Both the position numbers and the translations under genes were made by a program. This document shows, piece after piece, positions 1 to 64,000 of a DNA stretch of 64,000 nucleotides (within the stretch, counting starts at the first letter, position 1; each line of letters opens with the position of its first letter). The notes under the pieces are model-generated. The model searched no databases, was not told the origin of the DNA, and saw only the letters and a program-made list of their open reading frames with translations. This DNA comes from an uncultured Actinomycetes bacterium (lineage in GTDB: Bacteria > Actinomycetota > Thermoleophilia > Gaiellales > F1-60-MAGs149): contig CAVZZG010000003.1 in assembly GCA_963779685.1 (NCBI GenBank), positions 44,950-108,949 of the forward strand. The letters run 5' to 3'.

Positions 1-560
<560 letters not shown>

Positions 561-711
561 GCGATCCTCCTTGGATTTTGAAAAAACGTCTGAGTTGCGA
601 AAGACGGTCCGAGACCGGAAACGTCCAGAATATTCCGAGATGCCCCGTTCCGACCGCTTGTTGCCGAAATAGGTGGTGTCCAACCACCTGCAAGGCCTCG
701 ATGGAAATTTT

Positions 712-738
712 CTAGCACTCACTTTCGAGGAGTGCTAG
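712..738 (-). promoter_or_regulatory. CIRCE operator (HrcA binding site) in the groES leader
   Basis: CTAGCACTC-N9-GAGTGCTAG is a perfect 9-bp inverted repeat that matches the CIRCE consensus TTAGCACTC-N9-GAGTGCTAA at 16 of 18 positions. It lies about 150 nt upstream of the groES start. Confidence 0.85.
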
Positions 739-744
739 CAACTT

Positions 745-773
745 ATTTAAGCCGCTTGATTTGACATGGTTAA
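745..773 (-). promoter_or_regulatory. Putative sigma70-type promoter of groESL
   Basis: The minus strand reads TTAACC (773-768), a 17 nt spacer, then TTAAAT (750-745), ending 6 nt upstream of CIRCE. Housekeeping-type promoters typically sit just upstream of CIRCE. Pattern match only. Confidence 0.45.
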
Positions 774-946
774 TTCGGGCGTGGCGCGGTCGTCTTGCGG
801 CGTGCGCGAACTGCCCTGGCGAGGCTGTCAGCAGTCTCCCTGACCGTTGCTGCTAATGCCTTGAAATTAAACAGTTAATTTACTTTTTAGGCTTGCAATG
901 GAACCCGTTCGGCCTTGAAGATTTAATCCTCCACAACGGAGGCGGA

Positions 947-1230
947 ATGGCTTCGGCGGAATTGCTTCGGCGGACTTTCGACGGCAGCTTGCAGGCTACG
1001 GGCTGACCACGGCGCAGATCTTCTACCGGCGCCCGGATCACCGCTGGTTGCTGCAAAGCTATGTCTGGCAGCACTACGATCTGTTCCCGGAATTTCCCGA
1101 GCTGCAACGTTTCCTCGATTTCTGGCAGACCAAGCTCGAAGGCCCGCTGCATTCGGTGCAGGTCGCGCACTCCAAGCTGATCAAGCCGGCAGAACTCAAG
1201 GCCATCAACGGCGAATTCCGGCTGCACTGA
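947..1230 (+). CDS. usg: Usg-family protein with an unresolved 5' end (apparent 1-nt deletion near 960)
   Basis: Frame 1 reads ...ADFRRQLAGYGLTTAQIFYRRPDHRWLLQSYVWQHYDLFPEFPELQRFLDFWQTKLEGPLHSVQVAHSKLIKPAELKAINGEFRLH, which is Usg-like. That frame has no canonical start upstream of the TTG at 1048. The only ATG, at 947 (MASAE..), is in the adjacent frame, which suggests a lost base in gaa(a)tt. Confidence 0.6.
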
Positions 1231-1317
1231 GTTGACCTTCCGTCGGTGGACGGAAGGATCGGATGGGACGTTAGCCTTGCCTCACGCACGATGACGTGCG
1301 GGCAGGGGAGAACGCCC

Positions 1318-2145
1318 ATGATCGGTCGCAACGGCGTGTACGTCATCGCAACAATTCTCGGCGCCGCATGTTTCTCGCCCGGCGCAATGGCGCAGGACAG
1401 CTACCCCAACCATCCGATCACCCTGCTGCATGGTTTCGCCGCCGGCGGCAATTCCGACACGATTTCGCGCACCATCGGCGAGCCGCTGTCGCAACGGCTC
1501 GGCCAGCCGGTCATCGTCGAAGCGCGCGCCGGCGCCGGCGGCAATCTCGCCTCCGACCGTCTCGTCAAGTCGCCGCCCGATGGCTACACGCTGATCACCT
1601 TGACCGGCGGCCACGCGGTGTCGGGCGCCATCTACAAGTCGCTGCCGTTCGACACGGTCGAATGACTTTCAGATGATCTCGATGCTGATCTATTTTCCGT
1701 TCGTCATCGCGGTGAAAAGCGATTCACGCTTCCAGTCGCTGACGCAGCTGATCGCCGAGGCCAAGGCCAAGCCGAACACGATCAATTATTCTTCCGCCGG
1801 CGTCGGCTCGACCCAGCATCTCGCCGGCGCGTTGTTCTGCGCCATGGCCGGCATCGAAATGATCCACATTCCCTACCGCGGCGGCACCGGGCCGATCACC
1901 GATCTGCTTGGGCGGGCAGGTGGACATCCTGGTCGACACCCAGACCGTGACGCTTGCCGCATATCGCTTCCGGCGCGATCCGCGGACTCGGCGTGACCAG
2001 CCCGGAAGAATGGCCGTCGCTGAAAGGCATTCCGCCGGTCGGCAAGACCGTGCCGGGCTACGACGTGCGCTCGTGGATGGGCGTCGCCGCGCCGAAGGGC
2101 TTGCCGGCGGCGATCACCGAGCGGCTCAACAGCGAAATCCGTTAC
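1318..2145 (+). pseudogene. Bug/TctC-family tripartite tricarboxylate transporter substrate-binding protein; three frameshifts and 3'-truncated
   Basis: The Bug-like sequence (signal peptide, then ..AQDSYPNHPITLLHGFAAGGNSD.., ..NYSSAGVGSTQHLAGALF..IPYRGG.., ..GGQVDILVDTQTVTL / PHIASGAIRGLGVTS..) is spread over four frame segments. One-nt insertions occur near 1663, 1911 and 1956. Similarity ends near 2140, before the expected C-terminus. Confidence 0.8.
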
Positions 2146-2150
2146 GTCAC

Positions 2151-3797
2151 CGCGCGCGCGCCGGTCCCCTCGAGGAGCGGGCGGCGGCCGGGGGCCCGGC
2201 CGATGTCCGGCCCGACCTGACCGACCACCAGGAGGTTGCGGTCGCCCGGGTGCTGGCGGCCGTCGACGCACGCGACCCCGGCGCCATCCTCCTCTTCGGC
2301 GTGACCGGGTCGGGAAAGACCGAGGTCTTCCTGCGCGGCGTCGAACGCGCGCTCGCGGCCGGCCGGTCGGCGATCGTGCTGGTGCCCGAGATCGCGCTCG
2401 CACCCCAGACTGCGGGACGGGTGGCCGCGCGCTTCGGCCCGATCGTGGCGGTCGTGCACTCCGGTCTCACGGCTGGTGAGCGCGCCGCCGAGTACGCCCG
2501 CATCGCGCGCGGGGAGGCCCGGGTCGTGGTCGGTGCCCGGTCGGCCATCCTGGCCCCCGTCCGCGACCTCGGCCTGATCGTGATCGACGAGGAGCACGAG
2601 TCGGCCTACAAGCAGGACTCCGATCCGCGCTACGACGCGCGAGCCGTGGCGATGGTGCGCGCTCGTCACCACGGCGCGCCGGTCGTGCTGTCGTCGGCGA
2701 CGCCGCGACCGGAGACCTGGCACCTCGTGCCCCGGGTCGAGCTGCCGGCGCGGGTCGCCGGGTCGCTGCCGCCGGTCGAGGTCGTCGACCTCACCCGCGA
2801 CGGGTCCTACCCGGTGTCGCGGCCGCTGCACGACGCGCTCGGTGGCATCGCCGACGACGGCGGCCGCGCGATCCTGCTTCTGAACCGTCGTGGTGAGGCG
2901 CCGGCACTCCACTGCCGCGAGTGCGGGATCACGTTCCGGTGCCCGGACTGCGACGTGGCGATGACGCTCCACCGCGCCCCGCCCGGCCTGCGCTGTCATC
3001 ACTGCGGCCGGGACGCGCCCGTCCCCGCCACCTGTCCGGCGTGCAACGCCGTCGACATCGCCCGGATCGGAGCGGGCACCGAGCGTCTCGAGCGGGTCAT
3101 CGCCGACCGCTACCCGGCGCTGGAGGTGATGCGCCTCGATGCCGACGTGACGGCGCGGCGCGGGGCGCTCGAGGAGACCCTCGACCGGTTCGGCAGCACC
3201 GAGCGCGCGGTCCTGGTCGGCACGCAACTGGTCGCCAAGGGCCACCACTTCCCCGGCGTGCGGCTGGCTGCCGCGGTCGACGCCGACGTCGGGCTCGCGC
3301 AGCCCGACTTCCGTGCCGAGGAGCGCACGTTCGCGCTCCTCGTCCAGCTCGCCGGCCGCGCGGGCCGCGAGGGCACGGGCGGCCGGGTGCTGATCCAGAG
3401 CTGGAGCCCCGAGAGCCGGGTCGTGCGGCTGGCGGCGCGGCATGCGGTGGCGGCATTCCTCGACGGCGAGCTCACGCGGCGCGAGCTGCTCGGGTACCCG
3501 CCCTACCGCCGCATCGTCCGGGTTCAGGTCACGGCCGACTCGATGGCCGTCGCGAACACGGTCCTGCACCGCCTGGCCGACGCCGCCAGGCCCGCACTCG
3601 GCGGCGACGCGCTGCTCGGCCCGGCGCCGCTCGGGCGGCTGCGCGGGCGCGAGCGCGCCCACCTGATCGTCAAGACGGGCCGCGCGCGCCGCGCCGCGGC
3701 CGTCCTCGGGGGCCTGGCAGCGCGGGACGCGGCGGCGATGCGTCGCGCCGGCGCCACGATCGTGGTCGACGTCGACCCCCAGTCGATGGTCGGATAA
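2151..3797 (+). CDS. priA: Primosomal protein N' (PriA helicase), 5'-truncated at the junction
   Basis: It carries Walker A GVTGSGKTEV, DEEH (VIDEEHESAYKQ), a Cys-rich zinc insertion (CRECG..CPDCD..CHHCG..CPACN) and the C-terminal PriA domain. Recognisable PriA sequence starts at ..PDLTDHQEVAV, so roughly 180-200 N-terminal residues are missing. Confidence 0.85.
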   Translation, partial: RARAGPLEERAAAGGPADVRPDLTDHQEVAVARVLAAVDARDPGAILLFGVTGSGKTEVFLRGVERALAAGRSAIVLVPEIALAPQTAGRVAARFGPIVAVVHSGLTAGERAAEYARIARGEARVVVGARSAILAPVRDLGLIVIDEEHESAYKQDSDPRYDARAVAMVRARHHGAPVVLSSATPRPETWHLVPRVELPARVAGSLPPVEVVDLTRDGSYPVSRPLHDALGGIADDGGRAILLLNRRGEAPALHCRECGITFRCPDCDVAMTLHRAPPGLRCHHCGRDAPVPATCPACNAVDIARIGAGTERLERVIADRYPALEVMRLDADVTARRGALEETLDRFGSTERAVLVGTQLVAKGHHFPGVRLAAAVDADVGLAQPDFRAEERTFALLVQLAGRAGREGTGGRVLIQSWSPESRVVRLAARHAVAAFLDGELTRRELLGYPPYRRIVRVQVTADSMAVANTVLHRLADAARPALGGDALLGPAPLGRLRGRERAHLIVKTGRARRAAAVLGGLAARDAAAMRRAGATIVVDVDPQSMVG

Positions 3798-3807
3798 CCT
3801 CCGCGCG

Positions 3808-4362
3808 ATGGCAGGCAGACGAGACGACGCCGATGAGGAGCGCCGCGCGCGGGCGCAGGTGCAGATCCGGCAGTTCCCCGACCCCGTGCTCAAGCAGCGC
3901 GCGCACGAGGTGGAGGTGTTCGACGAGGATCTGGCCGCGCTCGTCCAGCGCATGATCGGCCTCATGGACGACGCGCACGGAGCCGGGCTGGCGGCGCCCC
4001 AGATCGGGCTTCTCCGCCGCCTCTTCGTGTACCACCTGGGTGGCGAGGATGCCGATCCCGTCGCGCTCGTGAACCCCGAGATCATCGAGACCAGCGAGGA
4101 GACCGAGGTCGACGGCGAGGGCTGCCTCTCGCTCGCGCTGCTGATCGAGAGCGGCCACCAGGTGCCGGTGGAGCGCCATCTCCGGATCCGCGTGCGCGCC
4201 AGCGATGCCGCCGGCGAGGGCATGGAGTTCGACGCCGAGGGTCACGAGGCGCGCGTGATCCAGCACGAGATCGACCACCTCGACGGCACGCTGATCCTCG
4301 ACCGCACGCCGAAGGAGTCGCGCCAGGAGGCCATGCGCATCCTGCGGGATGCCCTGACGTGA
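3808..4362 (+). CDS. def: Peptide deformylase
   Basis: It has the three Def motifs: GAGLAAPQIG, EGCLS and HEIDHLDG. It is followed by fmt with a 4-nt overlap. Confidence 0.95.
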   Translation: MAGRRDDADEERRARAQVQIRQFPDPVLKQRAHEVEVFDEDLAALVQRMIGLMDDAHGAGLAAPQIGLLRRLFVYHLGGEDADPVALVNPEIIETSEETEVDGEGCLSLALLIESGHQVPVERHLRIRVRASDAAGEGMEFDAEGHEARVIQHEIDHLDGTLILDRTPKESRQEAMRILRDALT

Positions 4363-5267
4363 CGCGCGTCGGCTTCGCCGGGTCGTCGGCCTTCGGCGCG
4401 GGCTGCCTGCAGCGGCTGCTCGATGCGGGAGTGGAGGTCGCGACGGTGCTCAGCCAGCCCGACCGGCCCTCGGGCCGCCGGCGCCGGCCGACGCCCACGC
4501 CCGTGGCAGCGTTCGCGCTCGAGTGCGGCCTGCCATTGCTGCGCCCCGATCGGGCCGCCGATGCCCTGCCGTCGCTCCAGGCGGCCCGGCTCGACCGGAT
4601 GGCGATCTGCGCCTACGGGCAGTTGCTCGGCCCCGCGCTGCTGGCTGCGCTGCCGTGGCTCAACCTCCACCCGTCGCTCCTGCCACGCTGGCGGGGCGCT
4701 GCGCCGGTCGAGCGCGCCATCCTGGAGGGAGACGACCTGACGGGTGCGGCGGTCATGGCGGTGGTGCTCGAGCTCGACGCCGGTCCGACGGCCTCGGTCG
4801 ACCCGTTCCCGATCGGCCCCCGCGACGACGCCGGCACGGTCATGGAGCGAGCGCTCGACGTCGGCGCGCCGCAGCTGGCGGCGGCGCTCGCCCGCGACCC
4901 CGCGCTCACGGCACAGGCCGCGGAGGGCGTCACGTACGCCCGGAAGCTCGAGCCGGTCGATCGGTTGCTGGACCCGGCGGAGACGGTCGTCCAGGCCGAT
5001 CGGCGCGTTCGCGCCCTGTCGCCGCACATCGGCGCGGCGCTGACGCTCGGCGGCGAGCGATTCGTCGTGTGGTCGGCCGTCCCCGTCACGGCGGATCTGG
5101 ATCCCGGTGAGGTCGACGCCGGCGACGGTCGCATCGTCTGCGGCTTCGTCGACGGCGCGCTGGAGCTGACGACGCTGCAGGCGCCGGGCCGGCGCCCCGT
5201 GCCCGCCGCCGACCTGCTGCGCGGCTGGCGCCAGCCGCTCTCGCCGGCCGTGCGGGCCGGCGGGTAG
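4359..5267 (+). CDS. fmt: Methionyl-tRNA formyltransferase
   Basis: Motifs SQPDRPSGRR and NLHPSLLPRWRGAAPVERAI are typical of Fmt, and def-fmt synteny is conserved. The GTG start overlaps the def stop. Confidence 0.95.
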   Translation: MTRVGFAGSSAFGAGCLQRLLDAGVEVATVLSQPDRPSGRRRRPTPTPVAAFALECGLPLLRPDRAADALPSLQAARLDRMAICAYGQLLGPALLAALPWLNLHPSLLPRWRGAAPVERAILEGDDLTGAAVMAVVLELDAGPTASVDPFPIGPRDDAGTVMERALDVGAPQLAAALARDPALTAQAAEGVTYARKLEPVDRLLDPAETVVQADRRVRALSPHIGAALTLGGERFVVWSAVPVTADLDPGEVDAGDGRIVCGFVDGALELTTLQAPGRRPVPAADLLRGWRQPLSPAVRAGG

Positions 5268-5271
5268 AGGC

Positions 5272-6540
5272 GTGAGTCAACTCGCGCCACAGGTCAACGA
5301 CCGGCTCGTCGCGCTGCGCGTCATCACGCGGGTCGAGGAACGTGGTGCCTACGCGGACCGCGCCTTCGTCGCCGAGGCGGCGCGGGCGAAGCTGGATGCG
5401 CGCGACCGGGCCCTGGCGGCGTGGCTCGCGTTCGGGACGATCCAGCGGCGGCGGACGCTCGACCACGTCTGCGCCGCCGTCGCCGGCCGCGACCCCGCCC
5501 GGCTCGATGCGACCGCCCGTGACGTGATCCGCCTCGGTGCCTACCAGCTCCTGTTCGCCAACGCGATTCCGCCGCACGCGGCCGTGTCCACCTCGGTCGA
5601 CCTGATCCGCGAGGCCGGCAGCGGGCATGCCGCAGGGCTCGTCAACGCCGTGCTGCGGCGGATCGCGGCCGACGGGCCAGCCGTGCTCGCAGGCCTTGGC
5701 GAGGCCACCGCCGAGGAGGCCGCCATCCGGCATTCCTATCCGGACTGGATCGCCCGCCTCTGGTTCGATGCCTACGGGGCCGACGAGGCGCGCGCACTGC
5801 TCGCGGCCGGCAACCGGCCCGCCGAGGCGGCGCTGCGGGTGTCCACGCTCCGCCCGGGAGCCGCGGCCCGGGTCGCGGCCGCGCTCGCGGCGGTGCCGCA
5901 CCACGTGGTTGGCGACGCGCTGGTGATCGACGGGCCCTTCGACCTCGCGGGTTCGGCGATCCACGCCGACGGCGACGTGGTCGCCATGAGCCGGTCGTCG
6001 CAGCTGATCGCGCCGTTCCTCGGCGTCGAGCCCGGCCTGCGCGTCCTCGACGCCTGCGCCGCGCCCGGCGGGAAGGCGGGCCACCTGGCAGCCCTCCTCG
6101 GTGGCGGCGACGGGCTCGTCTGCGTCGAGCGCGACCGCAAGCGCGCCGGCGAGCTCGTCCGTTCGCTCGACCGCCAGGGCGTCCGGGGCGCCGAGGTGCT
6201 CTGCGCCGACGCGACGAAGCTCGCGGCATCCGCCGGGACGTTCGACGCGATCCTGATCGACGCCCCGTGTACCGGCCTCGGCGTCGTCGCGGCCCGCGCC
6301 GACCTTCGGTGGCGCCGCCGGGAGACCGATGTCGGCCGCCTTGCAGCCGTGCAGCGCAAGCTCGTCGACGCGCTCGGCCCACGGCTGCGACCCGGCGGCC
6401 GCATGGTCTACGCCGTCTGCACGCTGTCACCGGCCGAGAACGAGGGCGTGGTCGTCGACCTCGTCGTCGACGCCGAGCTCCGCACCTGGCCGCACCGCGG
6501 TGACGGCGACGGCTTCTACGCGGCCCGGATCACCCGCTAG
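5272..6540 (+). CDS. rsmB: 16S rRNA (cytosine967-C5)-methyltransferase RsmB/Sun
   Basis: An N-terminal NusB-like region is followed by the SAM motif DACAAPGGK and the catalytic motif DAPCTGLG. The fmt-rsmB synteny is conserved. Confidence 0.9.
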   Translation: MSQLAPQVNDRLVALRVITRVEERGAYADRAFVAEAARAKLDARDRALAAWLAFGTIQRRRTLDHVCAAVAGRDPARLDATARDVIRLGAYQLLFANAIPPHAAVSTSVDLIREAGSGHAAGLVNAVLRRIAADGPAVLAGLGEATAEEAAIRHSYPDWIARLWFDAYGADEARALLAAGNRPAEAALRVSTLRPGAAARVAAALAAVPHHVVGDALVIDGPFDLAGSAIHADGDVVAMSRSSQLIAPFLGVEPGLRVLDACAAPGGKAGHLAALLGGGDGLVCVERDRKRAGELVRSLDRQGVRGAEVLCADATKLAASAGTFDAILIDAPCTGLGVVAARADLRWRRRETDVGRLAAVQRKLVDALGPRLRPGGRMVYAVCTLSPAENEGVVVDLVVDAELRTWPHRGDGDGFYAARITR

Positions 6541-6549
6541 GGGCACGCC

Positions 6550-6900
6550 GTGCCCGCGGCCGGGGCCTACCCTCGTGAGGTGCGCTGGTTCTGCCCCCGT
6601 TGCCAGGGTTCCGTCGACTCGCCGGTCGCCACCGCGTGCCTCGCCTGCGGCGGCGTGCTGAGCGCCGACCGGCGCGTCCACGAACCCGACTTGCCCGTCA
6701 TGGGGCACGAACCCTCCGATCACTGGGTCGCCGTCTGCCAGGCCCGCCCCGAGCCCGCCGCGACGGAGCTCCAGGACGTCCTCGAGGGCTCCGGCATCCC
6801 CGCCATGCTGCTCCCCGGCGCCGATGGCCGGCCGTTCGTCGCGGTCCCCTCGCGGCAGGTCCGCGCGGCCCGCGAGCTGCTGGACGCGCTCGCCGCCTAA
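6550..6900 (+). CDS. Hypothetical protein with an N-terminal CxxC..CxxC zinc ribbon and a small C-terminal alpha/beta (DUF2007-like) domain
   Basis: 116-aa ORF containing CPRCQGS..CLACGG. Third-position GC looks coding. No function can be inferred. Confidence 0.5.
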   Translation: MPAAGAYPREVRWFCPRCQGSVDSPVATACLACGGVLSADRRVHEPDLPVMGHEPSDHWVAVCQARPEPAATELQDVLEGSGIPAMLLPGADGRPFVAVPSRQVRAARELLDALAA

Positions 6901-7284
6901 GGCCGCCCTACCGCGGCCTGCGACACACGATTACGCCCACCACCGCCTTCGTCGGCGGAGCCGCGGTAGGCGGGGCGTCAGTTTCCCGTCTGCCGTCGGG
7001 CGTTCGCCAGGAGGACGGGCCACCACAGGAATCGCACGCTCGCCTGCGGCTCGCATGCATTTCCCATGGCGGCGCCATCCCCCCGCTGCGATTCGCCAAC
7101 GGGCGCGCCCTCAACAGCCGACGATTCTCGACCACCGCCACCCCTGACGCCGCGCCCGCCCACTACGACCGTCGAGCGAACGCAAGCTCCGGGACAGTCC
7201 CTTACACGGAGCGCATCGAGTGGCCGGCACCCGACTGGGACTGTCCCCGTCCACAAGCCGCCGCTTCCTCACAGGCAGCGAGGC

Positions 7285-7420
7285 GATCGGAGCGAGCGCC
7301 CACCACCACCCCCGAGCGAACGCCAACTCGCCCACCACAACCCCCGAGCGAACGCCCGCCCGCCCACCACCACCCCCCGAGCGAACGCCGCGCCGACCAC
7401 GACGCCCGAGCGAACGCGGC
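7285..7420. repeat. Degenerate ~32-nt tandem repeat built around CGAGCGAACGC
   Basis: CGAGCGAACGC occurs at 7313, 7345, 7378 and 7407 (spacing 32, 33 and 29 nt). There is a related copy near 7290 and a distal copy at 7173. All lie in the ~550 nt non-coding gap upstream of rpe. Confidence 0.6.
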
Positions 7421-7451
7421 TCGACGGCCTCCCGCCCGCCATAATCCGGTC

Positions 7452-8123
7452 ATGCCCTGGCTGACCGACCTGCAGGTGTGCCCGTCGATCCTGTCCGCCG
7501 ACTTCGGGGCGTTCCGCGCGTCCGTCCGCGAGCTGCTGGATGCCGGCGCCCGAACGTTCCACGTCGACGTGATGGATGGCGCATTCGTGCCGGTCATCAC
7601 GTTCGGGCACGGCGTCGTGCAGGCGATCGCCGATGACGTGCACGCCGCCGGCGGAGCACTCTCGGTGCACATGATGGTCGAACGACCCGAGCGGTTCATC
7701 GCCGACTTCGCCGCCGCCGGCGCGGACGGGTTCACCGTGCACGTCGAGGCCACGCTCCACGTCCATTACTGGCTGTCGAAGATCCGCGAGGCCGGCATGG
7801 CGCCCGGCATCACCCTGAACCCGGGCACGCCGGTCGCGGCCGTCACCGAGGTGGCGCACCTGTGCGACACGCTGCTCTGCATGAGCGTCAACCCGGGGTG
7901 GGGTGGGCAGGCATTCATCCCCGCCTCGCTCGACCGGATCCGCGCCCTGCGCGAGCTGGTGGCCGACGGGGCGGGTGTGGAGATCGACGGCGGCGTCGGG
8001 CCGGCCACCATCGCCGATTGCCGGCGTGCAGGCGCCAACCGCCTCGTCGCGGGTTCGGCGATCTTCTCGACCCCCGACCCGGCCGCGGCGTATCACGACC
8101 TCGTGCAGCGGGCGACTGCGTGA
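7452..8123 (+). CDS. rpe: Ribulose-phosphate 3-epimerase
   Basis: The internal ATG at 7452 of ORF 6600..8123 gives MPWLTDLQVCPSILSADF..HVDVMDG..MSVNPGWGGQAF..DGG, a full-length Rpe. The upstream part of the ORF is Pro-rich and non-coding. Confidence 0.93.
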   Translation: MPWLTDLQVCPSILSADFGAFRASVRELLDAGARTFHVDVMDGAFVPVITFGHGVVQAIADDVHAAGGALSVHMMVERPERFIADFAAAGADGFTVHVEATLHVHYWLSKIREAGMAPGITLNPGTPVAAVTEVAHLCDTLLCMSVNPGWGGQAFIPASLDRIRALRELVADGAGVEIDGGVGPATIADCRRAGANRLVAGSAIFSTPDPAAAYHDLVQRATA

Positions 8124-9232
8124 CCGAGGCCGACGAGGTCCACCTCCGTCGCGCGCTCCACCTGGCCGAACGCGGGCTGCGCACCACCGCGCCGAACCCG
8201 GCCGTGGGGTGCGTCATCGCCCGCTCCGGGTCGGTGCTGGGCGAGGGCTGGCACGTCGCGCCGGGGACGCCGCACGCCGAGCGCGCCGCGCTCGCCGCGT
8301 GTACCTCGGATCCGCGCGGGGCCACGGCCTTCGTCAGCCTCGAGCCGTGTAGCCACGGCGGTCGCCCGGTGCAGCCGTGCGCCGACGCGCTGGTCGAGGC
8401 AGGCCTTGCGCGCGTCGTCATCGGCGCGGCCGATCCCGCGCCGTGGGTGGACGGCGGCGGCATCGCACGACTCCGCACGGCGGGCATGACCGTCGAGGTG
8501 GCGGATGCCGAATCGCCGACCGGGGTGGCGGCGCGCGCGCTCACGGCGGGCTTCCGACGCCGGGTCACCGACGGCCGCCCGTGCGTCACTTACAAGGCGG
8601 CCGAGACGCTCGACGGCCGCACGGCCACGCGCGACGGCGACTCGCGGTGGATCTCGTCGGCCGCCAGCCGGCGACTCGTGCACGAGTGGCGGGCGTGCAG
8701 CCAGGCGGTCCTGGTGGGGATCGGTACGGCCATGGCGGACGATCCGCAGCTCACGGCGCGCGACTGCGAGCCCCCGGCGGAGCGCCAGCCGCTGCGCGTC
8801 GTGGCCGATCGGGCGTGCCGGCTCCCGCTCGGCTCGGCCCTCGCGCAGTCGGCGACGACCCATCCCGTGCTCGTGCTCTGCGCCGATAATGCGCCCGCGC
8901 CGCGCCGGTCGGCGCTCGAGGCGGTCGGGGTCGAGGTGGCCGCCGTGCCCGATGTGGCGGCCGGCCTGCGGCTGCTGGCGGAGCGAGGCGTGAACGACGT
9001 GCTGTGCGAAGGCGGGTCGACGCTCGCCGGTGCGCTCCTCGCCGGAGGGCTACTCGACCGGCTCCGGCTGTTCGTGGCGCCCATGGTCCTCGGCGACGAG
9101 ATGGGCAGGCCGCTGGTCGGGCGCGCGCTCCTCGCCGCGGCCATGACCGAGGCGCTTCCGGTGACGTCGCTGACGGCGCAACCGGTCGGCCCCGATATCC
9201 TGCTCGACGCCTGGCTCTCCCTCCCCGCCTGA
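8120..9232 (+). CDS. ribD: Bifunctional riboflavin biosynthesis deaminase/reductase RibD
   Basis: The GTG at 8120 overlaps the rpe stop (GTGA). Deaminase motifs HAE and LEPCSH are followed by a reductase domain. Confidence 0.93.
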
Positions 9233-9909
9233 TGTTCACCGGCATCGTCAACGAGATCGGCACCGTCACCGCCGTCCAGCACGGGCCCGAGGGCTCGGTG
9301 ATCGCGGTTGCCATGACATCGGTCGCCGAGCGGCTGCGTGTCGGCGACTCGGTGGCCGTCGACGGGTGCTGCCTGACGGCCGTCGCGGTGACCGCGGATG
9401 GCGCCGCCTTCGAGGCGATGCGCGAGACGCTCGACCGCACCACGCTCGGCGATCTCGGGGTTGGTGACCGCGTCAACCTGGAGGGCGCGCTGCGGGCCGG
9501 TGACCCCCTCGGCGGGCACAACGTCCAGGGGCACGTCGACGGCGTCGGCGGCCTCGTCGGCGAACGCATGGAGGGCTTCAGCCGGGTGCTCGAGATCGTG
9601 CCGCCGGCCGGCCTGCTGCGCTACCTGGTCGAGAAGGGGTCGATCGCGGTGGCCGGCGTCTCCCTGACCGTCTCGGCCCTGACACGGGACGGGTTCGAGA
9701 TCTGCCTGATTCCCCACACGCAGCACGCCACGACCCTCGGCGACCTCGCGGTCGGCAGCCGCGTCAACCTCGAGGCCGACATCTTCGCCAAGTACGTCGA
9801 ACGCCTCGTCGACGCCCGCCTGGAGGCGCCGCTCTCGACCCGCAGCCAGGAGCCGGGCGGTGCTTCGCTGCGTCCCGGCAGCGGTCAGGCCGCTCCCTCG
9901 GCCGAGTGA
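9232..9909 (+). CDS. ribE: Riboflavin synthase alpha chain
   Basis: The N-terminus [12 protein letters not shown] is canonical and the internal lumazine-binding repeat is duplicated. The ATG overlaps the ribD stop by 1 nt. Confidence 0.9.
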
Positions 9910-10012
9910 CGGCGACATCGCTCCGCTCCGCGCCCTTCGCCCGGCGGGGTGGCTCCGAGTTTCGCCAAACCTGCTGCTACCATCGAGGTTCGAGACGCCT
10001 CCTGAGGAGCGC

Positions 10013-11332
10013 ATGAGCCAGTCCGAATCGGTGTTCGCGGCGATCGACAGAGCGATCGATGACATCCGCAATGGCAAGATGGTGATCGTCGTCGACTCGC
10101 CCGACCGCGAGAACGAGGGTGACCTCTGCATGGCGGCCGAGTTCGTCACGGCTCGCGACATCAACTTCATGGCCACCCACGGCCGCGGCCTGATCTGTCT
10201 CACGCTCACGCCCGAGCGCTGCGACGAGCTCGACCTGCAGCCGATGGTGCCGAACAACCAGACGCCGTACGGCACCGCCTTCACGGTCTCCATCGAGGCT
10301 CGCGAGGGCATCGCCACCGGTATCTCGGCGGCCGACCGCGCCCACACCATCCGCGTCGCGGTCGATCCCTCGAAGGGCGAGCGCGACCTGATCCACCCCG
10401 GCCACGTGTTCCCGCTCCGGGCCCGTCCCGGCGGCGTGCTCGAGCGCACGGGGCAGACGGAGGCGTCCGTCGATCTCGCACGGCTGGCAGGGCTGACGCC
10501 CGCCGGCGTCATCTGCGAGGTGATGAAGGAGGACGGCACCATGGCCCGGGTGCCCGACCTCGCGCAGTTCGGCCGCGAGCACGGCATCGGCATCATCACG
10601 GTCGCCGACCTGATCGAGTACCGCCGCCGCACCGAGAAGCTGATCGAGCGCATGGCCGCGGCGACGCTGCCCACGGTCTACGGCGAGTTCCAGGCGGTCG
10701 GGTACATCTCGAAGCTCGACGGCAAGCACCACCTCGCGCTCGTCTACGGCGACGTCGACGGCGCAGCCGACGTGCTGGTGCGCGTCCACTCCGAGTGCGT
10801 CACCGGCGATGTGTTCCACTCGCTGCGCTGCGACTGCGGCGAGCAGCTCGACCAGGCCCTGCGGCACATCGTCAGCACCGGCCGCGGCGTGCTGCTCTAC
10901 CTGGCGCAGGAAGGGCGCGGCATCGGCCTGCTGAACAAGCTCCGGGCGTACGAGTTGCAGGAGACCCAGGGCCTGGACACGGTCGAGGCGAACGCGGCGC
11001 TCGGCTTCGCGCCCGACCTCCGCGAGTACGGCATCGGCTCGCAGATCCTGGCCGATCTGGGCCTCTCCACGATCAAGATCCTGACCAACAACCCGCGGAA
11101 GATCGAGGGGCTCGAGGGATTCGGCCTCACCGTCACCGAGCAGGTGGCGATCGAGACCACGCCCCAGGAGCACAACCTCGCCTACCTCCGCGCCAAGCGC
11201 GACAAGCTCGGGCACCGCCTCCACCACCAGCACCTCAAGCTGCAGGAGGGCATCCTGCCGTCCGAGCCGCCGAGGGTCGAGGATCCCGACGCCCCCACCG
11301 GTGCGCCCGTCGCGCCGGTGAAGGCTCCGTGA
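10013..11332 (+). CDS. ribBA: Bifunctional 3,4-dihydroxy-2-butanone-4-phosphate synthase / GTP cyclohydrolase II
   Basis: The RibB part has DRENEGDL and HGRGLICL. The RibA part has [18 protein letters not shown] and [11 protein letters not shown]. The ATG at 10013 lies within ORF 9860..11332. Confidence 0.95.
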
Positions 11333-11841
11333 AATCCGCCGCCGACGGCGGCATGGCAGCCCCCGACGGCTGCGTGCTGGTCGAGGCGCGGCCGCTCGAT
11401 GCGGCGGCGCGGATCGCCATCGTCGCGTCGCGCTACCACGCCGACATCGTGCAGCGCCTCGTCGATGGCGCCTTCGACGAGCTCGGCCGCCGCGGGGTGC
11501 CGCCCCAGCGCGCGACCCTCGCCTTCGTGCCGGGAGCGTTCGAGCTGCCGCTGGCCGCGAAGGAGTTCGCCGGCCAGGGTCGGTATGCGGCGGTGGTGTG
11601 CCTCGGCTGCGTGATCCGCGGCCAGACGCCGCACTTCGAGTACGTGTGCGCCGAGGCGGCGCGCGGCGTGACGCTGGCATCGCTCGAGACCGGCGTGCCG
11701 ATCTCGTTCGGCGTCATCACCGCGGACACGCACGACCAGGCGCTCGCCCGGGCCGGCGGCGACGTCGGCAACAAGGGGGCGGAGGCGGTCGCTGCAGCGC
11801 TGGAGGTGGCCGGCCTCCTCGGGGGCATCCGCACGGGGTGA
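11329..11841 (+). CDS. ribH: 6,7-dimethyl-8-ribityllumazine synthase
   Basis: Lumazine synthase signatures IAIVASRYHADI, VPGAFELP and FGVIT are present. The GTG at 11329 overlaps the ribBA stop; an alternative ATG lies at 11353. Confidence 0.92.
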   Translation: MKSAADGGMAAPDGCVLVEARPLDAAARIAIVASRYHADIVQRLVDGAFDELGRRGVPPQRATLAFVPGAFELPLAAKEFAGQGRYAAVVCLGCVIRGQTPHFEYVCAEAARGVTLASLETGVPISFGVITADTHDQALARAGGDVGNKGAEAVAAALEVAGLLGGIRTG

Positions 11842-12779
11842 ACGTGCTCGGAACCCGTGTCGCGGTGATGCAGGCACCCATCGGCGGTGCCTGCGACCGC
11901 AGGCTCGTGCTGGCGGTCTGCGAGGCCGGCGGTGTGGGGAGCCTCGCGGGTTCGTGGGAGGAGCCGTCGGCGCTTCGCAGCGAGATCCGTGCCGTGGCGA
12001 GGGCGGCGGCGGGACCCTTCGCCGTCAACCTCGTGCTCGACTTCCCCCAGGACGAGCGGATCGAGGTCTGTGCCGAGGAGCGGGTGCCGATCGTGACGCT
12101 GTCGTGGGGGATCCGTGCCGACCACGTCGCGCGCCTCCGGGCCGCGGGCTGCCGGGTGCTGGTGCAGGTCGGCTCGGTGGCGGCCGCCGTCGCCGCCGAG
12201 GGCGCCGGCGCGGACGGCCTCATCGCCCAGGGCGTCGAGGCCGGCGGCCACGTACAGGGCGAGACGGGCCTCGCCGTCCTGCTGGCAGGAATCCGGCGCG
12301 TGTCGGGCCTGCCACTCGTCGCAGCCGGCGGCATCGCCGATGCGCGCACGGCGGCGGCCGCCCGCGCCGCCGGCGCCGGTGCCGTCATGCCGGGCACCAG
12401 GTTCGTCGCCTGCCTCGAGTCGACCGCCTCGCAGATGTGGAAGGACCGGATCGTGGCGTCATCGGCGGAGGACACCGTGTTCACCCTCCTGTTCGACGTC
12501 GGCTGGCCGGACGCCGCCCACCGGGTCCTGCGCAACTCGACCTACCGGGCGTGGGAGGCAGCGGGCATGCCGGCCTCCGGCTCGCGGCCCGGCGAGGGCG
12601 AGGTGATCGCCCACGTGGGCGGGCAGCCCGTGGTGCGCTACAGCGACATGCCGCCGCACGACCGCGCCGAGGGCGACCTCGAGGCGCTGTGCCTGTACGC
12701 CGGGCAGGGCGTGGAGGTGATCGACGCCGTCCTCGAGGCCGGCGAGATCGTCGAGCGGCTCGCCGCAGCCGCGCCCTGA
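11838..12779 (+). CDS. Nitronate monooxygenase (2-nitropropane dioxygenase family, FMN-dependent)
   Basis: NMO-like TIM-barrel motifs are APIGGA.., GADGLIAQGVEAGGH and AAGGIAD. The GTG start overlaps the ribH stop (GTGA). Confidence 0.85.
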   Translation: MNVLGTRVAVMQAPIGGACDRRLVLAVCEAGGVGSLAGSWEEPSALRSEIRAVARAAAGPFAVNLVLDFPQDERIEVCAEERVPIVTLSWGIRADHVARLRAAGCRVLVQVGSVAAAVAAEGAGADGLIAQGVEAGGHVQGETGLAVLLAGIRRVSGLPLVAAGGIADARTAAAARAAGAGAVMPGTRFVACLESTASQMWKDRIVASSAEDTVFTLLFDVGWPDAAHRVLRNSTYRAWEAAGMPASGSRPGEGEVIAHVGGQPVVRYSDMPPHDRAEGDLEALCLYAGQGVEVIDAVLEAGEIVERLAAAAP

Positions 12780-12815
12780 GCGTTGATCCACCGCGGGGCG
12801 GTGGATCAACGCTCA
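12777..12815 (+). terminator. Perfect 18-bp stem / 3-nt loop palindrome that starts at the NMO stop codon
   Basis: TGAGCGTTGATCCACCGC-GGG-GCGGTGGATCAACGCTCA. There is no U-tract. It shares an 11-bp core with the palindrome at 12950. Confidence 0.55.
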
Positions 12816-12949
12816 TTCGGGTCGAGTGGCGTCGGGCCGGCTGGGGGCGTGGTGTTGCAGTTGGCGTTCTTTGCGTGGTCTCGGTGTGTTCGGCCTGATC
12901 GGGCCGCGGGTCCGTGCGGCCACGGCCATCGCTGTACTGAACTCAATAT

Positions 12950-12992
12950 CCGTAGCTGTGATCCACCGCTCCGCGGTGGATCACAGCTACGG
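12950..12992 (-). terminator. Perfect 20-bp stem / 3-nt loop palindrome that overlaps the pdxH stop codon
   Basis: CCGTAGCTGTGATCCACCGC-TCC-GCGGTGGATCACAGCTACGG. It has the same TGATCCACCGC/GCGGTGGATCA core as 12777-12815. Confidence 0.55.
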
Positions 12993-13604
12993 TGAGAGCC
13001 GTTCGACGACCCAGCCGGCGCCGTGGGGCCGGTAGCGGAGCCGGTCGTGGCTGCGGTCGTCCCTGTGCTGCCAGAACTCGAACAGCTGCGGCGCGACCCG
13101 GTAGCCGACCCAGTGGGGCGGTGCCGGCACGTGCCCTTCGCCGAAGCGCGCCGCGATCTCGGACTTCTGGCGATCGAGCACGTCGCGGTCCTCGATGACC
13201 TGCGACTGCAGCGAGGCCCACGAGCTGATCCGGCTGCCCACCGGCCGCGCTTCCGCGAAGGCCGCCGACTCCGCGGCAGAGGTCTCCGTGACGATGCCCT
13301 CGATCCTGACCTGGCGTCCGACCGGCTCCCAGTTGAACAGCAGCGCGGCGTGCGGGTTGACCGCGAGCTCGATGCCCTTGCGGCTTCGGCGGTCGGTGCA
13401 GAACACGAAACCGGTCGGGCCATGCTGCTTGAGGAGGACCATCCGGACGCTCGGCCGGCCGTCTGCGGCCGCCGTGGCCACGGCCAGCGCCTCCGGCATC
13501 GCGACGCCGTGACCGCGTGCGTCGGCGTACCACGCCGCGAACTGCGCGAACGGGTCAGCCAGGACATCCTGCTCCGCCAGCGGTCGCGTGCGGACGTCGC
13601 TCAA
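12987..13604 (-). CDS. pdxH: Pyridoxamine 5'-phosphate oxidase
   Basis: The C-terminal 205 aa of ORF 12987..13886 are PdxH-like (..RMVLLK..GFVFCTDRRSRKG..FEFWQHRDDRSHDRLRY..). The TTG start at 13604 overlaps the stop of the upstream gene (TTGA). Confidence 0.88.
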   Translation of the reverse strand: MSDVRTRPLAEQDVLADPFAQFAAWYADARGHGVAMPEALAVATAAADGRPSVRMVLLKQHGPTGFVFCTDRRSRKGIELAVNPHAALLFNWEPVGRQVRIEGIVTETSAAESAAFAEARPVGSRISSWASLQSQVIEDRDVLDRQKSEIAARFGEGHVPAPPHWVGYRVAPQLFEFWQHRDDRSHDRLRYRPHGAGWVVERLSP

Positions 13605-14164
13605 CGCGGCGCGCTCTCGGCGATCGCGGGGACGAGGGCGCCGAAGGCCGTCGGGTCCTCGCGGCAGAGGTGCGCCGCGAGCGCCCGGTACTGCTCGGCG
13701 ACGGCCCCGGCCGGGGCGACCGGATACTCCATCTCGTAGACGATCCGCCCGACTCCGGCCTGGATCGCCTCCTTGAGGCAGCCGAAGCAGGGACTCAGCG
13801 TGGTGTACAGCGTCGAGCCGTCGCTGCGCAGCCCGAAGCGGGCCGCCGCCAGCAGGGCGTTCTGCTCGGCGTGGACGCAGATGCAACGGTCGAGCGCGCG
13901 ACCCGGCAGGTGTTCGGGATCGGCCATCTCGCCCACCAGCCCCTGACGGTGCAGCTCGCGGTCGCGGCAGCGCACGCAGCCGCCGTCACGGCAGTTGGTG
14001 AAGCCGTGGGGCGTGCCGTTGTAGCCGGTCGAGACGATGTGGTCGTCGAGGACCAGCACGGCGCCGACCTGCGACCCGAGGCAGTTCGCAGCCGCCCGCA
14101 CCGCGCGCGCGATCTCCATGAAGTAGTGGTCGCGCCGGATCTGACGAGGGCTCAGCCGCTCCAC
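13601..14164 (-). CDS. dCMP deaminase / ComEB-like cytidine-deoxycytidylate deaminase
   Basis: It has DHYFMEIA, then HAEQNAL and SPCFGCLK (zinc ligands). The proposed GTG start at 14164 is 15 nt after the rpmB stop. The longer ORF extending to 14446 overlaps rpmB. Confidence 0.82.
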   Translation of the reverse strand: MERLSPRQIRRDHYFMEIARAVRAAANCLGSQVGAVLVLDDHIVSTGYNGTPHGFTNCRDGGCVRCRDRELHRQGLVGEMADPEHLPGRALDRCICVHAEQNALLAAARFGLRSDGSTLYTTLSPCFGCLKEAIQAGVGRIVYEMEYPVAPAGAVAEQYRALAAHLCREDPTAFGALVPAIAESAPR

Positions 14165-14178
14165 AGGCCGGCCGGCGC

Positions 14179-14370
14179 TCAGAGAGCCTTCTGGACCTTG
14201 CCGCTCTTGAGGCAGCGGGCGCAGACGTAGGCGCGCTTCTGCACGCCGTCCACGAGAATCCGGATGTGCTGCAGATTCGGGTCGAATCGCCGCCTCGTCG
14301 CCACCATGGAGTGGCTGCGGTTGTTGCCGAACGAGGGCTGGCGACCACAGACGGAGCAGACGCGGGACAC
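14179..14370 (-). CDS. rpmB: 50S ribosomal protein L28
   Basis: [34 protein letters not shown].. is canonical L28. The start is uncertain: GTG at 14370 or ATG at 14397. Confidence 0.9.
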
Positions 14371-14423
14371 GGCCGCAGTATGCTCTAGCCCCGTCATGAG
14401 GGCAAACGGCAACCGTTCCCGGG

Positions 14424-14789
14424 ATGGCTGCCGTCGATCCTGACACCGTGTCCGGCGAGATCTTGATCTCGGATGACGTGGTGGCCCAGATCGTCGGATT
14501 GACGGTGCTCGAGTGCTACGGCATCGTCGGGATGGCGTCGCGCCGGCTCGTCCACGGCGTCGCGCGGCTGCTCGGTCGCGATGCGCTCACGGCCGGCGTC
14601 GAGGTCGAGCGCGGCGCCGATGGCGGCGTCGGCATCGACCTCTACGTCGTGACGGAGCACGGGCTGAACCTCGCCGAGGTGGTCGAGAACGTCCAGACTC
14701 GCGTCAGGTACGAGGTCGAGCGCCTGACGGGGTTGCGGGTCGCCGCCGTGGGCGTCCACGTCCAGGGCGTCCGCCGGGACGAGCAGTGA
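14424..14789 (+). CDS. Asp23/Gls24-family alkaline shock protein (YloU-like)
   Basis: [23 protein letters not shown].. is typical of Asp23. It is divergent from rpmB and upstream of the DAK2 gene, as in the yloU-yloV-recG arrangement. Confidence 0.88.
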
Positions 14790-15415
14790 CGGATGCCGCG
14801 CTGCTCGACCGGGCGCGGGCGGTCGCGGCCGGCGCGGCGGCCGCGCTGGCGTCGGCGCAGGCACGGCTCGACAGCATGAACGTCTATCCGGTCCCGGACG
14901 GCGACACGGGTACGAACATGGCCCGGTCTCTGGCCGCGGTCGTCGAGGCGCTGAGCCGCACCGGGCCGCTGCCGGCTCCCGCACTCGCAGGCGTCGTCAC
15001 CAGGGCGGCCCTGGCCGGTGCCCGCGGGACGTCCGGGGTCATCCTCTCCCAGATCCTGCGCGGGCTCTGCGACGTGCTCGGCGAAGCGGCATCGGCCGAC
15101 GGGCCGGCGTTGGCCGCCGCCCTTCGCAGCGCTTCAGCCGCCGCCGACCGGGCGGTGCGACAGCCCGTCGAGGGCACGATGCTGAGCGTCGTCCGCTCCA
15201 TGGCCGCCGCGGCCGGCGACGCCGCCGGCGAAGAAGCCGAGGACGTCCTCCGGGCGGCGGTGGCGGGCGGCGTAGAGGCGCTCGCGCAGACGACCGAGGT
15301 GCTCGCAGTGCTGCGCGATGCGGGTGTCGTCGACGCGGGCGGCGCGGGCCTGCTGGCGATCGCCCAGGGCGGCCTTGCCGGCTTCGCGCGGGCCTCGCGT
15401 GCGCCTTCCGGGTGA
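14786..15415 (+). CDS. DAK2 (DhaL-like) domain protein; only the N-terminal module of YloV-type proteins
   Basis: LDSMNVYPVPDGDTGTNM is the DAK2 signature. The GTG overlaps the asp23 stop. At 209 aa it lacks the C-terminal half seen in YloV. Confidence 0.82.
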   Translation: MTDAALLDRARAVAAGAAAALASAQARLDSMNVYPVPDGDTGTNMARSLAAVVEALSRTGPLPAPALAGVVTRAALAGARGTSGVILSQILRGLCDVLGEAASADGPALAAALRSASAAADRAVRQPVEGTMLSVVRSMAAAAGDAAGEEAEDVLRAAVAGGVEALAQTTEVLAVLRDAGVVDAGGAGLLAIAQGGLAGFARASRAPSG

Positions 15416-15494
15416 TGGGCGGGCACCGAGCCTGGTGAAAACCGTGCAAAGCGCCATTCGCAGGCTCGCGACCTGGCGCGTACAACGAGACTAG

Positions 15495-16094
15495 GTGACC
15501 GAACTCATCGACCTGCGCCAGTTCCTCCGCGTCGGCGACCGCGGTGCCTTCACGCGGTCCGACGGCAGCGACCTGACCGTGCAGTTCACCCACATCTCCA
15601 CGCGCTGGGCCACGGTCGAGGCGGTTTCCGGGGCGCTCGTGCCCGAGACTTCGGTGCGATCCGAGCTCCGCCGGGACGGCACCCGCCTGGTGGTGCAGTT
15701 CGAGGTGCTCGACGTCACGCCGCGCAACGGCGTGGACGTCGTCGAGCTCCGGTCGGGCAGCGCAGTCGTGCTCGGCGAGCGCGCCCAGCGCCGTCCGATC
15801 GACGAGGGCGACGCGACGGCGGTCCTGGTGCTGCCGGGCGACCACGTCGTGCGGGTGCCGGTGACGGTGGTCGACGTCTCGGCGTCGGGCGTCTCCTTCC
15901 AGGCCGAGGACCGGTTCGCGCCGGGCGACGAGATCTCGCTCGTGCGCGACGGCGAACACGCCTTCCGGGTCCACCTCCGGGTCGTGCGCCGAGGCGCGGG
16001 CAGCGGGGGGCGCGCGTCCTTCGGGTGCCGCATGATCGCGGCCACCGAGCACGACGAGGAAGAGCTGCGGGCCTTCGCGGCCATCGCGCACTGA
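15495..16094 (+). CDS. PilZ-domain protein (putative c-di-GMP receptor)
   Basis: RAQRRPID (RxxxR) is followed 28 residues later by DVSASGVSF (DxSxxG), which is the bipartite PilZ signature. The 199-aa ORF has coding-like GC3. Confidence 0.62.
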   Translation: MTELIDLRQFLRVGDRGAFTRSDGSDLTVQFTHISTRWATVEAVSGALVPETSVRSELRRDGTRLVVQFEVLDVTPRNGVDVVELRSGSAVVLGERAQRRPIDEGDATAVLVLPGDHVVRVPVTVVDVSASGVSFQAEDRFAPGDEISLVRDGEHAFRVHLRVVRRGAGSGGRASFGCRMIAATEHDEEELRAFAAIAH

Positions 16095-16122
16095 CCGTGA
16101 CCGCGTAGGCCGGGGCTGCACA

Positions 16123-18243
16123 ATGCCCGGCGTGAGATCCTTCGCCGGCGAACTCGACGACGCGAAGCCGCGTCCCGCCACGGCGCCCGACGACGCGCCG
16201 TTCGCGGCTGCCGTCCCGGGTGGGCGCGCCGGCGCGGCGCTGGCCGAGCTGGGCATCGAGACCGTCGGCGACCTCCTGGACACGTTGCCATTCCGGTTCG
16301 ACGACTTCTCGACCGTCGAACCGCTCGCGACGCTGGCCGATGGCCGCGAGGCCACGGTGCTCGTCACGGTGGAGTCGGTCGGGGAGCGCCGGACGAGCCG
16401 GCGGAACCTGCGCATCATCTACGCGCGGGTGGGCGACGCCATGGGAGGCGAGGCCACCCTGACCTGGTTCAACCAGCGCTACCTCCTCCGCGCCCTCGAG
16501 CCGGGCATGGTGATCCTCGCCCGCGGCGAGGCCCGCGTCTCGGGCCGGCGGCCCGAGCTGTCGGTGCGCACCCACGAGATCGTCGCGACGGCCGACGAGG
16601 CCGCCGAGGGAGCGGCCGGCGAGGCGCTCGGCCTCGCTCCCGTCTACCACGCGTCGGCCCGGCTCTCGTCGCGGGCGCTGCGCCGGCTGGTGGGGGACGC
16701 GCTGCCGCTGACGGTGCGGATGCCGGATCCGATCCCGCCGCGGGTGCGTGCACGACGGGAGCTCCCGCTGCGCCGCGATGCCGTCGTCGCCGGGCACCGC
16801 CCGCGGGTGGCCGGCGACGTGGCGGTCGCCCGTGCCCGGCTCGCGTACGAGGAACTGCTCCTGCTCCAGATCGCGGTGCTCGGTCTCCGCCGCGACGTCG
16901 ACCAGCGCTCGGCGGCCCTGCCGCTGGCCGCGCCAGGCGATCTCAGCCGGCGGTTCCTGGAGGCCCTGCCCTTCGCGCTGACGGGCGCCCAGGAGCGTGC
17001 CATCGCCGAGATCAGCGCCGACCTCGGCCGGCCCACCCCGATGCAGCGCCTCCTGCAGGGCGATGTCGGGTCGGGCAAGACCGCCATCGCCCTGGCGACC
17101 CTGCTGCGGGCCGTCGAGGCCGGCGGCCAGGGCGCCCTGATGGCTCCCACCGAGGTGCTCGCCGTCCAGCACCTGCAGACCGCCGAGCGCCTGCTGGCCG
17201 GCATCGGCGTGGAACTCGCACTCCTCACGGGCGACGTGCCCCGCCGCGAGCTGGACGCCCGCCGCCAGCGGATCGCCGCCGGAGAGCCGCTGATCGCGGT
17301 CGGGACGCATGCGCTGCTGCACGCCAGCTGGGGCCGGCTCCTGGTCGCCGTGATCGACGAGCAGCACCGGTTCGGCGTCGACCAGCGCGACGCGCTGGCG
17401 TCGGACGGGTCGGTGCCGCACGTCCTGCACATGACGGCGACGCCGATCCCGCGATCGCTGGCCCTGACGCTGTACGGCGATCTCGACGTGACAACGCTCG
17501 ACGAGCTGCCGGTGGGGCGCCGTCCGGTGCGGACGGCCGTGGTCTCCGAAGATCGCCGGGCCGACTGCTACCGGTGGCTCGTCGAGCAGGTGCGGGCCGG
17601 CGGCCAGGCCTACGTCGTCTGCCCGCTGGTGGAGGGATCCGTCACGGTCGAGGCGAGAGCCGCCGAGGACGAGGCAGCCGCGCTCGCCGCCGGTCCGCTG
17701 GCGTCGCTGCGCATCGGCTGCGCTCACGGTCAGATGAAGGCCGCCGAGCGTGGCGCGGTGATGCGGCGGTTCGCGGCCGGCGAGCTCGACGTGCTGGTCG
17801 CGACCACCGTCATCGAGGTCGGGGTGGACATCCCGAACGCGACGATCATCGTGATCGAGGATGCCGACCGCTTCGGCCTGTCCCAGCTGCACCAGCTTCG
17901 CGGGCGCGTCGGCCGCAGCGCCGAGCAGTCGTTCTGCTTCCTCTTCGAGTCGGTCGAGCCCACCGAGGACGGCCGTCGGCGCCTGCGGGCGCTGGTCGAT
18001 CACGCGAGCGGGTTCGATCTGGCCGAGATCGATCTGGACATGCGGGGCGAGGGCCACCTGCTCGGCCAGATCCAGAGCGGCCGCTCCGACCTGCGCCATG
18101 CGCGGCTGGCTCGCGACCGCGAGTTGCTCGAGCAGGCCAGGTGCGACGCCCAGGGGCTGATCGCCGCCGGCGGCGACGAGATCCTCGAGGTCGCCGCTGC
18201 GGATCGCTTCGGCGCGTTGATCGCCGGGATCCGCCGGGGATGA
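16123..18243 (+). CDS. recG: ATP-dependent DNA helicase RecG
   Basis: It has a wedge domain, Walker A GDVGSGKT, DEQHRFG and helicase C motifs (QLHQLRGRVGR). 706 aa. Confidence 0.95.
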   Translation: MPGVRSFAGELDDAKPRPATAPDDAPFAAAVPGGRAGAALAELGIETVGDLLDTLPFRFDDFSTVEPLATLADGREATVLVTVESVGERRTSRRNLRIIYARVGDAMGGEATLTWFNQRYLLRALEPGMVILARGEARVSGRRPELSVRTHEIVATADEAAEGAAGEALGLAPVYHASARLSSRALRRLVGDALPLTVRMPDPIPPRVRARRELPLRRDAVVAGHRPRVAGDVAVARARLAYEELLLLQIAVLGLRRDVDQRSAALPLAAPGDLSRRFLEALPFALTGAQERAIAEISADLGRPTPMQRLLQGDVGSGKTAIALATLLRAVEAGGQGALMAPTEVLAVQHLQTAERLLAGIGVELALLTGDVPRRELDARRQRIAAGEPLIAVGTHALLHASWGRLLVAVIDEQHRFGVDQRDALASDGSVPHVLHMTATPIPRSLALTLYGDLDVTTLDELPVGRRPVRTAVVSEDRRADCYRWLVEQVRAGGQAYVVCPLVEGSVTVEARAAEDEAAALAAGPLASLRIGCAHGQMKAAERGAVMRRFAAGELDVLVATTVIEVGVDIPNATIIVIEDADRFGLSQLHQLRGRVGRSAEQSFCFLFESVEPTEDGRRRLRALVDHASGFDLAEIDLDMRGEGHLLGQIQSGRSDLRHARLARDRELLEQARCDAQGLIAAGGDEILEVAAADRFGALIAGIRRG

Positions 18244-18794
18244 GGATCGTCGCCGGCGAGTTCGGTTCGAGGCGGCTCGTGGCCCCGCCCGGACGCGCGA
18301 CCCGGCCGAGCTCCGACCGCTTGCGCGGCTCGCTGTTCGCCGCCCTCGGAGACATCCCGGGCGCGGTCTGCCTCGACCTCTTCGCCGGCTCGGGCGCGCT
18401 CGGCCTGGAGGCGCTTTCGCGGGGGGCGGCGAGCTGTGACTTCGTCGAGCAGGACCGTGCCGCCGTTGCCGCGCTGAAGGCGAACGTCGCCTCGCTCGGC
18501 GTCGGGGCGCGGGTCACCGTCCGGATCGCCGACGTGCGCGGCGCGCTGCGTCGCGCCGTCCGGGAGGGCCGGCGCTACGATCTCGTCCTGATCGACCCGC
18601 CGTACCGGCTCGTGCAGGCCCTGCTCCCCGACCTCGACCGCTCGCTGTACCGGATCACCTCCGTGGGCGGTCGCGTCGCCTTCGAGACGGCCGAGGCCGA
18701 CGCACCGGCGCTCGCGGGCTTTCGGCTAGCATCCCGCCGTCGCGTGGGCGCAGCAGCGCTGACGCTCTTCGTCCGGACGGAGGACGCACCCTGA
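18240..18794 (+). CDS. rsmD: 16S rRNA (guanine966-N2)-methyltransferase RsmD
   Basis: Motifs are MRIVAGEFGSRRL..RPSSDRLR, DLFAGSGALGLEALSRGA and DPPY. The ATG overlaps the recG stop (ATGA). Confidence 0.9.
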   Translation: MRIVAGEFGSRRLVAPPGRATRPSSDRLRGSLFAALGDIPGAVCLDLFAGSGALGLEALSRGAASCDFVEQDRAAVAALKANVASLGVGARVTVRIADVRGALRRAVREGRRYDLVLIDPPYRLVQALLPDLDRSLYRITSVGGRVAFETAEADAPALAGFRLASRRRVGAAALTLFVRTEDAP

Positions 18795-19279
18795 ACCGCA
18801 TCGCCATCTGCCCTGGCAGCTACGACCCCGTTACGCTCGGCCATCTCGACATCATCCGCCGCGCCGCGTCGCTCTTCGGACAGGTCGTGGTCGGTGTCGT
18901 TCGTGCGCCGAAGCACAAGGAGACGCTGTTCACCATCGAGGAGCGCATCGCGTTCCTGGAGGACTCCCTCGCCGACATGCCGAACGTGAGCGTGCGACCG
19001 TTCATGAGCCTGGTGGTCGAGTTCGCACGCGAGCAGGGCGCGACGGCGCTCGTCAAGGGTCTGCGCGCGGTCTCCGACTTCGAGTGGGAGTTCCAGATGA
19101 ACCACCTGAACAAGCGATTGGCGGAAGACATCGAGACCGTCTACCTGATGAGTTCGAGTCGCTACTCGTTCATCTCGTCGAGCGGTGTGCGGGAGATCGC
19201 GGAGTTCGGCGGGCCCGTCGCCGACCTCGTCCCGGAAGCGGTCGTGCGGGCATTCAGCGCACGCTACGCTGCGCAGTAG
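18791..19279 (+). CDS. coaD: Phosphopantetheine adenylyltransferase
   Basis: ..IAICPGSYDPVTLGHLDIIRRA.. is the CoaD nucleotide-binding motif. The ORF track starts only at 18887 (GTG), which would delete that motif. The nearest in-frame candidate is the CTG at 18791, overlapping the rsmD stop. Confidence 0.82.
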   Translation: MNRIAICPGSYDPVTLGHLDIIRRAASLFGQVVVGVVRAPKHKETLFTIEERIAFLEDSLADMPNVSVRPFMSLVVEFAREQGATALVKGLRAVSDFEWEFQMNHLNKRLAEDIETVYLMSSSRYSFISSSGVREIAEFGGPVADLVPEAVVRAFSARYAAQ

Positions 19280-19291
19280 GAGAGGGCTCGC

Positions 19292-19795
19292 ATGGACGTA
19301 CTCGTTCTCATCGACAAGCTCGACGACCTGGTGCACCAGGCGAAGCCGCTACCGCTGACCGATCAGGTTCGCGTCGATCGCGAGGAGATCTGGGAGATCC
19401 TCGATCAGATGCGCGCGACGATCCCCGAGGAGATCAAGCAGGCGCGCTGGATCGTCAAGGAGCGCCAGGAGATGCTCGGCGAGGCCAAGCGGGAGGCCGA
19501 GCGGATCGTCCAGGAGGCGCGTGAGCTTGCCCAGCGAGAGGCATCGCAGCAGGAGATCGTGCGGCTCGCCGAGCGCCAGGCCCAGCAGATCATCGAGGCC
19601 GCGAAGCAGCGCGAGCGCGAGGTCCGACTGGGTGCCGAGGATTACGCCGATCAGATCCTCTCGACCCTCGAGACCAACCTCGGCAAGTTCCTCTCGGCGG
19701 TGCAGCGCGGGCGCGAGCAGCTCGCCCAGGGCCGCAGCGACCTCGGCGGCCCGACGGGCGCCACGCACGGGTTCGACGTCTCCACGCGCGGGTGA
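19292..19795 (+). CDS. Conserved coiled-coil protein of unknown function (ATP synthase b-like / DivIVA-like heptads)
   Basis: 167-aa ORF with a good RBS (GGAGAGGG) and a Glu/Arg/Gln-rich helical core. It lies between coaD and yceD. Confidence 0.6.
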   Translation: MDVLVLIDKLDDLVHQAKPLPLTDQVRVDREEIWEILDQMRATIPEEIKQARWIVKERQEMLGEAKREAERIVQEARELAQREASQQEIVRLAERQAQQIIEAAKQREREVRLGAEDYADQILSTLETNLGKFLSAVQRGREQLAQGRSDLGGPTGATHGFDVSTRG

Positions 19796-20262
19796 GCCTC
19801 GACCTCCGGTCGATCCGGCTCGCCGCGGGCGAGCAGCATCGCGCGGCGGTCGAGGTCGAGATCGCGCCGTTCACGATCGGTGGCGAGCCGTACGCGGCGG
19901 TTCCGCCTGGCCTCCCGGCCGAACTCGTGATCACCCGCCTGGCCAGCGGATGGGTGTTCGACGAGTCGTTCCACGTCGACGTGCACGGCGCCTGCCACCG
20001 TTGCCTCGAGCCCGCGGTCGTGCCGCTGTCGGTGGAGGTCGAGGAGTTCCACGCCTCCCAGCCCGGTCCGGGCGCCGAGGAGGACATGACCTGCGAGTAC
20101 CTCGCCGACCAGGTGCTCGACACCGATCGCATGGCGTCGGACGCCGTCGTGCTGGCGATGCCGCTCGTGGTCCTGTGCCGTTCGGACTGCGCAGGCCTCT
20201 GCCCCAGTTGCGGCGCCGACCTGAACCGGGGTCCGTGCGGCTGCGAGGAGCAGGCCCGGTAG
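19792..20262 (+). CDS. yceD: YceD/DUF177-family protein (large-subunit rRNA accumulation)
   Basis: It has CHRCLEP... and a C-terminal C..CAGLCPSCGADLN cluster. It lies immediately upstream of rpmF, as usual. Confidence 0.85.
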   Translation: MSLDLRSIRLAAGEQHRAAVEVEIAPFTIGGEPYAAVPPGLPAELVITRLASGWVFDESFHVDVHGACHRCLEPAVVPLSVEVEEFHASQPGPGAEEDMTCEYLADQVLDTDRMASDAVVLAMPLVVLCRSDCAGLCPSCGADLNRGPCGCEEQAR

Positions 20263-20319
20263 CGACCGCTCGGCGCGTACCGCGCTGACGTGCGGTCGCT
20301 TTCGCTATTCTCCGACCCG

Positions 20320-20499
20320 ATGGCCGTACCGAAGCGAAAGACGTCGAAGTCTCGGCGGGATCGCCGCCGCGCGCAGCATGGCATCGAGGTCGCGGCCGCC
20401 GCGACCTGCGAGCGCTGCCGGTCGCCGAAGCTCCCGCACCGAGTCTGCCCGACCTGCGGAACGTATCGCGGACGGGCGTACCAGGCCCCGACCGGCTAG
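20320..20499 (+). CDS. rpmF: 50S ribosomal protein L32
   Basis: [20 protein letters not shown]...CPTCG is canonical L32. The internal ATG lies within ORF 20290..20499. Confidence 0.93.
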
Positions 20500-20511
20500 C
20501 GGGCCCGCCCG

Positions 20512-21510
20512 ATGTCGGCCGTCACGGTGGCCCTCGACGCGATGGGTGGCGACCGGGCACCCGAAGAGATCGTCGCAGGCGCCGTGGACGCCGTGCGGCC
20601 GGGCGTGCTCGACGTCGTGCTGGTCGGCCGCGAGACGGCGATCCGTTCCGCCCTGGGGGGCGACCCGCCGGCGGGCATCTCCATCCGCCACACCGACGGC
20701 GTGATCGACTTCGAGGAAGAGCCGGCGTCGGCCGTCCGCGGGAAGCCGGACGCGTCGCTGGTGATCACGGCGGCGGGCGTCCGCGACGGCTGGGCCGATG
20801 CGGCGGTCTCGGCAGGGTCGACCGGGGCGATGCTGGCAGCGAGCCTGTTCGCGATGCGGCGGATTCCCGGCGTGGTGCGACCGGGGCTGGCGACGTGCCT
20901 GCCAGGGCGTCGCGGGCCGATCACGCTGATCGACGCTGGCGCCAACGCCGATTGCAAGCCCGAGATGCTGGTGCAGTTCGCCCACATGGGGTCGTGTTTC
21001 GCCGAGGACGTGCTGGGTATACGGGAGCCTCGGGTGGGGCTGCTGACGATCGGCGAGGAGCCCGGCAAGGGCAACGAGCTCGCCCGCGAGGCGCAGGTCC
21101 TGCTGACAGCCGATCCGCACGTGCGGTTCGTCGGCAACGTCGAGGGCCGCGACCTCATCGGCGACCGTGCGGAGGTGATCGTCACCGACGGGTTCACCGG
21201 CAACGTGGCCCTCAAGACCGCCGAGGGCACCGCGAAGGAGATCTTCCAGCTCGTGCGCCGGGCCGCGGACTCGTCGTCGCGGGCGCGGATCGGCGGGTTG
21301 CTGCTGCGTCCGGCGGTGCGCGAGCTACGGGTGCGCATGGACCCCGAGACCTACGGCGGCGGGTTCCTGCTCGGCCTCCAGGGGATCGCCGTGGTCGCAC
21401 ACGGCTCGTCGTCGCGGCGGGCGATCGCGAATGCGCTGCGCATGGCCGCCGAGGGCGTCAGTCACGACGTCTGCGCCCACGTCGCGGCCCGCGTCGGTCG
21501 CACCGCGTAA
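20512..21510 (+). CDS. plsX: Phosphate acyltransferase PlsX
   Basis: Full-length PlsX (AVDAMGGDRAP, GANADCKPE, VTDGFTGNVALKT). The rpmF-plsX synteny is conserved. Confidence 0.95.
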   Translation: MSAVTVALDAMGGDRAPEEIVAGAVDAVRPGVLDVVLVGRETAIRSALGGDPPAGISIRHTDGVIDFEEEPASAVRGKPDASLVITAAGVRDGWADAAVSAGSTGAMLAASLFAMRRIPGVVRPGLATCLPGRRGPITLIDAGANADCKPEMLVQFAHMGSCFAEDVLGIREPRVGLLTIGEEPGKGNELAREAQVLLTADPHVRFVGNVEGRDLIGDRAEVIVTDGFTGNVALKTAEGTAKEIFQLVRRAADSSSRARIGGLLLRPAVRELRVRMDPETYGGGFLLGLQGIAVVAHGSSSRRAIANALRMAAEGVSHDVCAHVAARVGRTA

Positions 21511-21559
21511 CCCGCTCTGCTACATTCGCCGCCGCACGGTTCAACCCACGGAGGGCGCA

Positions 21560-21805
21560 TTGGCAGGCCGCGAAGAGGTCTTCGATCAGATCAAGGAGAT
21601 CCTCGTCGAGCGACTCGACATCGACGAGGGCGACGTTCGACCGGAGGCGTCGCTGCGCGACGACCTCAAGGCCGACTCGCTCGATCTCGTCGAGCTGATC
21701 ATGGACCTCGAGGAGCGTTTCGGGGTCAAGATCTCCGATGAGGAGGCCCAGTCGATCGGCACGGTCGGCGAGGCGGTCGACTTCATCGTCGAGCGCGCTG
21801 ACTGA
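21560..21805 (+). CDS. acpP: Acyl carrier protein
   Basis: The phosphopantetheine attachment motif is LKADSLDLVEL. The TTG start at 21560 is preceded by GGAGGG. 81 aa. Confidence 0.9.
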   Translation: MAGREEVFDQIKEILVERLDIDEGDVRPEASLRDDLKADSLDLVELIMDLEERFGVKISDEEAQSIGTVGEAVDFIVERAD

Positions 21806-22478
21806 CCTCCCGGAACTGGTCGACGCGCTCCCGGCAGAGCTGCGCGGCCGGGTGTTCAGCCACTCGTCGTGGCACGAGGACCGTGGGGCGAGCTACGAGC
21901 GACTCGAGTTCCTCGGTGACGCGATCCTCGGGGCGGTGATCGCCGAGGAGCTGTGCCGGCGCCACCCGGACGTCGACGAGGGCGTGCTCGCCAAGTTCAA
22001 GGCCCAGGTCGTGTCGGCCCAGTCCTGCGCCGAGGTCGCCCGCGGGCTCGGGCTCGGGCAACGGCTCGAGACGCAGGGCCGGTCGCTGGGCCGCGACGAC
22101 GCCTCGGAGCTGGCGGCGAACCCTGGCGTGCTGGCCGCGCTGACCGAGGCCGTCATCGGTGCGATCTTCATCGAGCGCGGCTACGACGTCGTGCGTCCGG
22201 CGGTGGTCGGCGCCTTCGCGGAGCGCATGATCTGGGCCGAGGTGACGCGGGTCGATCACAAGACCGCCCTCCAGGAACACCTGCAACGTCAGGGCCGATC
22301 CGTAGAGTACGTCGTTGTGGACGTCACCGGCCCCCCGCACCGCCGCCAGTTCCTCACCGCCGCGCTCGTCGCCGGCTCCGAGCTCGGCCGCGGGGTCGGC
22401 GCCACCAAGAAGGCCTCCGAGCAGGAGGCCGCGCGCGCCGCGCTGCAGGTGCTCGAGGGCACGACGGGGTCCGCCTGA
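21738..22478 (+). CDS. rnc: Ribonuclease III
   Basis: The RNase III signature is ERLEFLGDAILG, followed by a C-terminal dsRBD (..GPPHRRQF..GATKKASEQEAA). The start is ambiguous: the ATG at 21738 overlaps acpP by 68 nt, and alternatives are a CTG near 21798 or the GTG at 21852. Confidence 0.85.
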   Translation: MRRPSRSARSARRSTSSSSALTDLPELVDALPAELRGRVFSHSSWHEDRGASYERLEFLGDAILGAVIAEELCRRHPDVDEGVLAKFKAQVVSAQSCAEVARGLGLGQRLETQGRSLGRDDASELAANPGVLAALTEAVIGAIFIERGYDVVRPAVVGAFAERMIWAEVTRVDHKTALQEHLQRQGRSVEYVVVDVTGPPHRRQFLTAALVAGSELGRGVGATKKASEQEAARAALQVLEGTTGSA

Positions 22479-25400
22479 TGCATCTGCGATCGATTCGCCT
22501 GCGCGGGTTCAAGAGCTTCGCGGAGCCCGCCGAGCTGCACTTCGAACCGGGTGTCGCCGTGATCGTCGGTCCGAACGGGTCGGGCAAGTCGAACGTGGCG
22601 GAGGCGCTGCAGTGGGCCATGGCGAGTCAGCCGCCCGGGGAGATGCGGGCGCAGGTCGCCGCCGACGTCCTGTTCGACGGTTCGGCCCGGCGCCAGGCCG
22701 CCGTGCTCTGCGAGGTCGAGCTCGTGCTCGACAACGCGTCCGGTCGCTTCGGCACGGGACGTCCGGAGATCTCGGTCATGCGCCGGCTGCGCCGCGACGG
22801 CGAGGCCTCCTACCTGCTGAACCGGGTCGCCGTGCGCCGGCTCGACGTGCAGGAGGCGCTGGCCGATGCCGGCCTCGGCCGCGAGCTGCACGCCATCGTC
22901 AACCAGGGCCGCATCGACGAGATCCTGCTCTCGCGGCCGAGCGATCGGCGCGGGTACATCGAGGAGGCGGCCGGCCTCGGCAAGTACAAGCGCCGCCGTC
23001 ACCGCGCCATGCTCAAGCTGCATCGCACCGACCAGAACCTCATCCGGGCCCGCGACCTCGAGAACGACCTCAAGACGCGCCTGCGACCGCTCGCGCTCCA
23101 GGCCTCGGCCGCCGAGCGCGCGGAGGCGCTGGCCGGCGAGATCGACGCCGCCAGGATCGAGGTGCTGTCGTCGCGCATCGCCTCCGGGCGGCGCGCCCGC
23201 GCACGCATCGCCGCCGAGCTGCAGACCTGCCGCAGCGGCGCGGGTGCCCTCGACGAGGCGATCGCGGCGTCCGACGCCGAGCGCCGGGCCCTGGAGGAGG
23301 AGGTCTCGGGCCTGCTGTCAGCCCAGGAGCAGGCCGCCGGGCGCTTCTACGCGCTGGCGACCGGCCTCGACCGGCTGGTGGCCCGGCGCGAGTCGCTGGC
23401 GGAGCGGCTGGCGACGCTCGCCGACAGCCGCCGGCGATTCCTCGCGCGCGCCGAGCGCCTCGAGGGTGACGCGGCCACGGCGGCCACTGCTGCCACCGAA
23501 GCCGGAGCGGACGTCGAGCGGCTCTCCGGCACACTGGCTGCGATGGGCGATGGGGCCGACGACCCCGAGCTCGAACGGCTCACCGCGGAGGTGGCCTCGG
23601 CCCTGGGCGTGTCCCTGGCCGCACGTCAGGATCTGGCCGAGCTCGACGGCCGCACCGCACGCGCCGAGCGCGACGGGCGGGAGAGCGCCGAACAGGCTGG
23701 CGCCGCAGAACGGCGCGCGGCCGCGGCCGAGGAGGAGGTCGGGCGGCTCACGGCCGAGCGCGACGCCTCCGACGCAGCGGCGGCTGTCGCCGACGGTGCC
23801 GCGTTGCAGGCAGCCGCGGTGCTCGAACGGGCGAGGGCGGCGGCAGGCGCGGCCAGCGCCGACGTCGCGGCGGCGCGGGAAGCGGACGGGGCTGCGCGTG
23901 CCGAGCACGCCGCAGCGCTCGTGGCGGCGAAGGCCGCCGACACGCGGCTGTCGGGCGCGACTCGCGCCGCCGAGCGTGGGGATGGCCTCGCGCCCGCGGT
24001 CCGCAGGCTCCGGGACCGGGGAGTCTCACTCGCCCTCGACCTCGTCGACGCCCCGCCCGAGCTCGAGGTCGCCGTTGCGGCGGCCGTCGCCTGGCGGGCC
24101 GGCGAGGCGGTAGCGACGGACGCCGCGGAGGCCGTTGCCCTGCTCGCGGACGACGAACTCTCCGGCGCAGCCCTGCTCTGCCTCGATCGACTGCCTGCCC
24201 GCACGACGCCCTCGGTCGGCGTCCCGCTCGCCTCGCTGGTGAAGCTCCGCCCGGGCGCGCCGTCCGGCTTGCTCGAAGGCGTCGTGGTGGTCGACGACGC
24301 CGCGCAGCTGCCGACGCTGTCGGCGGGTGTCGCGGTGATGCGCGACGGGCGCGGCTTCGACGGCGACCGCGGGATGGCGTTCCGCGCTGCCAGCGGTGGC
24401 GCGGTCGTTCTCGAGCTCCGTCGCGAGCTGGACGCCGCCCGCGCGGAGGCTGCCGAGGCCGCGGCCGCGCTGGCGACCACGGGGCGCGCTGCCGGCGAGG
24501 CGGCGGCGGCGTTCGCGGCCGCGGAGCGCGCCGATGCGGTGGGCCGCGAGACCGTCGTCGAGGCCGCGCGCGCGTTCGAGGAGGCATCGCGCCTCGGCCG
24601 GGAGGCGGCTCGAGCCGCCGAGAGTGCCGCCCTGCGCGTGGAGCGCGCGGGGGAGCGCCTGGCCGTGGCGCGGGAGGAGCAGGGCCGGCTTCGAGAACGG
24701 TCGGCCGCAGCCGTCGCCGAGGCCGTCGAGCTGGGCGTGCGGAGAGCCGAGCTGGTGGAGCGCGCCGCGGTGCTCGAGCGGGAGCATGGCGAGCTCGATC
24801 GCCGGCGTCGCGACGTTGCGGAGCGGGTCGCGCGGGAGCGCGCCGAGCGGGCGGCGGGGCTGGAGCGGGTCGAACGGCGCAGGGCCGATCGCGCACGGCA
24901 CGCCGAGGCGGCCGATACGGCGGCGCGGCGGGCCGAGGCGAACCGGTCGCGGGTGGTCACGCTGGACGGCCTGATGGCAATGGTGCCGGCCGTGGTCGAG
25001 CTGCTCGGAGCCGCTGCGCGGTGCGTGGAGGCCATCCGTGGTCCGGAGCAGGAACGCCTGAGGGAGCTCGAGGCCCGTGCCGGCGAGCTGTCGCAGCGCA
25101 TGACGGACGTCTCGGGGCGGGCGCACGAGCTGCAGCGGCAGGCGCGCGAGGCCGCCGCCGCGACCACGACCCTCGAGGTCGAGGCCGCGCACGCCGAGGA
25201 GCAGCTCGGCGATCTCGTCCGGCGGCGGGCGGAGGTGCTCGCCCGGCGATCGGTGGAGGCAGTCGAGCGGATCGAGCCTCTCCCGACCGAGGACGAGGTG
25301 GCGCTCGATGCCCGCATCGAGCGTCTGGAGCGTCGCCTGGAGCAGCTCGGCGCGGTCAACCCGCTCGCCCGCCAGGAGTACGAGGAGGCCCGCCAGCGCC

Positions 25401-26026
25401 ACGAGGAGACGGCCGAGCAGATCGCCGACCTGGAGGCCTCGATCCGGGAGCTGCGCCGGCTGGTGCGCGATCTCACGGCGACCATCACCGAGCGCTTCGA
25501 CGCGACGTTTCACGAGGTCGAGCGGCACTTCACCGACACGATCACGACACTCTTCCCGGGCGGGCGGGGGAGACTCAGGCTGGTCGATGCTGACGTCCCC
25601 GACGCAGACGCCGCCGATGTCGACGCCGCTGCCGACGCACCACCGGAGCCCGCCGAACCCGGCGTGGAGCTCGAGATCTCGCCGGCCGGCAAGCAGATCT
25701 CACGCCTGCAGATGCTCTCCGGCGGCGAGAAGGCGCTCGGTGCGATCGCGTTCCTGTTCGCGATCATGCTCGCGCGGCCCTGCCCGTTCTACGTCCTCGA
25801 CGAGGTCGACGCGGCCCTCGACGACATCAATGTCGACCGGTTCCTGCAGCTCGTCGACCGCTATCGCGGCCACGCGCAGTTCATCGTCATCACCCACCAG
25901 AAGCGCACCATGGAGGCGGCGGACGTCCTCTACGGCGTGACCATGGCCGGCGACGGCATCTCGAAGGTCGTCTCGCGCCGGCTACCGGCGGCGCACCGTG
26001 AGCCGGCCGACCTGGTCGCCACGTAG
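22478..26026 (+). CDS. smc: Chromosome partition protein Smc
   Basis: Walker A GPNGSGKSN, long Ala/Glu/Arg coiled coils, a hinge, the signature motif LSGGEKAL and Walker B FYVLDEVDAALD. The ATG overlaps the rnc stop by 1 nt. 1182 aa. Confidence 0.95.
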   Translation: MHLRSIRLRGFKSFAEPAELHFEPGVAVIVGPNGSGKSNVAEALQWAMASQPPGEMRAQVAADVLFDGSARRQAAVLCEVELVLDNASGRFGTGRPEISVMRRLRRDGEASYLLNRVAVRRLDVQEALADAGLGRELHAIVNQGRIDEILLSRPSDRRGYIEEAAGLGKYKRRRHRAMLKLHRTDQNLIRARDLENDLKTRLRPLALQASAAERAEALAGEIDAARIEVLSSRIASGRRARARIAAELQTCRSGAGALDEAIAASDAERRALEEEVSGLLSAQEQAAGRFYALATGLDRLVARRESLAERLATLADSRRRFLARAERLEGDAATAATAATEAGADVERLSGTLAAMGDGADDPELERLTAEVASALGVSLAARQDLAELDGRTARAERDGRESAEQAGAAERRAAAAEEEVGRLTAERDASDAAAAVADGAALQAAAVLERARAAAGAASADVAAAREADGAARAEHAAALVAAKAADTRLSGATRAAERGDGLAPAVRRLRDRGVSLALDLVDAPPELEVAVAAAVAWRAGEAVATDAAEAVALLADDELSGAALLCLDRLPARTTPSVGVPLASLVKLRPGAPSGLLEGVVVVDDAAQLPTLSAGVAVMRDGRGFDGDRGMAFRAASGGAVVLELRRELDAARAEAAEAAAALATTGRAAGEAAAAFAAAERADAVGRETVVEAARAFEEASRLGREAARAAESAALRVERAGERLAVAREEQGRLRERSAAAVAEAVELGVRRAELVERAAVLEREHGELDRRRRDVAERVARERAERAAGLERVERRRADRARHAEAADTAARRAEANRSRVVTLDGLMAMVPAVVELLGAAARCVEAIRGPEQERLRELEARAGELSQRMTDVSGRAHELQRQAREAAAATTTLEVEAAHAEEQLGDLVRRRAEVLARRSVEAVERIEPLPTEDEVALDARIERLERRLEQLGAVNPLARQEYEEARQRHEETAEQIADLEASIRELRRLVRDLTATITERFDATFHEVERHFTDTITTLFPGGRGRLRLVDADVPDADAADVDAAADAPPEPAEPGVELEISPAGKQISRLQMLSGGEKALGAIAFLFAIMLARPCPFYVLDEVDAALDDINVDRFLQLVDRYRGHAQFIVITHQKRTMEAADVLYGVTMAGDGISKVVSRRLPAAHREPADLVAT

Positions 26027-26046
26027 GACCTCTGGCGCCGGCCGCC

Positions 26047-27033
26047 GTGACGATCGACTACTCGCAGATGTTCGTCGGGCTCGAGGGCGCCGCACGGGCC
26101 GAGAGCTCGCCGGCCGGTGAAGAACGGCGCCGCGGGCTCTTCCGCCGGCTCGCGGACAATCTCTCGAAGAGTCGCCGGGCGCTCACTGCACAGCTGGCGA
26201 CGATCGCCTTCGACCCGGCCGACGATTCGGTCTGGGAGCAGATCGAGGAGGCGCTGCTGCTGGCCGATTGCGGCGTCCCGGCGACGGTCGAGATCGTGCG
26301 CCGGCTCGAGGAGCGCAGCGCAACGGGCGGGCTCCGTACCCAGGACGACCTGCTTCGCGCTCTCCGCGAGGTCATCGCCGACATGCTGTCGGGCGCGGAG
26401 TCGCGCATCGACGTGTCGCATCGCCCGACGGTCGTCCTCGTCGTCGGTGTCAACGGCACCGGCAAGACGACGACGGTCGGCAAGCTCGCCGAGCACCTCC
26501 GCCGGGCCGGCGCATCCGTCGTCGTCGGCGCCGCCGACACGTTCCGCGCGGCCGCCGGCGAACAGCTCGAGACGTGGGCCGAGCGCGCGGGCGCCGACTT
26601 CGTCGGCTCGGTGCACGGCCAGGACCCGGCCGCAGTGGCGTTCGACGCCGTCAGCGCCGGCCTCGCCCGCGGCCGCGACGTCGTCCTCATCGACACCGCC
26701 GGCCGCCTCCACACCCAGTCCAACCTCATGGAGGAGCTCGCCAAGGTCCGCCGCGTCGTCACCCAGCGCCTCGCCGACGCGCCGCACGAGACCCTGCTGG
26801 TGGTCGACGCGACGACGGGCCAGAACGGCCTCCAGCAGGCCCGGCTGTTCGGCGCCGCCGTACCCCTCTCCGGCGTCGCCCTCACCAAGCTCGACGGCAC
26901 CGCCAAGGGCGGCATCGCCCTCGCCATCGCCCACGAGCTCGGCCTCCCGATCAAGCTCATCGGCGTCGGCGAGACGCTCGACGACCTGCGCCCCTTCAGC
27001 GCCGCCGACTTCGCAGCCGCTCTCGTCGGGTAG
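26047..27033 (+). CDS. ftsY: Signal recognition particle receptor FtsY
   Basis: NG-domain motifs GVNGTGKTTT, DTAGRL and TKLDGTAKGG. Confidence 0.95.
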   Translation: MTIDYSQMFVGLEGAARAESSPAGEERRRGLFRRLADNLSKSRRALTAQLATIAFDPADDSVWEQIEEALLLADCGVPATVEIVRRLEERSATGGLRTQDDLLRALREVIADMLSGAESRIDVSHRPTVVLVVGVNGTGKTTTVGKLAEHLRRAGASVVVGAADTFRAAAGEQLETWAERAGADFVGSVHGQDPAAVAFDAVSAGLARGRDVVLIDTAGRLHTQSNLMEELAKVRRVVTQRLADAPHETLLVVDATTGQNGLQQARLFGAAVPLSGVALTKLDGTAKGGIALAIAHELGLPIKLIGVGETLDDLRPFSAADFAAALVG

Positions 27034-27068
27034 CCGGAACCGGGGCGCGGTCTCCGCGGCCGGGTGGG

Positions 27069-27716
27069 TCAGGCTGCGGCGAAGGCTTCCGGGTAGAGGC
27101 GGATGACGAGCTCCTTGGCCTTGCCGTGGCGGGCGGGCTCGAGCTTGCGGCCGTAGAGCTGGCGGAGCTCGGCGTCGATGTCGCCCATGAAGCGGGCGGC
27201 GCGCTGACGCTTGGCCTCGACCTCGAGGCGGGCCTCGGGGTCGCCGGCGGGGTAGGTGACGCGGTCCCAGGTCAGCTCGAGGCGGTGGAGCCCGTTGACG
27301 TAGAGGTGCGAGCTGCGGCGGTTCTTGAGCTCGCCGATGTTCTCGAGCTCGACGTCGTCCGGCAGGTCGGCGGGCTCGGCGATCAGCTCCCACAGCTTGT
27401 AGCGATGGATGAGGGAGATGAACTCGGCCGAGTCGACCGGCACGTGGTCGATGGGCACCTCGACCTCCTCGCGCTGGCGGGCGCCGTCCTCGCGCCGCTC
27501 GGTCGGCCCCTTCCAGGTCAGGAGCGGGTGGGGCAGGTTCGACTGGCGCCGGATCCGCAGCGAGCAGCCAGAGCGCCGGACCCGGAACTCGGGGGTGTCC
27601 CAGAACGAGTCGACGATCTCGAACGTCAGCGACTCCGCGAGGGCGAAACCGGCGAGCTCCGCGGGAACCATCATCGCGTCGGTCGACCTGTACAGGTACT
27701 GGAGCTCGATCTCCAC
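27069..27716 (-). CDS. CYTH-domain protein (class IV adenylate cyclase / triphosphate tunnel metalloenzyme family)
   Basis: The GTG at 27716 gives VEIELQYL.., the ExExK-type CYTH start, followed by alternating charged beta strands (..LRIRRQ.., ..EVEVPI.., ..LEVEAK..). The longer ORF extending to 28136 is antisense to ffh. Confidence 0.78.
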   Translation of the reverse strand: MEIELQYLYRSTDAMMVPAELAGFALAESLTFEIVDSFWDTPEFRVRRSGCSLRIRRQSNLPHPLLTWKGPTERREDGARQREEVEVPIDHVPVDSAEFISLIHRYKLWELIAEPADLPDDVELENIGELKNRRSSHLYVNGLHRLELTWDRVTYPAGDPEARLEVEAKRQRAARFMGDIDAELRQLYGRKLEPARHGKAKELVIRLYPEAFAAA

Positions 27717-27750
27717 CGACCGGTATTGGAGCACAGTAGGCTTCGGCCAC

Positions 27751-29118
27751 GTGTTCGACTCCCTCTCCGACCGGCTGACCTCGGCACTCGGCGACCTTCG
27801 CAGCCGGGGCAAGCTGACCGAGGAGGACGTCCAGCGAGCCATGCGCGAGATCCGTCTCGCCCTGCTCGAGGCCGACGTCAACTTCCGGGTCGTCCGCGAC
27901 TTCGTCGCGAAGGTGCGCGAGCGCGCCGTCGGCGAAGGGGTGCTGACGGGGCTCAACCCGGGCCAGCAGGTCGTCAAGATCGTCAACGAGGAACTGACCG
28001 CGCTGATGGGGACGGGCTCCGCGAAGCTCTCGTTCGCCAGCCACGGCGCGACGGTGATCCTGATGGCGGGTCTGCAGGGGTCGGGCAAGACCACCGCCTC
28101 CGGCAAGCTCGCGATGCTGCTCGCCAAGCAGGGCAAGAAGCCGGCGCTGGTCGCCTGCGACGTCTACCGGCCCGCCGCTGTCGACCAGCTGAAGACCCTC
28201 GGCGCGCAGGTCGGCGTGCCGGTCTTCGATCGCGGCACCGACACCGACCCGGTGGAGATCGCGAAGTGGGGGGTCGAGGCCGCTCGCCAGCAGGGTCGCG
28301 ACGTCGTCATCGTCGACACCGCCGGGCGGCTGCACGTCGATGACGACCTGATGGCCGAACTGGTGCGCATCCGGGATGCCGTGAAGCCCCACGACGTGCT
28401 CCTCGTGCTCGATGCCATGACCGGTCAGGACGCCGTCAACGTGGCGGAGACGTTCCGCGAGCGGGTCGCCTTCGACGGCATCGTGCTGACGAAGCTCGAC
28501 GGCGATGCCCGGGGCGGCGCGGCGCTGTCGGTGCGGGCCGTCACGGGCGTCCCCGTCAAGTTCGCGTCCGTCGGCGAGAAGCTCGACCAGCTGGAGGAGT
28601 TCCACCCCGACCGCATGGCATCGCGGATCCTGGGGATGGGCGACGTCCTGACGCTGATCGAGCGGATCGAGGAGAACGTCGACCACCAGAAGCAGGCCGA
28701 GCTCGAGGCCAAGATCCGCAAGGCCGAGTTCAGTCTCGACGACCTGCTCGACCAGCTGAAGACGATCCGCCGCATGGGTTCCCTCGGCGGTCTCATGAAG
28801 ATGATCCCCGGCATCGGCAAGCAGCTGCAGGGCGTCGACATCGACGACCGGCAGCTCGACAAGGTCGAGGCGATTATCCTTTCCATGACGCCGGAGGAGC
28901 GGCTGAGACCGGATATCGTGAGCGGGTCACGGCGCACGCGCATCGCGCGGGGCTCCGGGACCTCGGTGCAGCAGGTCAACGCACTCCTCCAGCAGCACAA
29001 GCAGATGAAGAAGATGATGCGCACGATCGCCGGTGGCGGTGCGCCGCGGATCCCGGGGATGCCCGGCCTGCCGGGCCAGTCCACGGGAGCGTCCAAGAAG
29101 CGCAAGAAGAAGAGGTGA
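27751..29118 (+). CDS. ffh: Signal recognition particle protein Ffh
   Basis: VFDSLSDRL.. at the N-terminus, G-domain motifs GLQGSGKTT, DTAGRL and TKLDGDARGG, and a Met-rich M domain with a Lys-rich tail. Confidence 0.95.
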   Translation: MFDSLSDRLTSALGDLRSRGKLTEEDVQRAMREIRLALLEADVNFRVVRDFVAKVRERAVGEGVLTGLNPGQQVVKIVNEELTALMGTGSAKLSFASHGATVILMAGLQGSGKTTASGKLAMLLAKQGKKPALVACDVYRPAAVDQLKTLGAQVGVPVFDRGTDTDPVEIAKWGVEAARQQGRDVVIVDTAGRLHVDDDLMAELVRIRDAVKPHDVLLVLDAMTGQDAVNVAETFRERVAFDGIVLTKLDGDARGGAALSVRAVTGVPVKFASVGEKLDQLEEFHPDRMASRILGMGDVLTLIERIEENVDHQKQAELEAKIRKAEFSLDDLLDQLKTIRRMGSLGGLMKMIPGIGKQLQGVDIDDRQLDKVEAIILSMTPEERLRPDIVSGSRRTRIARGSGTSVQQVNALLQQHKQMKKMMRTIAGGGAPRIPGMPGLPGQSTGASKKRKKKR

Positions 29119-29128
29119 CCGCAAGGTG

Positions 29129-29365
29129 ATGAAGATGCGCCTGACCCGTCTCGGGTCGAAGAAGAACCCGATCTACCGGATCGTCGTGGCCGACTCGGCG
29201 TCGCCGCGCGACGGTCGCGCGATCGAGTACATCGGCCGCTACAACCCGCAGCTCGAGCCGTCGCTGATCGAGATCGACGCCGAGCGCGCCCGCCACTGGC
29301 TCGCCCGTGGCGCGCAGCCGTCCCAGCCCGTCCGCCGCCTGCTGTCCAAGGCCGGCGTCGTCTGA
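29129..29365 (+). CDS. rpsP: 30S ribosomal protein S16
   Basis: MKMRLTRLGSKKNPIYRIVVADSASPRDGR.. is canonical S16. Confidence 0.93.
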   Translation: MKMRLTRLGSKKNPIYRIVVADSASPRDGRAIEYIGRYNPQLEPSLIEIDAERARHWLARGAQPSQPVRRLLSKAGVV

Positions 29366-29370
29366 CGCCG

Positions 29371-29628
29371 ATGGCCGCCAGCGAGCTGCCGCAGGACGTC
29401 CGGGGGCTCTGCGAGTACCTGGTCCGCCGGCTCGTCGATGAGCCCGACGCCGTCCGGGTCGACGAGGCGATCGAGGACGGGCAGCTGGTGTTGCGCGTCC
29501 ACGTCGCGGAGCCGGATCGCGGGAAGGTGATAGGCCGGCAGGGCCGCGTCGTCCGCGCGCTCCGCACCGTCACACGTGCCGGCGGAATCCGCACCGGCCA
29601 GCGCGTCAACGTCGAGATCGAGGCCTGA
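29371..29628 (+). CDS. KH-domain RNA-binding protein (YlqC/UPF0109)
   Basis: It has the GKVIGRQGR GXXG loop and the conserved position between rpsP and rimM. Confidence 0.85.
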   Translation: MAASELPQDVRGLCEYLVRRLVDEPDAVRVDEAIEDGQLVLRVHVAEPDRGKVIGRQGRVVRALRTVTRAGGIRTGQRVNVEIEA

Positions 29629-29662
29629 CGCGGAGGCTCCCCATCCGTGGCGCCCGGCGCGG

Positions 29663-30133
29663 GTGCGGGTCGGCACCGTGGGCCGAGCGCACGGGCTGAA
29701 CGGCGCCGTCTACGTCGAGGCGCCCTGCGGATGGTTCGGGTTCGGGCCCGGATCACGCGTCGAGGTGGGCGGCCAGGCCCGTCTGATCACGCAGCGGACG
29801 GGCACGGACAACCGCCCGATCCTGCTGTTGGACGGCATCGGCGATCGCACGGCCGCCGACGAGCTCCGCAACCAGGCCATCGAGGTCGGCGCCGAGGCGC
29901 TGCCCGAGCCAGAGCCGGACGCCTTCTATCGCTTCGACCTCATCGGCTGCGATGCGTTCCAGGGCGACTGCAAGCTCGGCAAGATCGCGGCCGTCGAGGA
30001 TGGCGTCGCCCACGACGTGCTCGTGCTCGACTCCGGCCTGCGGGTGCCGTTCGTGACGGCGCTGGTGCCGGTCGTCGACGTGCCCGGGCGCCGTCTCGAG
30101 ATCGCGGCGGACGTCCTGCTCGCCGATGCCTGA
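29663..30133 (+). CDS. rimM: 16S rRNA processing protein RimM
   Basis: VRVGTVGRAHGLNGAV.. forms the N-terminal barrel, followed by a PRC-barrel C-terminus. The GTG at 29663 is chosen because it follows the KH gene stop. Confidence 0.85.
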   Translation: MRVGTVGRAHGLNGAVYVEAPCGWFGFGPGSRVEVGGQARLITQRTGTDNRPILLLDGIGDRTAADELRNQAIEVGAEALPEPEPDAFYRFDLIGCDAFQGDCKLGKIAAVEDGVAHDVLVLDSGLRVPFVTALVPVVDVPGRRLEIAADVLLADA

Positions 30134-30827
30134 GATCGACGTCTTCACGCTGTTTCCGAGCTGGTTCTCGTGGCTGGTCGAGGAGCGCCACGTCTCGAAC
30201 GCGCTCGCCGGCCCGCTGGCGCTTCGCCTGCACAACCTGCGCGACTACTCGCCACTGAAGCACCGCATGCTCGACGACGAGCCCTACGGCGGCGGCGCGG
30301 GGATGCTGATCCGGATCGACGTCGTCGTGGCGGCCCTCGAGGGCGCGCTCGGCGCCGGCCTCGACGAGCTGCGCAGCGGTGCCCGGATCGCCGTCCTCGA
30401 CCCGGGTGGCACCCGGTTCGACGACGCCTATGCCCGCGATCTGGCCGCCAGCGAACGGCTGGTGCTGCTGTGCGGGCGCTACGAGGGCTTCGATCACCGC
30501 GTCCACGAGCACGTCGCCACGGAGGCGATCTCGCTCGGCCCCTACGTCGTCTCCGGTGGCGAGGTCGCTGCCATGGTCGTGATCGACGCCGTGGCGCGCC
30601 ATCTCGAGGGCGCACTCGGCGACGCCGACTCCGCCCACCGGGACTCGTTCTCGCCCGCACTCGACGGCGGCATCGAGCACCCGCACTACACGCGGCCCCC
30701 GGAGTTCCGCGGCTGGGGGGTGCCTGCGGTGCTGCTGAGCGGCGACCACGGCGCCATCGCCCGCTGGCGTGCCGAGCGCGGGGCGCAGCGGACGGAAGCG
30801 GCGAGCCGCCGCCCGCCCATCGAGTAG
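30126..30827 (+). CDS. trmD: tRNA (guanine37-N1)-methyltransferase TrmD
   Basis: IDVFTLFP.., [23 protein letters not shown] and [11 protein letters not shown] are TrmD motifs. Confidence 0.95.
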
Positions 30828-30864
30828 CATCCGACCTGCCGTTCACGGAACGAGGACGACTGCG

Positions 30865-31210
30865 ATGAAGACGCTCATCCACGACATCGAGGCCATGCAG
30901 CTCCGGGACATCCCGGTGTTCAAGGCCGGCGACACCGTCCGCGTGCACTTCCGCGTGATCGAGGGCAACCGCCAGCGCGTGCAGGTCTTCGAGGGCATCG
31001 TGATCAAGCGCCAGGGCCACGGCGTTCGCGAGACCTTCACGGTCCGCAAGCAGTCCTTCGGGGTCGGCGTCGAGCGCACGTTCCCGCTCCACTCGCCGAA
31101 GATCGACCAGATCGAGGTCGTCGCCGATCGGCGACGTGAACCGCGCCAAGCTGTACTACCTCCGGGACAAGGTCGGCAAGAAGGCCCGCGTCCGGGAGAA
31201 GCAGCGCTGA
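30865..31210 (+). CDS. rplS: 50S ribosomal protein L19, with an apparent +1 frameshift near 31126-31131
   Basis: L19-like sequence runs to ..[13 protein letters not shown] in frame 1. The conserved C-terminus [26 protein letters not shown] continues in frame 2 and ends at 31210. As written, the ORF instead reads a junk tail to 31242. Confidence 0.85.
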
Positions 31211-31359
31211 CCGGTCGGTCGCGCGTTTTCCGGGTATCGTGAGCCCGTGAGCGACGGGCGTCAGCGAATCCGAGGGCATGCCCGTGCCCGCAGATCCCGG
31301 TGCCGTGGCGCCGGCTCCGGTCGGTCCGGAGCCGCCGTGCCGCCCGGGCGCCGGCCGGG

Positions 31360-31966
31360 ATGTTCACGAGCCTGCGCAACATCTTCGGGCCGTGGATCGA
31401 GCTGATCGTCGTCGTCGGGCTCGCGTTCGGCGTGGCCTACTGCATCCAGTGGCTGATCGTGAAGCCCTACCGGATCCCGAGCCCGTCGATGGAACGCACC
31501 CTGCTGGTCGGCGACCGCGTGATCGTCGCCCGCTTCTGGTACCGGTTCACCGACGTCTCGCGCGGCGACATCGTGGTGTTCCACCCACCCGAGGACCTCG
31601 AGCGCGGGGCGACGACGCCCGACTCGCAGACGTTCATCAAGCGGGCGGTCGGCCTGCCCGGCGACTGGGTCGGGACGACGAAGGGCCAGGTCTACATCTG
31701 CTCGGCCCGCCCGGCATCGCGCAAGACACCGCTCGCCACGCCGGCTGCCGCGCCCTCAACGAGCCCTACACCGAGGGCGTGTCGCGCAGCTGCCAGGGCC
31801 GGCGCGACTTCGGCCCGACGCTGATCCCGCCGACCATTACCTCATGCTCGGCGATAACCGGGAGGACTCCGAGGACGGCCGGTGCTTCGGCCTCATCCCG
31901 AAGGGATGGATCCTCGGGCGCGCGTTCGCACGCATCTGGCCGCTGCAGCGAGTCGGCCTCCTCTAG
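31360..31966 (+). pseudogene. lepB: Signal peptidase I paralog 1, interrupted by two -1 frameshifts (possibly sequence errors)
   Basis: PSPSMERTL (Ser box) and IKRAVGLPGD (Lys box) are in frame 1. ..GIAQDTARHAGCRALNEPYTEG..DFGPTLIPP is in frame 0. DHYLMLGDNREDSEDGRCFGLIP..IWPL..* is in frame 2. The shifts are near 31705-31715 and 31830-31833. Confidence 0.75.
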
Positions 31967-31972
31967 CTCCAC

Positions 31973-32614
31973 ATGCGCGATCTGCTGAAGCGCATCCGCG
32001 GGAACTTCTGGGGCGACCTCGGGATCACCGTCCTGACCGCACTGGCGATCGCGTACGTGTTCCAGCTGTGGATCGCCAAGCCGTTCGTCGTGCCGTCACC
32101 GTCGATGGTGCCGACCCTGCTCGAGGGCGACCGGCCGTTCGCGGTGCGGTTCCTGTACCACTTCACCGACCCCAAGCGCGGCGACATCCTGATCTTCCAC
32201 CCGAACGGCAAGGGCGACCGGCAGTTCCGGCCGCTGGACGGTCAGAAGTCGTGGTCCGAGCCGTACTTCGTGAAGCGCGTCATCGGCCTGCCGGGTGAGG
32301 TGATCGGGTCGGCCCAGGGCCACGTCTACGTGTGCGCGGACGGCAAGTTCCCCGTCGACCCCGCGCATCCCGAGCAGACCGCCGGCTGCAAGCTCCTCGA
32401 CGAGCCGTACGTCCACGGCCAGAAGTCGTACGGATCCGATCAGGGATCGGACTTCGGGCCGGAGAAGATCCCGGCCGGGTACTACTTCATGATGGGCGAC
32501 AACCGCACCTTCTCCGACGATTCGCGGTACTGGGGGCCGATCCCGCGCAGCCAGATCGTCGGCCGCGTCTTCATGATCTACTGGCCGCTCAACCGGATCC
32601 AGTTCTTCCTCTAG
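31973..32614 (+). CDS. lepB: Signal peptidase I paralog 2
   Basis: An N-terminal TM helix is followed by PSPSMVPTL, VKRVIGLPGE and MMGDNRTFSDDSRYWG. Confidence 0.9.
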   Translation: MRDLLKRIRGNFWGDLGITVLTALAIAYVFQLWIAKPFVVPSPSMVPTLLEGDRPFAVRFLYHFTDPKRGDILIFHPNGKGDRQFRPLDGQKSWSEPYFVKRVIGLPGEVIGSAQGHVYVCADGKFPVDPAHPEQTAGCKLLDEPYVHGQKSYGSDQGSDFGPEKIPAGYYFMMGDNRTFSDDSRYWGPIPRSQIVGRVFMIYWPLNRIQFFL

Positions 32615-32617
32615 GCC

Positions 32618-33214
32618 GTGCCTCGCATCCGTTCCCACCGGCTGCTCGTCGTCGCGGCGATCGCCGCCGTGGCGCTCACGTGGTGGTTCGTCCGCCCGTA
32701 CCGGATCCCGACCCCCTCGATGGTGCCGACGTTCCGGCCGGGCGACCAGGTGCTCGCGGCCCGCGTCTACGCCTTCGCCGATCCCGAGCGCGGCGACCTG
32801 GTGGTGTTCCATCCCAACGGCAAGGGCAACAGGGTGTTCCAGGCGAACACGGTCTCGTCCGAGACGTACGTGAAGCGCCTGGTAGGGCTGCCCGGCGAGT
32901 CGATCGGGAGCCACAACGGGCGCGTCTACGTATGCCGAGACGGCATCGAGCCTCCGCAGGCCGGCGGCCCCGACTCGACCCCCGGGTGCCGGTATCTCGC
33001 CGAGCCGTACGTCCACGGTCAGGCGACGGGCCCGTGCGGCTCGCCCGGCGGCGACTTCGGTCCCATCCTCCTGCGGCCGTCCAGCTACTACCTGCTCGGC
33101 GACAACCGGATCGGCTCGGAGGACTCCCGCTGCTTCGGCCAGGTCTCGCGCGATCAGTTCATGGGCGAGGTGTTCCTGCTCTACTGGCCACCCGGCCGGA
33201 TCGGCGTCCCGTGA
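32618..33214 (+). CDS. lepB: Signal peptidase I paralog 3
   Basis: It has PTPSMVPTF, VKRLVGLPGE and LLGDNRIGSEDSRCFG. Confidence 0.9.
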   Translation: MPRIRSHRLLVVAAIAAVALTWWFVRPYRIPTPSMVPTFRPGDQVLAARVYAFADPERGDLVVFHPNGKGNRVFQANTVSSETYVKRLVGLPGESIGSHNGRVYVCRDGIEPPQAGGPDSTPGCRYLAEPYVHGQATGPCGSPGGDFGPILLRPSSYYLLGDNRIGSEDSRCFGQVSRDQFMGEVFLLYWPPGRIGVP

Positions 33215-33215
33215 C

Positions 33216-34112
33216 GTGCTGACGCCCACGCCATCGCTGCGACGACCTCGTCCGGCCGCCCCCCGCGTGCTCGCCTTCGCTCGCCTGGGACGCTGGCCCC
33301 GGCCGCTCGGCCTGTTCGGGCTGGAGCTGGTGGCCGCGATGGTGGGGTCGCTGTGGCGACCCGGCATCGTGGCGTTCGCCCTCGTCTGGGCGACGGCCGC
33401 CGCCACGCTCGTGCTCGATGCCCGCCTGCGCGGACGGCGGGGGGTCGTGGCCGGGCTGTTCGGCGTCGCCCTCGGGCCGCTCGGTTGCGTCGTCATCAGC
33501 TTCGGCGCCCGTCGGGCCGTCCGCAAGGTGGGGCCTCGCTTCCGGGGAGCGGTGGCCCGGGCCGTCGTCGCCGGCGTGCTGGGCGGCGTCGTGGCCGCGG
33601 CCGGCGGGTACTGGGCCATCGACCGGGTCGGCTCGACGGCCTTCGCCCCTGCCAGCGGGATGGCGCCGAGGATCGCGAAGGGCGACCTGATCGTCATCTC
33701 GCCGGGCCTCGAGACCCGTGTCCGCCGCGGTGACATCGTCGCCGTCTCGTCCTTCCCCGGAGCCCGTCACGTCCGCCGCCGCGGCCGTATCGTCGGGGTC
33801 GGCCGGGTCGTCGGGCTTCCGGGCGACTGGGTCGGGGCGACGAGCCAGGGCCTGTACATCTGCGTCTCGGCGCCGGACATCACCGCCGATGTCTCGCGCG
33901 AGAGCGGCTGCCTGTTCCCCGACGAGCCGTACACGAGCTCGGCGACGCCGCCGTTCGGCCCCGTCCAGGTGCCGGCGGACTCCTACTACGTCCTTGGAGA
34001 CGATCGCCAGGTCGTGACGGATTCGCGCCTGTACGGGGCCGTGCCGGCCTCCGCGGTGGCCGGGCGCGTGGTCGCGGTAATCTGGCCGCCGTCGCGGATC
34101 GCGCTTCGCTAG
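33216..34112 (+). CDS. Signal peptidase I-like protein with both catalytic residues substituted and an N-terminal multi-TM extension
   Basis: It aligns with paralogs 1-3. The Ser box reads PASGM (catalytic Ser to Gly) and the Lys box reads VGRVVGLPGD (Lys to Gly), while VLGDDRQVVTDSR is retained. About 130 extra N-terminal residues contain several hydrophobic segments. Confidence 0.72.
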   Translation: MLTPTPSLRRPRPAAPRVLAFARLGRWPRPLGLFGLELVAAMVGSLWRPGIVAFALVWATAAATLVLDARLRGRRGVVAGLFGVALGPLGCVVISFGARRAVRKVGPRFRGAVARAVVAGVLGGVVAAAGGYWAIDRVGSTAFAPASGMAPRIAKGDLIVISPGLETRVRRGDIVAVSSFPGARHVRRRGRIVGVGRVVGLPGDWVGATSQGLYICVSAPDITADVSRESGCLFPDEPYTSSATPPFGPVQVPADSYYVLGDDRQVVTDSRLYGAVPASAVAGRVVAVIWPPSRIALR

Positions 34113-34132
34113 TCACGGATCGCGCGTCTTCG

Positions 34133-34828
34133 GTGACCGGCGGCTCGGGTAGGCTCTCGCCGATGGCCGTCGCCGCCCGATCCCGCACCCGCGGCAGTGC
34201 CCTGCGGCGGCTGCTGGCGCACGACAGGTCGTTCGGCAGCCGCTACGTGGCGGGGGCGGACGAGGCCGGCCGGGGCGCGCTGGCGGGCCCGCTGGTGGTC
34301 GCAGCCGTCCTGCTCGAACCGTTGTCCGTGACCGTCGCGGAGCGGCGGGCGCTCCGCCGCCTCGACGACTCCAAGCGCTGTACGCACGCCGCCCGCGTCG
34401 CCCTCCTGCCGGCCGTCTTCGAGACCGCCCGCCGCATATCCGTCGTGGTGGTCCCAGTGGGCGAGGTGGACGCGACCGGGATCCACCGGGCCGATCTCGC
34501 GGCCCTCGCACGGTGTCTGCGCGAGGTCGCGCCGGCCGACGACGTCACCCTGCTTGCGGACGGCTTCCGGGTGCCGCTGGAGCGGGACCACGTGGCCGTC
34601 ATCGACGGCGATACCAAGAGCGCGGCGATCGCCGCCGCATCCATCGTCGCGAAGGTCACCCGCGACCGCCTCATGGAGCACCTCGCCGAGGTGCACGAGG
34701 GCTACGGATTCGAGCGTCACGTCGGGTACGGCACGCCGGAGCATCTCGCGGCGCTGCGCCGGCTCGGGCCGACGGCGCTGCACCGGCGCAGCTTCGCGCC
34801 GTGCAGCCAGCTCACGCTCGGCGTGTGA
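34133..34828 (+). CDS. rnhB: Ribonuclease HII
   Basis: Catalytic motifs are GADEAGRGALAGPLVVAA and DDSKRC. The alternative start is the ATG at 34163. Confidence 0.9.
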   Translation: MTGGSGRLSPMAVAARSRTRGSALRRLLAHDRSFGSRYVAGADEAGRGALAGPLVVAAVLLEPLSVTVAERRALRRLDDSKRCTHAARVALLPAVFETARRISVVVVPVGEVDATGIHRADLAALARCLREVAPADDVTLLADGFRVPLERDHVAVIDGDTKSAAIAAASIVAKVTRDRLMEHLAEVHEGYGFERHVGYGTPEHLAALRRLGPTALHRRSFAPCSQLTLGV

Positions 34829-35151
34829 CGACCGCCCGGTACGGACGCGGCGGCGAGCGCTACGCGCTGGCGCTCTACCTGCTGCGAGGCTACCGCGTGC
34901 TCGGACGGCGCGTGCGCACGCCGGCGGCCGAGGTCGATCTCGTGCTCCGGCGCGGCCGCACGCTGGTGCTGGTGGAGGTCAAGCGCCGCCGGGTCGCCTC
35001 GCCGGAGACCCGCTGGATCGAGCCGGCCCAGATCGAACGGCTGCGGGCGGCGGCGCGCATCCTGCGCTCGTCGCAGCCCTGGGCCGTGCAGGTGCGGATC
35101 GACCTGGTCACGATCGAGGGGGCACGGCCCACGACCAGGCGCCTTCTGTGA
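34825..35151 (+). CDS. yraN: YraN-family (UPF0102) endonuclease-like protein
   Basis: GERYALALYLLRGYRVLGRRVRTPAAEVDLVLRRGRTLVLVEVKRR is the YraN core. The GTG overlaps the rnhB stop. Confidence 0.85.
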   Translation: MTTARYGRGGERYALALYLLRGYRVLGRRVRTPAAEVDLVLRRGRTLVLVEVKRRRVASPETRWIEPAQIERLRAAARILRSSQPWAVQVRIDLVTIEGARPTTRRLL

Positions 35152-35197
35152 CGCTGCGCGCAGCCGCTGCTACCCGGCGGGCGGCGATGCTCGGCCG

Positions 35198-36658
35198 GTG
35201 GAGCTGGCGCGCGCCTGCACGATCGCGATCGAGGGACTCGATGCCGTGCCGATCGACGTCGAGGCGCACGTGCTCGACGATCCCACCGCCCCGTCCCGGA
35301 TGACGATCGTCGGCCTTCCGGATGCGGCCGTCCGCGAGGCACGGGAAAGGGTGCGCTCCGGGATGCGCTCGGCCGAGCTGCGGTTCCCCGGCGGACAGAT
35401 CGTCATCAACCTCGCGCCGGCCACGCTGAAGAAGGCCGGCGCCGGATTCGACCTCGCCATCGCGCTGGCCATCCTCGCCGCCACCGGACAGGTGCCGTAC
35501 GAGGCGCCCCGGTCGGTCGCCGCGCTGGGTGAGCTGGGGCTCGATGCATCGGTCCGTCCCGTGCGCGGCGCCATCGTCGCCGCCGAGATGGCCCGCCGGC
35601 TGGGGCTCGACGGCGTGCTGTGCGCCGCCGAGGTCGCCGGCGAGGTCGGGCTGGTGCCGGGCATCCGCGCAGTGCCGTGCCGGACGCTCCGTGACGCGGT
35701 GGCGTTCCTGCGCGACGGGGTCATCCCCGAGGCCCCGCTATCGCCCGTTCGACCGGCTGCGCCGGCACTGCCCGACCTCGCCGACGTCCGCGGCCAGCCG
35801 ACCGCCCGCCGCGCGCTCGAGATCGCGGCAGCGGGCGGCCACAACCTGCTGCTCGTCGGGCCACCAGGGGTCGGCAAGACGATGCTCGCGCGGCGACTGC
35901 CGGGCGTGCTGCCACCGCTCGGCGATCAGGAGGCGCTGGAGACCACCCGGATCCACTCCGTCGCAGGCCTGCTCGACGCCGGCGTCGGCCTCGTGAGGAG
36001 CCGGCCGTTCCGGGCCCCGCACCACTCGGCGTCGGCTGCGGCCCTCATCGGCGGCGGACCTCGGCTCAGGCCCGGCGAGCTGCCGCTGGCCACCAACGGC
36101 GTGCTCTTCCTGGACGAGCTGCCCGAGTTCCGCCGGGATGCGCTGGAGGCGTTGCGCGGGCCGCTCGAGGACGGCGTGATCCGGATCGCCCGGGCCCACG
36201 GCGTGGCCGTCTACCCCTGCCGCACCGCCCTGATCGCCGCCATGAACCCGTGTCCGTGCGGGCCGGGCGGCGACGGCTGCCTCTGCCAGCCGGATCAGAT
36301 CCGCAGCTATCGCCGCAAGATCTCGGGGCCCCTGCTCGACCGCATCGACCTATGCGTCCAGCTCGCGCGGCCCGAGGCGGCGGTGCTCCGCACCGATCGC
36401 CCCGAGTCGTCGGCGGTCGTCGCCGGGCGCGTGCTGCAGGCCGTCGAACGACGGCGGGCGCGGGCGGGGGAGACGCGGCTGTCCGACGACGCCGAGCAGA
36501 TGCTGCGGCGGGCGATCGACCGTATGCGGCTCTCGCCGCGGGCCGTCGCGCGCTCGGTGCGGGCAGCGCGGACGATCGCCGACCTGGCCGCGGCCGGCGA
36601 TGTCGGCCCCGACCACGTGGCCGAGGCGCTCTCGCTGCGGGTGGGGAGGATCGCGTGA
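35198..36658 (+). CDS. comM: YifB/ComM-family Mg-chelatase-like AAA+ ATPase
   Basis: An N-terminal Lon-protease-like domain (VNLAPATLKKAGAGFDLAIALAIL) is followed by Walker A GPPGVGKT, GVLFLDELPEF and a Cys cluster. Confidence 0.93.
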   Translation: MELARACTIAIEGLDAVPIDVEAHVLDDPTAPSRMTIVGLPDAAVREARERVRSGMRSAELRFPGGQIVINLAPATLKKAGAGFDLAIALAILAATGQVPYEAPRSVAALGELGLDASVRPVRGAIVAAEMARRLGLDGVLCAAEVAGEVGLVPGIRAVPCRTLRDAVAFLRDGVIPEAPLSPVRPAAPALPDLADVRGQPTARRALEIAAAGGHNLLLVGPPGVGKTMLARRLPGVLPPLGDQEALETTRIHSVAGLLDAGVGLVRSRPFRAPHHSASAAALIGGGPRLRPGELPLATNGVLFLDELPEFRRDALEALRGPLEDGVIRIARAHGVAVYPCRTALIAAMNPCPCGPGGDGCLCQPDQIRSYRRKISGPLLDRIDLCVQLARPEAAVLRTDRPESSAVVAGRVLQAVERRRARAGETRLSDDAEQMLRRAIDRMRLSPRAVARSVRAARTIADLAAAGDVGPDHVAEALSLRVGRIA

Positions 36659-37515
36659 TCGCGCGCGGCGCCCTCCACTACCCGGCGGCCCTGGCGGAAC
36701 TCGCCGATCCCCCGGCGGAGTTGTACCTGCGCCCGCCCGCCGGCCCGGCGACGCTGGCAGCGTTGCTGCGCCCGCCGGTCGTCGCCATCGTCGGCGGCAG
36801 GAGGGCATCCGAGATCGGCATGGCCTTCACGCGCCGGCTGGCCCGCGAGCTCGCCGCGGCGGGCGTGGGCATCGTCTCGGGGCTCGCCAGGGGCATCGAC
36901 GGCGCGGCACACCTCGGAGCGCTCGACGCCGGCGGGCGCACCGTGGCCGTGCTCGGCTGTGGCATCGACCGCGACTATCCGCGATCGAACGCCGGTCTCG
37001 CCGCCCGGATCGCAGCCCTGGGGGCGATCATCTCCGAGTATCCGCCCGGCACCGAACCGGCGCCGTGGCGGTTCCCGGCCCGGAACCGGCTGGTCGCGGC
37101 CCTGGGACAGGCCGTCGTGGTCGTCGAGGCGTCCCGGCGCAGCGGCGCGCTGATCACCGCTGCCTGCGCGCTCGACCTCGGCCGGGAAGTGCTCGCCGTG
37201 CCGGCCTCGCCCTGGGTGGACGCGGCGGCCGGCGGCAACGGCCTCTTGCGCGACGGTGCCACACCGGTCACCGGTGCCGGCGACGTGCTCGTTGCGCTCG
37301 GCCTCGACCCGGCCCTCGCCGGCGCCGCCGACGACCCTGACCTGCGCCAGGACGCCCGGCGCCTGCTCGACGCCATCCGACGGTGCCCGGCGGGCCCCGA
37401 CGCCCTCGCGGCGCGACTCGGGCTGACGGCCGCGACGCTCGCGGGCCTCGTCTCCGAGCTGGAGCTCGCGGGGGTCGTGACCCGCGAGGCCGACGGGTCG
37501 CTCTCCGCCTCCTGA
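36655..37515 (+). CDS. dprA: DNA-processing protein DprA
   Basis: It has IVGGRRAS..G, SGLARGIDGAAH and RFPARNRLVAAL. The GTG overlaps the comM stop. Confidence 0.9.
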   Translation: MIARGALHYPAALAELADPPAELYLRPPAGPATLAALLRPPVVAIVGGRRASEIGMAFTRRLARELAAAGVGIVSGLARGIDGAAHLGALDAGGRTVAVLGCGIDRDYPRSNAGLAARIAALGAIISEYPPGTEPAPWRFPARNRLVAALGQAVVVVEASRRSGALITAACALDLGREVLAVPASPWVDAAAGGNGLLRDGATPVTGAGDVLVALGLDPALAGAADDPDLRQDARRLLDAIRRCPAGPDALAARLGLTAATLAGLVSELELAGVVTREADGSLSAS

Positions 37516-37572
37516 GAGATCGTCCGGTGTGCTACGAATCCTGCAACGATCGACGAGAGGATCCGGCGAGCC

Positions 37573-38181
<609 letters not shown>

Positions 38182-38220
38182 TCCCCGGCGCCCCCTGCCC
38201 GGGGTAGAATGGGCAGGCCG

Positions 38221-38293
38221 AGGGGCGTAGCTCAGCTGGTAGAGCATCGGTCTCCAAAACCGAGGGTCGCAGGTTCGAGCCCTGTCGCCCCTG
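38221..38293 (+). tRNA. tRNA-Trp (anticodon CCA)
   Basis: It folds by hand into a cloverleaf. The acceptor stem is AGGGGCG/CGCCCCT. The D arm is GCTC-AGCTGGTA-GAGC. The anticodon arm is TCGGT-CTCCAAA-ACCGA. The T arm is GCAGG-TTCGAGC-CCTGT. The CCA end is not encoded. Confidence 0.9.
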
Positions 38294-38304
38294 CTCCGTG
38301 GAAC

Positions 38305-38349
38305 AAGGGAATCCCCCGCATTCATCAGGAATCCGGGGGGTTCCCTTTT
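38305..38349 (+). terminator. Intrinsic terminator downstream of tRNA-Trp
   Basis: AAGGGAATCCCCCG-(15 nt)-CGGGGGGTTCCCTT forms a 14-bp stem with one G-U pair and runs into TTTT. Confidence 0.7.
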
Positions 38350-38428
38350 CCACAGGCGGCGACGCCTATCGAGCTCCGCCTGGCCGTCGTACTCCACCAC
38401 GGAACCGTTCCAGAACGGACGATTCGGT

Positions 38429-38833
38429 CTACGTCGCGTCCATGACGTATGCGAACAGCGCGAGCCCGACACCACCGCCGAGAATGATGGCCATCGGGAC
38501 GCCCATCGGTCGATCGAGCCCGGGGATCGGGGTGTCGCCGACCCTTCCGCGGAGGAAGACGATGATCGCCACCACGAACCACGATATGCCCCACACGACG
38601 ATGCCCCCTGTGCTCACACCGAGACGTCTGGCGATGAGCGCCGTCTCGATAGCACCGAGGAGACAGGCTCCGGCCCACCGCAACCGCACGTAATCAGGTG
38701 CGACTGGCCCGGCGTCGACCCCGGCCGCCGGCGGGGGGAACCAGGCTCGAATCACCCGACGGTTCGTGCCGCGGAGCTCCTCGTTGACCGCGACGACCAG
38801 GAGGACGATCACCACGCCGGCGATGTAGTTCAC
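38429..38833 (-). CDS. Hypothetical membrane protein (about 4 predicted TM segments)
   Basis: 134-aa ORF with hydrophobic helices. No recognisable family. Local GC is lower than the flanks. Confidence 0.5.
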   Translation of the reverse strand: MNYIAGVVIVLLVVAVNEELRGTNRRVIRAWFPPPAAGVDAGPVAPDYVRLRWAGACLLGAIETALIARRLGVSTGGIVVWGISWFVVAIIVFLRGRVGDTPIPGLDRPMGVPMAIILGGGVGLALFAYVMDAT

Positions 38834-39028
38834 GACCCCACCGTCACGGACGCATCGATGTCCACGAGCACCACTGCCACGATCCTAGCCGCGCCGAATC
38901 ACGAACGCGAGCACGTCGCGCCGGGCCTACCGCCGAGCCGGGAACGCGGATACGGGCGCGCATCGCTTTGCGCTACGGCATGAAGCGGCGCCAGACCGGC
39001 TTGGAGAAGTCGAGGTAGCATTGCCGGG

Positions 39029-39373
39029 ATGACCAGTCGCACGGCGTGGCGTTGGTACGCCGTCGGCGCGTGCGTCGTCGGGCTCGCGCTGATCGCGACG
39101 GTCGTGGTCATCGACCCGTTCGCGTGGCGCGGCGACATTTGGTGCGGAAACCAGCCGTACACCTCGCTCGGCTCCTTCTTCGTCGTGGGAGCCGGGCTCC
39201 TCGCTGGAACCGGGGTGTTCCTCCCACCGGTCTGGCTGCCGACCGGGTCAAGCCGGCGTATGGCCGGCCTGTACTTCCTCAGGTTCGGGGTCGCCCTGGC
39301 CGGTGCGTTGTTCGCGGCCGAGGCCGTCTGGAGCTACATGCTGGACGTCACACCCCAGGCTGGGTGCCTCTGA
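39029..39373 (+). CDS. Hypothetical membrane protein (about 3-4 TM segments)
   Basis: 114-aa ORF with several hydrophobic segments and no recognisable family. Confidence 0.45.
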   Translation: MTSRTAWRWYAVGACVVGLALIATVVVIDPFAWRGDIWCGNQPYTSLGSFFVVGAGLLAGTGVFLPPVWLPTGSSRRMAGLYFLRFGVALAGALFAAEAVWSYMLDVTPQAGCL

Positions 39374-39453
39374 CCCAGGCGTGCCGGTGGGCAACGTGAC
39401 CCCGGCTGGCAGTCGCAAGGATTGCGGCCGCGGAGCGCGGCGCGGCCGGCCGG

Positions 39454-42195
39454 TCAATCCTGAGGCAGACCACGCGGCCCCATCGCATCCGCGAGTTCGG
39501 CCCGCGAGCCGATGGCGAGCTTCTGATAGACGTGGCGCAGGTGGTACTCGACGGTCTTCGGGCTGAGGAAGAGGATGGCGGCCGTCTCGCGCGTCGTCCG
39601 GCCCGATGCGAGCACCGTCGCGACCGTGTACTCCTGCGCCGTCAGCTCGTCGAACCGCTCGTCAGCGCGCGGCAGGGCCGTCTCGCCTGCCGCTGCCAGC
39701 TCGGCCGCCGCGCGCGCGGCCCAGCGAGCTGCGCCGAGGCGGTCGAACGCCGCGAAGGCCGCGCGTAGCTGCTCGCGCGCGGCGCTGCGACGGCGCGCGC
39801 GGCGCAGCCGCTCGCCGTAGAGGAGCCGTGTGCGGGCTAGCTCGAAGGCGTCGGGCGTGCGTGCGTGCAGCTCGATTGCCGTGCGGAATCGCTCGTCGAT
39901 GTCGGCGTCGACGGCGAGCAGGCCCTCCGCCCGGCGCAGCCGGGCGATCGCCCATGGCTGGCCCTTGGCGAGCGCCGCCGTGGCATAGACGCCGAGGCAC
40001 GCCGCCGCCTCGCCCGACCTGCCGCTCGCGACCAGGACCTCGACCAGCTCTGGCTCCGGGGCGAGGTCCGGGTCGCCGACGCCGAGGTCATCGATCAGCT
40101 CCCGCCGTGCTCGCAGCGCCGCCACCGATGCTGGCAGATCGCCGCGGCCGGCCTCCAGGTCGGCGAGGGCTGCGAGCCGCCAGATCTCGTAGGTGCGGCA
40201 GCCGACCTCCACGCACCGGCCGCGCAGGTGATCGATCCGCCGCATCGCCGTCTCGTGGTCGCCCAGGCGGGCTTCGAGCCAGGCCAGGCCGGCGAGGGCT
40301 GTCGCGGCGTCCAGCGCCGCGCCGATCTGTTCGGCGAGGGCGATCGCTTCCTCGTAGAGCGCGACGGCGATGCGCCACCGGGCACCCGCGGCCGCCTCCC
40401 GCGCGAGATCGCGCAGCAGCTCCACGAGCAACCCAGTCGAGATCTCCCTCCGCGTCAGGGTCTGCGCCGCGCTGAAGAGGCGGGCGCCGGCGCCCGCCTC
40501 TCGCAGGAACAACGCCCCGGCCGTTGCCCACCGAAGCGACCGGGGGTTGTCGAGCACCTCAGGGACGCGGTCGAGCTCGGCGAGCGCCTCGCTCAGGCGA
40601 CGCGGCCCCTCCCGGTCGGCCTCACCGGCGAAGATCAGCGCCATTCCGAGCAGCATCGAGGCCTCACGACGCTCCTCCGCAGGCGCTACCTCGAGCATCC
40701 GCCGTGCCATCACGACCATCCTCCGCGCGTCGCCGGCCACGAAGCACGTCCAGATGCCGGTGGCGCGCGCGTGCGCGGCGGCGCTCGGCTCGAAGGCGTC
40801 CAACCCCGCGGCCGCGCCGTCGAGGAGGTCGATCGCCGCGTCGAGCGGACCCGTTCGGGCGGCGATCAGACCAGCGAGCGCGCGCAGCTGCACCTCCTCG
40901 ATCGGATCCCCGACGATGCCTCGCGCCTCATCGACCAGCCCGGCGGCCTCGGCGAGGTCGCCTGCCTCGGCGGCTGCGGCCGCGGCGGCGTGCAGCCGGC
41001 GCGACCGCCGCGGCGGCTCGTCCGTGAGCCGTGCCGCGCGGCTCGACGCTCGCGCGGCGGCGGCGTGCGCACCCCGTGCGGTCGCCCGCCCGGCAGCCGC
41101 GTCGAGCGCGGCCGCCGCGACCTCGTCGCTGCCGGTCGCTGCGCTGGCGAGATGCCAGGCCCTGCTGTCCACCCGGTCGCGTCCGAGCACCTGCGCGAGT
41201 GCCCGGTGTGCAGCTCGCCGTTCCGCCGGAGCGGCGGAGTGGTAGCACGCCGCCTGCGCAAGCGGGTGGTAGAAGCGCAGCGCGCCGTCGGCGAGGGCTA
41301 CGAGGCCACTGGCCTCAGCCTCCTCGAGCCCCGCCTGTGCATCGGTGCCGATCACGGCGCACGCCGCCTCGATCTCCGTAAACGCCGCCCGGCCATCGGC
41401 GGCGGCGAGCAGCACGACGCGACGGGCGTCGGCCGAGAGGGGTCGGGCGCGGCGGAGGAACGCCTCGGTGATCCGATCGGACACCGCCACCAGCGACGAG
41501 TGTTCGCCCTCGCGGAGAGCGACGGGGTCGATCTCCGTCAGCCCGAGCGGGTTGCCCGTCGTGATCGCCAGGGCACGCTCGATCGCCGATGGCGAGGCCG
41601 GCCTGCCCGTGCGGGCGCTCAGCAGGACACCGGCCGCGTCGGCGTCGAGTCCCCGGAGCACGAGGAGCGGCAGGTCGGCTGCATCGTCGCCCGCCCCCTC
41701 GCGATCGCCCATCGCGAGCAGCACGGCCACGTGATCGGCACCGAGGCGGCGAGTGGCGAACAGCAGTGCCTCCGCGGAGGACCGGTCGAGCCAGTGGGCG
41801 TCGTCCACCGTGACGAGCAGGGGCTGCTCCTCGGCGAGCGAGGCCAGCAGGCCGAGCGTTGCCGCACCGACTGCGAAGCGGTCGCCCGGCGCCGGCGGGC
41901 CGAGGGCGAGGGCCCCGCGCAGGGTCGAGGCGAGCCGGTCGGGGAGGTTATCGATCGACGGCAAGACCGGCCGCAGGAGCTCGAGTAGCCCGCCGAACGG
42001 CACGGCCGCCTCGGACTCGACGCCGCGCGTCGCCAGCAGCTGCATGCCGGTCGCCCGGGCACGCACCGCCTCGATCAGCGCGGTCTTGCCGACCCCTGGC
42101 TCTCCACGGATCACCAGCACACCGGCACTGCCGCTCCGCGCCGCGGCGAGCATGCGCTCCACGCGCTCCAGCTCCGGATCCCGGCCGACGAGCAC
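39454..42195 (-). CDS. LAL-type (large ATP-binding LuxR family) transcriptional regulator
   Basis: N-terminal AAA/STAND P-loop GEPGVGKTAL with a Walker B-like LLVTVDDAHWLD. A long Ala/Leu-rich TPR-like middle region. C-terminal LuxR HTH (LTAQEYTVATVLASGRTTRETAAILFLSPKTVEYHLRHVYQKL). 913 aa. Confidence 0.9.
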   Translation of the reverse strand: MLVGRDPELERVERMLAAARSGSAGVLVIRGEPGVGKTALIEAVRARATGMQLLATRGVESEAAVPFGGLLELLRPVLPSIDNLPDRLASTLRGALALGPPAPGDRFAVGAATLGLLASLAEEQPLLVTVDDAHWLDRSSAEALLFATRRLGADHVAVLLAMGDREGAGDDAADLPLLVLRGLDADAAGVLLSARTGRPASPSAIERALAITTGNPLGLTEIDPVALREGEHSSLVAVSDRITEAFLRRARPLSADARRVVLLAAADGRAAFTEIEAACAVIGTDAQAGLEEAEASGLVALADGALRFYHPLAQAACYHSAAPAERRAAHRALAQVLGRDRVDSRAWHLASAATGSDEVAAAALDAAAGRATARGAHAAAARASSRAARLTDEPPRRSRRLHAAAAAAAEAGDLAEAAGLVDEARGIVGDPIEEVQLRALAGLIAARTGPLDAAIDLLDGAAAGLDAFEPSAAAHARATGIWTCFVAGDARRMVVMARRMLEVAPAEERREASMLLGMALIFAGEADREGPRRLSEALAELDRVPEVLDNPRSLRWATAGALFLREAGAGARLFSAAQTLTRREISTGLLVELLRDLAREAAAGARWRIAVALYEEAIALAEQIGAALDAATALAGLAWLEARLGDHETAMRRIDHLRGRCVEVGCRTYEIWRLAALADLEAGRGDLPASVAALRARRELIDDLGVGDPDLAPEPELVEVLVASGRSGEAAACLGVYATAALAKGQPWAIARLRRAEGLLAVDADIDERFRTAIELHARTPDAFELARTRLLYGERLRRARRRSAAREQLRAAFAAFDRLGAARWAARAAAELAAAGETALPRADERFDELTAQEYTVATVLASGRTTRETAAILFLSPKTVEYHLRHVYQKLAIGSRAELADAMGPRGLPQD

Positions 42196-42292
42196 CGCAC
42201 GATTCTACGCCGCCGCCATGACCAGGGGTGGGCCCCTGATGCGGAGGTCGATGGCGCGGCGTAGCGTCACCGCCAACGCGAAAGGAGCGGGA

Positions 42293-43360
42293 ATGGCAGC
42301 GAACGTGATCGACGAGGAACGGCTCGGAGCGTTCATGAACCAGGCGGTGACCGAGCTCGGCGCAACGCTCGGTGCGGCACTCGTGGTGATCGGCGACCAG
42401 CTCGGCCTCTACCGGGCCATGGCCGACGGCAGTCCGCTGCTCCCGGCGGAGCTCGCCGACCGGACGGGCACCACGGAGCGCTACGTCCGCGAGTGGCTCT
42501 GCGCCCAGGCGGCAGGCGGTTACATCGAATACGACGCCGCGACACGCCGCTTCCGCCTGCCGCCCGAGCAGGCGCTGGCGCTCGCCGACGAGACCAGCCC
42601 GTTCTTCCTCTGCGGGGCGTTCCAGGGCATGACGAGCCTCGTGCGCGACGAGCCGAAGATCCGCGCGGCCTTCCAGAGCGGCTCCGGTGTAGGGTGGCAC
42701 GAGCACCACCACGACCTCTTCGAGGGCACCGAGCGCTTCTTCCGCACTGGCTACAACGCACACCTGATCCACGACTGGATCCCGGCACTCGACGGCGTCG
42801 AGGAGCGCCTCCGCACCGGCGCGAGCGTTGCCGACATCGGCTGCGGGCTGGGCGCGTCGACGATCCTGATGGCGCGCGCCTACCCGGAGTCGACCTTCGT
42901 CGGCTTCGACTACCACGACGAGTCGATCCGGCTCGCGACCGAGCGCGCATCGGCGGCGGGCGTGGGCGACCGCGTCCGCTTCGAGGTCGCCTCAGCGAAG
43001 CAGTTCCACGGGCGGGACTACGATCTCGTCGCAATGTTCGACTGCCTGCACGACATGGGTGATCCCGTCGGCGCGGCGCGCCACGTGCGCCAGGCCCTGC
43101 GGCCCGACGGCACGTGGCTGGTGGTCGAGCCCTTCGCCGGCGACGCCGTCGAGGAGAACCTCAACCCCGTCGGGCGTGTCTACTACGGCGCCTCGACGCT
43201 CGTCTGCACGCCAGCCTCGCTCTCGCAGGAGGTCGGTCTCGGCCTCGGCGCCCAGGCCGGCGAGGCGCGGCTGCGCGACGTCGTCACGGCCGGCGGCTTC
43301 ACCCGCTTCCGCCGGGCGACCGAGACGCCCTTCAACCTCGTGCTGGAAGCGCGGCCATGA
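42293..43360 (+). CDS. Class I SAM-dependent methyltransferase with an N-terminal winged-helix dimerisation-like domain
   Basis: RBS AAAGGAG, then ATG at 42293. SAM motif I is VADIGCGLGAS. It also has the acidic loop FDYHDES and the post-II motif DLVAMFDCLHDMGDP. Confidence 0.85.
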   Translation: MAANVIDEERLGAFMNQAVTELGATLGAALVVIGDQLGLYRAMADGSPLLPAELADRTGTTERYVREWLCAQAAGGYIEYDAATRRFRLPPEQALALADETSPFFLCGAFQGMTSLVRDEPKIRAAFQSGSGVGWHEHHHDLFEGTERFFRTGYNAHLIHDWIPALDGVEERLRTGASVADIGCGLGASTILMARAYPESTFVGFDYHDESIRLATERASAAGVGDRVRFEVASAKQFHGRDYDLVAMFDCLHDMGDPVGAARHVRQALRPDGTWLVVEPFAGDAVEENLNPVGRVYYGASTLVCTPASLSQEVGLGLGAQAGEARLRDVVTAGGFTRFRRATETPFNLVLEARP

Positions 43361-45492
43361 GCGACGCCGTCACGCGCACGACGCTCGCCCGTCAGCCGGA
43401 CGAGGCCGGGTTCGTCGAGCGTGACGGCGTGCGGATCGCCTACGCGAGCTACGGCTCCGGGCCGGAGACGATCGTGCTCCTGCCAAGCTGGACGCTGGTC
43501 GACGCGCGGCAGTGGCGGGCCCAGGTGCCCTACCTCGCCCGCCACTGTCGCGTCGTCACGTTCGACCCGCGCGGGAACGGCGGAAGCGACGCCCCGCTCG
43601 AGCCGGCCGCCTACGCCGAGCGGGAGGTCGCGCTCGACGCCGTCGCCGTCATGGACCAGCTCGGCATCCAGCGGGCCGGCATCGTCGGCCTGTCGAGCGG
43701 CGCGCTACCGCTCGTCGTGCTCGCGGCCGAGCATCCTGAACGCGTGCGCGCCGCGGTCGTGATCGCCGCGGCCGTTCCGCTCGTCGACACCCTCGAGCAG
43801 GCGGTCGACTTCGAGGCCGTGGTCGACGATCCGCAGGGCTGGGAACGCTATAGCCGGCACGCCTGGCTGACCGACTTCGACGGCTTCGTGCAGTGGTTCA
43901 CGGGCGAGATCTTCAGCGAGCCGCACTCGACCAGGGCGTTCGAGTACCTCGTCGGGCTCACCGAGGGCACGACCGGCGAGACCCTGGCACGAGCGGTGGA
44001 CGGTGAGGCCCTCGACGAGGAGGAGGTGCGGCGGCTCGCGCGCAGCATCCGCTGCCCGCTGCTCGTCGTGCACGGTGACGAGGACCGCGTCACGGCCTAC
44101 GCCGGCGGCGTCGAGTTGGCGCGTGAGACCGGCGCGCCGCTCGTCACCTACCACGGCGTCGGCCACCAGCCGGCGGTGCGGGAGCCGGTGAGGCTCAACC
44201 TGCTGCTCCGCGACGCGTTGCTTGCGCCGCGAACGCCTGCGCCGTTCACGCGCGCCGTCCGCCGCGCGCCGCGCGCGCTGGTCGTGTGCTCGCCGATCGG
44301 GCTCGGCCACGTCCGCCGCGACCTCGCCGTCGTGGCCGAGTTGCGCCGACGCGTGCCGGGTCTCGAGATCGAGTGGCTCGCACAGCACCCCGTCACTGCG
44401 GTCCTGCAGGAGCACGGCGAGCGTGTGCACGCAGCCAGCCGCGAGCTCGCCAGCGAGTCGGCGCACTGGACGGCGGCGAGCTCCGGACATCGCCTCCCGG
44501 CGTTCGAGGCCTTCCGGCGCATGGACGACATCCTGCTTGCCAACTACCTGCTCTTCGACGACGTCGCGCACGACGGCGCGTACGACCTCTGGCTCGGCGA
44601 CGAGGCCTGGGACGTCGACTACTTCCTGCACGAGAACCCGGAGCGCAAGAGCGCCGCGTACGTGTGGATGACCGACTTCGTCGGCTTCGCCGCGCTGCCG
44701 GATGGAGGTGAGCGCGAGGCGACCCTCGTCGCCGACTACAACGCCGAGATGGTCGAGCAGGTCGAGCGGTTCCCCCGCCTTCGCGACGCCGCGATCTTCG
44801 TCGGCGACCCGGCGGACATCCCTCCGGGCCGGTTCGGGCCCGATCTCCCCGAGGTACGGCCATGGGTCGAGCGGCGATTCGACTTCAGCGGTTACATCAC
44901 CGATCCGCACCAGCCCGGCCCGGGCGATCGTGCGCGCCTGCGCGCGGAGCTCGGGATCGACGACGGACCGCTCTGTGTGGTCGCCGTCGGCGGCTCGGGC
45001 GTCGGGTCGGCGCTGCTCGAGCGGGCCGTGGCCGCGCTGGCGTACGTCCGCCGGCAGGTGCCGGGCCTCAGCATGCTCGCGGTGGCCGGACCCCGGATCG
45101 ATCCGGCGTCGCTGCCGGCGGCCGAGGGCCTGGAAGCGGTCGGCCACATCGCCGACCTGCCGGCCTGGCTGGCCGCGTGCGACGTCGCAGTCGTCCAGGG
45201 CGGCCTGTCGACCTGCATGGAGCTGGTCGCTGCGGGAACGCCGTTCGTCCAGATTCCGCTCGATGACCACTACGAGCAGCAGGTGCACGTCCGCCACCGG
45301 CTCGTCCGGCATGGCGCCGGCCCGGGCCTGGCATTCGACGACGCGTCACCGGAGGGCCTCGCCGCCGCGATCGTCAGACGCCTCGAGGAGCCGCCGCCGC
45401 GCTACCTCGCCGTGCCCGCCGACGGTGCGGCGCGCGCCGCCGAGCAGATCGCGCCGCTGCTCGTGCAACAGGGCAGCAGGCAGCTCTGGTGA
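43357..45492 (+). CDS. Fusion protein: N-terminal alpha/beta-hydrolase fold plus C-terminal GT-B (GT1/GT28 MGT-like) glycosyltransferase
   Basis: Residues 1 to ~290 carry the nucleophile elbow GLSSG, HGDEDRV and a terminal His (HGVGH). From residue ~300 there is SPIGLGHVRRDL.., then ..VAVGGSGVG.. and VVQGGLSTCMELVAAGTPFVQIPL..HYEQ. The ATG overlaps the methyltransferase stop (ATGA). Confidence 0.78.
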   Translation: MSDAVTRTTLARQPDEAGFVERDGVRIAYASYGSGPETIVLLPSWTLVDARQWRAQVPYLARHCRVVTFDPRGNGGSDAPLEPAAYAEREVALDAVAVMDQLGIQRAGIVGLSSGALPLVVLAAEHPERVRAAVVIAAAVPLVDTLEQAVDFEAVVDDPQGWERYSRHAWLTDFDGFVQWFTGEIFSEPHSTRAFEYLVGLTEGTTGETLARAVDGEALDEEEVRRLARSIRCPLLVVHGDEDRVTAYAGGVELARETGAPLVTYHGVGHQPAVREPVRLNLLLRDALLAPRTPAPFTRAVRRAPRALVVCSPIGLGHVRRDLAVVAELRRRVPGLEIEWLAQHPVTAVLQEHGERVHAASRELASESAHWTAASSGHRLPAFEAFRRMDDILLANYLLFDDVAHDGAYDLWLGDEAWDVDYFLHENPERKSAAYVWMTDFVGFAALPDGGEREATLVADYNAEMVEQVERFPRLRDAAIFVGDPADIPPGRFGPDLPEVRPWVERRFDFSGYITDPHQPGPGDRARLRAELGIDDGPLCVVAVGGSGVGSALLERAVAALAYVRRQVPGLSMLAVAGPRIDPASLPAAEGLEAVGHIADLPAWLAACDVAVVQGGLSTCMELVAAGTPFVQIPLDDHYEQQVHVRHRLVRHGAGPGLAFDDASPEGLAAAIVRRLEEPPPRYLAVPADGAARAAEQIAPLLVQQGSRQLW

Positions 45493-45613
45493 TCGACGTG
45501 ACGGCGTAGGAGCCGCGGATCGGGAAGCGCGCCCGGCACTTTTGCGGGAAACCCGCACACTTGCGCGGCCTCACTGCTTCACAACGACCGGCCGACCTGT
45601 TATTACCCAGTAC

Positions 45614-46438
45614 ATGGCAGAAGGAGAGGGCAAGGGACTCGGCATCATCGCTGGACTCGCAGTGGCGCTCGGCGGCGGGATCGTCGTGCTGGCGCTGCTG
45701 GTGCTGTTGTTCAGGTCGATGGATTCGAGCAGCGCGAGTTCGACGGTCACCGTCACGGCGGCGGCGACCACGTCAACCGCCCCGGCGACGACCGCGGCGG
45801 CGGCGACGAGCCAGCCTGCCGAGGTGGTGCTGGGTGCGCGCACGTACGTCGCGTTCGCCTGTGGCGCCTGCCATGGCTGGAAGGGAGAGGGTGGCGTCTC
45901 GCCGGCCGTGCCGCCGCTGAACGTCGCCTCCCAGGAGTTCACGCCCGCCCAGCTGCGCGCGATCATCAACCATGGTGCCCCATCGCCCCTCCCGGCCGAC
46001 CCGAAGCAGCCGTTCATGCCGGTCTGGGGTCCGGTCATCTCCGACCAGCAGGTCTCGGCGCTCGTCGCGTACATCAACGCCAAGCTCCCGACGATCGAGG
46101 GCATCGCCCCACCGGACGTGCCGGCAGGCGCTTCCGACGAGGTCGCCGGCTCGATCCTCTACCAGAGCTACGGTTGCATCAACTGCCACGGCCCGAACGG
46201 CCTCGGCGGCGTGCCGAACCCGGCCAACCCCGCCGGCGAGCCGATCCCGGCGCTGTCGGGGGCCGACTTCCGCAAGGAATTCAACACGCCGGAGAAGATC
46301 TCGTCGATCATCCTCGACGGCAGCGTGCTCGGGTCCAGCGCCCGCCCGATCGTCTCGATGCCCCACTGGCGGGGCATCCTCACGGACGCCGAGGTGGCGC
46401 AACTCGTCGCCTTCATCGACACGCTCAAGAAGCGGTAG
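45614..46438 (+). CDS. Membrane-anchored diheme c-type cytochrome
   Basis: Two CxxCH motifs (CGACH, CINCH). An N-terminal TM helix is followed by a Ser/Thr/Ala-rich linker. Each heme domain has a distal Met (FMPVWG, SMPHW). Confidence 0.85.
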   Translation: MAEGEGKGLGIIAGLAVALGGGIVVLALLVLLFRSMDSSSASSTVTVTAAATTSTAPATTAAAATSQPAEVVLGARTYVAFACGACHGWKGEGGVSPAVPPLNVASQEFTPAQLRAIINHGAPSPLPADPKQPFMPVWGPVISDQQVSALVAYINAKLPTIEGIAPPDVPAGASDEVAGSILYQSYGCINCHGPNGLGGVPNPANPAGEPIPALSGADFRKEFNTPEKISSIILDGSVLGSSARPIVSMPHWRGILTDAEVAQLVAFIDTLKKR

Positions 46439-46455
46439 GCGCCGGTCGCGTTCGC

Positions 46456-47124
46456 TCAGGCGGCGTCGGTCATCTGGCGCCGAAGCGGTGAGAGCACGGC
46501 CCACAGCTCGTAGGACGAGACCACGCGGCGGCTGCGATCGCCGAGTGGAGGCCCGCCCGCGAACAGCGGTGGCCACACGCTGATGCCCTGATCGGCGTTG
46601 AGCTGCAGCATGTGGGCCTCCCAGCCCGGCCAGCGGAGCCGCTCGTAGAAGCCGCCCAGCTCGGTCGTGATCATCCACTGCAGCCAGGTCGAGTAGCTCA
46701 GGCCGAGGTCCTGCCACTCGAGCGTGTCGGGCGCGAGGTAGTACACGTTGCCGGCGCCGACGTCGCCAAGGCCACCGCCGTTGATGGCGAAGAACCCGCC
46801 GACGGCGTCGTGGGCGACGACGATGGCACGATCGAGCGGCTCGAAGTCGTCGGACGGCGTGTTCCAGGCCAGCAGGCCGTAGCGGATGCGCGGGCCGCCG
46901 GCGCCGAGGATCCGCAGCCAGCCGCCCTCCAGCAGGAGCCCCCCGCAGTGCGTGACGAAGGCTCCGAGCAGGGACCGCGGCGTCAGTTCCAGCGCCTGGA
47001 GCGTCTGGTGGATGCTCACGAGATCGGGGCCGAGGACGCGACAGTCGGGAGACTTGTCGATCCAGGCCTCGATTGCGGGCCATGCGTCGTCTGGTTGGTC
47101 CATCCCATCGCAGCATGCACCCAT
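46456..47124 (-). CDS. DUF2625-family protein
   Basis: ..VVAHDAVGGFFAINGG..GNVYYLAPDTLEWQDLGLSYSTWLQWM..FYERLRWPGWE..DQGISVWPPL.. matches my recollection of the DUF2625 family. The start is the ATG at 47124 or 47103. The rest of ORF 46456..47466 is antisense to the next gene. Confidence 0.68.
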   Translation of the reverse strand: MGACCDGMDQPDDAWPAIEAWIDKSPDCRVLGPDLVSIHQTLQALELTPRSLLGAFVTHCGGLLLEGGWLRILGAGGPRIRYGLLAWNTPSDDFEPLDRAIVVAHDAVGGFFAINGGGLGDVGAGNVYYLAPDTLEWQDLGLSYSTWLQWMITTELGGFYERLRWPGWEAHMLQLNADQGISVWPPLFAGGPPLGDRSRRVVSSYELWAVLSPLRRQMTDAA

Positions 47125-47178
47125 CCGGCGAATTCTGCTGCCTCGATCCCACCCGCGCGGGAGCGATACGCTGCATCT

Positions 47179-47475
47179 GTGAAGCGAGGCCTCATGATCG
47201 CGCTGTTCGCCGCACTCCTCGCGGGTGCGCTGGGCAACATCGTCGAACGGGCCGTGTACGGCGCCACCGAGAGCGAGCGGCAGCGGGCCGCGGCCCTCGC
47301 CGACGCCCAGCGCAACGGTGACGCCGTGGCCGCCGAGCGCGTGCTGGCCGCGAACGCCGTCGACGTCGGCCCGCGCGAGATGGCGTTCACGATGCTGCCG
47401 TTCATCCTGGTGCTCGGCGGCTACGCCGGGTACGTCGTGGTCACTCGGCGCAGGTCGGAGCAGCATCCGGCGTGA
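47179..47475 (+). CDS. Hypothetical small membrane protein (2 TM segments)
   Basis: The tail of ORF 46612..47475 has GTG at 47179 or ATG at 47194. It has hydrophobic N- and C-terminal helices. Confidence 0.45.
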   Translation: MKRGLMIALFAALLAGALGNIVERAVYGATESERQRAAALADAQRNGDAVAAERVLAANAVDVGPREMAFTMLPFILVLGGYAGYVVVTRRRSEQHPA

Positions 47476-47624
47476 CGGTGCTGTTCGCGGTGCTGACCGC
47501 CGGCCTGGCCGCGATCGCGGTTGCCGCCGCGCGGGCGCATGCGTGGGTCGTCGCGATCGGCGCCGGCGCCCTCGCGGGTTTCATGGCGACCTTCGTGCGA
47601 GCGACTCTGCGACGCCGAAGATGA
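47472..47624 (+). CDS. Possible 50-aa two-helix membrane peptide (below the ORF-track cutoff)
   Basis: VTVLFAVLTAGLAAIAVAAARAHAWVVAIGAGALAGFMATFVRATLRRRR*. The GTG overlaps the previous stop (GTGA) and its stop overlaps the xerC ATG (ATGA). Confidence 0.35.
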   Translation: MTVLFAVLTAGLAAIAVAAARAHAWVVAIGAGALAGFMATFVRATLRRRR

Positions 47625-48526
47625 GTCTGCGTCCCGGCGGCGAACGTCCTGGTGTGGCGGACGACGTGAGCTGGTATCTGGAGGGCGCCCGGGCGAACGG
47701 GATCGCTCCGGCGACGGTGCGCAGCTACGGCACCGACCTGCGCGCCTACGTGCGGTGGCTCGCCGAGCGCGACCGCACGCCGGCCTCGGCGACCCGCGCT
47801 GACGTCCGCGCCTACGCCGCCTCGCTTGCCGCCCGCGACCTCGCAGCATCGAGTCGCGCGCGAGCCCTGTCCGCGATCCGCGGCCTGCACCGCCGGCTGC
47901 ACGATGCCGGCCGCGCCCCGCGCGACCCGGCCGCCGAGCTGCGAGGGCCGCGACGACCCCGCCGCCTCCCCGCGGCGCCCGGCGTCGCCGACGTCGCCCG
48001 GTTGCTCGACGCCCCGTGGCCGGAAGGCCCGCTCCCGCTCCGTGACCGTGCGCTGCTCGAGCTCCTCTACGGTTGCGGTCTGCGGGTTGCCGAGGTGTGC
48101 GCGCTCGACCTCGGCGACGTCACGGCCCGCGAGGTGCGGATCCACGGCAAGGGCGCGCGGGTGCGCATCGTCCCGATCGGCGCCGCGGCAGCCGCGGCGA
48201 CCGCCGCCTGGGCGGCGCGTGGCCGTCCGCAGGTCGCGCGGCCGGAGTCCGGCCGTGCCCTGCTGCTGAGCACCCGTGGACGCCGCATCGAGGTGACCAC
48301 CGCCCGCCGCGTCCTCGCCCGGCGAGCCGCCGCAGTCGGCCTCGACCACCTCCATCCGCATGCGCTGCGCCACGCCTACGCCACCCACCTGCTGGAGGGT
48401 GGTGGGGATCTGCGAGCAATCCAGGAACTTCTGGGGCATGCTTCGTTAGCCACCACCGAGATCTACACCCGGGTCACGGTGGGGCATCTCCGTCAAGCCC
48501 ACGCCCTCGCGCATCCACGAAATTGA
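47621..48526 (+). CDS. xerC: Tyrosine recombinase XerC/XerD
   Basis: An N-terminal SAM-like domain is followed by catalytic residues R (GLRVAE), HxxR (HALRHAYATHLL), H and Y (LGHASLATTEIYTRV). It lies in a dprA...xerC-whiG neighbourhood. Confidence 0.9.
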   Translation: MSLRPGGERPGVADDVSWYLEGARANGIAPATVRSYGTDLRAYVRWLAERDRTPASATRADVRAYAASLAARDLAASSRARALSAIRGLHRRLHDAGRAPRDPAAELRGPRRPRRLPAAPGVADVARLLDAPWPEGPLPLRDRALLELLYGCGLRVAEVCALDLGDVTAREVRIHGKGARVRIVPIGAAAAAATAAWAARGRPQVARPESGRALLLSTRGRRIEVTTARRVLARRAAAVGLDHLHPHALRHAYATHLLEGGGDLRAIQELLGHASLATTEIYTRVTVGHLRQAHALAHPRN

Positions 48527-49302
48527 TGGCCCAAAGCAAGGTCGCAATCGAGGATATCTGGCAGAAGTACAGCGAAACGCGCGACAAGGCGCTTCGCGAT
48601 CGCCTGATCCTGAACTACGCCCCCCTCGTCAAGTACGTGGCGAGCCGGCTCGGCACGAGCCTGCCTGCCCACGTCGACGAGGGTGATCTCGTGTCCTACG
48701 GCCTGCTCGGCCTGATCGGCGCCATCGAGCGCTACGACCCCGACCGCGAGATCAAGTTCGAGACCTACGCGATCTCGCGGATCAAGGGCTCGATCATCGA
48801 CGAGCTCCGCTCGCTCGACTGGGTGCCGAGGTCGGTCCGTTCGCGGGCCCGCGAGATCGAGCGCGCCATGCTCGAGCTCGAGAACCGGCTCAAGCGCCCG
48901 CCGTCGGACGAGGAGGTCGCTGCCGAGATCGGGATCTCGGTCGACGACTTCCAGGACTCGCTCACGGCCATCTCCCGCTCGTCGGTCGCCGCGCTGGACG
49001 AGCTCTGGCAGATCTCCACCGGCGGCGGCGACACCGTCAGCCTCATCGACACGATCGAGGATCCCAACGCCGAGGATCCCACGCGCAAGATCGCCCAGTC
49101 CGAGGTGAAGGAGGCGCTGGCGGACGCCATCCAGCGGCTCCCCGAACGAGAGCGCCTCGTGATCACGCTCTACTACTACGAGGAGCTCACGCTCCGCGAG
49201 ATCGGCGAGGTGCTGCACGTCACCGAGTCGCGCGTCTCGCAGCTGCACACGAAGGCGATCCTGCGCCTGAAGGTGCGCCTTCAGGGCAACCTCAACCGTT
49301 GA
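48526..49302 (+). CDS. whiG: FliA/WhiG-family (sigma-28 type) RNA polymerase sigma factor
   Basis: Region 2 is ..LVSYGLLGLIGAIERYDP..FETYAISRIKGSIIDELR. Region 4 is LYYYEELTLREIGEVLHVTESRVSQLHTKAILRL. The ATG overlaps the xerC stop by 1 nt. Confidence 0.9.
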   Translation: MAQSKVAIEDIWQKYSETRDKALRDRLILNYAPLVKYVASRLGTSLPAHVDEGDLVSYGLLGLIGAIERYDPDREIKFETYAISRIKGSIIDELRSLDWVPRSVRSRAREIERAMLELENRLKRPPSDEEVAAEIGISVDDFQDSLTAISRSSVAALDELWQISTGGGDTVSLIDTIEDPNAEDPTRKIAQSEVKEALADAIQRLPERERLVITLYYYEELTLREIGEVLHVTESRVSQLHTKAILRLKVRLQGNLNR

Positions 49303-49931
49303 CGACCCGGCTCGCGGGGTTCGCCGGTCGCGTCGGCTCCGTCTCGGTGTTCACGCTCCTCGCGGTGCTGCAGGCGGATGCCGCCCGCGGCACGGTCCAG
49401 AGCTCGGCCCGCGTCTTCCACGCCCTGACTGCCTGCCTGTGGCTCCTGTTTGCGTGGGCCGCCCTCCGCCGCGCAACCCCTGTGAAGCGCGGACCGGTGC
49501 TCGGCGCCGCCGTGGGGTTCGCGTCGATCCCGGCGGCCGTCGCGCTCTCCCTGGCCGGCTCGGACGCGGCGGCCGCGCCGTGGCGGATCGCCACGGCGGA
49601 CGTGCTGCTCGCCGTCGGCCTTTCCTGGGCGCTCGTCTCGGCGGCCTGGCTGGGTCGGTGTTTCGGGGTGTTCCCGGACGCCCGAGGGCTGGTCACCACC
49701 GGGCCGTATGCGGTCGTGCGCCATCCGCTGTACCTGGGCGAGCTGACGGGCATGGCCGGCGTCGTGCTCTGCTCGACGCGTTCGGTCGTCGCGCTGGGAG
49801 CCTTCGCCGTCCTGGTCGCCATCGACCTCGCCCGCACGGTGTACGAGGAGCAGACGCTGCGGTCGGCGTTCCCGGACTACGACGACTACGCCCGCCGTGT
49901 CCGCTTCCGGATCGTCCCGGGTGCCCTCTAG
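49299..49931 (+). CDS. Isoprenylcysteine carboxyl methyltransferase (ICMT/PEMT) family membrane protein
   Basis: It is multi-TM and has the C-terminal motif LVTTGPYAVVRHPLYLGE...EEQTLRSAFPDY. The TTG overlaps the whiG stop. Confidence 0.8.
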   Translation: MTTRLAGFAGRVGSVSVFTLLAVLQADAARGTVQSSARVFHALTACLWLLFAWAALRRATPVKRGPVLGAAVGFASIPAAVALSLAGSDAAAAPWRIATADVLLAVGLSWALVSAAWLGRCFGVFPDARGLVTTGPYAVVRHPLYLGELTGMAGVVLCSTRSVVALGAFAVLVAIDLARTVYEEQTLRSAFPDYDDYARRVRFRIVPGAL

Positions 49932-49947
49932 TTGGGCTCGGCGGCGG

Positions 49948-50629
49948 TCAGGTGAGCGACACGTCGGTCGTCTCGCGCATCTCCTCGAAGTAGGCCACGG
50001 CAGCGGCGCGCGTGTGCACTTCGAGTTTGCGCAGGATGGCCTTGACGTGCGATCTCACGGTCTCGATCGACACCACGAGCTCTGCCGCGATCTCGCCGGT
50101 GCGGAGACCGCCGGCCAGCATGCCCAGGATCTGCCACTCACGGTGGGTCAGGTGCGCGCCCCGTGCTCGGCGGTGCTCGGCGCGCCTCGCCGCCACCCGC
50201 TGGTACTCGTGCACCAGGAGCGAGGTCATGCGGCGCGAGAGCGGAGCCTCGCCCTGGGCGGCGGCGGCTAGCGTCTCGCCCAGCCGCGATGCCGCCATGT
50301 CCTTCGTCAGGTAGCCGTCGACGCCGCTGCGGAGCGCGCGGAACAGGTCGGCCGGCTTCTCCGACGAGGTCAGGACCACGATCCGGGCATCGTCGTTGAG
50401 CGATCGCAGCTCGACGCCGAGATCGAGTCCATCGCCGTCCCGCAGGTAGATGTCGAGCAGCACCAGGTCGAACTCGAGCCGCGGCGCGAGTGCCCGGGCC
50501 ACCGGCACACGAGCCGGCCTCGCCGGCGATCCGGAAGCCATCCTCGGTGAGGATGTCGACCAGGCCGCGGCGGGTCAGCTCGTGGCCTTCGACGATCAGA
50601 ATCCGCAGGGGTTTTCCGTCATAACCCAA
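49948..50629 (-). pseudogene. NarL/LuxR-family response regulator RR-1, with a +1 frameshift near 50503 (possibly a sequence error)
   Basis: The N-terminus MGYDGKPLRILIVEGHELTRRGLVDILTEDGFRIAGEAGSCA is in one frame (ORF 50138..50629). ..VARALAPRLEFDLVLLDIYLRDGDG..LuxR HTH is in the next frame (ORF 49948..50541). An extra G lies in gtgccGgtgg. RBS GAGGA precedes the TTG start. Confidence 0.8.
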
Positions 50630-50690
50630 CGCAGGTCCTCAGATATGGGGAGAGGGGAGAGGGTGTCGCGTCTTGACGATACCGTGTCGC

Positions 50691-51012
50691 CCCACCGGCG
50701 AGCATCGGTGGGAATCTGCGGATAGCTGCGGGCATACCGCAGATCGAACCCGGCACCTCTCCGCAGCGCCCTTGTGTCCCGAGTCCGGAGTTCGTCGGCA
50801 GGTCGGCGCGAGGAGCAAGCCTGGCAAGGAGCAGGCCCGAGAGGCAGGCTGGTGGCCTGTCCGAGGGCCCGCGATCTCGGCGATCTGGTGGATACCAGAT
50901 CGCCTCACACGCTGGGCAAGCATGGCTTGCCCAGCTCCACCGGCTTCCCGGTGGAGCCTGGCAAGAGCAACTTGCCAAGCGTATGAGGTGATGTGCTACC
51001 CAGCGCATCACC
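50691..51012. other. Hairpin-dense spacer: at least 8 consecutive stem-loops, 5 of them abutting between 50881 and 51012
   Basis: Stems are at 50692-50711 (6 bp), 50714-50744 (8 bp), 50833-50870 (imperfect), 50881-50902 (9 bp), 50911-50935 (11 bp), 50935-50956 (9 bp), 50959-50977 (7 bp) and 50987-51012 (7+2 bp). Each has a different sequence. Confidence 0.5.
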
Positions 51013-51067
51013 GATCAGGCGCCGCTCCGCAGCACCGGGAATGCCGGCGAACTTCCGACTCGGGACA

Positions 51068-51739
51068 CTAAGTGGTCGCGAGCACGCCGTCGGCGTCGTC
51101 GAGCCGCGCGATGGCGGCGGCCCGGGTGTGGACGCCGAGCTTGCGCAGGACCGCCTTGATGTGCGACCGCACCGTCTCGGTCGAGACGACGAGCTCGCCG
51201 GCGATGTCCACCGTGCGCTTGCCGTCGGCCAGCATGCACAGCACCTGCCACTCGCGCAGCGTGAGGCGGGCGCGGACGGCGCTCGCCCGCTGCCCGTGGG
51301 CCTGGTTGAGCCGCTGGTACTCCTGGACGAGCTGCGCGGTCATGCGCCGGGAGAGCGGCGCCTCGCCGCGGGCGGCGGCACGCAGGGTCTTGACCAGGCG
51401 CCCGGGGGGCATGTTGCGCCCGAGGTAGCCGTCCACGCCCCGTCGCAGCGCGCGGAAGAGGTCGGTCGGCCGCTCGGTCGTGGTCAGGACCACGACCTTG
51501 GCGTCGGGGTTCTCACGCCGTAGCTCGGCGGCCAGGTCGATGCCGTCGCCGTCGTCGAGGTCGTGGTCGACCAGGGCCAGGTCGTACCGCGCGACCCTGG
51601 GCACGAGCGCGCGCGCCGCCGCGCACGATCCCGCCTCCGCGACCACGCGAAACCCGGCCTGCGTGAGCACGCCGGCGAGGCCGGCGCGGGACGGTCGTTG
51701 ATCCTCGATCAGAAAGATCCGCAGGGGCGCCTGGGACAC
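51068..51739 (-). CDS. NarL/LuxR-family response regulator RR-2 (paralog of RR-1)
   Basis: The GTG at 51739 is preceded by GAGGAGGG. The receiver has the acceptor Asp in LALVDHDLDDGDG, followed by a LuxR HTH (LTLREWQVLCMLADGKRTVDIAGELVVSTETVRSHIKAVLRKL). Confidence 0.88.
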   Translation of the reverse strand: MSQAPLRIFLIEDQRPSRAGLAGVLTQAGFRVVAEAGSCAAARALVPRVARYDLALVDHDLDDGDGIDLAAELRRENPDAKVVVLTTTERPTDLFRALRRGVDGYLGRNMPPGRLVKTLRAAARGEAPLSRRMTAQLVQEYQRLNQAHGQRASAVRARLTLREWQVLCMLADGKRTVDIAGELVVSTETVRSHIKAVLRKLGVHTRAAAIARLDDADGVLATT

Positions 51740-51915
51740 TTCGCCCTCCTCGGTGGTCGTGCTCGTTCGCAACCGCACCCGCGGCGCGGGGATGCGCCGG
51801 CACGCTGGGGAGGGGCGGATGCTTCGCACCGGTGTATCACGGGTCGTCGCGCGCCGCAACCGCCGGATCCGGTCGGCCGGCCATTCCTGTGCGAGAATCC
51901 GTCCGGGAGAACCGC

Positions 51916-52212
51916 ATGGCACCCGACCTGACACCGCAGATCCTGATCGCCGTGGCCGGCCCGGCCGTGCTGCTCGTCTGGGTGGTCGTCCATCACTACC
52001 AGCCGTCCGGATTGCGTTCGCTCGTGCTGCACCTCGTCGGCGGGCTCGTGCTCACGGCGCCGCTGGCCGGAGTGCTCATGGGCGCTGCCAAGGGGCTCCC
52101 GGGATTGCTGCATCCGCTCGTCGTGCTGTCGCTCGGCCAGATCGCGATCGCCTACCTCTTGCTGGTGGGCTACTGGGTCCTGCGAGCCGGCGTCGGCGCC
52201 GTCATCCGCTGA
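51916..52212 (+). CDS. Hypothetical small membrane protein (3 TM segments)
   Basis: The ATG at 51916 lies within ORF 51832..52212. The 98-aa product is very hydrophobic and the gene is divergent from RR-2. It is followed by an 8-bp GC hairpin at 52232-52255. Confidence 0.45.
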   Translation: MAPDLTPQILIAVAGPAVLLVWVVVHHYQPSGLRSLVLHLVGGLVLTAPLAGVLMGAAKGLPGLLHPLVVLSLGQIAIAYLLLVGYWVLRAGVGAVIR

Positions 52213-52310
52213 TATTCGCCGCGGGCCGCGCCCGCCGCTCCCCGGCAAGCGGCGGACAACGACCCGCGCATTCCGGGCTGGGCCCGGAAATCCCGGTGAC
52301 GTCGGCGACG

Positions 52311-53210
52311 TCACTTCAACGCGTTGTTGAGGAGTTCGTCGTAGATCCGGAATGCCGCCGGCCCGAGAACGATCAGGAGCAGCGAGGGCAGGATCAGGAA
52401 GAACGCCACCAGCACGATCTTCACTGGCGCCTTCTGCGCTCGTTCCTCGGCCGCCTGACGGCGCCGGAGTCGCATGTCGATGGCCAGGTTCTTGAGGATC
52501 TGCGCCAGCGGCACGCCGAGCGTCTGGCCCTGCACGAGCGACTGCGCGAACACCTTCAGGTTGCGGCTGTCGACGCGGTCGACGACGTGCTGGACGGCCT
52601 CGTTCCGTGCGACGCCCATGCGGATCTCCTGGAGCATCAGGCTGAACTCCTCGCGCAGTGGACCGGCCATGCGTCCGATCGCAGCCTGGGTGGCGGCCTC
52701 GAACCCGAGGCCGGCCTCGACGGTGATCGCGATCAACTCGATGAAATCGGGGACGTCGTGGTCGAAGGTCGCCGCGCGGTGCCGGATGCGACGGTTGAGC
52801 ACGAACTCCGGCAGCCGGAAGGCGACGATGATCGAGATGCCGACCAGCGCGATGTCGAGAAGCGTGTGGCTCTGGGCGAGCACGGCCGCCCCGGCGATGG
52901 CCGCCACGACCGGCAGCCCGTAGCGGAACAGGAGGATGCCCTCGGGCGTCGCGTTGAAGATGCCGGCGCGGACGAACTGCTGGCGGACGCGGGCCTCGTA
53001 GCCGCTCGGTGAGATCCGCTGCAGGAACCTGTGCGCCATGGACGCATCGGCGCTCGTCGCGGGAGCGGCCCGTCCGGCGATCGTCCCGTAGCCGTAGTCG
53101 TCGAGCCGTCTCACCGACGCGCCCACCGTCATGCGGGGCAGGGCGATGGCCCAGAGGAGGGCGGCGATGGCGAACCCGGTGAGGAGGAAGAAGATGGTGT
53201 AGAGCAGCAT
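52311..53210 (-). CDS. tadC: Tad pilus platform protein TadC (T2SS-F family)
   Basis: A T2SS-F domain (..DFIELIAITVEAGLGFEAA..) lies between TM segments. It is the last gene of the tad operon. The hairpin at 52296-52314 overlaps its stop. Confidence 0.9.
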   Translation of the reverse strand: MLLYTIFFLLTGFAIAALLWAIALPRMTVGASVRRLDDYGYGTIAGRAAPATSADASMAHRFLQRISPSGYEARVRQQFVRAGIFNATPEGILLFRYGLPVVAAIAGAAVLAQSHTLLDIALVGISIIVAFRLPEFVLNRRIRHRAATFDHDVPDFIELIAITVEAGLGFEAATQAAIGRMAGPLREEFSLMLQEIRMGVARNEAVQHVVDRVDSRNLKVFAQSLVQGQTLGVPLAQILKNLAIDMRLRRRQAAEERAQKAPVKIVLVAFFLILPSLLLIVLGPAAFRIYDELLNNALK

Positions 53211-53222
53211 GGCGGGCTCCGA

Positions 53223-55052
53223 TCAGAGGTCGATGCGCACGATGCGGGAGATCAGGAATGCGCCGAGTGCGGTCATGGCGGCGGCGGAGCCGAGCAGGAT
53301 CTGGCCGGCGGTGCGGTCGAGCAGCTCGTGCATCAGGTCGGGGTTGGCGAGGTACAGGAAGGCGCCCATGCCGATGGGCAGGATGATCAGGATGATCATC
53401 GTCATGCGGCCCTGTGCGGTGAGCGACTGCACCTCGCGCTGGAGCCGCTGGCGCTCGAGCACCGACGCGGCCACCGAGTCGAGGATCTCGGCCATGTTCC
53501 CGCCGATCCGCGACTGGATGGCCACCACGGCGATCACCCAGTCGAGGTCGCGCGACCGCATCCTCACGCCGAGCTCGTCCATGGCGAGGTCCAGGTTGCC
53601 GCCGAGGCGGGTCTGGGAGATGACGCGGCGGAACTCCGACTTCGACGGCTCGGCCGCGTTGTCGGCGACCGAGTCGATCGCCTGCTGCAGCGAGAAGCCG
53701 GCTCGCAACGACTGCGAGAGGATCGCCAGGTTGTCCGGCAGCTGGTCCTGGAACGCCTTCATCCGCTGGGCCGCGCGGTGCTGCACCGACATCCAGGCGA
53801 TGAGGGGCACGAGCAGCCCGAAGAGGATCGCCCACGGGTTTCGCAGCACGACTGCGAGGACGAGGCCGACGAGCGTGCCCCCGGCGCATGCCAGGTAGAC
53901 GAGCTGGCTCGGCCGGATCGGGATGTCGGCCCGGTCGAGCTCGAGCGACAGGCGCTGCGCCCATGCCACGTCCTTCAGCCGCTTGTCGGTGCGGTCGAGA
54001 AGGTCGTCGAGGAACAGCGACTGTCGCGCCTCGTGGGCCTCGGCAGTCATGTGGTACTCGGAGACCCGGTCGGCCATCGACATCCGTCGCGTGCGGGCGA
54101 ACAGCAGTGCGATGGTCAGCACGGCCAGGGCGACGATGCCGGCGACGGCTGCGACCACCCACGACTCCTGCCAGAAGGCCGTCCGACGCCCGATCACCGG
54201 CGCCGGCGGCAGGCTGTAGTTGGCCGCCGCCGGGGCGAAGCCCGGCGCGCTGATGAGGGCGTGCCCCGCGGCGCCCGGCGCCGTCAGGTTCGACGTGAAG
54301 GAGACCTCGTAGAGGGTGGTCAGCGACGCCGTCAGGGATCGCCCCAGGGCCTCGAGGCGCTGTGCGTCCGGCGCCTGGCTGTAGGTCCCACCGGTGCGTG
54401 CGGCCACGCCGCGCAGTGCGTTCGGGTCGAACGCGTGCGAGGCCAGGCCGATCGTGAAGACCCGGACGTCGGCCGTGGAGGCGGCGGCTGCCACCGTGTC
54501 GAGCGTGGCCTTCGATCCGTTGTCGCTGCCGTCGGACATGACGACGATCACGCGCGATTGCGCGGGCTGATGCGACACGTCGGTGATCACGCGCCCGAGC
54601 GCGTCGTACAGCTGCGTGCCGCCGCCGGTGGTGACGGTTGCGAGCGCGGCGGTCTGGGCCGCGGCGGTGGCGCCGAACGGCGCCACGACGGCGACCTCGT
54701 TGTTGAAGCGGTAGACCGCGCTGCGGACGTTGGGCGGGTTGTCTGCGACCAGCGACCGGGCCGTGGCGAGGGCGGCCTTGAGCGGTGCGCCGGCCATCGA
54801 GGAGGAGGCGTCGATGAGGAGCGCCATGGCGACCGGGTCGGCGGACGTGCTGACGCTGACGCCGTGGATCGGCTCGCCGTTCTCGGTGACCTGGATCTCG
54901 TTCGGGTTCAGGGTGCGCCCGGTGGCGGCGATCAGCCACGTCTGCTCGGCTCCGTTGCCCGAGATCTGGCGGACGGTCACGAGCGAGTCGGCCACCGCGG
55001 CCGGCACCGCCAGCGAGAGGACGACGATCGCGATCAGGCAGCGGCGGATCAT
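53223..55052 (-). CDS. tadB: vWA-domain::TadB fusion (secreted von Willebrand A module fused to a T2SS-F platform protein)
   Basis: A signal peptide is followed by a vWA domain with an intact MIDAS (LIDASSSM, GGGTQLYDA, MSDGSDN), a TM segment, then a TadB-like T2SS-F domain (..LPDNLAILSQSLRAGFSLQQAI..) with C-terminal TM helices. 609 aa. Confidence 0.85.
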   Translation of the reverse strand: MIRRCLIAIVVLSLAVPAAVADSLVTVRQISGNGAEQTWLIAATGRTLNPNEIQVTENGEPIHGVSVSTSADPVAMALLIDASSSMAGAPLKAALATARSLVADNPPNVRSAVYRFNNEVAVVAPFGATAAAQTAALATVTTGGGTQLYDALGRVITDVSHQPAQSRVIVVMSDGSDNGSKATLDTVAAAASTADVRVFTIGLASHAFDPNALRGVAARTGGTYSQAPDAQRLEALGRSLTASLTTLYEVSFTSNLTAPGAAGHALISAPGFAPAAANYSLPPAPVIGRRTAFWQESWVVAAVAGIVALAVLTIALLFARTRRMSMADRVSEYHMTAEAHEARQSLFLDDLLDRTDKRLKDVAWAQRLSLELDRADIPIRPSQLVYLACAGGTLVGLVLAVVLRNPWAILFGLLVPLIAWMSVQHRAAQRMKAFQDQLPDNLAILSQSLRAGFSLQQAIDSVADNAAEPSKSEFRRVISQTRLGGNLDLAMDELGVRMRSRDLDWVIAVVAIQSRIGGNMAEILDSVAASVLERQRLQREVQSLTAQGRMTMIILIILPIGMGAFLYLANPDLMHELLDRTAGQILLGSAAAMTALGAFLISRIVRIDL

Positions 55053-56395
55053 CGGAGGCTCCTCGTCTTCGTCGCCGGAGCCGCGAAGAGTGCAGCCGGG
55101 ATGTCGACGCCGTGCCGGGCGAACTTCGCCGAGAGCGCGGGCCGGAGCCCCGTCGGTACGAGCCCGCCGCGCTCGGCGTGGACGGTGCTGCGCGGATCGA
55201 GCTTGTAGACGAACAGGTCCTGGAGGGTGACGGCGTCGCCCTCCATGTGGAGGACCTCCGTCACCTGGGTGATCTTCCGCGAGCCGTCGTCCATGCGGTC
55301 GAGGTGCACCACGAGATCGAGGGCTGCGCAGATCTGCTCGCGGATCGCCTTGTGCGGCAGGCTGAACCCGGCCATCAGCACCATCGTCTCCAGCCGGCTC
55401 ATGGCGTCGCGGGGCGAGTTGCAGTGGATGGTCGACAGCGACCCGTCGTGGCCGGTGTTCATGGCCTGGAGCATGTCCAGCGCCTCGGCGCCGCGGACCT
55501 CGCCCACGATGATGCGGTCGGGCCGCATGCGCAGGGCGTTGCGTACCAGGTCGCGGATCGTGATCTGACCCTTGCCCTCGATGTTGGGCGGGCGGGACTC
55601 CAGGCGCACGACGTGGCGCTGGCTCAGCTGGAGCTCGGCCGCATCCTCGATCGTGACGATCCGCTCCGTCGACGGCACGAAGCTCGACACGACGTTCAGG
55701 AGCGTCGTCTTGCCGGCACCGGTGCCGCCGGACACGAGCAGGTTCAGCTTGGCGTGGACGCAGCGCGAGAGGAAGTCCTCGAGGCCCGGCGTGAGGGTGC
55801 CGAGGGCGACGAGATCGTCGGAGGTGAAGCGCTTGCGGGCGAACTTGCGGATCGTCAGCGTGGGCCCGCCGATCACCAGGGGATGGACGATGGCGTTGAC
55901 GCGCGACCCGTCCGGCAGGCGGGCGTCGACCATCGGCGACACCTCGTCGACGCGGCGGCCGACGGTGGCGACGATCTTGTCGATGATCCGCCGCAGGTGG
56001 GCGGCGTCGTTGAAGTGGGCGTCCGTCTCGTAGAGCAGGCCGGCCCGCTCGATGTAGATCTGGGACGGGTCGTTGACCATGATCTCGGTGACCGTCTCGT
56101 CCTCGAGGAACGGCTCGAGTGGCCCGTAGCCGATGATCTCGTCCGTGATCTCGCGGATCAGGCGGTCGCGATCGGGCCGCGAGAGCGGGTCGCTGGCGTG
56201 CGCGAGCGCCGCGGTGACGGCGTCACGCACGCTGCGGCTGAACTCGGGGCCCTTGAGATCGTCGCTCGACAGGCGTGGGCCGAGCGTCGCGATGACCTCG
56301 CGGTGGATGGTCGTCTTGAGCTCCGTGAACGGGTCGGGCCCGCTGACGGGTAGTGCGGGGCCGCCGTTGGCGGCAAGCCGGTCGGTCAGGGACAT
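55049..56395 (-). CDS. cpaF: Tad pilus secretion ATPase TadA/CpaF
   Basis: Walker [10 protein letters not shown], an Asp box, Walker [10 protein letters not shown] and a His box ([10 protein letters not shown]). The ATG at 56395 is preceded by GGGGAGG. The longer ORF extending to 56530 is an R-rich extension. Confidence 0.95.
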
Positions 56396-56396
56396 C

Positions 56397-57602
56397 TCAC
56401 GACCTCCCCATGAGTCGTGCCAGGTTGTGGTGGGACGACGGCGTCGCGTGGGCCGCGGCAACCGCCTTGCGAAGCTCGTGGATGGCCTTCGACACGCCGT
56501 TGCGGCGGTTCTTGACGACGAGCGGCGCACCCTCGTTGTACGACCGCGGTACGGCGGCGTCGTACGGGATCACGACGTCGACCTTCCGGCCGAGCGCCTC
56601 GGAGGCGCGGGCGACGGCGAGGCCGCCCTTGGAGCTGGCGCGGTTGACGACCACGCGCACGTCGTCGCGTCCGCGGCCCATCAGCTCGAGCGTGTCGAGC
56701 CCCAGCCGGGCGTCCTTCAGGCTCGGGACGTCCATGGAGGCGAGCAGCACGACCTCGTCGGCACCGTCGACCGTCGCGATGACGACCGGCGAGAAGGCCG
56801 GTGCGGAGTCGACCACGATGAACTCGTACAGCCGACGGGCGACGGCGAACACTCCGGCGATGCGTTCCGCCGTCACGGCGTCCGCCTGGTCGGGCCGGGT
56901 GGGTCCGATCAGGACGTCGAGGCCGCTTGCCGCGTGCTGGGTGACGTAGCCGGCGAGCTTCTCCTCGTCGAGCATCCCGGGGCCGTTGACGAGGTCGTAG
57001 ATGGTGCGCTCGGGCGAGAGTCCGAGCACGATGGCGCAGTCGCCGAACTCGAGATCGAGGTCGATGAGCAGGGTGTGCCGGCCCTCGGCGGCCAGTGCGC
57101 AGCCGAGGTTGGTCGCGGTGAGCGTCTTTCCCGACCCGCCTTTCGGGCCGACGATGGCGATCAGGCGACCATCGGGCTGGCCGGCGGCTGCGGCTCGGTC
57201 GCGGCTGCGCCGCGCGCACGCCTTGTGCAACGCGAGCGCGACCTCGTCCGGCGGCTCGGAGCCGATCATGACGTCCTCGGCTCCGGCTGCGAGGGCTTCG
57301 CCGACGAAGCTTGCGGGCGCGAGTGGCGCGAGGACCACGATCGGCATGTCCGGGCGCGCGCGGCGGAGGCGTGCGACGACTGCGATCGTGCCCGTGCAGT
57401 CGCCGTCTGCAGCGACCAGGGCGGCGTCGAGCCGTTCGCGAACCGCCAGTTCCGCCGCCCGGCTCGGGCCGGGTTCGGTGAGGGTGTAGTCGATGCCGTC
57501 GACCTCGTCCGCGTACGCCGCGAGCAGGGTCGTGGCCGCGTCGTTGACGGGGAGCGCCATCACGTGGATGGTGCGCTCTGCGGCTGGCTCCGGGGTGGCC
57601 AT
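56397..57602 (-). CDS. cpaE: TadZ/CpaE-like pilus assembly ATPase (receiver-like N-domain plus ParA/MinD-like domain)
   Basis: It has the deviant Walker A GPKGGSGKT, DLDLEFGD and a MinD-like core. The N-terminal ~120 aa have a CheY-like layout. Confidence 0.85.
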   Translation of the reverse strand: MATPEPAAERTIHVMALPVNDAATTLLAAYADEVDGIDYTLTEPGPSRAAELAVRERLDAALVAADGDCTGTIAVVARLRRARPDMPIVVLAPLAPASFVGEALAAGAEDVMIGSEPPDEVALALHKACARRSRDRAAAAGQPDGRLIAIVGPKGGSGKTLTATNLGCALAAEGRHTLLIDLDLEFGDCAIVLGLSPERTIYDLVNGPGMLDEEKLAGYVTQHAASGLDVLIGPTRPDQADAVTAERIAGVFAVARRLYEFIVVDSAPAFSPVVIATVDGADEVVLLASMDVPSLKDARLGLDTLELMGRGRDDVRVVVNRASSKGGLAVARASEALGRKVDVVIPYDAAVPRSYNEGAPLVVKNRRNGVSKAIHELRKAVAAAHATPSSHHNLARLMGRS

Positions 57603-57607
57603 GGCCG

Positions 57608-58507
57608 TCAGCTTCCCGACGGGGTGGACTGCGACGTCTGTCCCGCCTTCTGCACGGACTGCGGGCTGATGACCTGGAAGCCCTTCAGACCGGCGATCAT
57701 CGACTCGAGCGTCGTGACGGTGGAGCGGCTCGAGCTGTCGCGCCAGGAGTCGGTCGGCCGCTCGCCCCGCAGGGTCAGCCAGATCTTGCCGTTCTCGAGC
57801 GCGAAGACGAGCTTCTGCGCGTCGGCGTCCGTGATCGAGAGCGTGGCGTACAGCGGCACGCCCGACGAGGTGCCGGTGTTCCCGGATCCGGTGTTGCTGG
57901 CGGTCGAGCTGGTGTTGGTGTCGTTCTGCGAGATCGACAGCACCTCGATGCCGCGCAGCAGCGTGACCGTCATCGGCTCGGGCTGTCCGTAGGCGGTCGG
58001 CGAAGGCTTCTTGGTGGCGGGGTCGATCGCCACCGGGGTGACCATGAAGGTCGCGACCACATCGACCCAGTCGTTGGCTTTCAGCGTGCCGACGAGTCCG
58101 CGGCTCGTGTCGACGGGCACCTGGACGGCGCGGTAGTTGCCCTTCACCGTCAGCGCGGTCAGGTTGTTCGGCGCCTCGGGAAACTGGGAGGCGACCAGGA
58201 ACTGGCCCTGGGCGATCGCTGTTGCGGCGACCGTACCCTTCAGCCGGTTGAGGTCGACGATGGCCGAGTCCGGCATGCCGGACTTGCTGATCTTGATGGC
58301 CGAGTAGCTGCTGTCACTCAGCACCTTGTCACCGGAGGTGCCGGCCGGGATCGCCTTTGCGGCGACGTAGGCCGTCACCGTGTCCGCCCGCTTGTCCACG
58401 GCCGATCGGTAGCGTGAGACGTAGAGGACGACTGCGGCCGCGGCGCCCACCGCGAGGACGAGCGCCACCATCATGGTGGCGAAGCGAGAGCTGAAGATGC
58501 GAGACAT
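57608..58507 (-). CDS. cpaB: Flp pilus assembly protein CpaB/RcpC (SAF domain)
   Basis: The ATG at 58507 is preceded by GGAGGA. It has an N-terminal TM anchor, a SAF-like region (..IPAGT..) and a Ser/Thr/Asn-rich linker. Confidence 0.83.
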   Translation of the reverse strand: MSRIFSSRFATMMVALVLAVGAAAAVVLYVSRYRSAVDKRADTVTAYVAAKAIPAGTSGDKVLSDSSYSAIKISKSGMPDSAIVDLNRLKGTVAATAIAQGQFLVASQFPEAPNNLTALTVKGNYRAVQVPVDTSRGLVGTLKANDWVDVVATFMVTPVAIDPATKKPSPTAYGQPEPMTVTLLRGIEVLSISQNDTNTSSTASNTGSGNTGTSSGVPLYATLSITDADAQKLVFALENGKIWLTLRGERPTDSWRDSSSRSTVTTLESMIAGLKGFQVISPQSVQKAGQTSQSTPSGS

Positions 58508-58539
58508 GGAAGGTCCTCCGGGTTGGGCTTCCTGAGGTG

Positions 58540-59037
58540 CTACGGCTTGGTCACGCAGACGTCGCCGCCGGTCGCGCCGCCCGGCAGGTTGGAGCCCTGC
58601 TGTTCGACGCGCATGACGCTCGTGCCGGTGAGGGTCAGGGTCGGGCCGTGGCCGATGGCGGCGCCGAGCGCCGTCACCCACCGGTAGTCGTACGTGACCC
58701 GGACTCGCACCGCAGAGCCGATATCGAGATTCCCGTCGAGGGCGCGGATGCAGATCCGCGATCCGCTGGGCGCGAGCGTGCAGGCGGCGCCGAGCCAGTT
58801 GTTGGCCGAGGTGCAGCTGCCATTCGAGCCGGAGCTGTTGACGGCGGCCTGGCGCGCTCCGTCGCGGGCCGCCTCGGTGACGTCGTTCTTGGTGAACATG
58901 ATGACGCCGAACTCGAGGATCCCGACGAGGAGGAGCACGAAGACGCTGAGCGTGAGCGCGAACTCGACAAGCGCCACGCCGCGCTGCGGCTGACGCTGGT
59001 TGCTCGGGGTATGAGGGCGTGTGCGGGTCATCGGCAT
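58540..59037 (-). CDS. tadE: TadE-like pseudopilin
   Basis: RGVALVEFALTLSVFVLLLVGILEFG is the TadE/TadF N-terminal motif. 165 aa. Confidence 0.8.
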   Translation of the reverse strand: MPMTRTRPHTPSNQRQPQRGVALVEFALTLSVFVLLLVGILEFGVIMFTKNDVTEAARDGARQAAVNSSGSNGSCTSANNWLGAACTLAPSGSRICIRALDGNLDIGSAVRVRVTYDYRWVTALGAAIGHGPTLTLTGTSVMRVEQQGSNLPGGATGGDVCVTKP

Positions 59038-59048
59038 GGTGATGAGGG

Positions 59049-59074
59049 CCGGGCGCCCGGGTGCGGGCGCCCGG
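59049..59074 (-). terminator. GC-rich hairpin immediately after the flp pilin gene (possible attenuator)
   Basis: CCGGGCGCCCG-GGTG-CGGGCGCCCGG is an 11-bp perfect stem. It lies 9 nt after the flp stop and 11 nt before the tadE start. No U-tract. Confidence 0.5.
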
Positions 59075-59083
59075 CCCGGATGG

Positions 59084-59242
59084 TCAGAGCGACCCCGTGA
59101 TGCTGGTGAGGACGCCGGTGATCGAGGTGCCGAGCGTGCGAAGAGCGACGACGCATGCCACGGCGACGAGGACCAGGATCAGGCCGTACTCGGCGAGGGT
59201 CTGGCCCTCCTGCCTGCGCAGGTGGGTGAGGATGTCGTCCAT
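59084..59242 (-). CDS. flp: Flp-family type IVb pilin (52 aa; below the ORF-track cutoff)
   Basis: Hand translation gives MDDILTHLRRQEGQTLAEYGLILVLVAVACVVALRTLGTSITGVLTSITGSL*. It has the Flp motif G/QTxxEYGLI plus a hydrophobic helix. RBS GGGAG is 6 nt upstream. Confidence 0.85.
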   Translation of the reverse strand: MDDILTHLRRQEGQTLAEYGLILVLVAVACVVALRTLGTSITGVLTSITGSL

Positions 59243-59244
59243 GG

Positions 59245-59718
59245 TCACTCCCTTGTCCGCCCCGGAGGCGCCGCCGGAATGGCGGTGCGGCCGATGGGGC
59301 TCCCCGGCCGCGGTTGATCGGTGAGGTCGTCCCCGGCCCTTGGCCGACGGAGCGGATGGAGCAGTTCGAGGAGTCCCTCGATGCTCGGGTTGAACGTGGC
59401 GTTCAACTCCTGCGAGATCGCGTGCTCCATGCTTTCGTCGCGGCCGTAGCCGAGGACGACGAGCTCGGTACCGGCGTCCGCCAGGCGGCTTCCGGTCTCG
59501 ATGGCGAGCTGGAGATCATGCGAGGCGGTCAGGTCGATCACCGCGAGCTGCGGTGTCGCCCAGGCTCGTGTATCGCTCAGCGGGCACGAGCCCACGTCGG
59601 CGTGGCTGCCGAGGGCGAGCTCCAGGCAGTGCCGGGGGATCGCCCCGACACCCGCCAGCAGCACGTACGGGCGGCCCGTCTCGATGCCGTGTCGCGTGGT
59701 CTCCATGTCGTCCATCAT
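59245..59718 (-). CDS. Hypothetical protein with a weak receiver-like (pseudo-receiver) pattern
   Basis: 157-aa ORF with coding-like GC3 over the first ~120 codons. It shows a beta/alpha alternation (YVLLAGV, LAVIDL, ELVVLGYG) but lacks the acidic pocket and the conserved Lys. The tail is low complexity. Confidence 0.45.
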   Translation of the reverse strand: MMDDMETTRHGIETGRPYVLLAGVGAIPRHCLELALGSHADVGSCPLSDTRAWATPQLAVIDLTASHDLQLAIETGSRLADAGTELVVLGYGRDESMEHAISQELNATFNPSIEGLLELLHPLRRPRAGDDLTDQPRPGSPIGRTAIPAAPPGRTRE

Positions 59719-59834
59719 CCCGCCCGGCCCGATCGGTTCCGATTGCCCATCTAGGGGGAGCGCGGGCCCGGAATGGGCGGTCTTTCACCACCCGGTTGGG
59801 GGAGGGGTGGGGGAGGCCTCGCGGGACCGCGCAT

Positions 59835-59860
59835 CGACGTCCCACCGGAGTGGGACGTCG
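59835..59860 (-). terminator. Hairpin downstream of the tadG-like gene
   Basis: CGACGTCCCAC-CGGA-GTGGGACGTCG is an 11-bp perfect stem that starts 17 nt after the stop at 59877. Confidence 0.5.
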
Positions 59861-59876
59861 GTCGTTCGCCGCTGCT

Positions 59877-61421
59877 CTACCGCACCAGCCGGACGCCGCC
59901 CTGGGTGATCAGGTGGCCGATCTGGTTGAAGATGTCGTAGAGCTGGCCGGGGGTCGGCTGGTTGAAGAAGTAGGTGTCGTTCGACGCCATCATGCGCACG
60001 GTCGTGCCCGAGCTGATGGCCGGGCTCTCGCCCGCCAGCGGCAGGCCCAGGGCGCCGTTCGAGTATCGCTCGGGGTTGAACCCGCCAGCACCCGAGGCAT
60101 CGCCCTTGCACCGCTGGCCGTCGTTCGCGAAGCCGAAGTCGAGCGCGTAGCCGATCGAGAACCAGGTGATCCCGCGGGAGGCGGCGTAGGGCGCCCTGCC
60201 TCCCCAACCACCGGGCCCGTGGACGGCGTCGTTGTCGACGTTGTTGGACACCGACGAGCCGCACGGGTGCTGCTTGTCGAAGGTGGACTTGAGGGCGCTG
60301 GCCGCGTTCAGCCCCGTCCAGTTGTTCCACTGGTTCGCGCCGCCATCACCGAGCATGACCACGATGCGCCGGCAGTTCGCGCAGGTGCGTCCATGCAGCG
60401 CCAGCTCGGCGTCCGCCGCCCGGGCGGCCTCGTTGATGACGGTGTTGCCCTCGCCCGGCACGCAGCGGATCGCCGACACCAGGCGCGACGTGTCGATCAG
60501 CGCATTGGTAGCCGGGTTCACCCACTGCCAGGTCGCATCGAGCGGTGTTCCGAGCGGGCGCAGCGGCACGAGCAGCCAGTTGCCGTTCACCCCCGCGGTC
60601 GGGTTGCCCGGATAGGCGGTGGTGTTCGAGCTTCCGGTCGCGCAGTAGTTCGAGCCGAGCGGGTTGGCAGCGTTGTACGCCGGCGCGACGGGGCTCGAGG
60701 TACTTCCGCCGGGATTGAATCCCGAGAGGACGACGAAGCCGACCCGGTCGTAATGCCCCTGGGAGTCGGGGACCGGGTTGAAGAACTTGATGAAGCTGAG
60801 GATGCCGTTCTTGGCGTTGGCCAGATCGGACGGCGGGTTGTAGGTGAGGACGTTGCAGTTCGGCACCGTCGCCCCGGAGGCGTTCTGGCACATCGACCCG
60901 GTGCGGTCGAGCACGATCATCACGTCGAAGTCGACCTCGTCCGTGGAACACGGACTGCAGGCCGCGGCCATCGCGTGCGGGTTGAACGCATCGAAGTTCT
61001 GCCCGACCATCCTCCCGAACGCCTTCGCGAACGTGTTCTCCGACCGTATCGAGTGATCCTTGACCTCGAAGTAGTCGAACCGCGGCGCGCAGCTCGACTT
61101 GTCGGACGCGCCGGTCGGCATGCAGCCGTAGTCGAACGTGAACCCGGCGGCGTCGTAGCCGTTCAGCTGCAGGTACTGGCGGGCCACCTCCTGCGCCGTC
61201 TTCACACACCCGAAGCCCGACGGCGGGCTGACTCCCTCGAGGCACGGCAGGAACGCACCGCCCGCAAGCGCTGCGCCGTCCTCGGCCGCCTGCAGGTCGC
61301 GCTTCTTCCAGTACGCGCTGCCCACGTCGATCGCGATACCCGCGAGTCCGAGGAACACCACCAGGCTCAGCGCGAACCATGTCAGGTAGAACCCGCCCTG
61401 TCGGCGCCGCGAAGCTTTCAT
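59877..61421 (-). CDS. tadG: TadG-like pilus-associated protein with a vWA domain
   Basis: The ATG at 61421 is preceded by GGGAG. The N-terminus ..GGFYLTWFALSLVVFLGLAGIAIDVGSAYWKKRDLQAAEDGAALAG is the TadG/Flp-pilus-assembly motif. The vWA MIDAS is VLDRTGSM and it is Cys-rich. 514 aa. Confidence 0.8.
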   Translation of the reverse strand: MKASRRRQGGFYLTWFALSLVVFLGLAGIAIDVGSAYWKKRDLQAAEDGAALAGGAFLPCLEGVSPPSGFGCVKTAQEVARQYLQLNGYDAAGFTFDYGCMPTGASDKSSCAPRFDYFEVKDHSIRSENTFAKAFGRMVGQNFDAFNPHAMAAACSPCSTDEVDFDVMIVLDRTGSMCQNASGATVPNCNVLTYNPPSDLANAKNGILSFIKFFNPVPDSQGHYDRVGFVVLSGFNPGGSTSSPVAPAYNAANPLGSNYCATGSSNTTAYPGNPTAGVNGNWLLVPLRPLGTPLDATWQWVNPATNALIDTSRLVSAIRCVPGEGNTVINEAARAADAELALHGRTCANCRRIVVMLGDGGANQWNNWTGLNAASALKSTFDKQHPCGSSVSNNVDNDAVHGPGGWGGRAPYAASRGITWFSIGYALDFGFANDGQRCKGDASGAGGFNPERYSNGALGLPLAGESPAISSGTTVRMMASNDTYFFNQPTPGQLYDIFNQIGHLITQGGVRLVR

Positions 61422-61513
61422 GACTCCCTGATGATCCGCCCGCCCGGCCACGGAACCGATGCCCTCGGTGGGTGAGCCGTGGGGGACTTGCGGGGGATAT
61501 CGGCCGCGGCGTA

Positions 61514-61787
61514 CGTCCAAGTGCACGAGGCGCGTCGTCCAAGTGGACGGCCTGCGCGACGAGTGGCGGTGCCAAGGAGCTGCGCCGGCGGCGTCCGGCT
61601 CTGCGAGCCGGCTGGCGACGCCTCGCCGAGCTCTCCGTCGGAGCGCTCGGCCTCGCCAGGGGAACGGCGAGCGCAGGTCGAGGTCTCGTGCACTTGGACA
61701 TGGCGCGTCGTGCACTTGGACGCTTGCCGCGCCACGGCCCGCAGGGAAGGTCGTCCACTTGGACGGTGCGCGTCGTGCAATTGGACG
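61514..61787. promoter_or_regulatory. Array of six 14-bp dyad boxes (CGTSCA-NN-TGSACG) arranged as three 36-nt two-box modules
   Basis: The boxes lie at 61514-61527, 61536-61549, 61687-61700, 61709-61722, 61752-61765 and 61774-61787. Boxes within a pair are 22 nt apart and joined by NNNGCGCG. Boxes 2 and 5 are perfect palindromes. A TACAAT -10-like hexamer at 61793 follows box 6. Confidence 0.6.
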
Positions 61788-61830
61788 CTCGGTACAATCG
61801 CCCCCACGTACCGCCTGTCAAAGGAGCGTC

Positions 61831-63897
61831 ATGGCGCAGGAGCCTGGGAAGATCCGCAACGTCGCCGTCCTCGGTCATCGTGGGTCGGGGAAGACGTCCC
61901 TCGTGGAGTCGATGCTCTTCGAGGCCGGCGCGACGACGCGGCTCGGCTCGGTGCCCGACGGCACGACGGTGTCCGATTACGACGACGACGAGAAGCGTCG
62001 CTCGATGTCGATTGCATCCACGGTCTGCCATGCGTCGTGGGAGGGGCGCCGGATCAACCTCATCGACACGCCCGGCGACCCGTCGTTCCAGGGGGAGGCG
62101 CTGGCGGCGTTGGGCGTGGTGGAGGGGGCGATCGTCGAGATCTCCGGGGTGGCCGGGGTCGAGGTGTCGACGGACCGGCTGTGGCGTCGTGCCGAGGAGC
62201 GGCGCCTGCCCCGCCTGGTGCACGTCAACCTGCTCGATCGCGAGCGGGCGGACTTCGATGCGGCGGTCGCGTCCCTGAAGAAGCTGTCCGACAAGATCGT
62301 CGTGGTGGCGATGCCGATGGGCGTCGAGCAGGGCTACCGGGGCATGATCGACCTCGTCCACATGGTCGCGTACCCGGATCCGGGCTCCAAGAAGGAGGGC
62401 TCGGGAGAGCCGATCCCGGAGGAGTTCGCGGCCGAGGCGACGCGGCTCCACGAGGCCCTGATCGAGATCGTGGCCGAGTCGGCCGACGAGCTGATCGAGA
62501 AGTACCTCGAGGGGCAGGAGATCTCGGCCGAGGAGATGGCGTCGGCGCTGAAGGCGATGGTGGCCCGGGCCGAGGCCTTCCCGGTCACCTGTGGTTCTGC
62601 GACCCGCAACTCGGGAACCCACGCACTGCTCGATCTGATCGTCGAGGCGCTGCCCTCGCCGAAGCGGGCGGGCGGCATGCGGGGTCGCAACGCGGCCGGT
62701 GACGAGCTGACGATCGGCCTCGACGACGGCACGGCCGCGTACGTGTTCAAGACCATCGCCGATCCGTTTGCGGGAAAGCTCTCGATCTTCCGCGTGATCG
62801 CCGGCACCATCACGGGCGATTCGCAGCTCGTCAACCTCCGGACGCGCGGCAAGGAGCGCATCGGCGGGCTGGTGGACCTGCAGGGTAAGGAGCACGCGAC
62901 GGTCACGAGCTTCGGGCCCGGCGACATCGGCGCCGTCGCCAAGCTCAAGGACGTCACCACCGGCGACCTCCTCCTCGACCGCGAGCGCGATCTCGCGATC
63001 GACTCCGTGCCGCTGCCGGCCCCGGTGGTCTCGGTGGCGATCGAGCCCGGCCGCAAGGGCGAGGAGGAGAAGATGGCCTCGGCCCTGCGGCGGCTCCAGG
63101 AGGAGGACCCGACGCTGGTCGTCCACCGCGACGAGCGCACCGGCGAGATGCTGGTCGAGGGCCTCTCGCAGATGCACATCGAGGTCACGGTCGAGAAGGT
63201 GAAACGCCGGTTCGGCGTCGAGGTGATCACGCACCCGCCCCGTGTCCCCTACCTCGAGGCCGTGCGCAAGGCCGCGCGCGGCCACGGTCGCCACAAGAAG
63301 CAGACCGGTGGCCGCGGCCAGTTCGGCGATTGCCACATCGAGGTCGAGCCGCTGCCCGCCCACGAGGGCTACCAGTTCATCGACAAGATCGTCGGCGGCG
63401 TCATCCCGCAGAGCTTCCGGCCCGCGGTCGACAAGGGCGTGCAGGAGGCGATGCAGAAGGGCGACCTGGCCGGGTTCCCGGTGGTGGGCGTCCAGGTGCG
63501 CCTCGTCGACGGCTCGTACCACACGGTCGACTCGAGCGAGATGGCCTTCAAGATCGCCGGCACGATGGCGTTCCGCGATGCCTACCAGAAGGCCGACCCG
63601 GTGCTGCTCGAGCCGGTCATGGCCGTCGAGATCTCGGTGCCCGACGAGAACGTCGGCGACATCACGGGCGACCTCAACTCGCGGCGGGGACGCCTGCTCG
63701 GCATCGAGCCCCGCGGCTCCGCCACCGTGGTGCGGGCCGAGGCACCGATGGGCGAGATGCTGACGTACTCGCAGACGCTCACGTCGGTTACCGGCGGCCG
63801 CGGCGACTACTCGATGAGCTTCCTCCGCTACGAGGAAGTGCCGGCGCACATCGCCGGCAAGGTCATGGCCGAGGCCAAGAAGGCGGCCGAGCATTAG
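61831..63897 (+). CDS. fusA: Elongation factor G paralog (EF-G2-like translational GTPase)
   Basis: RBS AAAGGAG, then ATG at 61831. G1 is VLGHRGSGKTS, G3 is DTPGDPSF, and domains II-V are EF-G-like (..HKKQTGGRGQFG.., ..GSYHTVDSSEMAF..). 688 aa. The extension of ORF 61459.. upstream is non-coding. Confidence 0.92.
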   Translation: MAQEPGKIRNVAVLGHRGSGKTSLVESMLFEAGATTRLGSVPDGTTVSDYDDDEKRRSMSIASTVCHASWEGRRINLIDTPGDPSFQGEALAALGVVEGAIVEISGVAGVEVSTDRLWRRAEERRLPRLVHVNLLDRERADFDAAVASLKKLSDKIVVVAMPMGVEQGYRGMIDLVHMVAYPDPGSKKEGSGEPIPEEFAAEATRLHEALIEIVAESADELIEKYLEGQEISAEEMASALKAMVARAEAFPVTCGSATRNSGTHALLDLIVEALPSPKRAGGMRGRNAAGDELTIGLDDGTAAYVFKTIADPFAGKLSIFRVIAGTITGDSQLVNLRTRGKERIGGLVDLQGKEHATVTSFGPGDIGAVAKLKDVTTGDLLLDRERDLAIDSVPLPAPVVSVAIEPGRKGEEEKMASALRRLQEEDPTLVVHRDERTGEMLVEGLSQMHIEVTVEKVKRRFGVEVITHPPRVPYLEAVRKAARGHGRHKKQTGGRGQFGDCHIEVEPLPAHEGYQFIDKIVGGVIPQSFRPAVDKGVQEAMQKGDLAGFPVVGVQVRLVDGSYHTVDSSEMAFKIAGTMAFRDAYQKADPVLLEPVMAVEISVPDENVGDITGDLNSRRGRLLGIEPRGSATVVRAEAPMGEMLTYSQTLTSVTGGRGDYSMSFLRYEEVPAHIAGKVMAEAKKAAEH

Positions 63898-63913
63898 TGT
63901 CGCGAGCTCCTCG

Positions 63914-64000
63914 GTGAGGCGCCTCGACCGCCAGTCCGCCATCGTGCGTTGCGACTGGTGCAAGCGCACACTCCTGCTCGGTGAGAAGGTCGCCGCGTTC
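63914..64000 (+). CDS. Possible start of a downstream ORF (runs off the right edge)
   Basis: The GTG at 63914 opens VRRLDRQSAIVRCDWCKRTLLLGEKVAAF.. with no stop before the window ends. There is too little sequence to judge. Confidence 0.2.
   Translation, partial: MRRLDRQSAIVRCDWCKRTLLLGEKVAAF

Follow-up and report, generated by a model that had tools for sequence, protein, structure and literature searches.

The locus studied here raises a simple question: why is a gene whose product resembles a type I signal peptidase (SPase I), but lacks both residues of the Ser/Lys dyad, kept at the end of a row of SPase genes? This gene, lepB4 (33216..34112, + strand), lies in a stretch of 64,000 nucleotides from an uncultured Gaiellales bacterium, hereafter called the window. 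From its ORF, its Pfam and NCBIfam matches and an orthologue alignment, it encodes a polytopic N-terminal domain followed by a dead S26 domain. We consider it very probable that the protein is both catalytically dead and functionally retained. Our overall reading, that of a non-catalytic pseudo-SPase kept by selection with a binding or accessory role, has in our estimate a probability of about 0.55. The binding or accessory role taken by itself, suggested by the operon position and by the scaffold residues retained in the sequence, is more tentative.

The S26 domain and its catalytic positions

The lepB4 ORF runs uninterrupted from a GTG start through 298 codons to its stop. The start is backed by the 'MLTP...' starts of two family members (P0002 and P0003) and by codons 1-17, which show two synonymous and no non-synonymous differences from the JGI metagenome contig L036, a relative that is 96.6% identical to the window over 11.3 kb. 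As far as sequence and predicted fold can tell, lepB4 is shown to be a member of the S26 family. Indeed, Pfam PF10502 (Peptidase_S26) matches residues 141-290 with E=8.4e-18, and the NCBIfam model TIGR02227 scores 71.4 bits for a cutoff of 47. In an AlphaFold2 model built on an 18-sequence family alignment (mean pLDDT 76.7), the C-terminal part is predicted to be beta-rich with a pLDDT of ~80-94. The S26-fold domain, delimited by PF10502, Foldseek and AlphaFold2 to residues 141-298 (33636..34109, +), was matched by Foldseek to SpsB, LepB and SipA in the PDB with E values of 1e-6 to 1e-7 (~2e-7 for SpsB and LepB); its TM-score against SipA 4n31 is 0.73, with an rmsd of 3.1 Å. The model and these matches agree with the proposal of the earlier note that the overall fold is kept.

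The same note had read Gly at both positions of the dyad and an intact downstream Asp-Ser-Arg box, and both readings hold in three alignments. First, we aligned lepB4 with MAFFT to 25 canonical paralogs from eight Gaiellales-type loci and to four Streptomyces Sip proteins. The canonical sequences all carry (S/T)xSM, (V/I)KR and GD(N/H)RxxSxD(S/G)R, whereas lepB4 carries PASGM, GVGR and GDDRQVVTDSR. Second, a phmmer alignment against the PDB sets 'GMAPRI' of lepB4 opposite 'SMEPTL' of the E. faecalis SPase 4me8, with Gly148 in the Ser column, and Gly196 (in 'GVGRVVGLPGD') opposite the Lys of 'AKR'. Finally, when the family profile is aligned with S. aureus SpsB, an A/G column (consensus 'saam') falls on Ser36 of 'GESM' and a G column on Lys77 of 'YVKRV'. 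All three alignments give Gly148 (codon GGG, 33657..33659, +) at the position of the nucleophile Ser (E. coli Ser90, SpsB Ser36) and Gly196 (codon GGC, 33801..33803, +) at that of the general-base Lys (E. coli Lys145, SpsB Lys77); the comparison with S26 references, which had been proposed as a check, places neither a Ser nor a Lys at the catalytic positions. Gly is also found at both dyad positions in L036, which is a separate metagenome contig. In box E (33996..34028, +), alignments show that D262, R264, D269, S270 and R271 are retained, the last three being the Asp-Ser-Arg triplet, and that the equivalent of E. coli Ser278 is Val267 (34014-34016).

These losses extend to the whole family. 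At the Lys145-equivalent column none of the 30 sequences has a Lys (G15, L7, F7, Y1), and at the Ser90-equivalent column only two of 29 (P0031 and P0034) keep a Ser (A19, G7, S2, D1). The Ser278-equivalent column, occupied by V, L, P, G and others, holds no Ser in 30 sequences, and the Gly272-equivalent column is relaxed (G17, A7, S5). The equivalents of Asp280-Ser281-Arg282 are D-S-R in 30/30. Compared with the 25 canonical paralogs, six positions that are invariant in the latter are replaced, namely the Ser and Thr of SMxPT, the Phe-His of box C, the Lys and the Ser278 equivalent. A further 18 scaffold positions are common to the lepB4 family and the canonical paralogs, including P145, D157, G172, R197, G207, C216, C232, E237, Y239, D262, R264, D269, R271 and W290. 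The structural core elements GD157, GLPG and DSR271 are also kept in lepB4, and alignments show that the cap segment between the invariant Cys216 and Cys232 (33861..33911, +), which might be joined by a disulfide, is common to the local canonical paralogs. No substitute conserved Ser, Lys or His was found in the S26 domain, either in the family alignment or in the comparison with the 25 canonical paralogs.

Since the base, the nucleophile and supporting residues are lost, hydrolysis by a Ser/Lys mechanism is excluded. The family-wide loss of the Lys, of the Ser278 equivalent and of almost every nucleophile Ser argues from sequence that the protein is catalytically dead, as was first suggested. 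Several positions of the S1/S3 pocket, equivalent to E. coli Tyr143, Asp142 and Phe84, are not conserved either, and a canonical signal-peptide groove is thus not guaranteed.

Gene array, orthologue family and selection

In the window, which is ~72% GC, the S26 genes lie in a block of genes all on the + strand, in the order ffh, rpsP, a KH-domain gene, rimM, trmD, rplS, four S26 genes, rnhB, yraN, comM and dprA. In all eight loci for which DNA or gene calls were available, lepB4 is the last S26 gene and directly precedes rnhB. Its neighbours ffh, rpsP, rimM, trmD, rplS, rnhB, yraN, comM and dprA recur in all of these loci. The number of canonical copies ahead of it varies, from two (L006 and L007) to three (the window, L036 and the P0002 contig) or four (L001, L003, L004 and L005). 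From ORF, Pfam and alignment evidence, the two genes immediately upstream in the window encode canonical SPases I: lepB2 (31973..32614, +) has Ser44, the Lys and GDNRTFSDDSR, and lepB3 (32618..33214, +) has Ser34. The lepB3 stop codon TGA (33212-33214) is separated from the lepB4 GTG at 33216 by 1 nt, a tight coupling already pointed out from the sequence, and we infer that lepB4 is co-translated with active paralogs. A scan of positions 30700-35300 found no promoter or terminator, which is uninformative for an actinobacterium of 72% GC; the absence of terminator-like sites in this interval is consistent with co-transcription of the cluster.

Orthologues of lepB4, about 25-30 in number, come from Gaiellales/Thermoleophilia MAGs and metagenomes; 17 of them, found among 5.8 billion proteins searched, are full-length, at 40-97% identity. 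When 1.84 billion cluster representatives were searched exhaustively with a HMMER profile of the family, only 13 proteins fell below 1e-30; beyond them, scores fall steeply to ordinary S26 proteins, and this indicates that the family is small and lineage-restricted. In public databases, its nearest relatives come from MAGs that carry the label Gaiellales, Gaiellaceae, Thermoleophilia or Actinomycetota. The related loci were collected with two narrow peptide patterns, and the set therefore gives no prevalence across Gaiellales genomes. The orthologue alignment has 40 invariant columns, its conservation holding even for members at 40% identity, and the reading frame, described as intact at the outset, reads through from 33216 to 34112 and is uninterrupted in every genome found.

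In a neighbour-joining tree with the canonical paralogs and the Streptomyces Sip proteins, the lepB4 family is monophyletic. The Cys-bounded cap insertion is present in lepB4 and in the local canonical paralogs and is missing from the Streptomyces and Acidimicrobiales SPases. Moreover, the family shares its indel pattern and a 'GLPG(D/E)WVG' motif with the lepB1-type copy. Altogether, the shared cap, indels and motif show that lepB4 arose by duplication within the Thermoleophilia/Gaiellales lineage, with an origin separate from those of SipA and SpsA. Loss of the dyad is also seen outside the family: among its nearest non-family S26 homologues with complete motifs, 21/141 (15%) lack the Ser and/or the Lys, in a set that is biased by having been retrieved with the dead-family profile.

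Selection was estimated by the method of Nei and Gojobori from the comparison of the window with L036. For the whole lepB4 gene omega is 0.093; it is 0.028 for the S26 domain (24 synonymous and 2 non-synonymous differences) and 0.228 for the TM domain. The values for the neighbouring genes are 0.033 (lepB2), 0.136 (lepB3), 0.056 (rnhB) and 0.097 (comM). Among the more distant genomes L001, L003, L004 and L005, the omega of lepB4 is 0.18-0.25 and that of the four canonical paralog groups 0.11-0.43. Thus, the dN/dS check against orthologues that had been called for reveals neither relaxed selection nor decay, and the constraint on lepB4 is comparable to that on its active neighbours. Purifying selection, conserved synteny and the monophyly of the family are all in favour of the retained non-catalytic role proposed in the earlier note.

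The N-terminal domain and membrane topology

The N-terminal extension had been described as about 130 residues long with several hydrophobic segments. While the hydrophobic segments are there, the extension is shorter (~105-115 residues); measured against lepB2 (Ser44) and lepB3 (Ser34), the extra length is ~104-114 residues. It comprises 3-4 hydrophobic helices and Arg/Lys-rich loops, conserved across the family. AlphaFold2 predicts helices at residues 16-25, 30-46, 48-71, 74-86, 88-97 and 107-138, with a modest confidence in this domain (pLDDT ~57-79). The mean column identity is 0.60 for the N-domain vs 0.66 for the S26 domain, and W58, A62, L67, D68, R72, G80, G87, P88, R99, R103 and K104 are invariant.

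Along the + strand, the domain opens with an Arg-rich tail (residues 1-29, 33216..33302) which, in the alignment, has a conserved 'RWPRP' and a family mean of 8.6 K+R, and which is probably cytoplasmic. It is followed by two hydrophobic helices (residues 30-71, 33303..33428), TM1 at 30-46 and TM2 at 48-71 according to the DSSP assignment of the AlphaFold2 model, hydropathy and the alignment; these helices carry W58, A62, L67 and D68. The basic loop 'LDARLRGR' (residues 67-74, 33414..33437), a motif present in every family member, contains the invariant D68 and R72. Residues 74-97 (33435..33506) are modelled as a pair of hydrophobic helices broken at G87-P88 and flanked by basic loops, and may form a re-entrant hairpin or a third TM helix. 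A second basic loop, 'RRAVRKV' (33510..33530), recognised from the alignment and charge counts and carrying R99, R103 and K104, leads to the last TM helix (residues 107-138, 33534..33629). From the model and hydropathy, this helix runs into the S26 domain and is the counterpart of the single anchor in canonical Gram-positive SPases.

Under the positive-inside rule, strongly basic segments are expected to be cytoplasmic. The loops at residues 68-76 ('DARLRGRRG') and 97-111 ('RRAVRKVGPRFRG') are strongly basic, as is the N-terminal tail, and all three are therefore expected in the cytoplasm. If residues 74-97 are re-entrant, or if residues 30-71 cross the membrane once, the S26 domain would lie outside, as in real SPases; a strict reading with four TM helices would put it in the cytoplasm. 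Both the strongly basic loop ahead of the last helix and the invariant Cys pair, which the active paralogs also have, favour an external S26 domain. From hydropathy and the positive-inside rule we infer that the S26 domain is outside and that the N-terminus and the two basic loops are cytoplasmic.

With no known relatives, the polytopic N-domain stands as a new domain. For residues 1-140 of the window protein and of the 18 aligned members, Pfam returned nothing consistent at E<=10, and Foldseek matches in the PDB were confined to the S26 part, with none for the helical N-part. A profile search with the N-domain alignment yielded two fragments only, one of them named Gaiellaceae, and in the exhaustive profile search the N-domain occurs without S26 only as short contig-end fragments. 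The 'W...DA.R.GR.G...GP.G' pattern of the hairpin resembles PLDc_N-like TM hairpins, a lead that was dropped since no Pfam match stands behind it. Nor do we claim homology with P0177, a further S26 protein that is dead and whose hairpin looks alike, as the hhalign probability is just 25%.

It could be that the function of the protein resides mainly in this N-domain, in a membrane-, lipid- or transport-related activity, and that the dead S26 domain is only an ectodomain with a structural or sensing task and no part in signal-peptide processing. We regard this as unlikely. Such a role would fit the family-wide invariance of D68, R72, R99, R103, K104, W58 and G87-P88 and the level of conservation (0.60 vs 0.66), as well as the absence of any Pfam or PDB relative of the domain and the weakly similar 'W..DA.RRGR.G' hairpin ahead of the dead S26 domain of P0177. 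However, the S26 domain is more constrained (omega 0.028) than the TM domain (0.228), the gene is never found outside the lepB array, and the only N-domains seen apart from S26 are those at contig ends.

Proposed role and comparison with known signal peptidases

We favour the reading of lepB4 as a non-catalytic pseudo-SPase with a binding or accessory role. The protein would be anchored in the membrane with its S26 module on the extracytoplasmic side, and made alongside the active peptidases. The retained S26 scaffold and groove might bind signal-peptide or cleavage-region segments and not cleave them; alternatively, the groove might bind the active SPases themselves. In this way lepB4 could act as an accessory or regulatory subunit, or as a holdase, in preprotein processing, with the polytopic N-domain providing membrane contacts. 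A bolder and rather improbable extension is that SPase I of Gaiellales is a hetero-oligomeric membrane complex in which lepB4 would dock preproteins, the active LepB paralogs or both at the translocon and adjust the choice of substrates. Parallels to such a complex would be the eukaryotic signal peptidase complex with its several subunits and regulatory pseudoproteases such as the iRhoms.

With the canonical SPases (E. coli LepB and S. aureus SpsB), lepB4 shares PF10502, TIGR02227, the fold, the scaffold of boxes B-E and an N-terminal anchor. It differs from them by lacking the Ser/Lys dyad, Thr94, a Phe133-type residue and the Ser278 equivalent, and by its extra polytopic domain of ~105-115 residues. 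The SipW-Z clusters of Streptomyces have the same tandem multi-paralog organisation downstream of rplS as the lepB4 array.

The framing of the earlier note overlooked that inactive S26 paralogs, such as SpsA and SipA, are an already established phenomenon. In S. pyogenes SipA, Asp48 and Gly85 occupy the two positions of the dyad, and the peptide-binding cleft is conserved; pili cannot polymerise without this protein, whose part in the process involves no catalysis, and further SipA-like inactive proteins are encoded in Gram-positive genomes (PMC4049620). Like lepB4, SipA/LepA (4n31, 4k8w) has an S26 fold, a replaced dyad with Gly at the Lys position, a box E in which Asp-Ser-Arg is kept and a lost Ser278 equivalent; it is also the third- and fourth-best PDB sequence match of lepB4. 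Unlike lepB4, it has an Asp at the Ser position and a single TM anchor, and it is encoded in an FCT pilus island with a sortase and pilins, whereas lepB4 belongs to a housekeeping rplS-lepB-rnhB array with no pilus genes. A specific kinship between the two was considered and rejected, as SipA is equally similar to lepB4 (29 bits) and to the active lepB2 (28 bits).

These resemblances call to mind a chaperone dedicated to the assembly of a single surface polymer or secreted client (a pilus, an S-layer or similar), in place of a general SPase partner. In both fold and sequence, SipA 4n31 ranks among the best matches of lepB4, and it has Gly at the same Lys position, and its own requirement in pilus polymerisation is independent of catalysis (PMC4049620). 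We nonetheless find this explanation very doubtful: no sortase, pilin or other client gene lies near lepB4 in the eight loci, where the surroundings are the housekeeping block ffh-rpsP-rimM-trmD-rplS-lepB-rnhB, and the equal match of lepB2 and lepB4 to SipA (28 vs 29 bits) implies that the dyad was lost independently, with no specific kinship.

S. aureus SpsA is the other known case. It lacks both catalytic residues, its gene adjoins spsB, and it has no peptidase activity (PMC12414704, PMC12445088); it is dispensable and has no agreed function (PMC12414704, PMC12445088), and it is suspected to be the product of a pseudogene (PMC12414704). SpsA resembles lepB4 in being an S26 protein that misses both catalytic residues, is annotated as a type I signal peptidase and is encoded next to an active SPase. 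While SpsA is a small, single-TM and dispensable protein of Bacillota, lepB4 is found in Gaiellales, has a conserved N-domain of 3-4 helices, and shows local duplication and purifying selection. Given the evidence for local duplication, a common origin of lepB4 and SpsA is unlikely.

Could lepB4 still be a peptidase, by means of a non-canonical nucleophile or base or of substrate-assisted catalysis? In the window protein, the residue just before the nucleophile position is Ser147. The equivalent of E. coli Ser88, two residues upstream of the nucleophile, is a Ser in 14/29 family members and Ala146 here, and D269, S270 and R271 are invariant. Yet Ser147 is not conserved, no Ser, Lys or His near the active site is conserved family-wide, the family has A, G, D or S at the nucleophile position, with G, L, F or Y at that of the base, and the residue equivalent to Ser278 is hydrophobic. 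SipA and SpsA, with similar substitutions, are inactive (PMC4049620, PMC12414704). We hold a cryptic activity to be highly unlikely. Finally, although indels affect the adjacent rplS and lepB1 of the window and SpsA is a suspected pseudogene product (PMC12414704), the idea that lepB4 is a neutral relic, a decaying pseudogene or a sequencing-error artefact is essentially refuted by an ORF that is uninterrupted in all genomes found, omega values of 0.03-0.25, 40 invariant columns with conservation down to 40% identity, and the same residues, with no indels within lepB4, in the independent contig L036.

A literature search combining Gaiellales and signal peptidase found no papers. Relative to SipA and SpsA, four aspects of lepB4 appear to be new: the independent actinobacterial origin of a dead SPase, the conserved polytopic N-domain with no detectable relatives, the strict terminal place in a housekeeping lepB array, and quantitative evidence of selection on an inactive SPase. 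The 'equivalog' cutoff of TIGR02227 is exceeded by the family, and wherever these proteins carry a name it is 'signal peptidase I'. As a consequence, counts of active SPase paralogs in Gaiellales/Thermoleophilia genomes are inflated by one. The gene offers a clear-cut example of a pseudoenzyme that is demonstrably held by purifying selection and fixed within the operon of its active relatives, and the role of inactive SPase paralogs can thus be studied better here than with SpsA, which is dispensable. For the present the impact is modest, inactive S26 homologues being established and common among the nearest homologues, and the organisms uncultured.

Several irregularities of the window sequence were noted along the way. 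The earlier note had compared lepB4 with three neighbours; one of them is lepB1 (~31361..31965, +), a canonical-type SPase gene which, by comparison with L036, is broken in the window by 1-nt deletions at 31740 and 31825. In L036, lepB1 is uninterrupted and encodes 240 aa. Between the window and L036 there are six single-base indels, all within 31126-31825 and none in the 13 other genes compared; lepB4 contains none. An inserted G at 31126 wipes out the last 27 residues of ribosomal protein L19 (rplS), and the two deletions that break lepB1 fall in C-runs. Since an essential ribosomal protein is affected, a local assembly error is likelier than real pseudogenisation. The first ~1.9 kb of the window has just 52-63% GC and contains a GroES-like ORF together with TctC-like ORFs in fragments, features that point to foreign DNA or to a chimeric join.

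Turnover of lepB copies and a suggested order of dyad loss

The number of canonical signal peptidase genes in the lepB array differs among related genomes, with two, three or four copies per array (loci L001, L003, L004, L005, L006 and L007), and in every one of these arrays the dead copy, the counterpart of lepB4, is present and is the last lepB gene. Because the canonical copy number varies and the dead copy is constant in both presence and position, these gene arrangements show turnover of the active paralogs and fixation of the inactive copy.

Outside the window, the dead-family proteins P0031 and P0034 retain a serine at the nucleophile position, within 'SASM' and 'SRSM', respectively, and both lack the general-base lysine, which is replaced by Tyr in P0031 and by Gly in P0034. 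Since these proteins possess the serine without the lysine, their sequences suggest that the lysine was lost first in the dead family and that the serine column drifted afterwards.

A separate S26 homologue without the dyad

P0177, a metagenomic protein of 233 aa encoded outside the window, is a separate S26 homologue that likewise lacks the dyad ('GEAM' and 'VLRV'). A transmembrane hairpin precedes its S26 domain, and the loop of this hairpin, 'W..VDAARRGRNG', resembles the lepB4 loop 'W...LDARLRGRRG'; the hhalign probability is only 25%. The association of dead S26 domains with similar hairpins may reflect more than one fusion event, or a distant common origin.

Frameshifts in rplS and lepB1

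Compared with L036, the metagenome contig that is 96.6% identical to the window, rplS (30865-31210) carries one extra G at 31126 (window GTCGCCGATCGGC, L036 GTCGCCATCGGC). This insertion frameshifts ribosomal protein L19, whose conserved last 27 residues are lost. The first signal peptidase paralog, lepB1 (31361-31965), is also disrupted by single-base indels (31253, 31338, 31350, 31740 and 31825), while its L036 counterpart is an intact gene of 240 aa. Within the core lepB1 coding sequence there are two deletions, at 31740 and 31825, both in C-runs, which place box E out of frame with boxes B-D. Because all six indels found in the coding block 26032-37286 are confined to 31126-31825, this clustering points to a local assembly or sequencing error in rplS and lepB1 rather than to true pseudogenes.

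Window start and tRNA gene

The GC content is 52-63% at positions 1-1950, whereas it is 70-76% across the remaining window. The low-GC stretch, which may mark a chimeric join in the assembly or may have been acquired by horizontal transfer, harbours a GroES-like ORF (246..722, minus strand) and fragmented TctC/Bug-family-like ORFs (1246-1996), and stops at the start of a PriA-like ORF (1908..3797). Finally, one tRNA gene (38221-38293; RF00005, 69 bits) is located downstream of a sodA-like ORF and is the sole Rfam match within the whole 64-kb window.

What the first reader, a model, noticed from the sequence alone, without database searches (positions are those of the whole stretch)
39454..46438. 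A LAL-type regulator divergent from a methyltransferase / hydrolase::glycosyltransferase / diheme cytochrome c cassette
A 913-aa ATPase-LuxR (LAL) regulator lies head-to-head, 97 nt apart, with a three-gene same-strand set. This regulator class is typically pathway-specific for secondary-metabolite clusters. The set comprises a SAM methyltransferase with a winged-helix N-domain, a translationally coupled (ATGA) 711-aa alpha/beta-hydrolase::GT-B glycosyltransferase fusion, and, after 121 nt, a membrane-anchored diheme cytochrome c. No core biosynthetic enzyme (PKS, NRPS, terpene cyclase) is present. It reads as a self-contained small-molecule tailoring or detoxification module (methylate, deacylate, glycosylate) under dedicated control. 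I cannot match this combination to a described system.
Basis: partly seen in the sequence, partly recalled or inferred. Interest (0 to 1): 0.55.

Follow-up and report, generated by a model that had tools for sequence, protein, structure and literature searches.

The report
Regulator-controlled esterase–glycosyltransferase fusion operon
A large ATP-dependent LuxR-type regulator, a methyltransferase and a fused esterase/sugar-transferase enzyme recur together, with the same promoter signal, in soil bacteria of three phyla and probably disarm a still unknown small molecule; the neighbouring cytochrome c gene is a bystander.

Summary
All four genes exist at the stated coordinates with the stated domains. 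Three of them form a real, recurrent unit. The LAL regulator, the Rv2258c/TnmJ-like methyltransferase (MT) and the 711-aa alpha/beta-hydrolase::GT-B fusion keep the same layout in 22 of 77 evaluable species-level loci, from Thermoleophilia, Chloroflexota and Dormibacterota. These loci share a conserved operator-like box 17-19 nt upstream of a -10 hexamer of the MT promoter. The cytochrome c is never adjacent in about 160 distant loci.

The fusion is the core effector. In 33 of 77 loci a TetR gene replaces LAL plus MT, and split (TetR-hydrolase-GT) and GT-only (TetR-GT) versions also exist. The hydrolase has an invariant Ser-Asp-His triad and resembles aryl esterases and lactonases. The GT domain is structurally closest to GT1 small-molecule and antibiotic glycosyltransferases (CalG, OleD, YjiC). 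No biosynthetic core genes lie nearby; the module sits in a housekeeping backbone between dprA and xerC.

The best reading is an inducible ester/lactone-opening, glycosylating and optionally methylating small-molecule inactivation module. The substrate is unknown. It is an uncharacterised variant of known kinds and of moderate interest.

The parts
39454..42195 (-). LAL regulator (STAND/MalT-like ATPase + TPR-like middle + LuxR/GerE HTH), 913 aa
   Evidence: Pfam AAA_16 6e-21 and GerE 4.7e-14. Walker A GEPGVGKT and Walker B DDAHWLD. Full-length homologues of 41-47% identity lie next to the MT and fusion in 22 species-level loci.
42202..42207 (-). Predicted -10 hexamer TAGAAT of the LAL promoter, 6 nt before the GTG start (leaderless mRNA predicted)
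   Evidence: The window sequence reads TAGAAT-CGTGCG-GTG on the minus strand. A [TC]A[GC]AAT-like hexamer sits at the same 6-nt distance in at least 10 other loci. The leaderless start is inferred, not shown.
42220..42244 (+). Conserved operator-like box GACCAGGGGTGGGCCCCTGATGCGG (imperfect palindrome CAGGGG/CCCCTG), candidate LAL binding site centred about -43 of the MT promoter
   Evidence: The box is seen in 16 loci. With the stricter pattern, 20 of 31 hits in 3.67 Mb scanned (both strands counted) lie 43-105 nt, mostly 61-68 nt, upstream of the MT start on the same strand. It is also present in loci not used to derive it, and directly before the fusion in L062. No second copy was found in the window with a fixed-spacer (N5) pattern, which the window's own N6-spaced box does not match.
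42262..42267 (+). Predicted -10 hexamer TAGCGT of the MT-fusion operon promoter
   Evidence: A TAnnnT hexamer lies at a fixed 17-19 nt after the box in all aligned loci. Promoter function is inferred.
42293..43360 (+). Rv2258c/TnmJ-like SAM-dependent methyltransferase-fold protein with N-terminal winged helix, 355 aa
   Evidence: PF21320 2.2e-16 and Methyltransf_31 1.6e-16. PDB hits TnmJ 8g5s 2e-56 and Rv2258c 5f8c 5e-48. Motif I is VADIGCGLG. It is 60-74% identical in the trio loci.
43357..44241 (+). Alpha/beta-hydrolase domain of the fusion (residues 1-295), catalytic Ser113 (43693-43695), Asp243 (44083-44085) and His270 (44164-44166)
   Evidence: Abhydrolase_1 1.8e-20. The triad is invariant in 16 homologues. 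Among 120, Asp243 and His270 are invariant and Ser113 is at least 90% conserved. AF2 pLDDT is 94. Foldseek best hits are PFE aryl esterase, PcaD enol-lactonase 2xua and AHL-degrading Est816 5egn, with target TM 0.84-0.86.
44242..45492 (+). GT-B glycosyltransferase domain of the fusion (residues 296-711), GT1-like, with invariant His318 (44308-44310) in SPIGLGH and the C-terminal motif VVQGGLSTCMEL...P...HYEQ
   Evidence: Glyco_tran_28_C 1.5e-8. The AF2 domain model has pLDDT 93. Foldseek best hits are CalG1-4, OleD/OleI, YojK/UGT109A1, a mite UGT and GtfB/D at E 3e-14 to 1e-11. A profile against PDB sequences hits only the C-terminal half of GT1 and GT28 enzymes.
45614..46438 (+). Membrane-anchored diheme cytochrome c: a neighbour, NOT part of the conserved module
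   Evidence: Cytochrome_CBB3 1.6e-22, two stretches, and a TM helix plus two CxxCH motifs. No homologue appears in any of the 82 + 80 related loci. Synteny is kept only in a relative whose cyt c falls in the same 90%-identity cluster (L163).

Best explanation
The real unit is a three-gene regulon. A leaderless LAL gene encodes a MalT-like ATP-dependent LuxR-type activator. It is transcribed divergently from a two-gene operon, translationally coupled by an ATGA overlap, that encodes an Rv2258c/TnmJ-like methyltransferase and an alpha/beta-hydrolase::GT1-like glycosyltransferase fusion.

Proposed mechanism, with each step marked:
1. Inferred: a small-molecule ligand plus ATP switches the LAL on.
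2. Inferred from a conserved box at a fixed promoter position: the LAL binds the imperfect palindrome centred about -43 and activates the MT-fusion promoter like a class II activator.
3. Shown only at the level of fold and conserved residues: the cytoplasmic fusion uses its Ser113-Asp243-His270 triad to open an ester or lactone bond. Its GT1-like domain (His318 as base, NDP-sugar site in the C-terminal half) puts a sugar on a hydroxyl or carboxyl of the same molecule.
4. Inferred: the MT adds a methyl group, or performs another SAM-fold reaction, on the same compound or a related one.

The outcome would be inducible chemical inactivation or solubilisation of an exogenous ester- or lactone-bearing compound, such as an antibiotic, toxin or signal.

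The fusion is the core effector. In other lineages it is governed by an upstream TetR repressor instead of LAL plus MT. The cytochrome c downstream is an unrelated respiratory gene.
For: Anatomy and domains.

Co-conservation:
- LAL + MT -> fusion occurs in 22 of 77 evaluable GTDB species loci, in Thermoleophilia, Chloroflexota and Dormibacterota.
- TetR -> fusion occurs in 33 of 77, often with a 4-nt overlap.
- A split version TetR -> hydrolase -> GT (L165) and a TetR -> GT-only version tie the hydrolase and GT together and point to ligand-responsive control.
- No other gene is recurrently linked.

Cis element:
- A conserved box lies 17-19 nt upstream of a TAnnnT hexamer, independent of LAL orientation. 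It sits in front of the fusion when the MT is absent.

Enzymology:
- The triad is invariant in 16 homologues. In 120, Asp and His are invariant and Ser is at least 90% conserved.
- The AF2 model has pLDDT 94 and pTM 0.93.
- The hydrolase is nearest to aryl esterase, enol-lactonase and AHL lactonase, with weaker matches to macrolide esterases.
- The GT is nearest to natural-product and xenobiotic GT1 enzymes, including the macrolide-inactivating OleD/OleI.

Distribution:
- The family is patchy across at least 6 phyla at a flat 50-55% identity to the query, and occurs on a Deinococcus megaplasmid. This fits horizontal spread, as for resistance or detoxification genes.
- No signal peptide or TM segment is evident by eye in the MT or fusion sequences; no predictor was run.
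Against: - No substrate is known, and no efflux pump, transporter or catabolic gene is co-conserved.
- All family-level HMM scores for specific functions (PcaD, macrolide esterases, MurG, activator-dependent GTs) are far below the curated cut-offs.
- By sequence alone, the GT is as close to GT28 (MurG, MGD1) as to GT1.
- The MT's closest solved relative, TnmJ, acts as an oxygenase and not as a methyltransferase (PMC11415531).
- The same MT family (63-71% identical) mostly occurs without the fusion: only 8 of 62 evaluable metagenome loci have the fusion directly downstream. It also occurs on Rhizobium and haloarchaeal plasmids, so its substrate may be unrelated to that of the fusion.
- LAL binding to the box, activation rather than repression, and the leaderless start are all untested.
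Confidence: 0.55

Rival explanations
1. The genes are tailoring enzymes (deacylation, glycosylation, methylation) for an endogenous secondary metabolite made elsewhere in the genome, with the LAL acting as a pathway regulator.
For: LALs often sit in actinomycete biosynthetic clusters (PMC3282765). The best structural matches of the GT are natural-product tailoring GTs such as CalG, Gtf, LanGT2 and SpnG. The best PDB match of the MT is the enediyne enzyme TnmJ.
Against: No PKS, NRPS, terpene or sugar-biosynthesis genes appear among the ORFs scanned in the 64-kb window or as a recurrent neighbour in 82 + 80 related loci. The module sits in a housekeeping backbone. The same effector is TetR-controlled as a stand-alone gene in 33 of 77 loci. 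It is spread over six or more phyla, most of which are not known as rich producers.
Confidence: 0.12
2. The fusion is a cell-envelope or lipid enzyme. The GT-B domain would work like GT28 enzymes (MurG, MGDG/DGDG synthases) on a lipid acceptor, and the alpha/beta-hydrolase would act as a lipase or acyltransferase that remodels glycolipids.
For: The only Pfam GT hit above its cut-off is Glyco_tran_28_C. Sequence searches hit MurG and plant MGD1 at E values similar to GT1 enzymes. There is an NCBIfam murG hit at 1e-7.
Against: In the Foldseek search all 50 listed top matches are GT1-type small-molecule glycosyltransferases, one of them an engineered variant. There is no membrane anchor. Control by TetR or LAL with a single-gene effector is unusual for envelope biosynthesis. 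The family is patchy and accessory, not universal within clades.
Confidence: 0.12
3. The module is a catabolic unit. The hydrolase would be a PcaD-like enol-lactonase or C-C hydrolase of an aromatic degradation route, with the LAL acting like the catabolic LALs (MalT, AlkS, AcoK).
For: The best NCBIfam hits are PcaDC and PcaD (7e-28 and 4e-24). PcaD 2xua and meta-cleavage-product hydrolases are among the top structural matches. LALs control catabolic operons in Proteobacteria (own knowledge).
Against: The scores are far below the equivalog cut-offs (85 against 256 bits). No dioxygenase, CoA-transferase, thiolase or other pathway gene is co-conserved. A fused glycosyltransferase has no role in such a route.
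Confidence: 0.07
4. It is a four-gene redox-linked cassette in which the diheme cytochrome c works with the three enzymes.
For: The cyt c lies on the same strand, 121 nt downstream. No convincing terminator lies in the gap: the only terminator-like hit of the scan is inside the cyt c coding region. Synteny is kept in one close relative.
Against: No cyt c homologue occurs in any of about 160 related loci. The cyt c is membrane-anchored with its heme domains presumably outside the cell, whereas the enzymes are cytoplasmic. None of the three enzymes has a redox cofactor domain.
Confidence: 0.03

Closest known systems
GT1 small-molecule and antibiotic glycosyltransferases (OleD/OleI macrolide GTs, CalG1-4, Bacillus YjiC/YojK/UGT109A1, GtfB/D)
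   Same: It has the GT-B fold, and these are the top Foldseek matches (E 3e-14 to 1e-11, TM about 0.6). It has an N-terminal Gly-rich loop with an invariant His (SPIGLGH). It has a C-terminal GG-T-x-x-E...P...(D/E)Q nucleotide-sugar motif. It is cytoplasmic and soluble.
   Different: Identity to these enzymes is only 14-19%, and no GT1 Pfam or NCBIfam model passes its cut-off. The domain is covalently fused to a catalytic alpha/beta-hydrolase. Many extra invariant His, Asp and Glu residues in the acceptor half suggest a distinct acceptor. Neither acceptor nor donor is known.
Alpha/beta-hydrolase esterases and lactonases: PFE aryl esterase, PcaD enol-lactonase (2xua), AHL-degrading Est816 (5egn), Est-type macrolide esterases EstT/EstX (PMC9974460, PMC11214618)
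   Same: The fold matches (target TM 0.84-0.86). A Ser-Asp-His triad is conserved, with a GxSxG elbow in this protein. There are partial HMM matches to PcaD and to macrolide esterase models.
   Different: Scores are far below every equivalog cut-off (for example macro_16_ester 62 against 420 bits and pcaD 85 against 256 bits). The domain is fused to a GT. A term search of two papers on Est-type macrolide esterases found no mention of a fusion or of a fused glycosyltransferase.
LAL / MalT-type STAND transcription activators
   Same: It is about 900 aa, with an N-terminal P-loop carrying Walker A and B motifs, a TPR-like sensor region and a C-terminal LuxR HTH. The target box overlaps the -35 region, as for class II activators.
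   Different: It is not in a biosynthetic cluster or a sugar regulon. Its ligand and regulon are unknown. Its own mRNA is predicted to be leaderless.
Rv2258c (M. tuberculosis, 5f8c) and TnmJ (tiancimycin pathway, 8g5s) winged-helix methyltransferase-fold enzymes
   Same: It shares the two-domain architecture and is strongly similar in sequence (5e-48 and 2e-56). The SAM motif I is intact.
   Different: I know of no substrate reported for Rv2258c (own knowledge). TnmJ works as an oxygenase (PMC11415531). The window protein belongs to a much more conserved subfamily, 63-71% identical from Thermoleophilia to Rhizobium and haloarchaea, which usually stands alone next to assorted regulators.
TetR-controlled drug-modifying enzymes such as MphR(A)/mphA (own knowledge)
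   Same: They share the regulator-plus-single-modifying-enzyme logic. About 43% of fusion genes have an upstream, often overlapping, TetR gene.
   Different: The window copy uses an ATP-dependent activator instead of a repressor and adds an MT. The inducers are unknown.

Membership tests
LAL (large ATP-binding LuxR-family regulators) | N-terminal P-loop NTPase with Walker A and B motifs | tested here: met
   AAA_16 6e-21, with GEPGVGKT and DDAHWLD.
LAL (large ATP-binding LuxR-family regulators) | C-terminal LuxR/GerE HTH, total length about 900-1000 aa with a TPR-like middle region | tested here: met
   GerE 4.7e-14 at residues 850-903, 913 aa in total, and TPR_12 at 9e-4, which is weak.
LAL (large ATP-binding LuxR-family regulators) | ATP- and ligand-dependent activation of target promoters | not testable with these tools
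   The only evidence is a conserved box at about -43 of the MT promoter.
   The flanks are lepB, rnhB, comM, dprA, sodA, xerC and a sigma factor. No core genes recur in related loci.
Rv2258c/TnmJ-like winged-helix methyltransferase fold | N-terminal Rv2258c-like winged helix plus a class I Rossmann domain with SAM motif I | tested here: met
   PF21320 2.2e-16 and Methyltransf_31 1.6e-16. PDB hits 8g5s 2e-56 and 5f8c 5e-48. Motif I is VADIGCGLG.
Rv2258c/TnmJ-like winged-helix methyltransferase fold | Actual methyl transfer to a defined substrate | not testable with these tools
   TnmJ is reported to act as an oxygenase, so the fold does not prove the chemistry.
Serine alpha/beta-hydrolase (esterase/lactonase type) | Alpha/beta-hydrolase fold with a nucleophile-acid-His triad | tested here: met
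   Foldseek target TM is 0.84-0.86. Ser113, Asp243 and His270 are invariant in 16 homologues. In 120, Asp and His are invariant and Ser is at least 90% conserved.
3-oxoadipate enol-lactonase PcaD (TIGR02427) | Score above the curated equivalog cut-off | tested here: not met
   85.4 bits against a cut-off of 255.85.
Est-type alpha/beta-hydrolase macrolide esterases (NF052610, EstT, EstX) | Score above the curated cut-off with a full-length match | tested here: not met
   61.6 bits against 420. The best-scoring stretch covers only residues 20-140, and EstT/EstX score 37-38 bits against 450-600.
CAZy GT1-type inverting GT-B glycosyltransferases | GT-B two-Rossmann fold closest to GT1 structures | tested here: met
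   The domain model has pLDDT 93. The 50 listed top PDB matches are all GT1-type small-molecule GTs, including one engineered variant.
CAZy GT1-type inverting GT-B glycosyltransferases | C-terminal NDP-sugar binding signature | tested here: met
   Glyco_tran_28_C 1.5e-8. The profile aligns with the donor-binding half of UGT109A1, YjiC and OleD. The motif is QGGLSTCMEL...P...HYEQ.
CAZy GT1-type inverting GT-B glycosyltransferases | N-terminal catalytic His paired with an Asp about 100 residues downstream | tested here: inconclusive
   His318 and Asp410/Asp415 are invariant at the expected spacing. No residue-level structural superposition was possible.
CAZy GT1-type inverting GT-B glycosyltransferases | Sequence-model membership (for example the EryCIII-like or activator-dependent GT models) | tested here: not met
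   EryCIII-like_C scores 18.1 bits against a cut-off of 31.7. TIGR04516 scores 18.6 against 440.
Four-gene cassette including the diheme cytochrome c | Co-conservation of the cytochrome c with the other genes | tested here: not met
   No cyt c homologue was found in any of the 82 fusion-centred or 80 MT-centred loci.
Known anti-phage defence systems | A significant PADLOC model match for a system component | tested here: not met
   Only generic domain-level hits were found.

The most novel reading that the evidence does not exclude
The hydrolase::GT1 fusion, with its optional MT, is a widespread soil-bacterial 'open-and-cap' inactivation system. The hydrolase opens a lactone ring of a signal or antibiotic, such as acyl-homoserine lactones, butyrolactones/butenolides, macrolides or resorcylic lactones. 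The fused glycosyltransferase and/or the MT then immediately cap the freed hydroxyl or carboxyl. This would make an otherwise reversible ring opening irreversible. I did not find this two-step mechanism, or a dedicated LAL- or TetR-sensed regulon for it, described in the literature I searched.
Probability: 0.15. Interest if true: 0.7.

Novelty: new variant of a known kind. Interest (0 to 1): 0.42.

Why it matters
If the reading holds, this is an uncharacterised and very common family. It is present in at least 594 GTDB species representatives and comprises 417 clusters at 50% identity for the GT domain alone. It would be a family of bifunctional small-molecule-modifying enzymes in poorly cultured soil lineages: Thermoleophilia, Dormibacterota, Eremiobacterota and Ktedonobacteria.

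The family comes with two alternative ligand-sensing regulators and a defined operator. That gives a direct handle for three tasks:
- finding the inducer, and therefore the substrate;
- annotating thousands of proteins now labelled 'alpha/beta hydrolase' or 'hypothetical';
- possibly adding an esterase-glycosyltransferase route to the environmental resistome or to signal-quenching mechanisms.

It is also a clean case of a LAL regulator working outside secondary metabolism.

Tried and rejected
- Genomic island at tRNA-Trp (38221-38294): no att-like direct repeat was found between 38150 and 50000, so this is not supported.
- Rfam families or a riboswitch: only the tRNA was found in the whole window. 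The 121-nt gap before the cyt c folds no better than shuffled sequence (z -0.73). The one terminator-like hit of the scan lies inside the cyt c coding region, not in the gap.
- Further LAL boxes in the window: a fixed-spacer (N5) pattern gave only chance-level hits, and the window's own N6-spaced box does not match that pattern. The first loose regex was too permissive in 72% GC DNA and was tightened.
- Anti-phage defence reading of the STAND ATPase: PADLOC gave only generic hits.
- Fold search of the full-length model returned only hydrolase matches. The GT domain had to be modelled separately.
- Exact look-up of the window's own fusion and cyt c proteins found no recorded contig. The organism is therefore not named; the cluster look-up lists these proteins on a single 2.47-Mb contig.
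- Looking for a replacement partner downstream of LAL-MT pairs that lack the fusion (L162, L141): my first ORF picks were in the wrong frame. The re-analysis shows unrelated genes on the other strand.
- Clean phylogenetic split between LAL/MT-type and TetR-type fusions: there is only a partial trend (71% identity within the TetR type, 62% within the MT type, 65% between them), so no claim is made.
- Literature searches found nothing describing this combination.

Full report
1. OBSERVATION

The window is about 72% GC, so long spurious ORFs abound.
- LAL: 39454-42195 (-), 913 aa.
- MT: 42293-43360 (+), 355 aa.
- Fusion: 43357-45492 (+), 711 aa.
- Cyt c: 45614-46438 (+), 274 aa.

The 97-nt divergent gap, the ATGA overlap of the MT stop with the fusion start, and the 121-nt gap before the cytochrome gene are all exact.

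Pfam and NCBIfam confirm every domain call.
- LAL: AAA_16 plus GerE, with a weak TPR.
- MT: an Rv2258c-like winged helix (PF21320) plus a class I methyltransferase domain.
- Fusion: Abhydrolase_1 in residues 39-257 and Glyco_tran_28_C in residues 594-680.
- Cyt c: two cytochrome c domains behind a TM helix, with CGACH and CINCH heme motifs.

2. SURROUNDINGS

The module lies in a housekeeping backbone.
- Upstream: priA, ribBA, recG, plsX, smc, ftsY, ffh, trmD, lepB, rnhB, yraN, comM, dprA and sodA.
- Then tRNA-Trp at 38221-38294.
- Then two small membrane ORFs, the four genes, and a convergent DUF2625 gene.
- Downstream: xerC, a WhiG/FliA-like sigma factor, a PEMT-like methyltransferase, two NarL-type response regulators and a Tad pilus cluster.

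None of the ORFs scanned in the 64 kb is a PKS, NRPS, terpene or sugar-biosynthesis gene. I found no att-like repeat that would define an island next to the tRNA.

3. IS THE GROUPING REAL?

The fusion protein has thousands of relatives (7925 scored hits). These are about 700-aa forms like this one, plus about 1020-aa forms with a second N-terminal hydrolase domain.

The 80 best come from Thermoleophilia (Solirubrobacterales, Gaiellales, Miltoncostaeaceae), other Actinomycetota, Chloroflexota/Ktedonobacterales, Dormibacterota, Eremiobacterota, Gemmatimonadota (Longimicrobiales) and Myxococcota (Polyangiales). All are a flat 47-55% identical to the query.

tblastn of the window proteins against these 82 loci gave this tally among the 77 loci with enough upstream sequence:
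- 22 loci: a full-length LAL (41-47% identity) plus the MT (60-74%) directly upstream of the fusion, nearly always in the window's layout;
- 1 locus: MT -> fusion only;
- 5 loci: the LAL nearby without the MT directly upstream;
- 33 loci: a TetR gene directly upstream of the fusion, often overlapping it by 4 nt;
- 16 loci: something else.

No other gene family recurs. The cytochrome c, DUF2625, sodA and the small ORF have no homologue in any locus. Only a relative whose cytochrome c falls in the same 90%-identity cluster keeps the fusion-cyt c-DUF2625 order.

The reciprocal survey centred on the MT used 80 metagenome contigs. This MT subfamily is 63-71% identical to the window copy, but it usually stands without these partners. 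Only 8 of 62 evaluable contigs have the fusion directly downstream, and 12 of 62 have the LAL upstream.

The same MT, still 63-65% identical, sits on 264 plasmids. These come from Rhizobium (188 records), Sinorhizobium, Streptomyces and even haloarchaea. In the two plasmids inspected (Rhizobium pRL11 and Natrinema), it is a single gene divergent from an unrelated regulator.

So the fusion is the core effector, LAL and TetR are alternative regulators, the MT is a facultative but strongly enriched partner, and the cytochrome c is a bystander.

4. ROSETTA-STONE AND SPLIT FORMS

A search with the GT domain alone against 1.84 billion representatives found 417 clusters at E <= 1e-30. Most are about 700-aa fusions, but there are also stand-alone GTs of about 400 aa at 32-45% identity.
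- One stand-alone GT has an overlapping TetR gene upstream.
- Another sits in an operon TetR -> 252-aa alpha/beta-hydrolase -> GT (L165). This is the unfused version of the same pair.
- On the 669-kb plasmid of the cultured Deinococcus sp. QL22, the TetR-type copy is annotated as two CDSs, 'alpha/beta hydrolase' and 'glycosyltransferase'.

These arrangements tie the hydrolase functionally to the GT and point to ligand-responsive control.

5. CIS ELEMENTS

The LAL-MT intergenic regions of 16 loci from three phyla share a box with the window. The consensus is GAC[CT]AGG[TG]G-N(4-6)-CC[CT][GT]GA[ATG]GCGA. The window copy lies at 42220-42244 and is the imperfect palindrome CAGGGG-TGGG-CCCCTG.

A TAnnnT hexamer follows 17-19 nt after the box (window: TAGCGT, 42262-42267). 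Then come the RBS AAAGGAG and the MT start.

With a stricter pattern, 20 of 31 hits in 3.67 Mb scanned (both strands counted) lie 43-105 nt, mostly 61-68 nt, upstream of an MT start on the same strand. Fewer than one such hit is expected by chance.

The pattern was derived from 16 of these loci. It also occurs in loci that were not used:
- co-directional LAL loci L011, L020 and L049;
- metagenome loci L099, L115, L122, L138, L141, L145, L146, L150, L152, L159 and L162;
- L062, which lacks the MT and has the box-promoter directly before the fusion.

The centre of the palindrome falls at about -43 of the predicted start site, the classical class II activator position. I therefore infer that this is the LAL operator and that the LAL activates the operon.

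On the other side, a [TC]A[GC]AAT hexamer (window: TAGAAT, complement of 42202-42207) sits exactly 6 nt before the LAL start codon in at least 10 loci. This predicts a leaderless LAL mRNA. None of these regulatory claims has been tested experimentally.

6. THE ENZYMES

With a 120-sequence alignment, AlphaFold2 gives the fusion a mean pLDDT of 94 and a pTM of 0.93, which suggests a fixed arrangement of the two domains.

Hydrolase domain:
- Ser113 (GLSSG elbow), Asp243 and His270 are invariant in a 16-sequence alignment. In 120 sequences Asp243 and His270 are invariant and Ser113 is at least 90% conserved.
- Its best structural matches are the Pseudomonas fluorescens aryl esterase, the PcaD enol-lactonase, the AHL-degrading Est816, haloperoxidase-type perhydrolases and C-C hydrolases. 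The EstX macrolide esterase and strigolactone-receptor-like hydrolases rank lower.
- Every function-specific NCBIfam model is far below its cut-off (PcaD 85 against 256 bits; macrolide esterase 62 against 420). It is therefore a serine esterase or lactonase of undefined specificity.

GT domain, modelled alone (pLDDT 93):
- It matches only GT1-type small-molecule glycosyltransferases in the 50 listed top hits: CalG1-4, the macrolide-inactivating OleD/OleI, Bacillus YjiC/YojK/UGT109A1, a spider-mite detoxification UGT, GtfB/D, LanGT2, SpnG/P and UrdGT2. E values are 3e-14 to about 5e-11 and TM is about 0.6.
- By sequence, only the donor-binding C-terminal half is recognisable, and it is equidistant from GT1 and GT28.
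- An invariant His318 in SPIGLGH and invariant Asp410/Asp415 lie at the spacing of the GT1 His-Asp dyad. The C-terminal QGGLSTCMEL...P...HYEQ resembles the GT1 sugar-nucleotide motif. Both correspondences are inferred, not verified by superposition.

MT:
- It is closest to TnmJ (2e-56) and Rv2258c (5e-48).
- I know of no substrate reported for Rv2258c (own knowledge), and TnmJ is reported to act as an oxygenase (PMC11415531). Methylation is therefore likely but not certain.

None of the three proteins shows an obvious signal peptide or TM segment by eye; no predictor was run.

7. MOST LIKELY MECHANISM (confidence about 0.55 for the functional part, higher for the anatomy)

A ligand-activated LAL switches on a two-gene operon. 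Its products hydrolyse an ester or lactone bond and glycosylate a small hydrophobic molecule inside the cell, and they probably methylate it as well. The molecule is thereby inactivated or solubilised.

The arguments for this reading are:
- the regulator-plus-single-effector logic with two interchangeable ligand-sensing regulator types;
- the GT1 small-molecule fold;
- the esterase/lactonase-like hydrolase with an intact triad;
- the absence of any biosynthetic, transport or catabolic partner;
- the patchy cross-phylum distribution, including a megaplasmid copy.

The weak points are:
- the unknown substrate;
- the sub-threshold family scores;
- the independence of the MT family from the fusion in most genomes.

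Rivals are scored in the report sections: tailoring of an endogenous metabolite (0.12), glycolipid or envelope remodelling (0.12), aromatic catabolism (0.07) and a four-gene redox cassette (0.03).

8. COMPARISON WITH KNOWN SYSTEMS AND NOVELTY

Each part belongs to a known superfamily (LAL, Rv2258c-like MT fold, serine alpha/beta-hydrolase, GT1-like GT-B), but none reaches a curated functional family. Three features appear in no paper I could find:
- the covalent hydrolase::GT1 fusion;
- its alternative LAL/MT or TetR control;
- the conserved operator.

Source annotations are generic: 'pimeloyl-ACP methyl ester carboxylesterase/predicted glycosyltransferase', 'alpha/beta fold hydrolase' or 'hypothetical'. 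LALs outside clusters are documented (PMC3282765), so the regulator class alone does not point to secondary metabolism.

I rate this a new variant of known kinds. It is a widespread, uncharacterised bifunctional modifying enzyme with a defined regulon. It is not a categorically new system.

Interest is 0.42. It is a solid, testable lead with a clear experimental path, but it is not surprising in kind. The most novel reading not excluded is an 'open-and-cap' lactone-inactivation mechanism for signals or antibiotics (probability about 0.15).

Noticed in passing
window 1-2250: The first ~2 kb have only 53-68% GC, against ~72-75% for most of the window. They carry a groES-like ORF (246-722, -), a usg-like ORF (1048-1230, +) and a tctC/Bug-like gene broken over three frames (1246-2220). 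The adjacent priA (from ~2250) seems to lack its N-terminal ~200 aa. This may be an assembly chimera or a scar of foreign, proteobacteria-like DNA.
   Followed up: partly
window 38221-38294 (+): A tRNA-Trp (CCA) lies directly after sodA and just before the lower-GC stretch (38300-39450) that holds two small membrane-protein ORFs (38429-38833 -, 39029-39373 +) with no Pfam hits. No att-like repeat was found, so it remains open whether the region between dprA and xerC, including the module, is an insertion.
   Followed up: partly
window 42293-43360; loci L083-L162, L169, L170: The MT belongs to an unusually conserved subfamily. It is 63-71% identical to copies on unclassified soil-metagenome contigs, on Rhizobium, Mesorhizobium and Streptomyces plasmids, and in haloarchaea (Natrinema). 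In the two plasmids inspected it is a single gene divergent from an unrelated regulator. It has a conserved GWHEH motif and conserved Cys residues. Its substrate is unknown and may be something ubiquitous.
   Followed up: partly
P0003, P0005, P0009, P0021 etc. (~1020-aa homologues; alignment A1 columns 1-300): Many relatives carry a second N-terminal alpha/beta-hydrolase domain. Its nucleophile elbow reads G-L-C-D-S, a Cys in place of Ser as in dienelactone hydrolases, followed by conserved HGTHD and GHLPQ motifs. This suggests a Cys-Asp-His triad.
   Followed up: no
L141, L159, L037, L099 (LAL-proximal part of the intergenic region): A second, half-site-like copy of the box (CACC[TC]G[AG]TGCGA) lies close to the LAL -10 hexamer in several loci but not in the window. 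It might serve LAL autoregulation. L052 has two full boxes in tandem.
   Followed up: no
window 46456-47019/47466 (-): A DUF2625 protein is convergent with the cytochrome c, 18 nt from its stop. The pair is kept in the close relative L163. Neither gene has a known link to the module.
   Followed up: no
window 48073-51934: A WhiG/FliA-type sigma factor, a PEMT/ICMT-like membrane methyltransferase (49299-49931) and two NarL-type response regulators precede a Tad/Flp pilus cluster (52311-61361). They may form a pilus regulatory block.
   Followed up: no

Follow-up and report, generated by a model that had tools for sequence, protein, structure and literature searches.

The locus examined here raises the question of what a folded vWA domain with a MIDAS site would be doing on TadB, a platform protein of the Tad pilus machine. 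Of the core parts of type IV filament machines, the platform proteins (PilC, GspF, TadB/TadC) are understood least, two questions about them being how ATPase work reaches pilins across the membrane and whether the platform rotates. To our knowledge, almost no part of the platform proteins studied so far is exposed outside the membrane. The window, the whole 64,000-nucleotide stretch of DNA that was analysed, carries a tad operon in the order tadG-like, orf157, flp, tadE, cpaB, tadZ, cpaF, vWA::tadB and tadC, in which a vWA::TadB fusion gene occupies the tadB position, between cpaF/tadA and tadC. The fusion gene and the assigned genes around it are listed below.

52311..53210, minus strand: tadC, a T2SSF paralogue of 299 aa (Pfam T2SSF, E 2.2e-15)
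53223..55052, minus strand: vWA::TadB fusion gene, a single 609-aa ORF with an ATG start (Pfam VWA and T2SSF; full-length homologues)
55049..56530, minus strand: cpaF/tadA ATPase (Pfam T2SSE, E 3.4e-69)
56397..57602, minus strand: tadZ/cpaE-like ParA/MinD ATPase (Pfam CbiA and AAA_31)
57608..58507, minus strand: cpaB/rcpC, with the start taken at MSRIFSS (Pfam RcpC, E 1.6e-16; translation)
58540..59037, minus strand: tadE pseudopilin (Pfam TadE, E 7.3e-15)
59084..59248, minus strand: flp prepilin, ..RRQEG/QTLAEYGLIL.. (G/xxxxEY Flp motif in the translation)
59877..61421, minus strand: tadG-like large minor pilin, 514 aa from MKASRRRQGG (Pfam Tad PF13400, E 1.5e-9)

Translation of cpaF probably begins downstream of the listed GTG, since its ORF overlaps tadZ. 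The synteny flp-tadE-(tadG-like)-cpaB-tadZ-cpaF-fusion-tadC recurs across loci L001-L058, with tblastn matches to flp at the corresponding position in related loci and tadC kept directly downstream of the fusion; TadC is the presumed platform partner of the fusion protein. No similarity was found between orf157 and the TadZ N-terminus, and the operon scan found no promoters or terminators. Pfam detected no Secretin domain in the operon ORFs scanned, and by its gene content the operon appears to be without secretin and outer-membrane parts. The host is assumed to be single-membraned, from the taxonomy of its relatives. A second vWA domain, proposed for the tadG-like protein from the sequence-only reading of this DNA, holds at the motif level: the protein has a weak Pfam VWA_2 match and its own vWA/MIDAS pattern, DRTGSM...T...DG, invariant in the family alignment, and its distant full-length homologues combine Pfam VWA, Tad_C and Tad. 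By the same sequence-only reading, vWA-vWA or vWA-pilin contacts may form during assembly. Its AF2 model (mean pLDDT 45) is too low in confidence for use.

The fusion is genuine and widely conserved. The gene is one continuous frame whose start overlaps the cpaF stop, as the sequence-only reading had described, with the ATG lying across the cpaF stop codon (ATGA), GAGGAG 7 nt upstream, and the tadC ATG 12 nt past the fusion-gene stop. Pfam places VWA (PF00092) at aa 77-235 (E 9.4e-16; 59 bits, cutoff 23.8), VWA_2, VWA_3 and VWA_CoxE likewise exceeding their own cutoffs, and T2SSF (PF00482) at aa 444-567, nt 53352..53723 (E 3e-17; 63.2 bits, cutoff 25.2), spanning profile positions 4-124 of 125. 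Relatives were sought with a genome scan, using a 10-sequence alignment, and with a profile search in which the best 150 representatives of 50%-identity clusters were considered. Nearly all of these 150 matched end to end (E <= 3e-158), and 135 are 580-720 aa long; among the other 15 are two-module forms of ~890 aa, truncated entries and two giant proteins with multiple vWA domains. Homologues with this two-domain architecture reach down to 29% identity, which together with the end-to-end matches puts the similarity well beyond chance. Relative to the window protein, identity is 30% for the ectodomain and 32% for the core, and the two, being equally diverged, evidently evolve as one unit. Named relatives are mostly Thermoleophilia, plus Micromonospora, with Paraconexibacter antarcticus 02-257 and Micromonospora pattaloongensis as cultured carriers. 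The fusion is already present in public databases under the generic names TadB or T2SS-F; a literature search on vWA/TadB or vWA/T2SSF platform fusions and Thermoleophilia Flp found no paper on it.

An alternative origin, in which an adjacent secreted-vWA gene and tadB were merged by a sequencing indel or misassembly, would draw on the eight of 46 related genomic loci where the two halves lie in different ORFs. All eight are MFD-series MAGs, which we take to be error-prone long-read assemblies; at five of them (L039, L047, L050, L056 and L030) the matches are also split in cpaF, tadZ or the ectodomain itself, and the other three (L043, L054 and L058) show truncated TadB matches only. Both halves share a single ORF at the remaining 38 loci and one frame in the 135 representatives, the identical 609-aa protein occurs on an independent Logan contig, and alignment with homologues of 43-67% identity keeps the vWA-TadB junction in frame. 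Relatives thus do not show two separate ORFs as a rule, and an artefact, now carrying almost no probability, was rejected.

Within the fusion protein, the features assigned are the following.

54990..55052, minus strand: predicted Sec signal peptide, aa 1-21 (MIRR, hydrophobic core, AVA/DS)
54165..54989, minus strand: extracytoplasmic module, aa 22-296, as predicted (AF2 model; Foldseek)
54318..54833, minus strand: vWA domain, aa 74-245, Pfam match 77-235 (Pfam, AF2, Foldseek, structure-profile search)
54798..54812, minus strand: MIDAS DxSxS, D81, S83 and S85 (alignment of 135 representatives)
54615..54617, minus strand: MIDAS T146 (alignment of 135 representatives)
54531..54533, minus strand: MIDAS D174 (alignment of 135 representatives)
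54099..54164, minus strand: TM1, aa 297-318 (hydropathy peak 2.89, flanking charges, AF2 helix 297-318)
53223..54164, minus strand: complete TadB module, aa 297-609 (Pfam, hydropathy, AF2)

The proposed signal peptide is supported by eye and by hydropathy, the N-terminus reading as a charged MIRR, then CLIAIVVLSLAVPAAVA, then AVA/DS, which correspond to an n-region, an h-region and an AxA motif, with a hydropathy peak of 2.30 at aa 7-25. Leader and MIDAS counts were taken over the 135 representatives of 580-720 aa, and an N-terminal hydrophobic leader is present in 135/135. The module behind it is laid out as beta strands (22-69), the vWA domain, further beta strands (247-280) and a flexible linker (about 282-296). 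AF2 modelled the fusion protein with a mean pLDDT of 83 and a pTM of 0.47, the predicted domain-domain orientation being unreliable; pLDDT is about 80-95 over aa 30-280 and below 50 at aa 285-291, in the linker, which is also poorly conserved (mean top-residue frequency 0.28). The vWA region (pLDDT about 90) is predicted to alternate strands with helices in a Rossmann-like alpha/beta fold, and Foldseek matches to BatB, vWF A3 and integrin I domains have target TM-scores of 0.7-0.8. The best 60 of 76 profile matches to solved structures are all vWA chains, with no T2SSF chain among those 60, and a protein search with the ectodomain only returned just 3 weak generic vWA matches.

As a class, vWA/MIDAS domains are expected to bind a divalent cation and an acidic residue of the ligand, typically an acidic protein side chain. 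The claim of a complete vWA domain with an intact MIDAS agrees with the above-cutoff VWA match and with all three quoted motifs, LIDASSSM (D81, S83, S85), GGGTQLYD (T146) and SDGSDN (D174). D81 and D174 are each retained in 135/135 representatives, S83 in 132 (with T in 2 more), S85 in 128 (T in 6) and T146 in 125 (S in 3), a near-invariance that points to selection on the module.

The TadB half departs in part from its earlier description as a TM segment followed by a normal TadB: one TM does follow the ectodomain, but the whole TadB module itself comprises five hydrophobic segments, of which that TM is the first (297-318, 384-402, 406-424, 550-568 and 583-603). Such an arrangement is usual for TadB. 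The AF2 helices agree with these hydropathy-derived segments, and the predicted order is TM1, a cytoplasmic stretch (319-382), a TM2/3 hairpin (384-424), the T2SSF domain (425-548), TM4 (550-568) and TM5 (583-603). The T2SSF domain is taken as cytoplasmic, as in all platform proteins; given this, RTRR directly after TM1 (out-to-in) and the TM parity, the segment preceding TM1 should lie outside. In alignments, TM1 also coincides with the initial TM helix of plain TadB proteins, whose N-termini (uncharged tail, TM helix, RR) indicate an N-out orientation. From hydropathy, charge and TM parity, on which the topology call rests, and in line with the original proposal of an extracytoplasmic vWA domain, we infer that the vWA module sits on the outer face of the cytoplasmic membrane, with T2SSF facing the CpaF ATPase.

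The opposite arrangement, with the vWA domain in the cytoplasm as a platform-bound regulator of the ArnB kind, takes its appeal from archaeal ArnB (PDB 8s05, 5a8j), which is among the best Foldseek matches and is the top one (E 1.5e-11). ArnB, a Sulfolobus regulator of archaellum expression, likewise sets a vWA domain beside a beta-rich domain and is tied to a type IV filament system; it is cytoplasmic, acts with the FHA protein ArnA via phosphorylation, and is encoded outside pilus loci (PMC4858521). The likeness is one of fold only. A cytoplasmic vWA domain would have to disregard the signal-peptide-like leader of every one of the 135 representatives and, by TM parity and RTRR after TM1, would leave T2SSF extracellular; on the leader, the flanking charges and the parity it was rejected as highly improbable.

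The plain TadB relatives examined begin with their first TM helix at the N-terminus and have no external domain. With the TadB module as query, tblastn covers entire plain TadB genes in L040, L041 and L045, and no tblastn match to the ectodomain was found within 10 kb in these three loci or in L051 and L053. Gene fission was considered for the plain-TadB lineages and rejected, none being seen at these five loci. Conexibacter-type plain TadB proteins nest in the fused clade of a neighbour-joining tree, a placement that is unsupported. This nesting, together with the lack of a nearby ectodomain, implies that some lineages can dispense with the module, which cannot then count among the core assembly parts.

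Three groups of known proteins frame the comparison. Aggregatibacter TadB and Caulobacter CpaG resemble aa 297-609, for which an N-out TM1, a hairpin of two TMs, a T2SSF domain in the cytoplasm and a C-terminal pair of TMs are predicted, and share the gene place between the ATPase gene and tadC; to this the fusion adds, at the N-terminus, a predicted signal peptide and a ~275-aa external beta plus vWA/MIDAS module. The TadB/T2SSF platform class is needed for Flp pilus assembly and binds the ATPase and TadC. In TadG/CpaL (Tad), PilY1 (T4aP) and PilB of Streptococcus sanguinis, a modular pilin (7b7p) found among the Foldseek matches, a MIDAS vWA domain is likewise grafted onto a type IV filament component. 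CpaL carries the same DxS/TxS/T...T...D signature, and in type IV pilus systems vWA/MIDAS modules serve to bind proteins (PMC12607857). In those proteins the vWA domain belongs to a pilin-like or tip protein, which departs from the membrane together with the fibre, whereas here it would belong to the stationary platform; the fusion protein also lacks a pilin-like N-terminus (no Pfam match to PF13400), and a separate TadG-like vWA protein is encoded in the same operon. The closest vWA relatives by profile are BatA/BatB-type and TIGR03436 acidobact_VWFA proteins (PDB 3ibs, 4jdu, 4rck), with a 4rck profile match at E 2.3e-22 and, for 3ibs, a target TM-score of 0.71 (rmsd 2.9). They share the motifs T.LYDA and TGG and hold the vWA domain at the membrane by TM helices, but lack any fusion to a platform of a secretion or pilus machine. 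Scores place the fusion outside both named families, at 60 bits for TIGR03436 (below the NCBIfam cutoff of 81.25) and 30.4 bits for VWA_BatA_Lepto (cutoff 380). Functions of the BatA/BatB-type and TIGR03436 proteins are poorly defined. The closest vWA relatives overall (BatA/BatB-like, TIGR03436, ArnB and ITIH) give no pointer to pilus-specific binding.

The leading candidate for the function, on which we would place about an even chance, is a Tad platform protein with a tethered, external, metal-dependent docking module that binds a partner within the pilus machine. After export, the vWA module would come to lie on the outer face of the membrane, with T2SSF towards the CpaF ATPase. A flexible linker of ~15 residues joins the module to TM1, from which point the protein is an ordinary TadB. 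With the platform and minor-pilin geometry described elsewhere (PMC13170226), several MIDAS modules would ring the place where the pilus is primed and lengthens. The metal site of each may then engage an acidic residue on another component of the machine, the candidates being the CpaB cage and the priming complex of TadE and the TadG-like protein, and the result could be docking or alignment of the nascent fibre in an envelope without secretin-linked parts. Membrane tethering beneath the cell wall makes it unlikely that the module is a surface adhesin.

Two other readings keep the module outside and give it different work. It might be a trans-membrane sensor or regulator, with the vWA domain binding an environmental or wall ligand, or sensing load, and signalling via TM1 to platform and ATPase so that pilus extension and retraction are tuned. 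P0039, although only weakly related (E 5.7e-10), couples a similar module of beta region, vWA and TM to an FHA/YscD-type domain in the cytoplasm, an arrangement of the signalling type. Here and in L020, tadC is followed by NarL/LuxR-type response regulators, which also occur close to several related loci. The low pLDDT and poor conservation of the linker argue that it would transmit conformational change poorly, and we know of no signalling role for TadB. Even with the vWA domains of PilY1 and CpaL implicated in mechanosensing (PMC12607857), a sensing role is unlikely.

Slightly less probable again is a cell-wall anchor or spacer, in which the module would bind peptidoglycan-associated polymers or wall proteins, hold the machine in place within the envelope and serve as a stator replacing the secretin complex. 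The missing secretin and outer-membrane parts suit such a role, the ~890-aa variants with two tandem modules would extend further from the membrane, and the nearest solved relatives are membrane-anchored vWA proteins of the BatA/BatB type. Pfam, however, detected no recognised wall-binding domain in the fusion protein, the typical partners of MIDAS sites are acidic side chains on proteins, and plain TadB lineages of the same class do without the module. A more specific form of the docking module can be sketched, tentatively and with more doubt than the general case: a metal-dependent MIDAS collar on the outer TadB-TadC face might directly hold the minor-pilin priming complex or incoming Flp subunits, or might anchor the platform either to the wall or to the CpaB cage.

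A large conserved family with a predicted folded, external, metal-dependent binding domain offers a natural handle on the platform question, and the partner of the ectodomain would show what adjoins the platform beyond the membrane. Models of rotation, too, have to accommodate a bulky domain on a tether. If the collar is true, this would be the first known platform protein to touch its substrate or stator across the membrane, and a collar fixed to a static partner would argue against free platform rotation in these machines. The family also illustrates how single-membrane Actinomycetota may have elaborated a secretin-less Tad machine.

The vWA::tadB gene lies in a window of ~70% G+C and is a single minus-strand ORF with an ATG start and a GAGGAG motif 7 nt upstream of it. 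Pfam VWA (PF00092) matches the product at aa 77-235 (E 9.4e-16), with VWA_2, VWA_3 and VWA_CoxE likewise exceeding their own cutoffs, and T2SSF (PF00482) matches at aa 444-567 (E 3e-17). The metal-site residues named in the sequence-only reading are all found, comprising D81-A-S83-S-S85, T146 in GGGTQLYD and D174 in SDGSDN. The start overlaps the cpaF stop as proposed: the ATG and the stop of that ATPase gene share ATGA, and tadC starts 12 nt past the fusion stop. The 609-aa ORF, two Pfam domains, MIDAS residues and ATGA overlap bear out the earlier description of the gene, which left its minus strand unmentioned, and by its domain matches the product is a TadB/T2SSF family member with a bona fide vWA/MIDAS domain. 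The minus-strand operon order, from tadG-like to the two response regulators, and the flanking genes are as follows.

61459..63897, plus: EF-G-like gene with all five EF-G domains, diverging from the tadG-like gene
59877..61421, minus: tadG-like, Pfam Tad (PF13400) and a weak VWA_2 match
59245..59718, minus: orf157, 157 aa, between the tadG-like gene and flp, its stop overlapping the flp start
59084..59248, minus: flp prepilin (..RRQEG/QTLAEYGLIL..)
58540..59037, minus: tadE, operon member
57608..58507, minus: cpaB/rcpC, operon member
56397..57602, minus: tadZ/cpaE, operon member
55049..56530, minus: cpaF/tadA, ATPase gene directly upstream of the fusion
53223..55052, minus: vWA::tadB, 609 aa
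52311..53210, minus: tadC, directly downstream of the fusion
51068..51934 and 49948..50541, minus: two NarL/LuxR-type response regulators (Response_reg and GerE), directly downstream of tadC
49299..49931: PEMT/ICMT methyltransferase, near the tyrosine recombinase
47225..49302, plus: tyrosine recombinase (Phage_integrase and SAM-like N-terminal domain), then an overlapping sigma-70 family factor (regions 2, 3, 4)
46456..47466, minus: DUF2625 protein, near the tyrosine recombinase
44702..46438: c-type cytochrome, two matched stretches, near the tyrosine recombinase
38221..38293, plus: tRNA gene; Rfam matches nothing else in the window at its gathering threshold

No secretin domain was detected among the operon ORFs scanned. 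The orf157 product has no Pfam or NCBIfam match and no similarity to the TadZ N-terminus; its pattern VLLAG...AVIDL...LVVLG is receiver-like in look. In L020, an uncultured Thermoleophilia MAG, tadC is likewise followed by a response-regulator homologue, and such a homologue is also encoded close to the tad loci of L002, L005, L046, L050 and L055; the regulator downstream of tadC may be dedicated to the pilus operon. The flanking recombinase, sigma factor, methyltransferase and EF-G-like genes are unrelated to the pilus. In the EF-G-like ORF as listed, the GTPase domain does not begin until aa 131; the gene probably starts much further in.

Searching 5.8 billion proteins by word index returned 37 clusters with the VWA+T2SSF architecture, at identities down to 29%, under source names such as 'tight adherence protein B', 'Flp pilus assembly protein TadB/Mg-chelatase subunit ChlD' and 'type II secretion system F family protein [Micromonospora pattaloongensis]'. 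A profile built from 29 such sequences was run on the representatives of 50%-identity clusters (1.84 billion), and its best 150 matches (E <= 3e-158) were nearly all 610-650 aa and aligned end to end. Lengths of 580-720 aa were found for 135 of these; among the other 15 are two-module proteins of ~890 aa, truncated entries and two giant proteins with multiple vWA domains. Among 59 related loci gathered from one-genome-per-species contigs, five are cut by a contig end and eight carry true plain TadB genes. Separate ORFs in relatives, the outcome weighed against the fusion in the sequence-only reading, were not the rule: ectodomain (aa 22-296) and TadB core (aa 297-609) share one ORF in 38 of the 59, and lie in different frames in eight, all from MFD-series MAGs. 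Matches to cpaF, tadZ or the ectodomain are split too in L039, L047, L050, L056 and L030, and L043, L054 and L058 have truncated TadB matches only; we read these eight as assembly indels, assuming that MFD-series MAGs derive from error-prone long reads. The identical 609-aa protein is present in an independent short-read assembly, and the junction (aa ~280-300) is in frame in the alignment with homologues of 43-67% identity. Artefactual joining of two genes was rejected on the strength of the one-ORF loci, the independent assembly and the in-frame junction.

Hydropathy and flanking charges gave the following segment layout of the fusion protein.

aa 1-21: leader, MIRR and CLIAIVVLSLAVPAAVA, AVA/DS
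aa 22-296: hydrophilic module
aa 297-318: TM1, then RTRR
aa 319-382: cytoplasmic stretch
aa 384-402 and 406-424: TM2/TM3 hairpin
aa 425-548: T2SSF domain
aa 550-568: TM4
aa 583-603: TM5

On the assumption that the T2SSF domain faces the cytoplasmic ATPase, as it does in all platform proteins, the TM parity places the segment preceding TM1 outside. Together with the flanking charges and the leader, this gives good support to the extracytoplasmic placement proposed earlier, with the vWA module tethered to TM1 by ~15 flexible residues. In plain TadB relatives a short tail without charge precedes a TM helix that RR/RRN follows, which is the same first helix in N-out orientation, so addition of a signal peptide and domain at the TadB N-terminus is topologically simple. 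The AF2 model (mean pLDDT 83, pTM 0.47, domain orientation unreliable) predicts an alternating strand-helix vWA at 74-245 (pLDDT about 90) flanked by beta strands 22-69 and 247-280, followed by a low-confidence linker (285-291) and the helical TadB body. Foldseek against the PDB gave target TM-scores of 0.71 for BatB (3ibs) and 0.7-0.8 for vWF A3 and integrin I domains, with longer alignments to ArnB, a Catenulispora vWA protein (4fx5), ITIH1 and the S. sanguinis vWA pilin PilB. The best solved relative by sequence profile is the membrane-spanning vWA protein 4rck (E 2.3e-22).

Named loci almost all belong to class Thermoleophilia, including Gaiellaceae, Solirubrobacteraceae, Thermoleophilaceae and the cultured Paraconexibacter antarcticus 02-257, whose gene is intact (leader MMGRSRRRLLAGAFIAVGMVPSVASA/AP; MIDAS DTSLT...GT...SDG); a Micromonospora group also carries the fusion. 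Among the genome loci, L020 comes nearest to the window gene (55% identity over the core), which puts the source organism probably within or close to Thermoleophilia. The conserved gene order is flp-tadE-(large tadG-like, PF13400)-cpaB-tadZ-cpaF-fusion-tadC. All 135 representatives of 580-720 aa keep D81 and D174 and have an N-terminal hydrophobic leader; S or T stands at positions 83 and 85 in 134 each, and at position 146 in 128. Divergence from the window protein is equal for ectodomain and core (30% and 32% identity). The conserved MIDAS, universal leader and equal divergence of both halves mark the fusion, at the sequence level, as old and evolving as one unit, with purifying selection on the metal site.

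The sequences of P0071 and P0076 (family members of ~890 aa) contain two tandem beta + vWA/MIDAS modules before the TadB core, and P0091 and P0094, of similar length and matched over two stretches, are probably two-module as well. In a neighbour-joining tree of cores, without support values and indicative only, the Conexibacter-type plain TadB proteins (L040, L041, L042, L044, L045, L051, L053) nest in the fused clade; this placement, and the lack of a separate ectodomain gene within 10 kb of these loci, suggests secondary loss of the ectodomain. Such apparent loss in some lineages argues that the module is accessory, not essential. The Conexibacter-type loci with a TadE match (L041, L044, L051 and L053) also lack the ~2-kb tadG-like gene that separates tadE from cpaB in most fused loci. 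In the Thermoleophilia MAG locus L056 a second, separate ectodomain-like vWA module (785-1513) lies ~8.5 kb upstream of the tad locus. The metagenomic protein P0039 (539 aa) joins a similar external beta + vWA module and a single TM helix to a cytoplasmic FHA / Yop-YscD_cpl region, not TadB, and the module thus appears portable between transmembrane contexts.

The second vWA that had been assigned to the tadG-like protein stands: DRTGSM...G.T...DG is invariant in its alignment with homologues, and distant full-length homologues carry Pfam VWA, Tad_C and Tad. On these matches, a canonical vWA minor pilin of TadG/CpaL type (predicted structure of low confidence, pLDDT 45) is encoded in the operon besides the platform vWA, which is no replacement for it. 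Lacking both PF13400 and a pilin-like N-terminus, the fusion protein itself falls outside the TadG/CpaL-type pilins, and it scores below the cutoffs of both TIGR03436 (NCBIfam) and BatA. In the papers covered, the vWA-bearing type IV filament proteins CpaL, TadG, PilY1 and S. sanguinis PilB are ones that leave with the fibre, whereas here the vWA sits on the platform.

By analogy, several MIDAS modules would ring the site of fibre priming. In this machine without a secretin complex, the metal site of each would engage an acidic residue on another machine component, with the CpaB cage and the TadE/TadG-like priming complex as candidates. We put about even weight on this metal-dependent docking or alignment role. 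A direct adhesin role is disfavoured: assuming a Gram-positive envelope, a domain of such size tethered to the membrane would probably not extend through the wall to outside surfaces. The FHA linkage in P0039 and the response regulators adjoining the operon would fit a sensor tuning the platform, which we consider unlikely, and the two-module variants and kinship to BatA/B-like proteins would fit a wall anchor or spacer, which we regard as rather improbable.

Full-text literature searches turned up no publication about a vWA-TadB fusion, and no description of vWA on the platform of a type IV filament machine was found in the literature searched; fusion sequences are abundant in public databases under generic names. 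The vWA-TadB fusion is real, conserved and uncharacterised, and it offers a handle on the platform's contacts across the membrane and on the rotation question.
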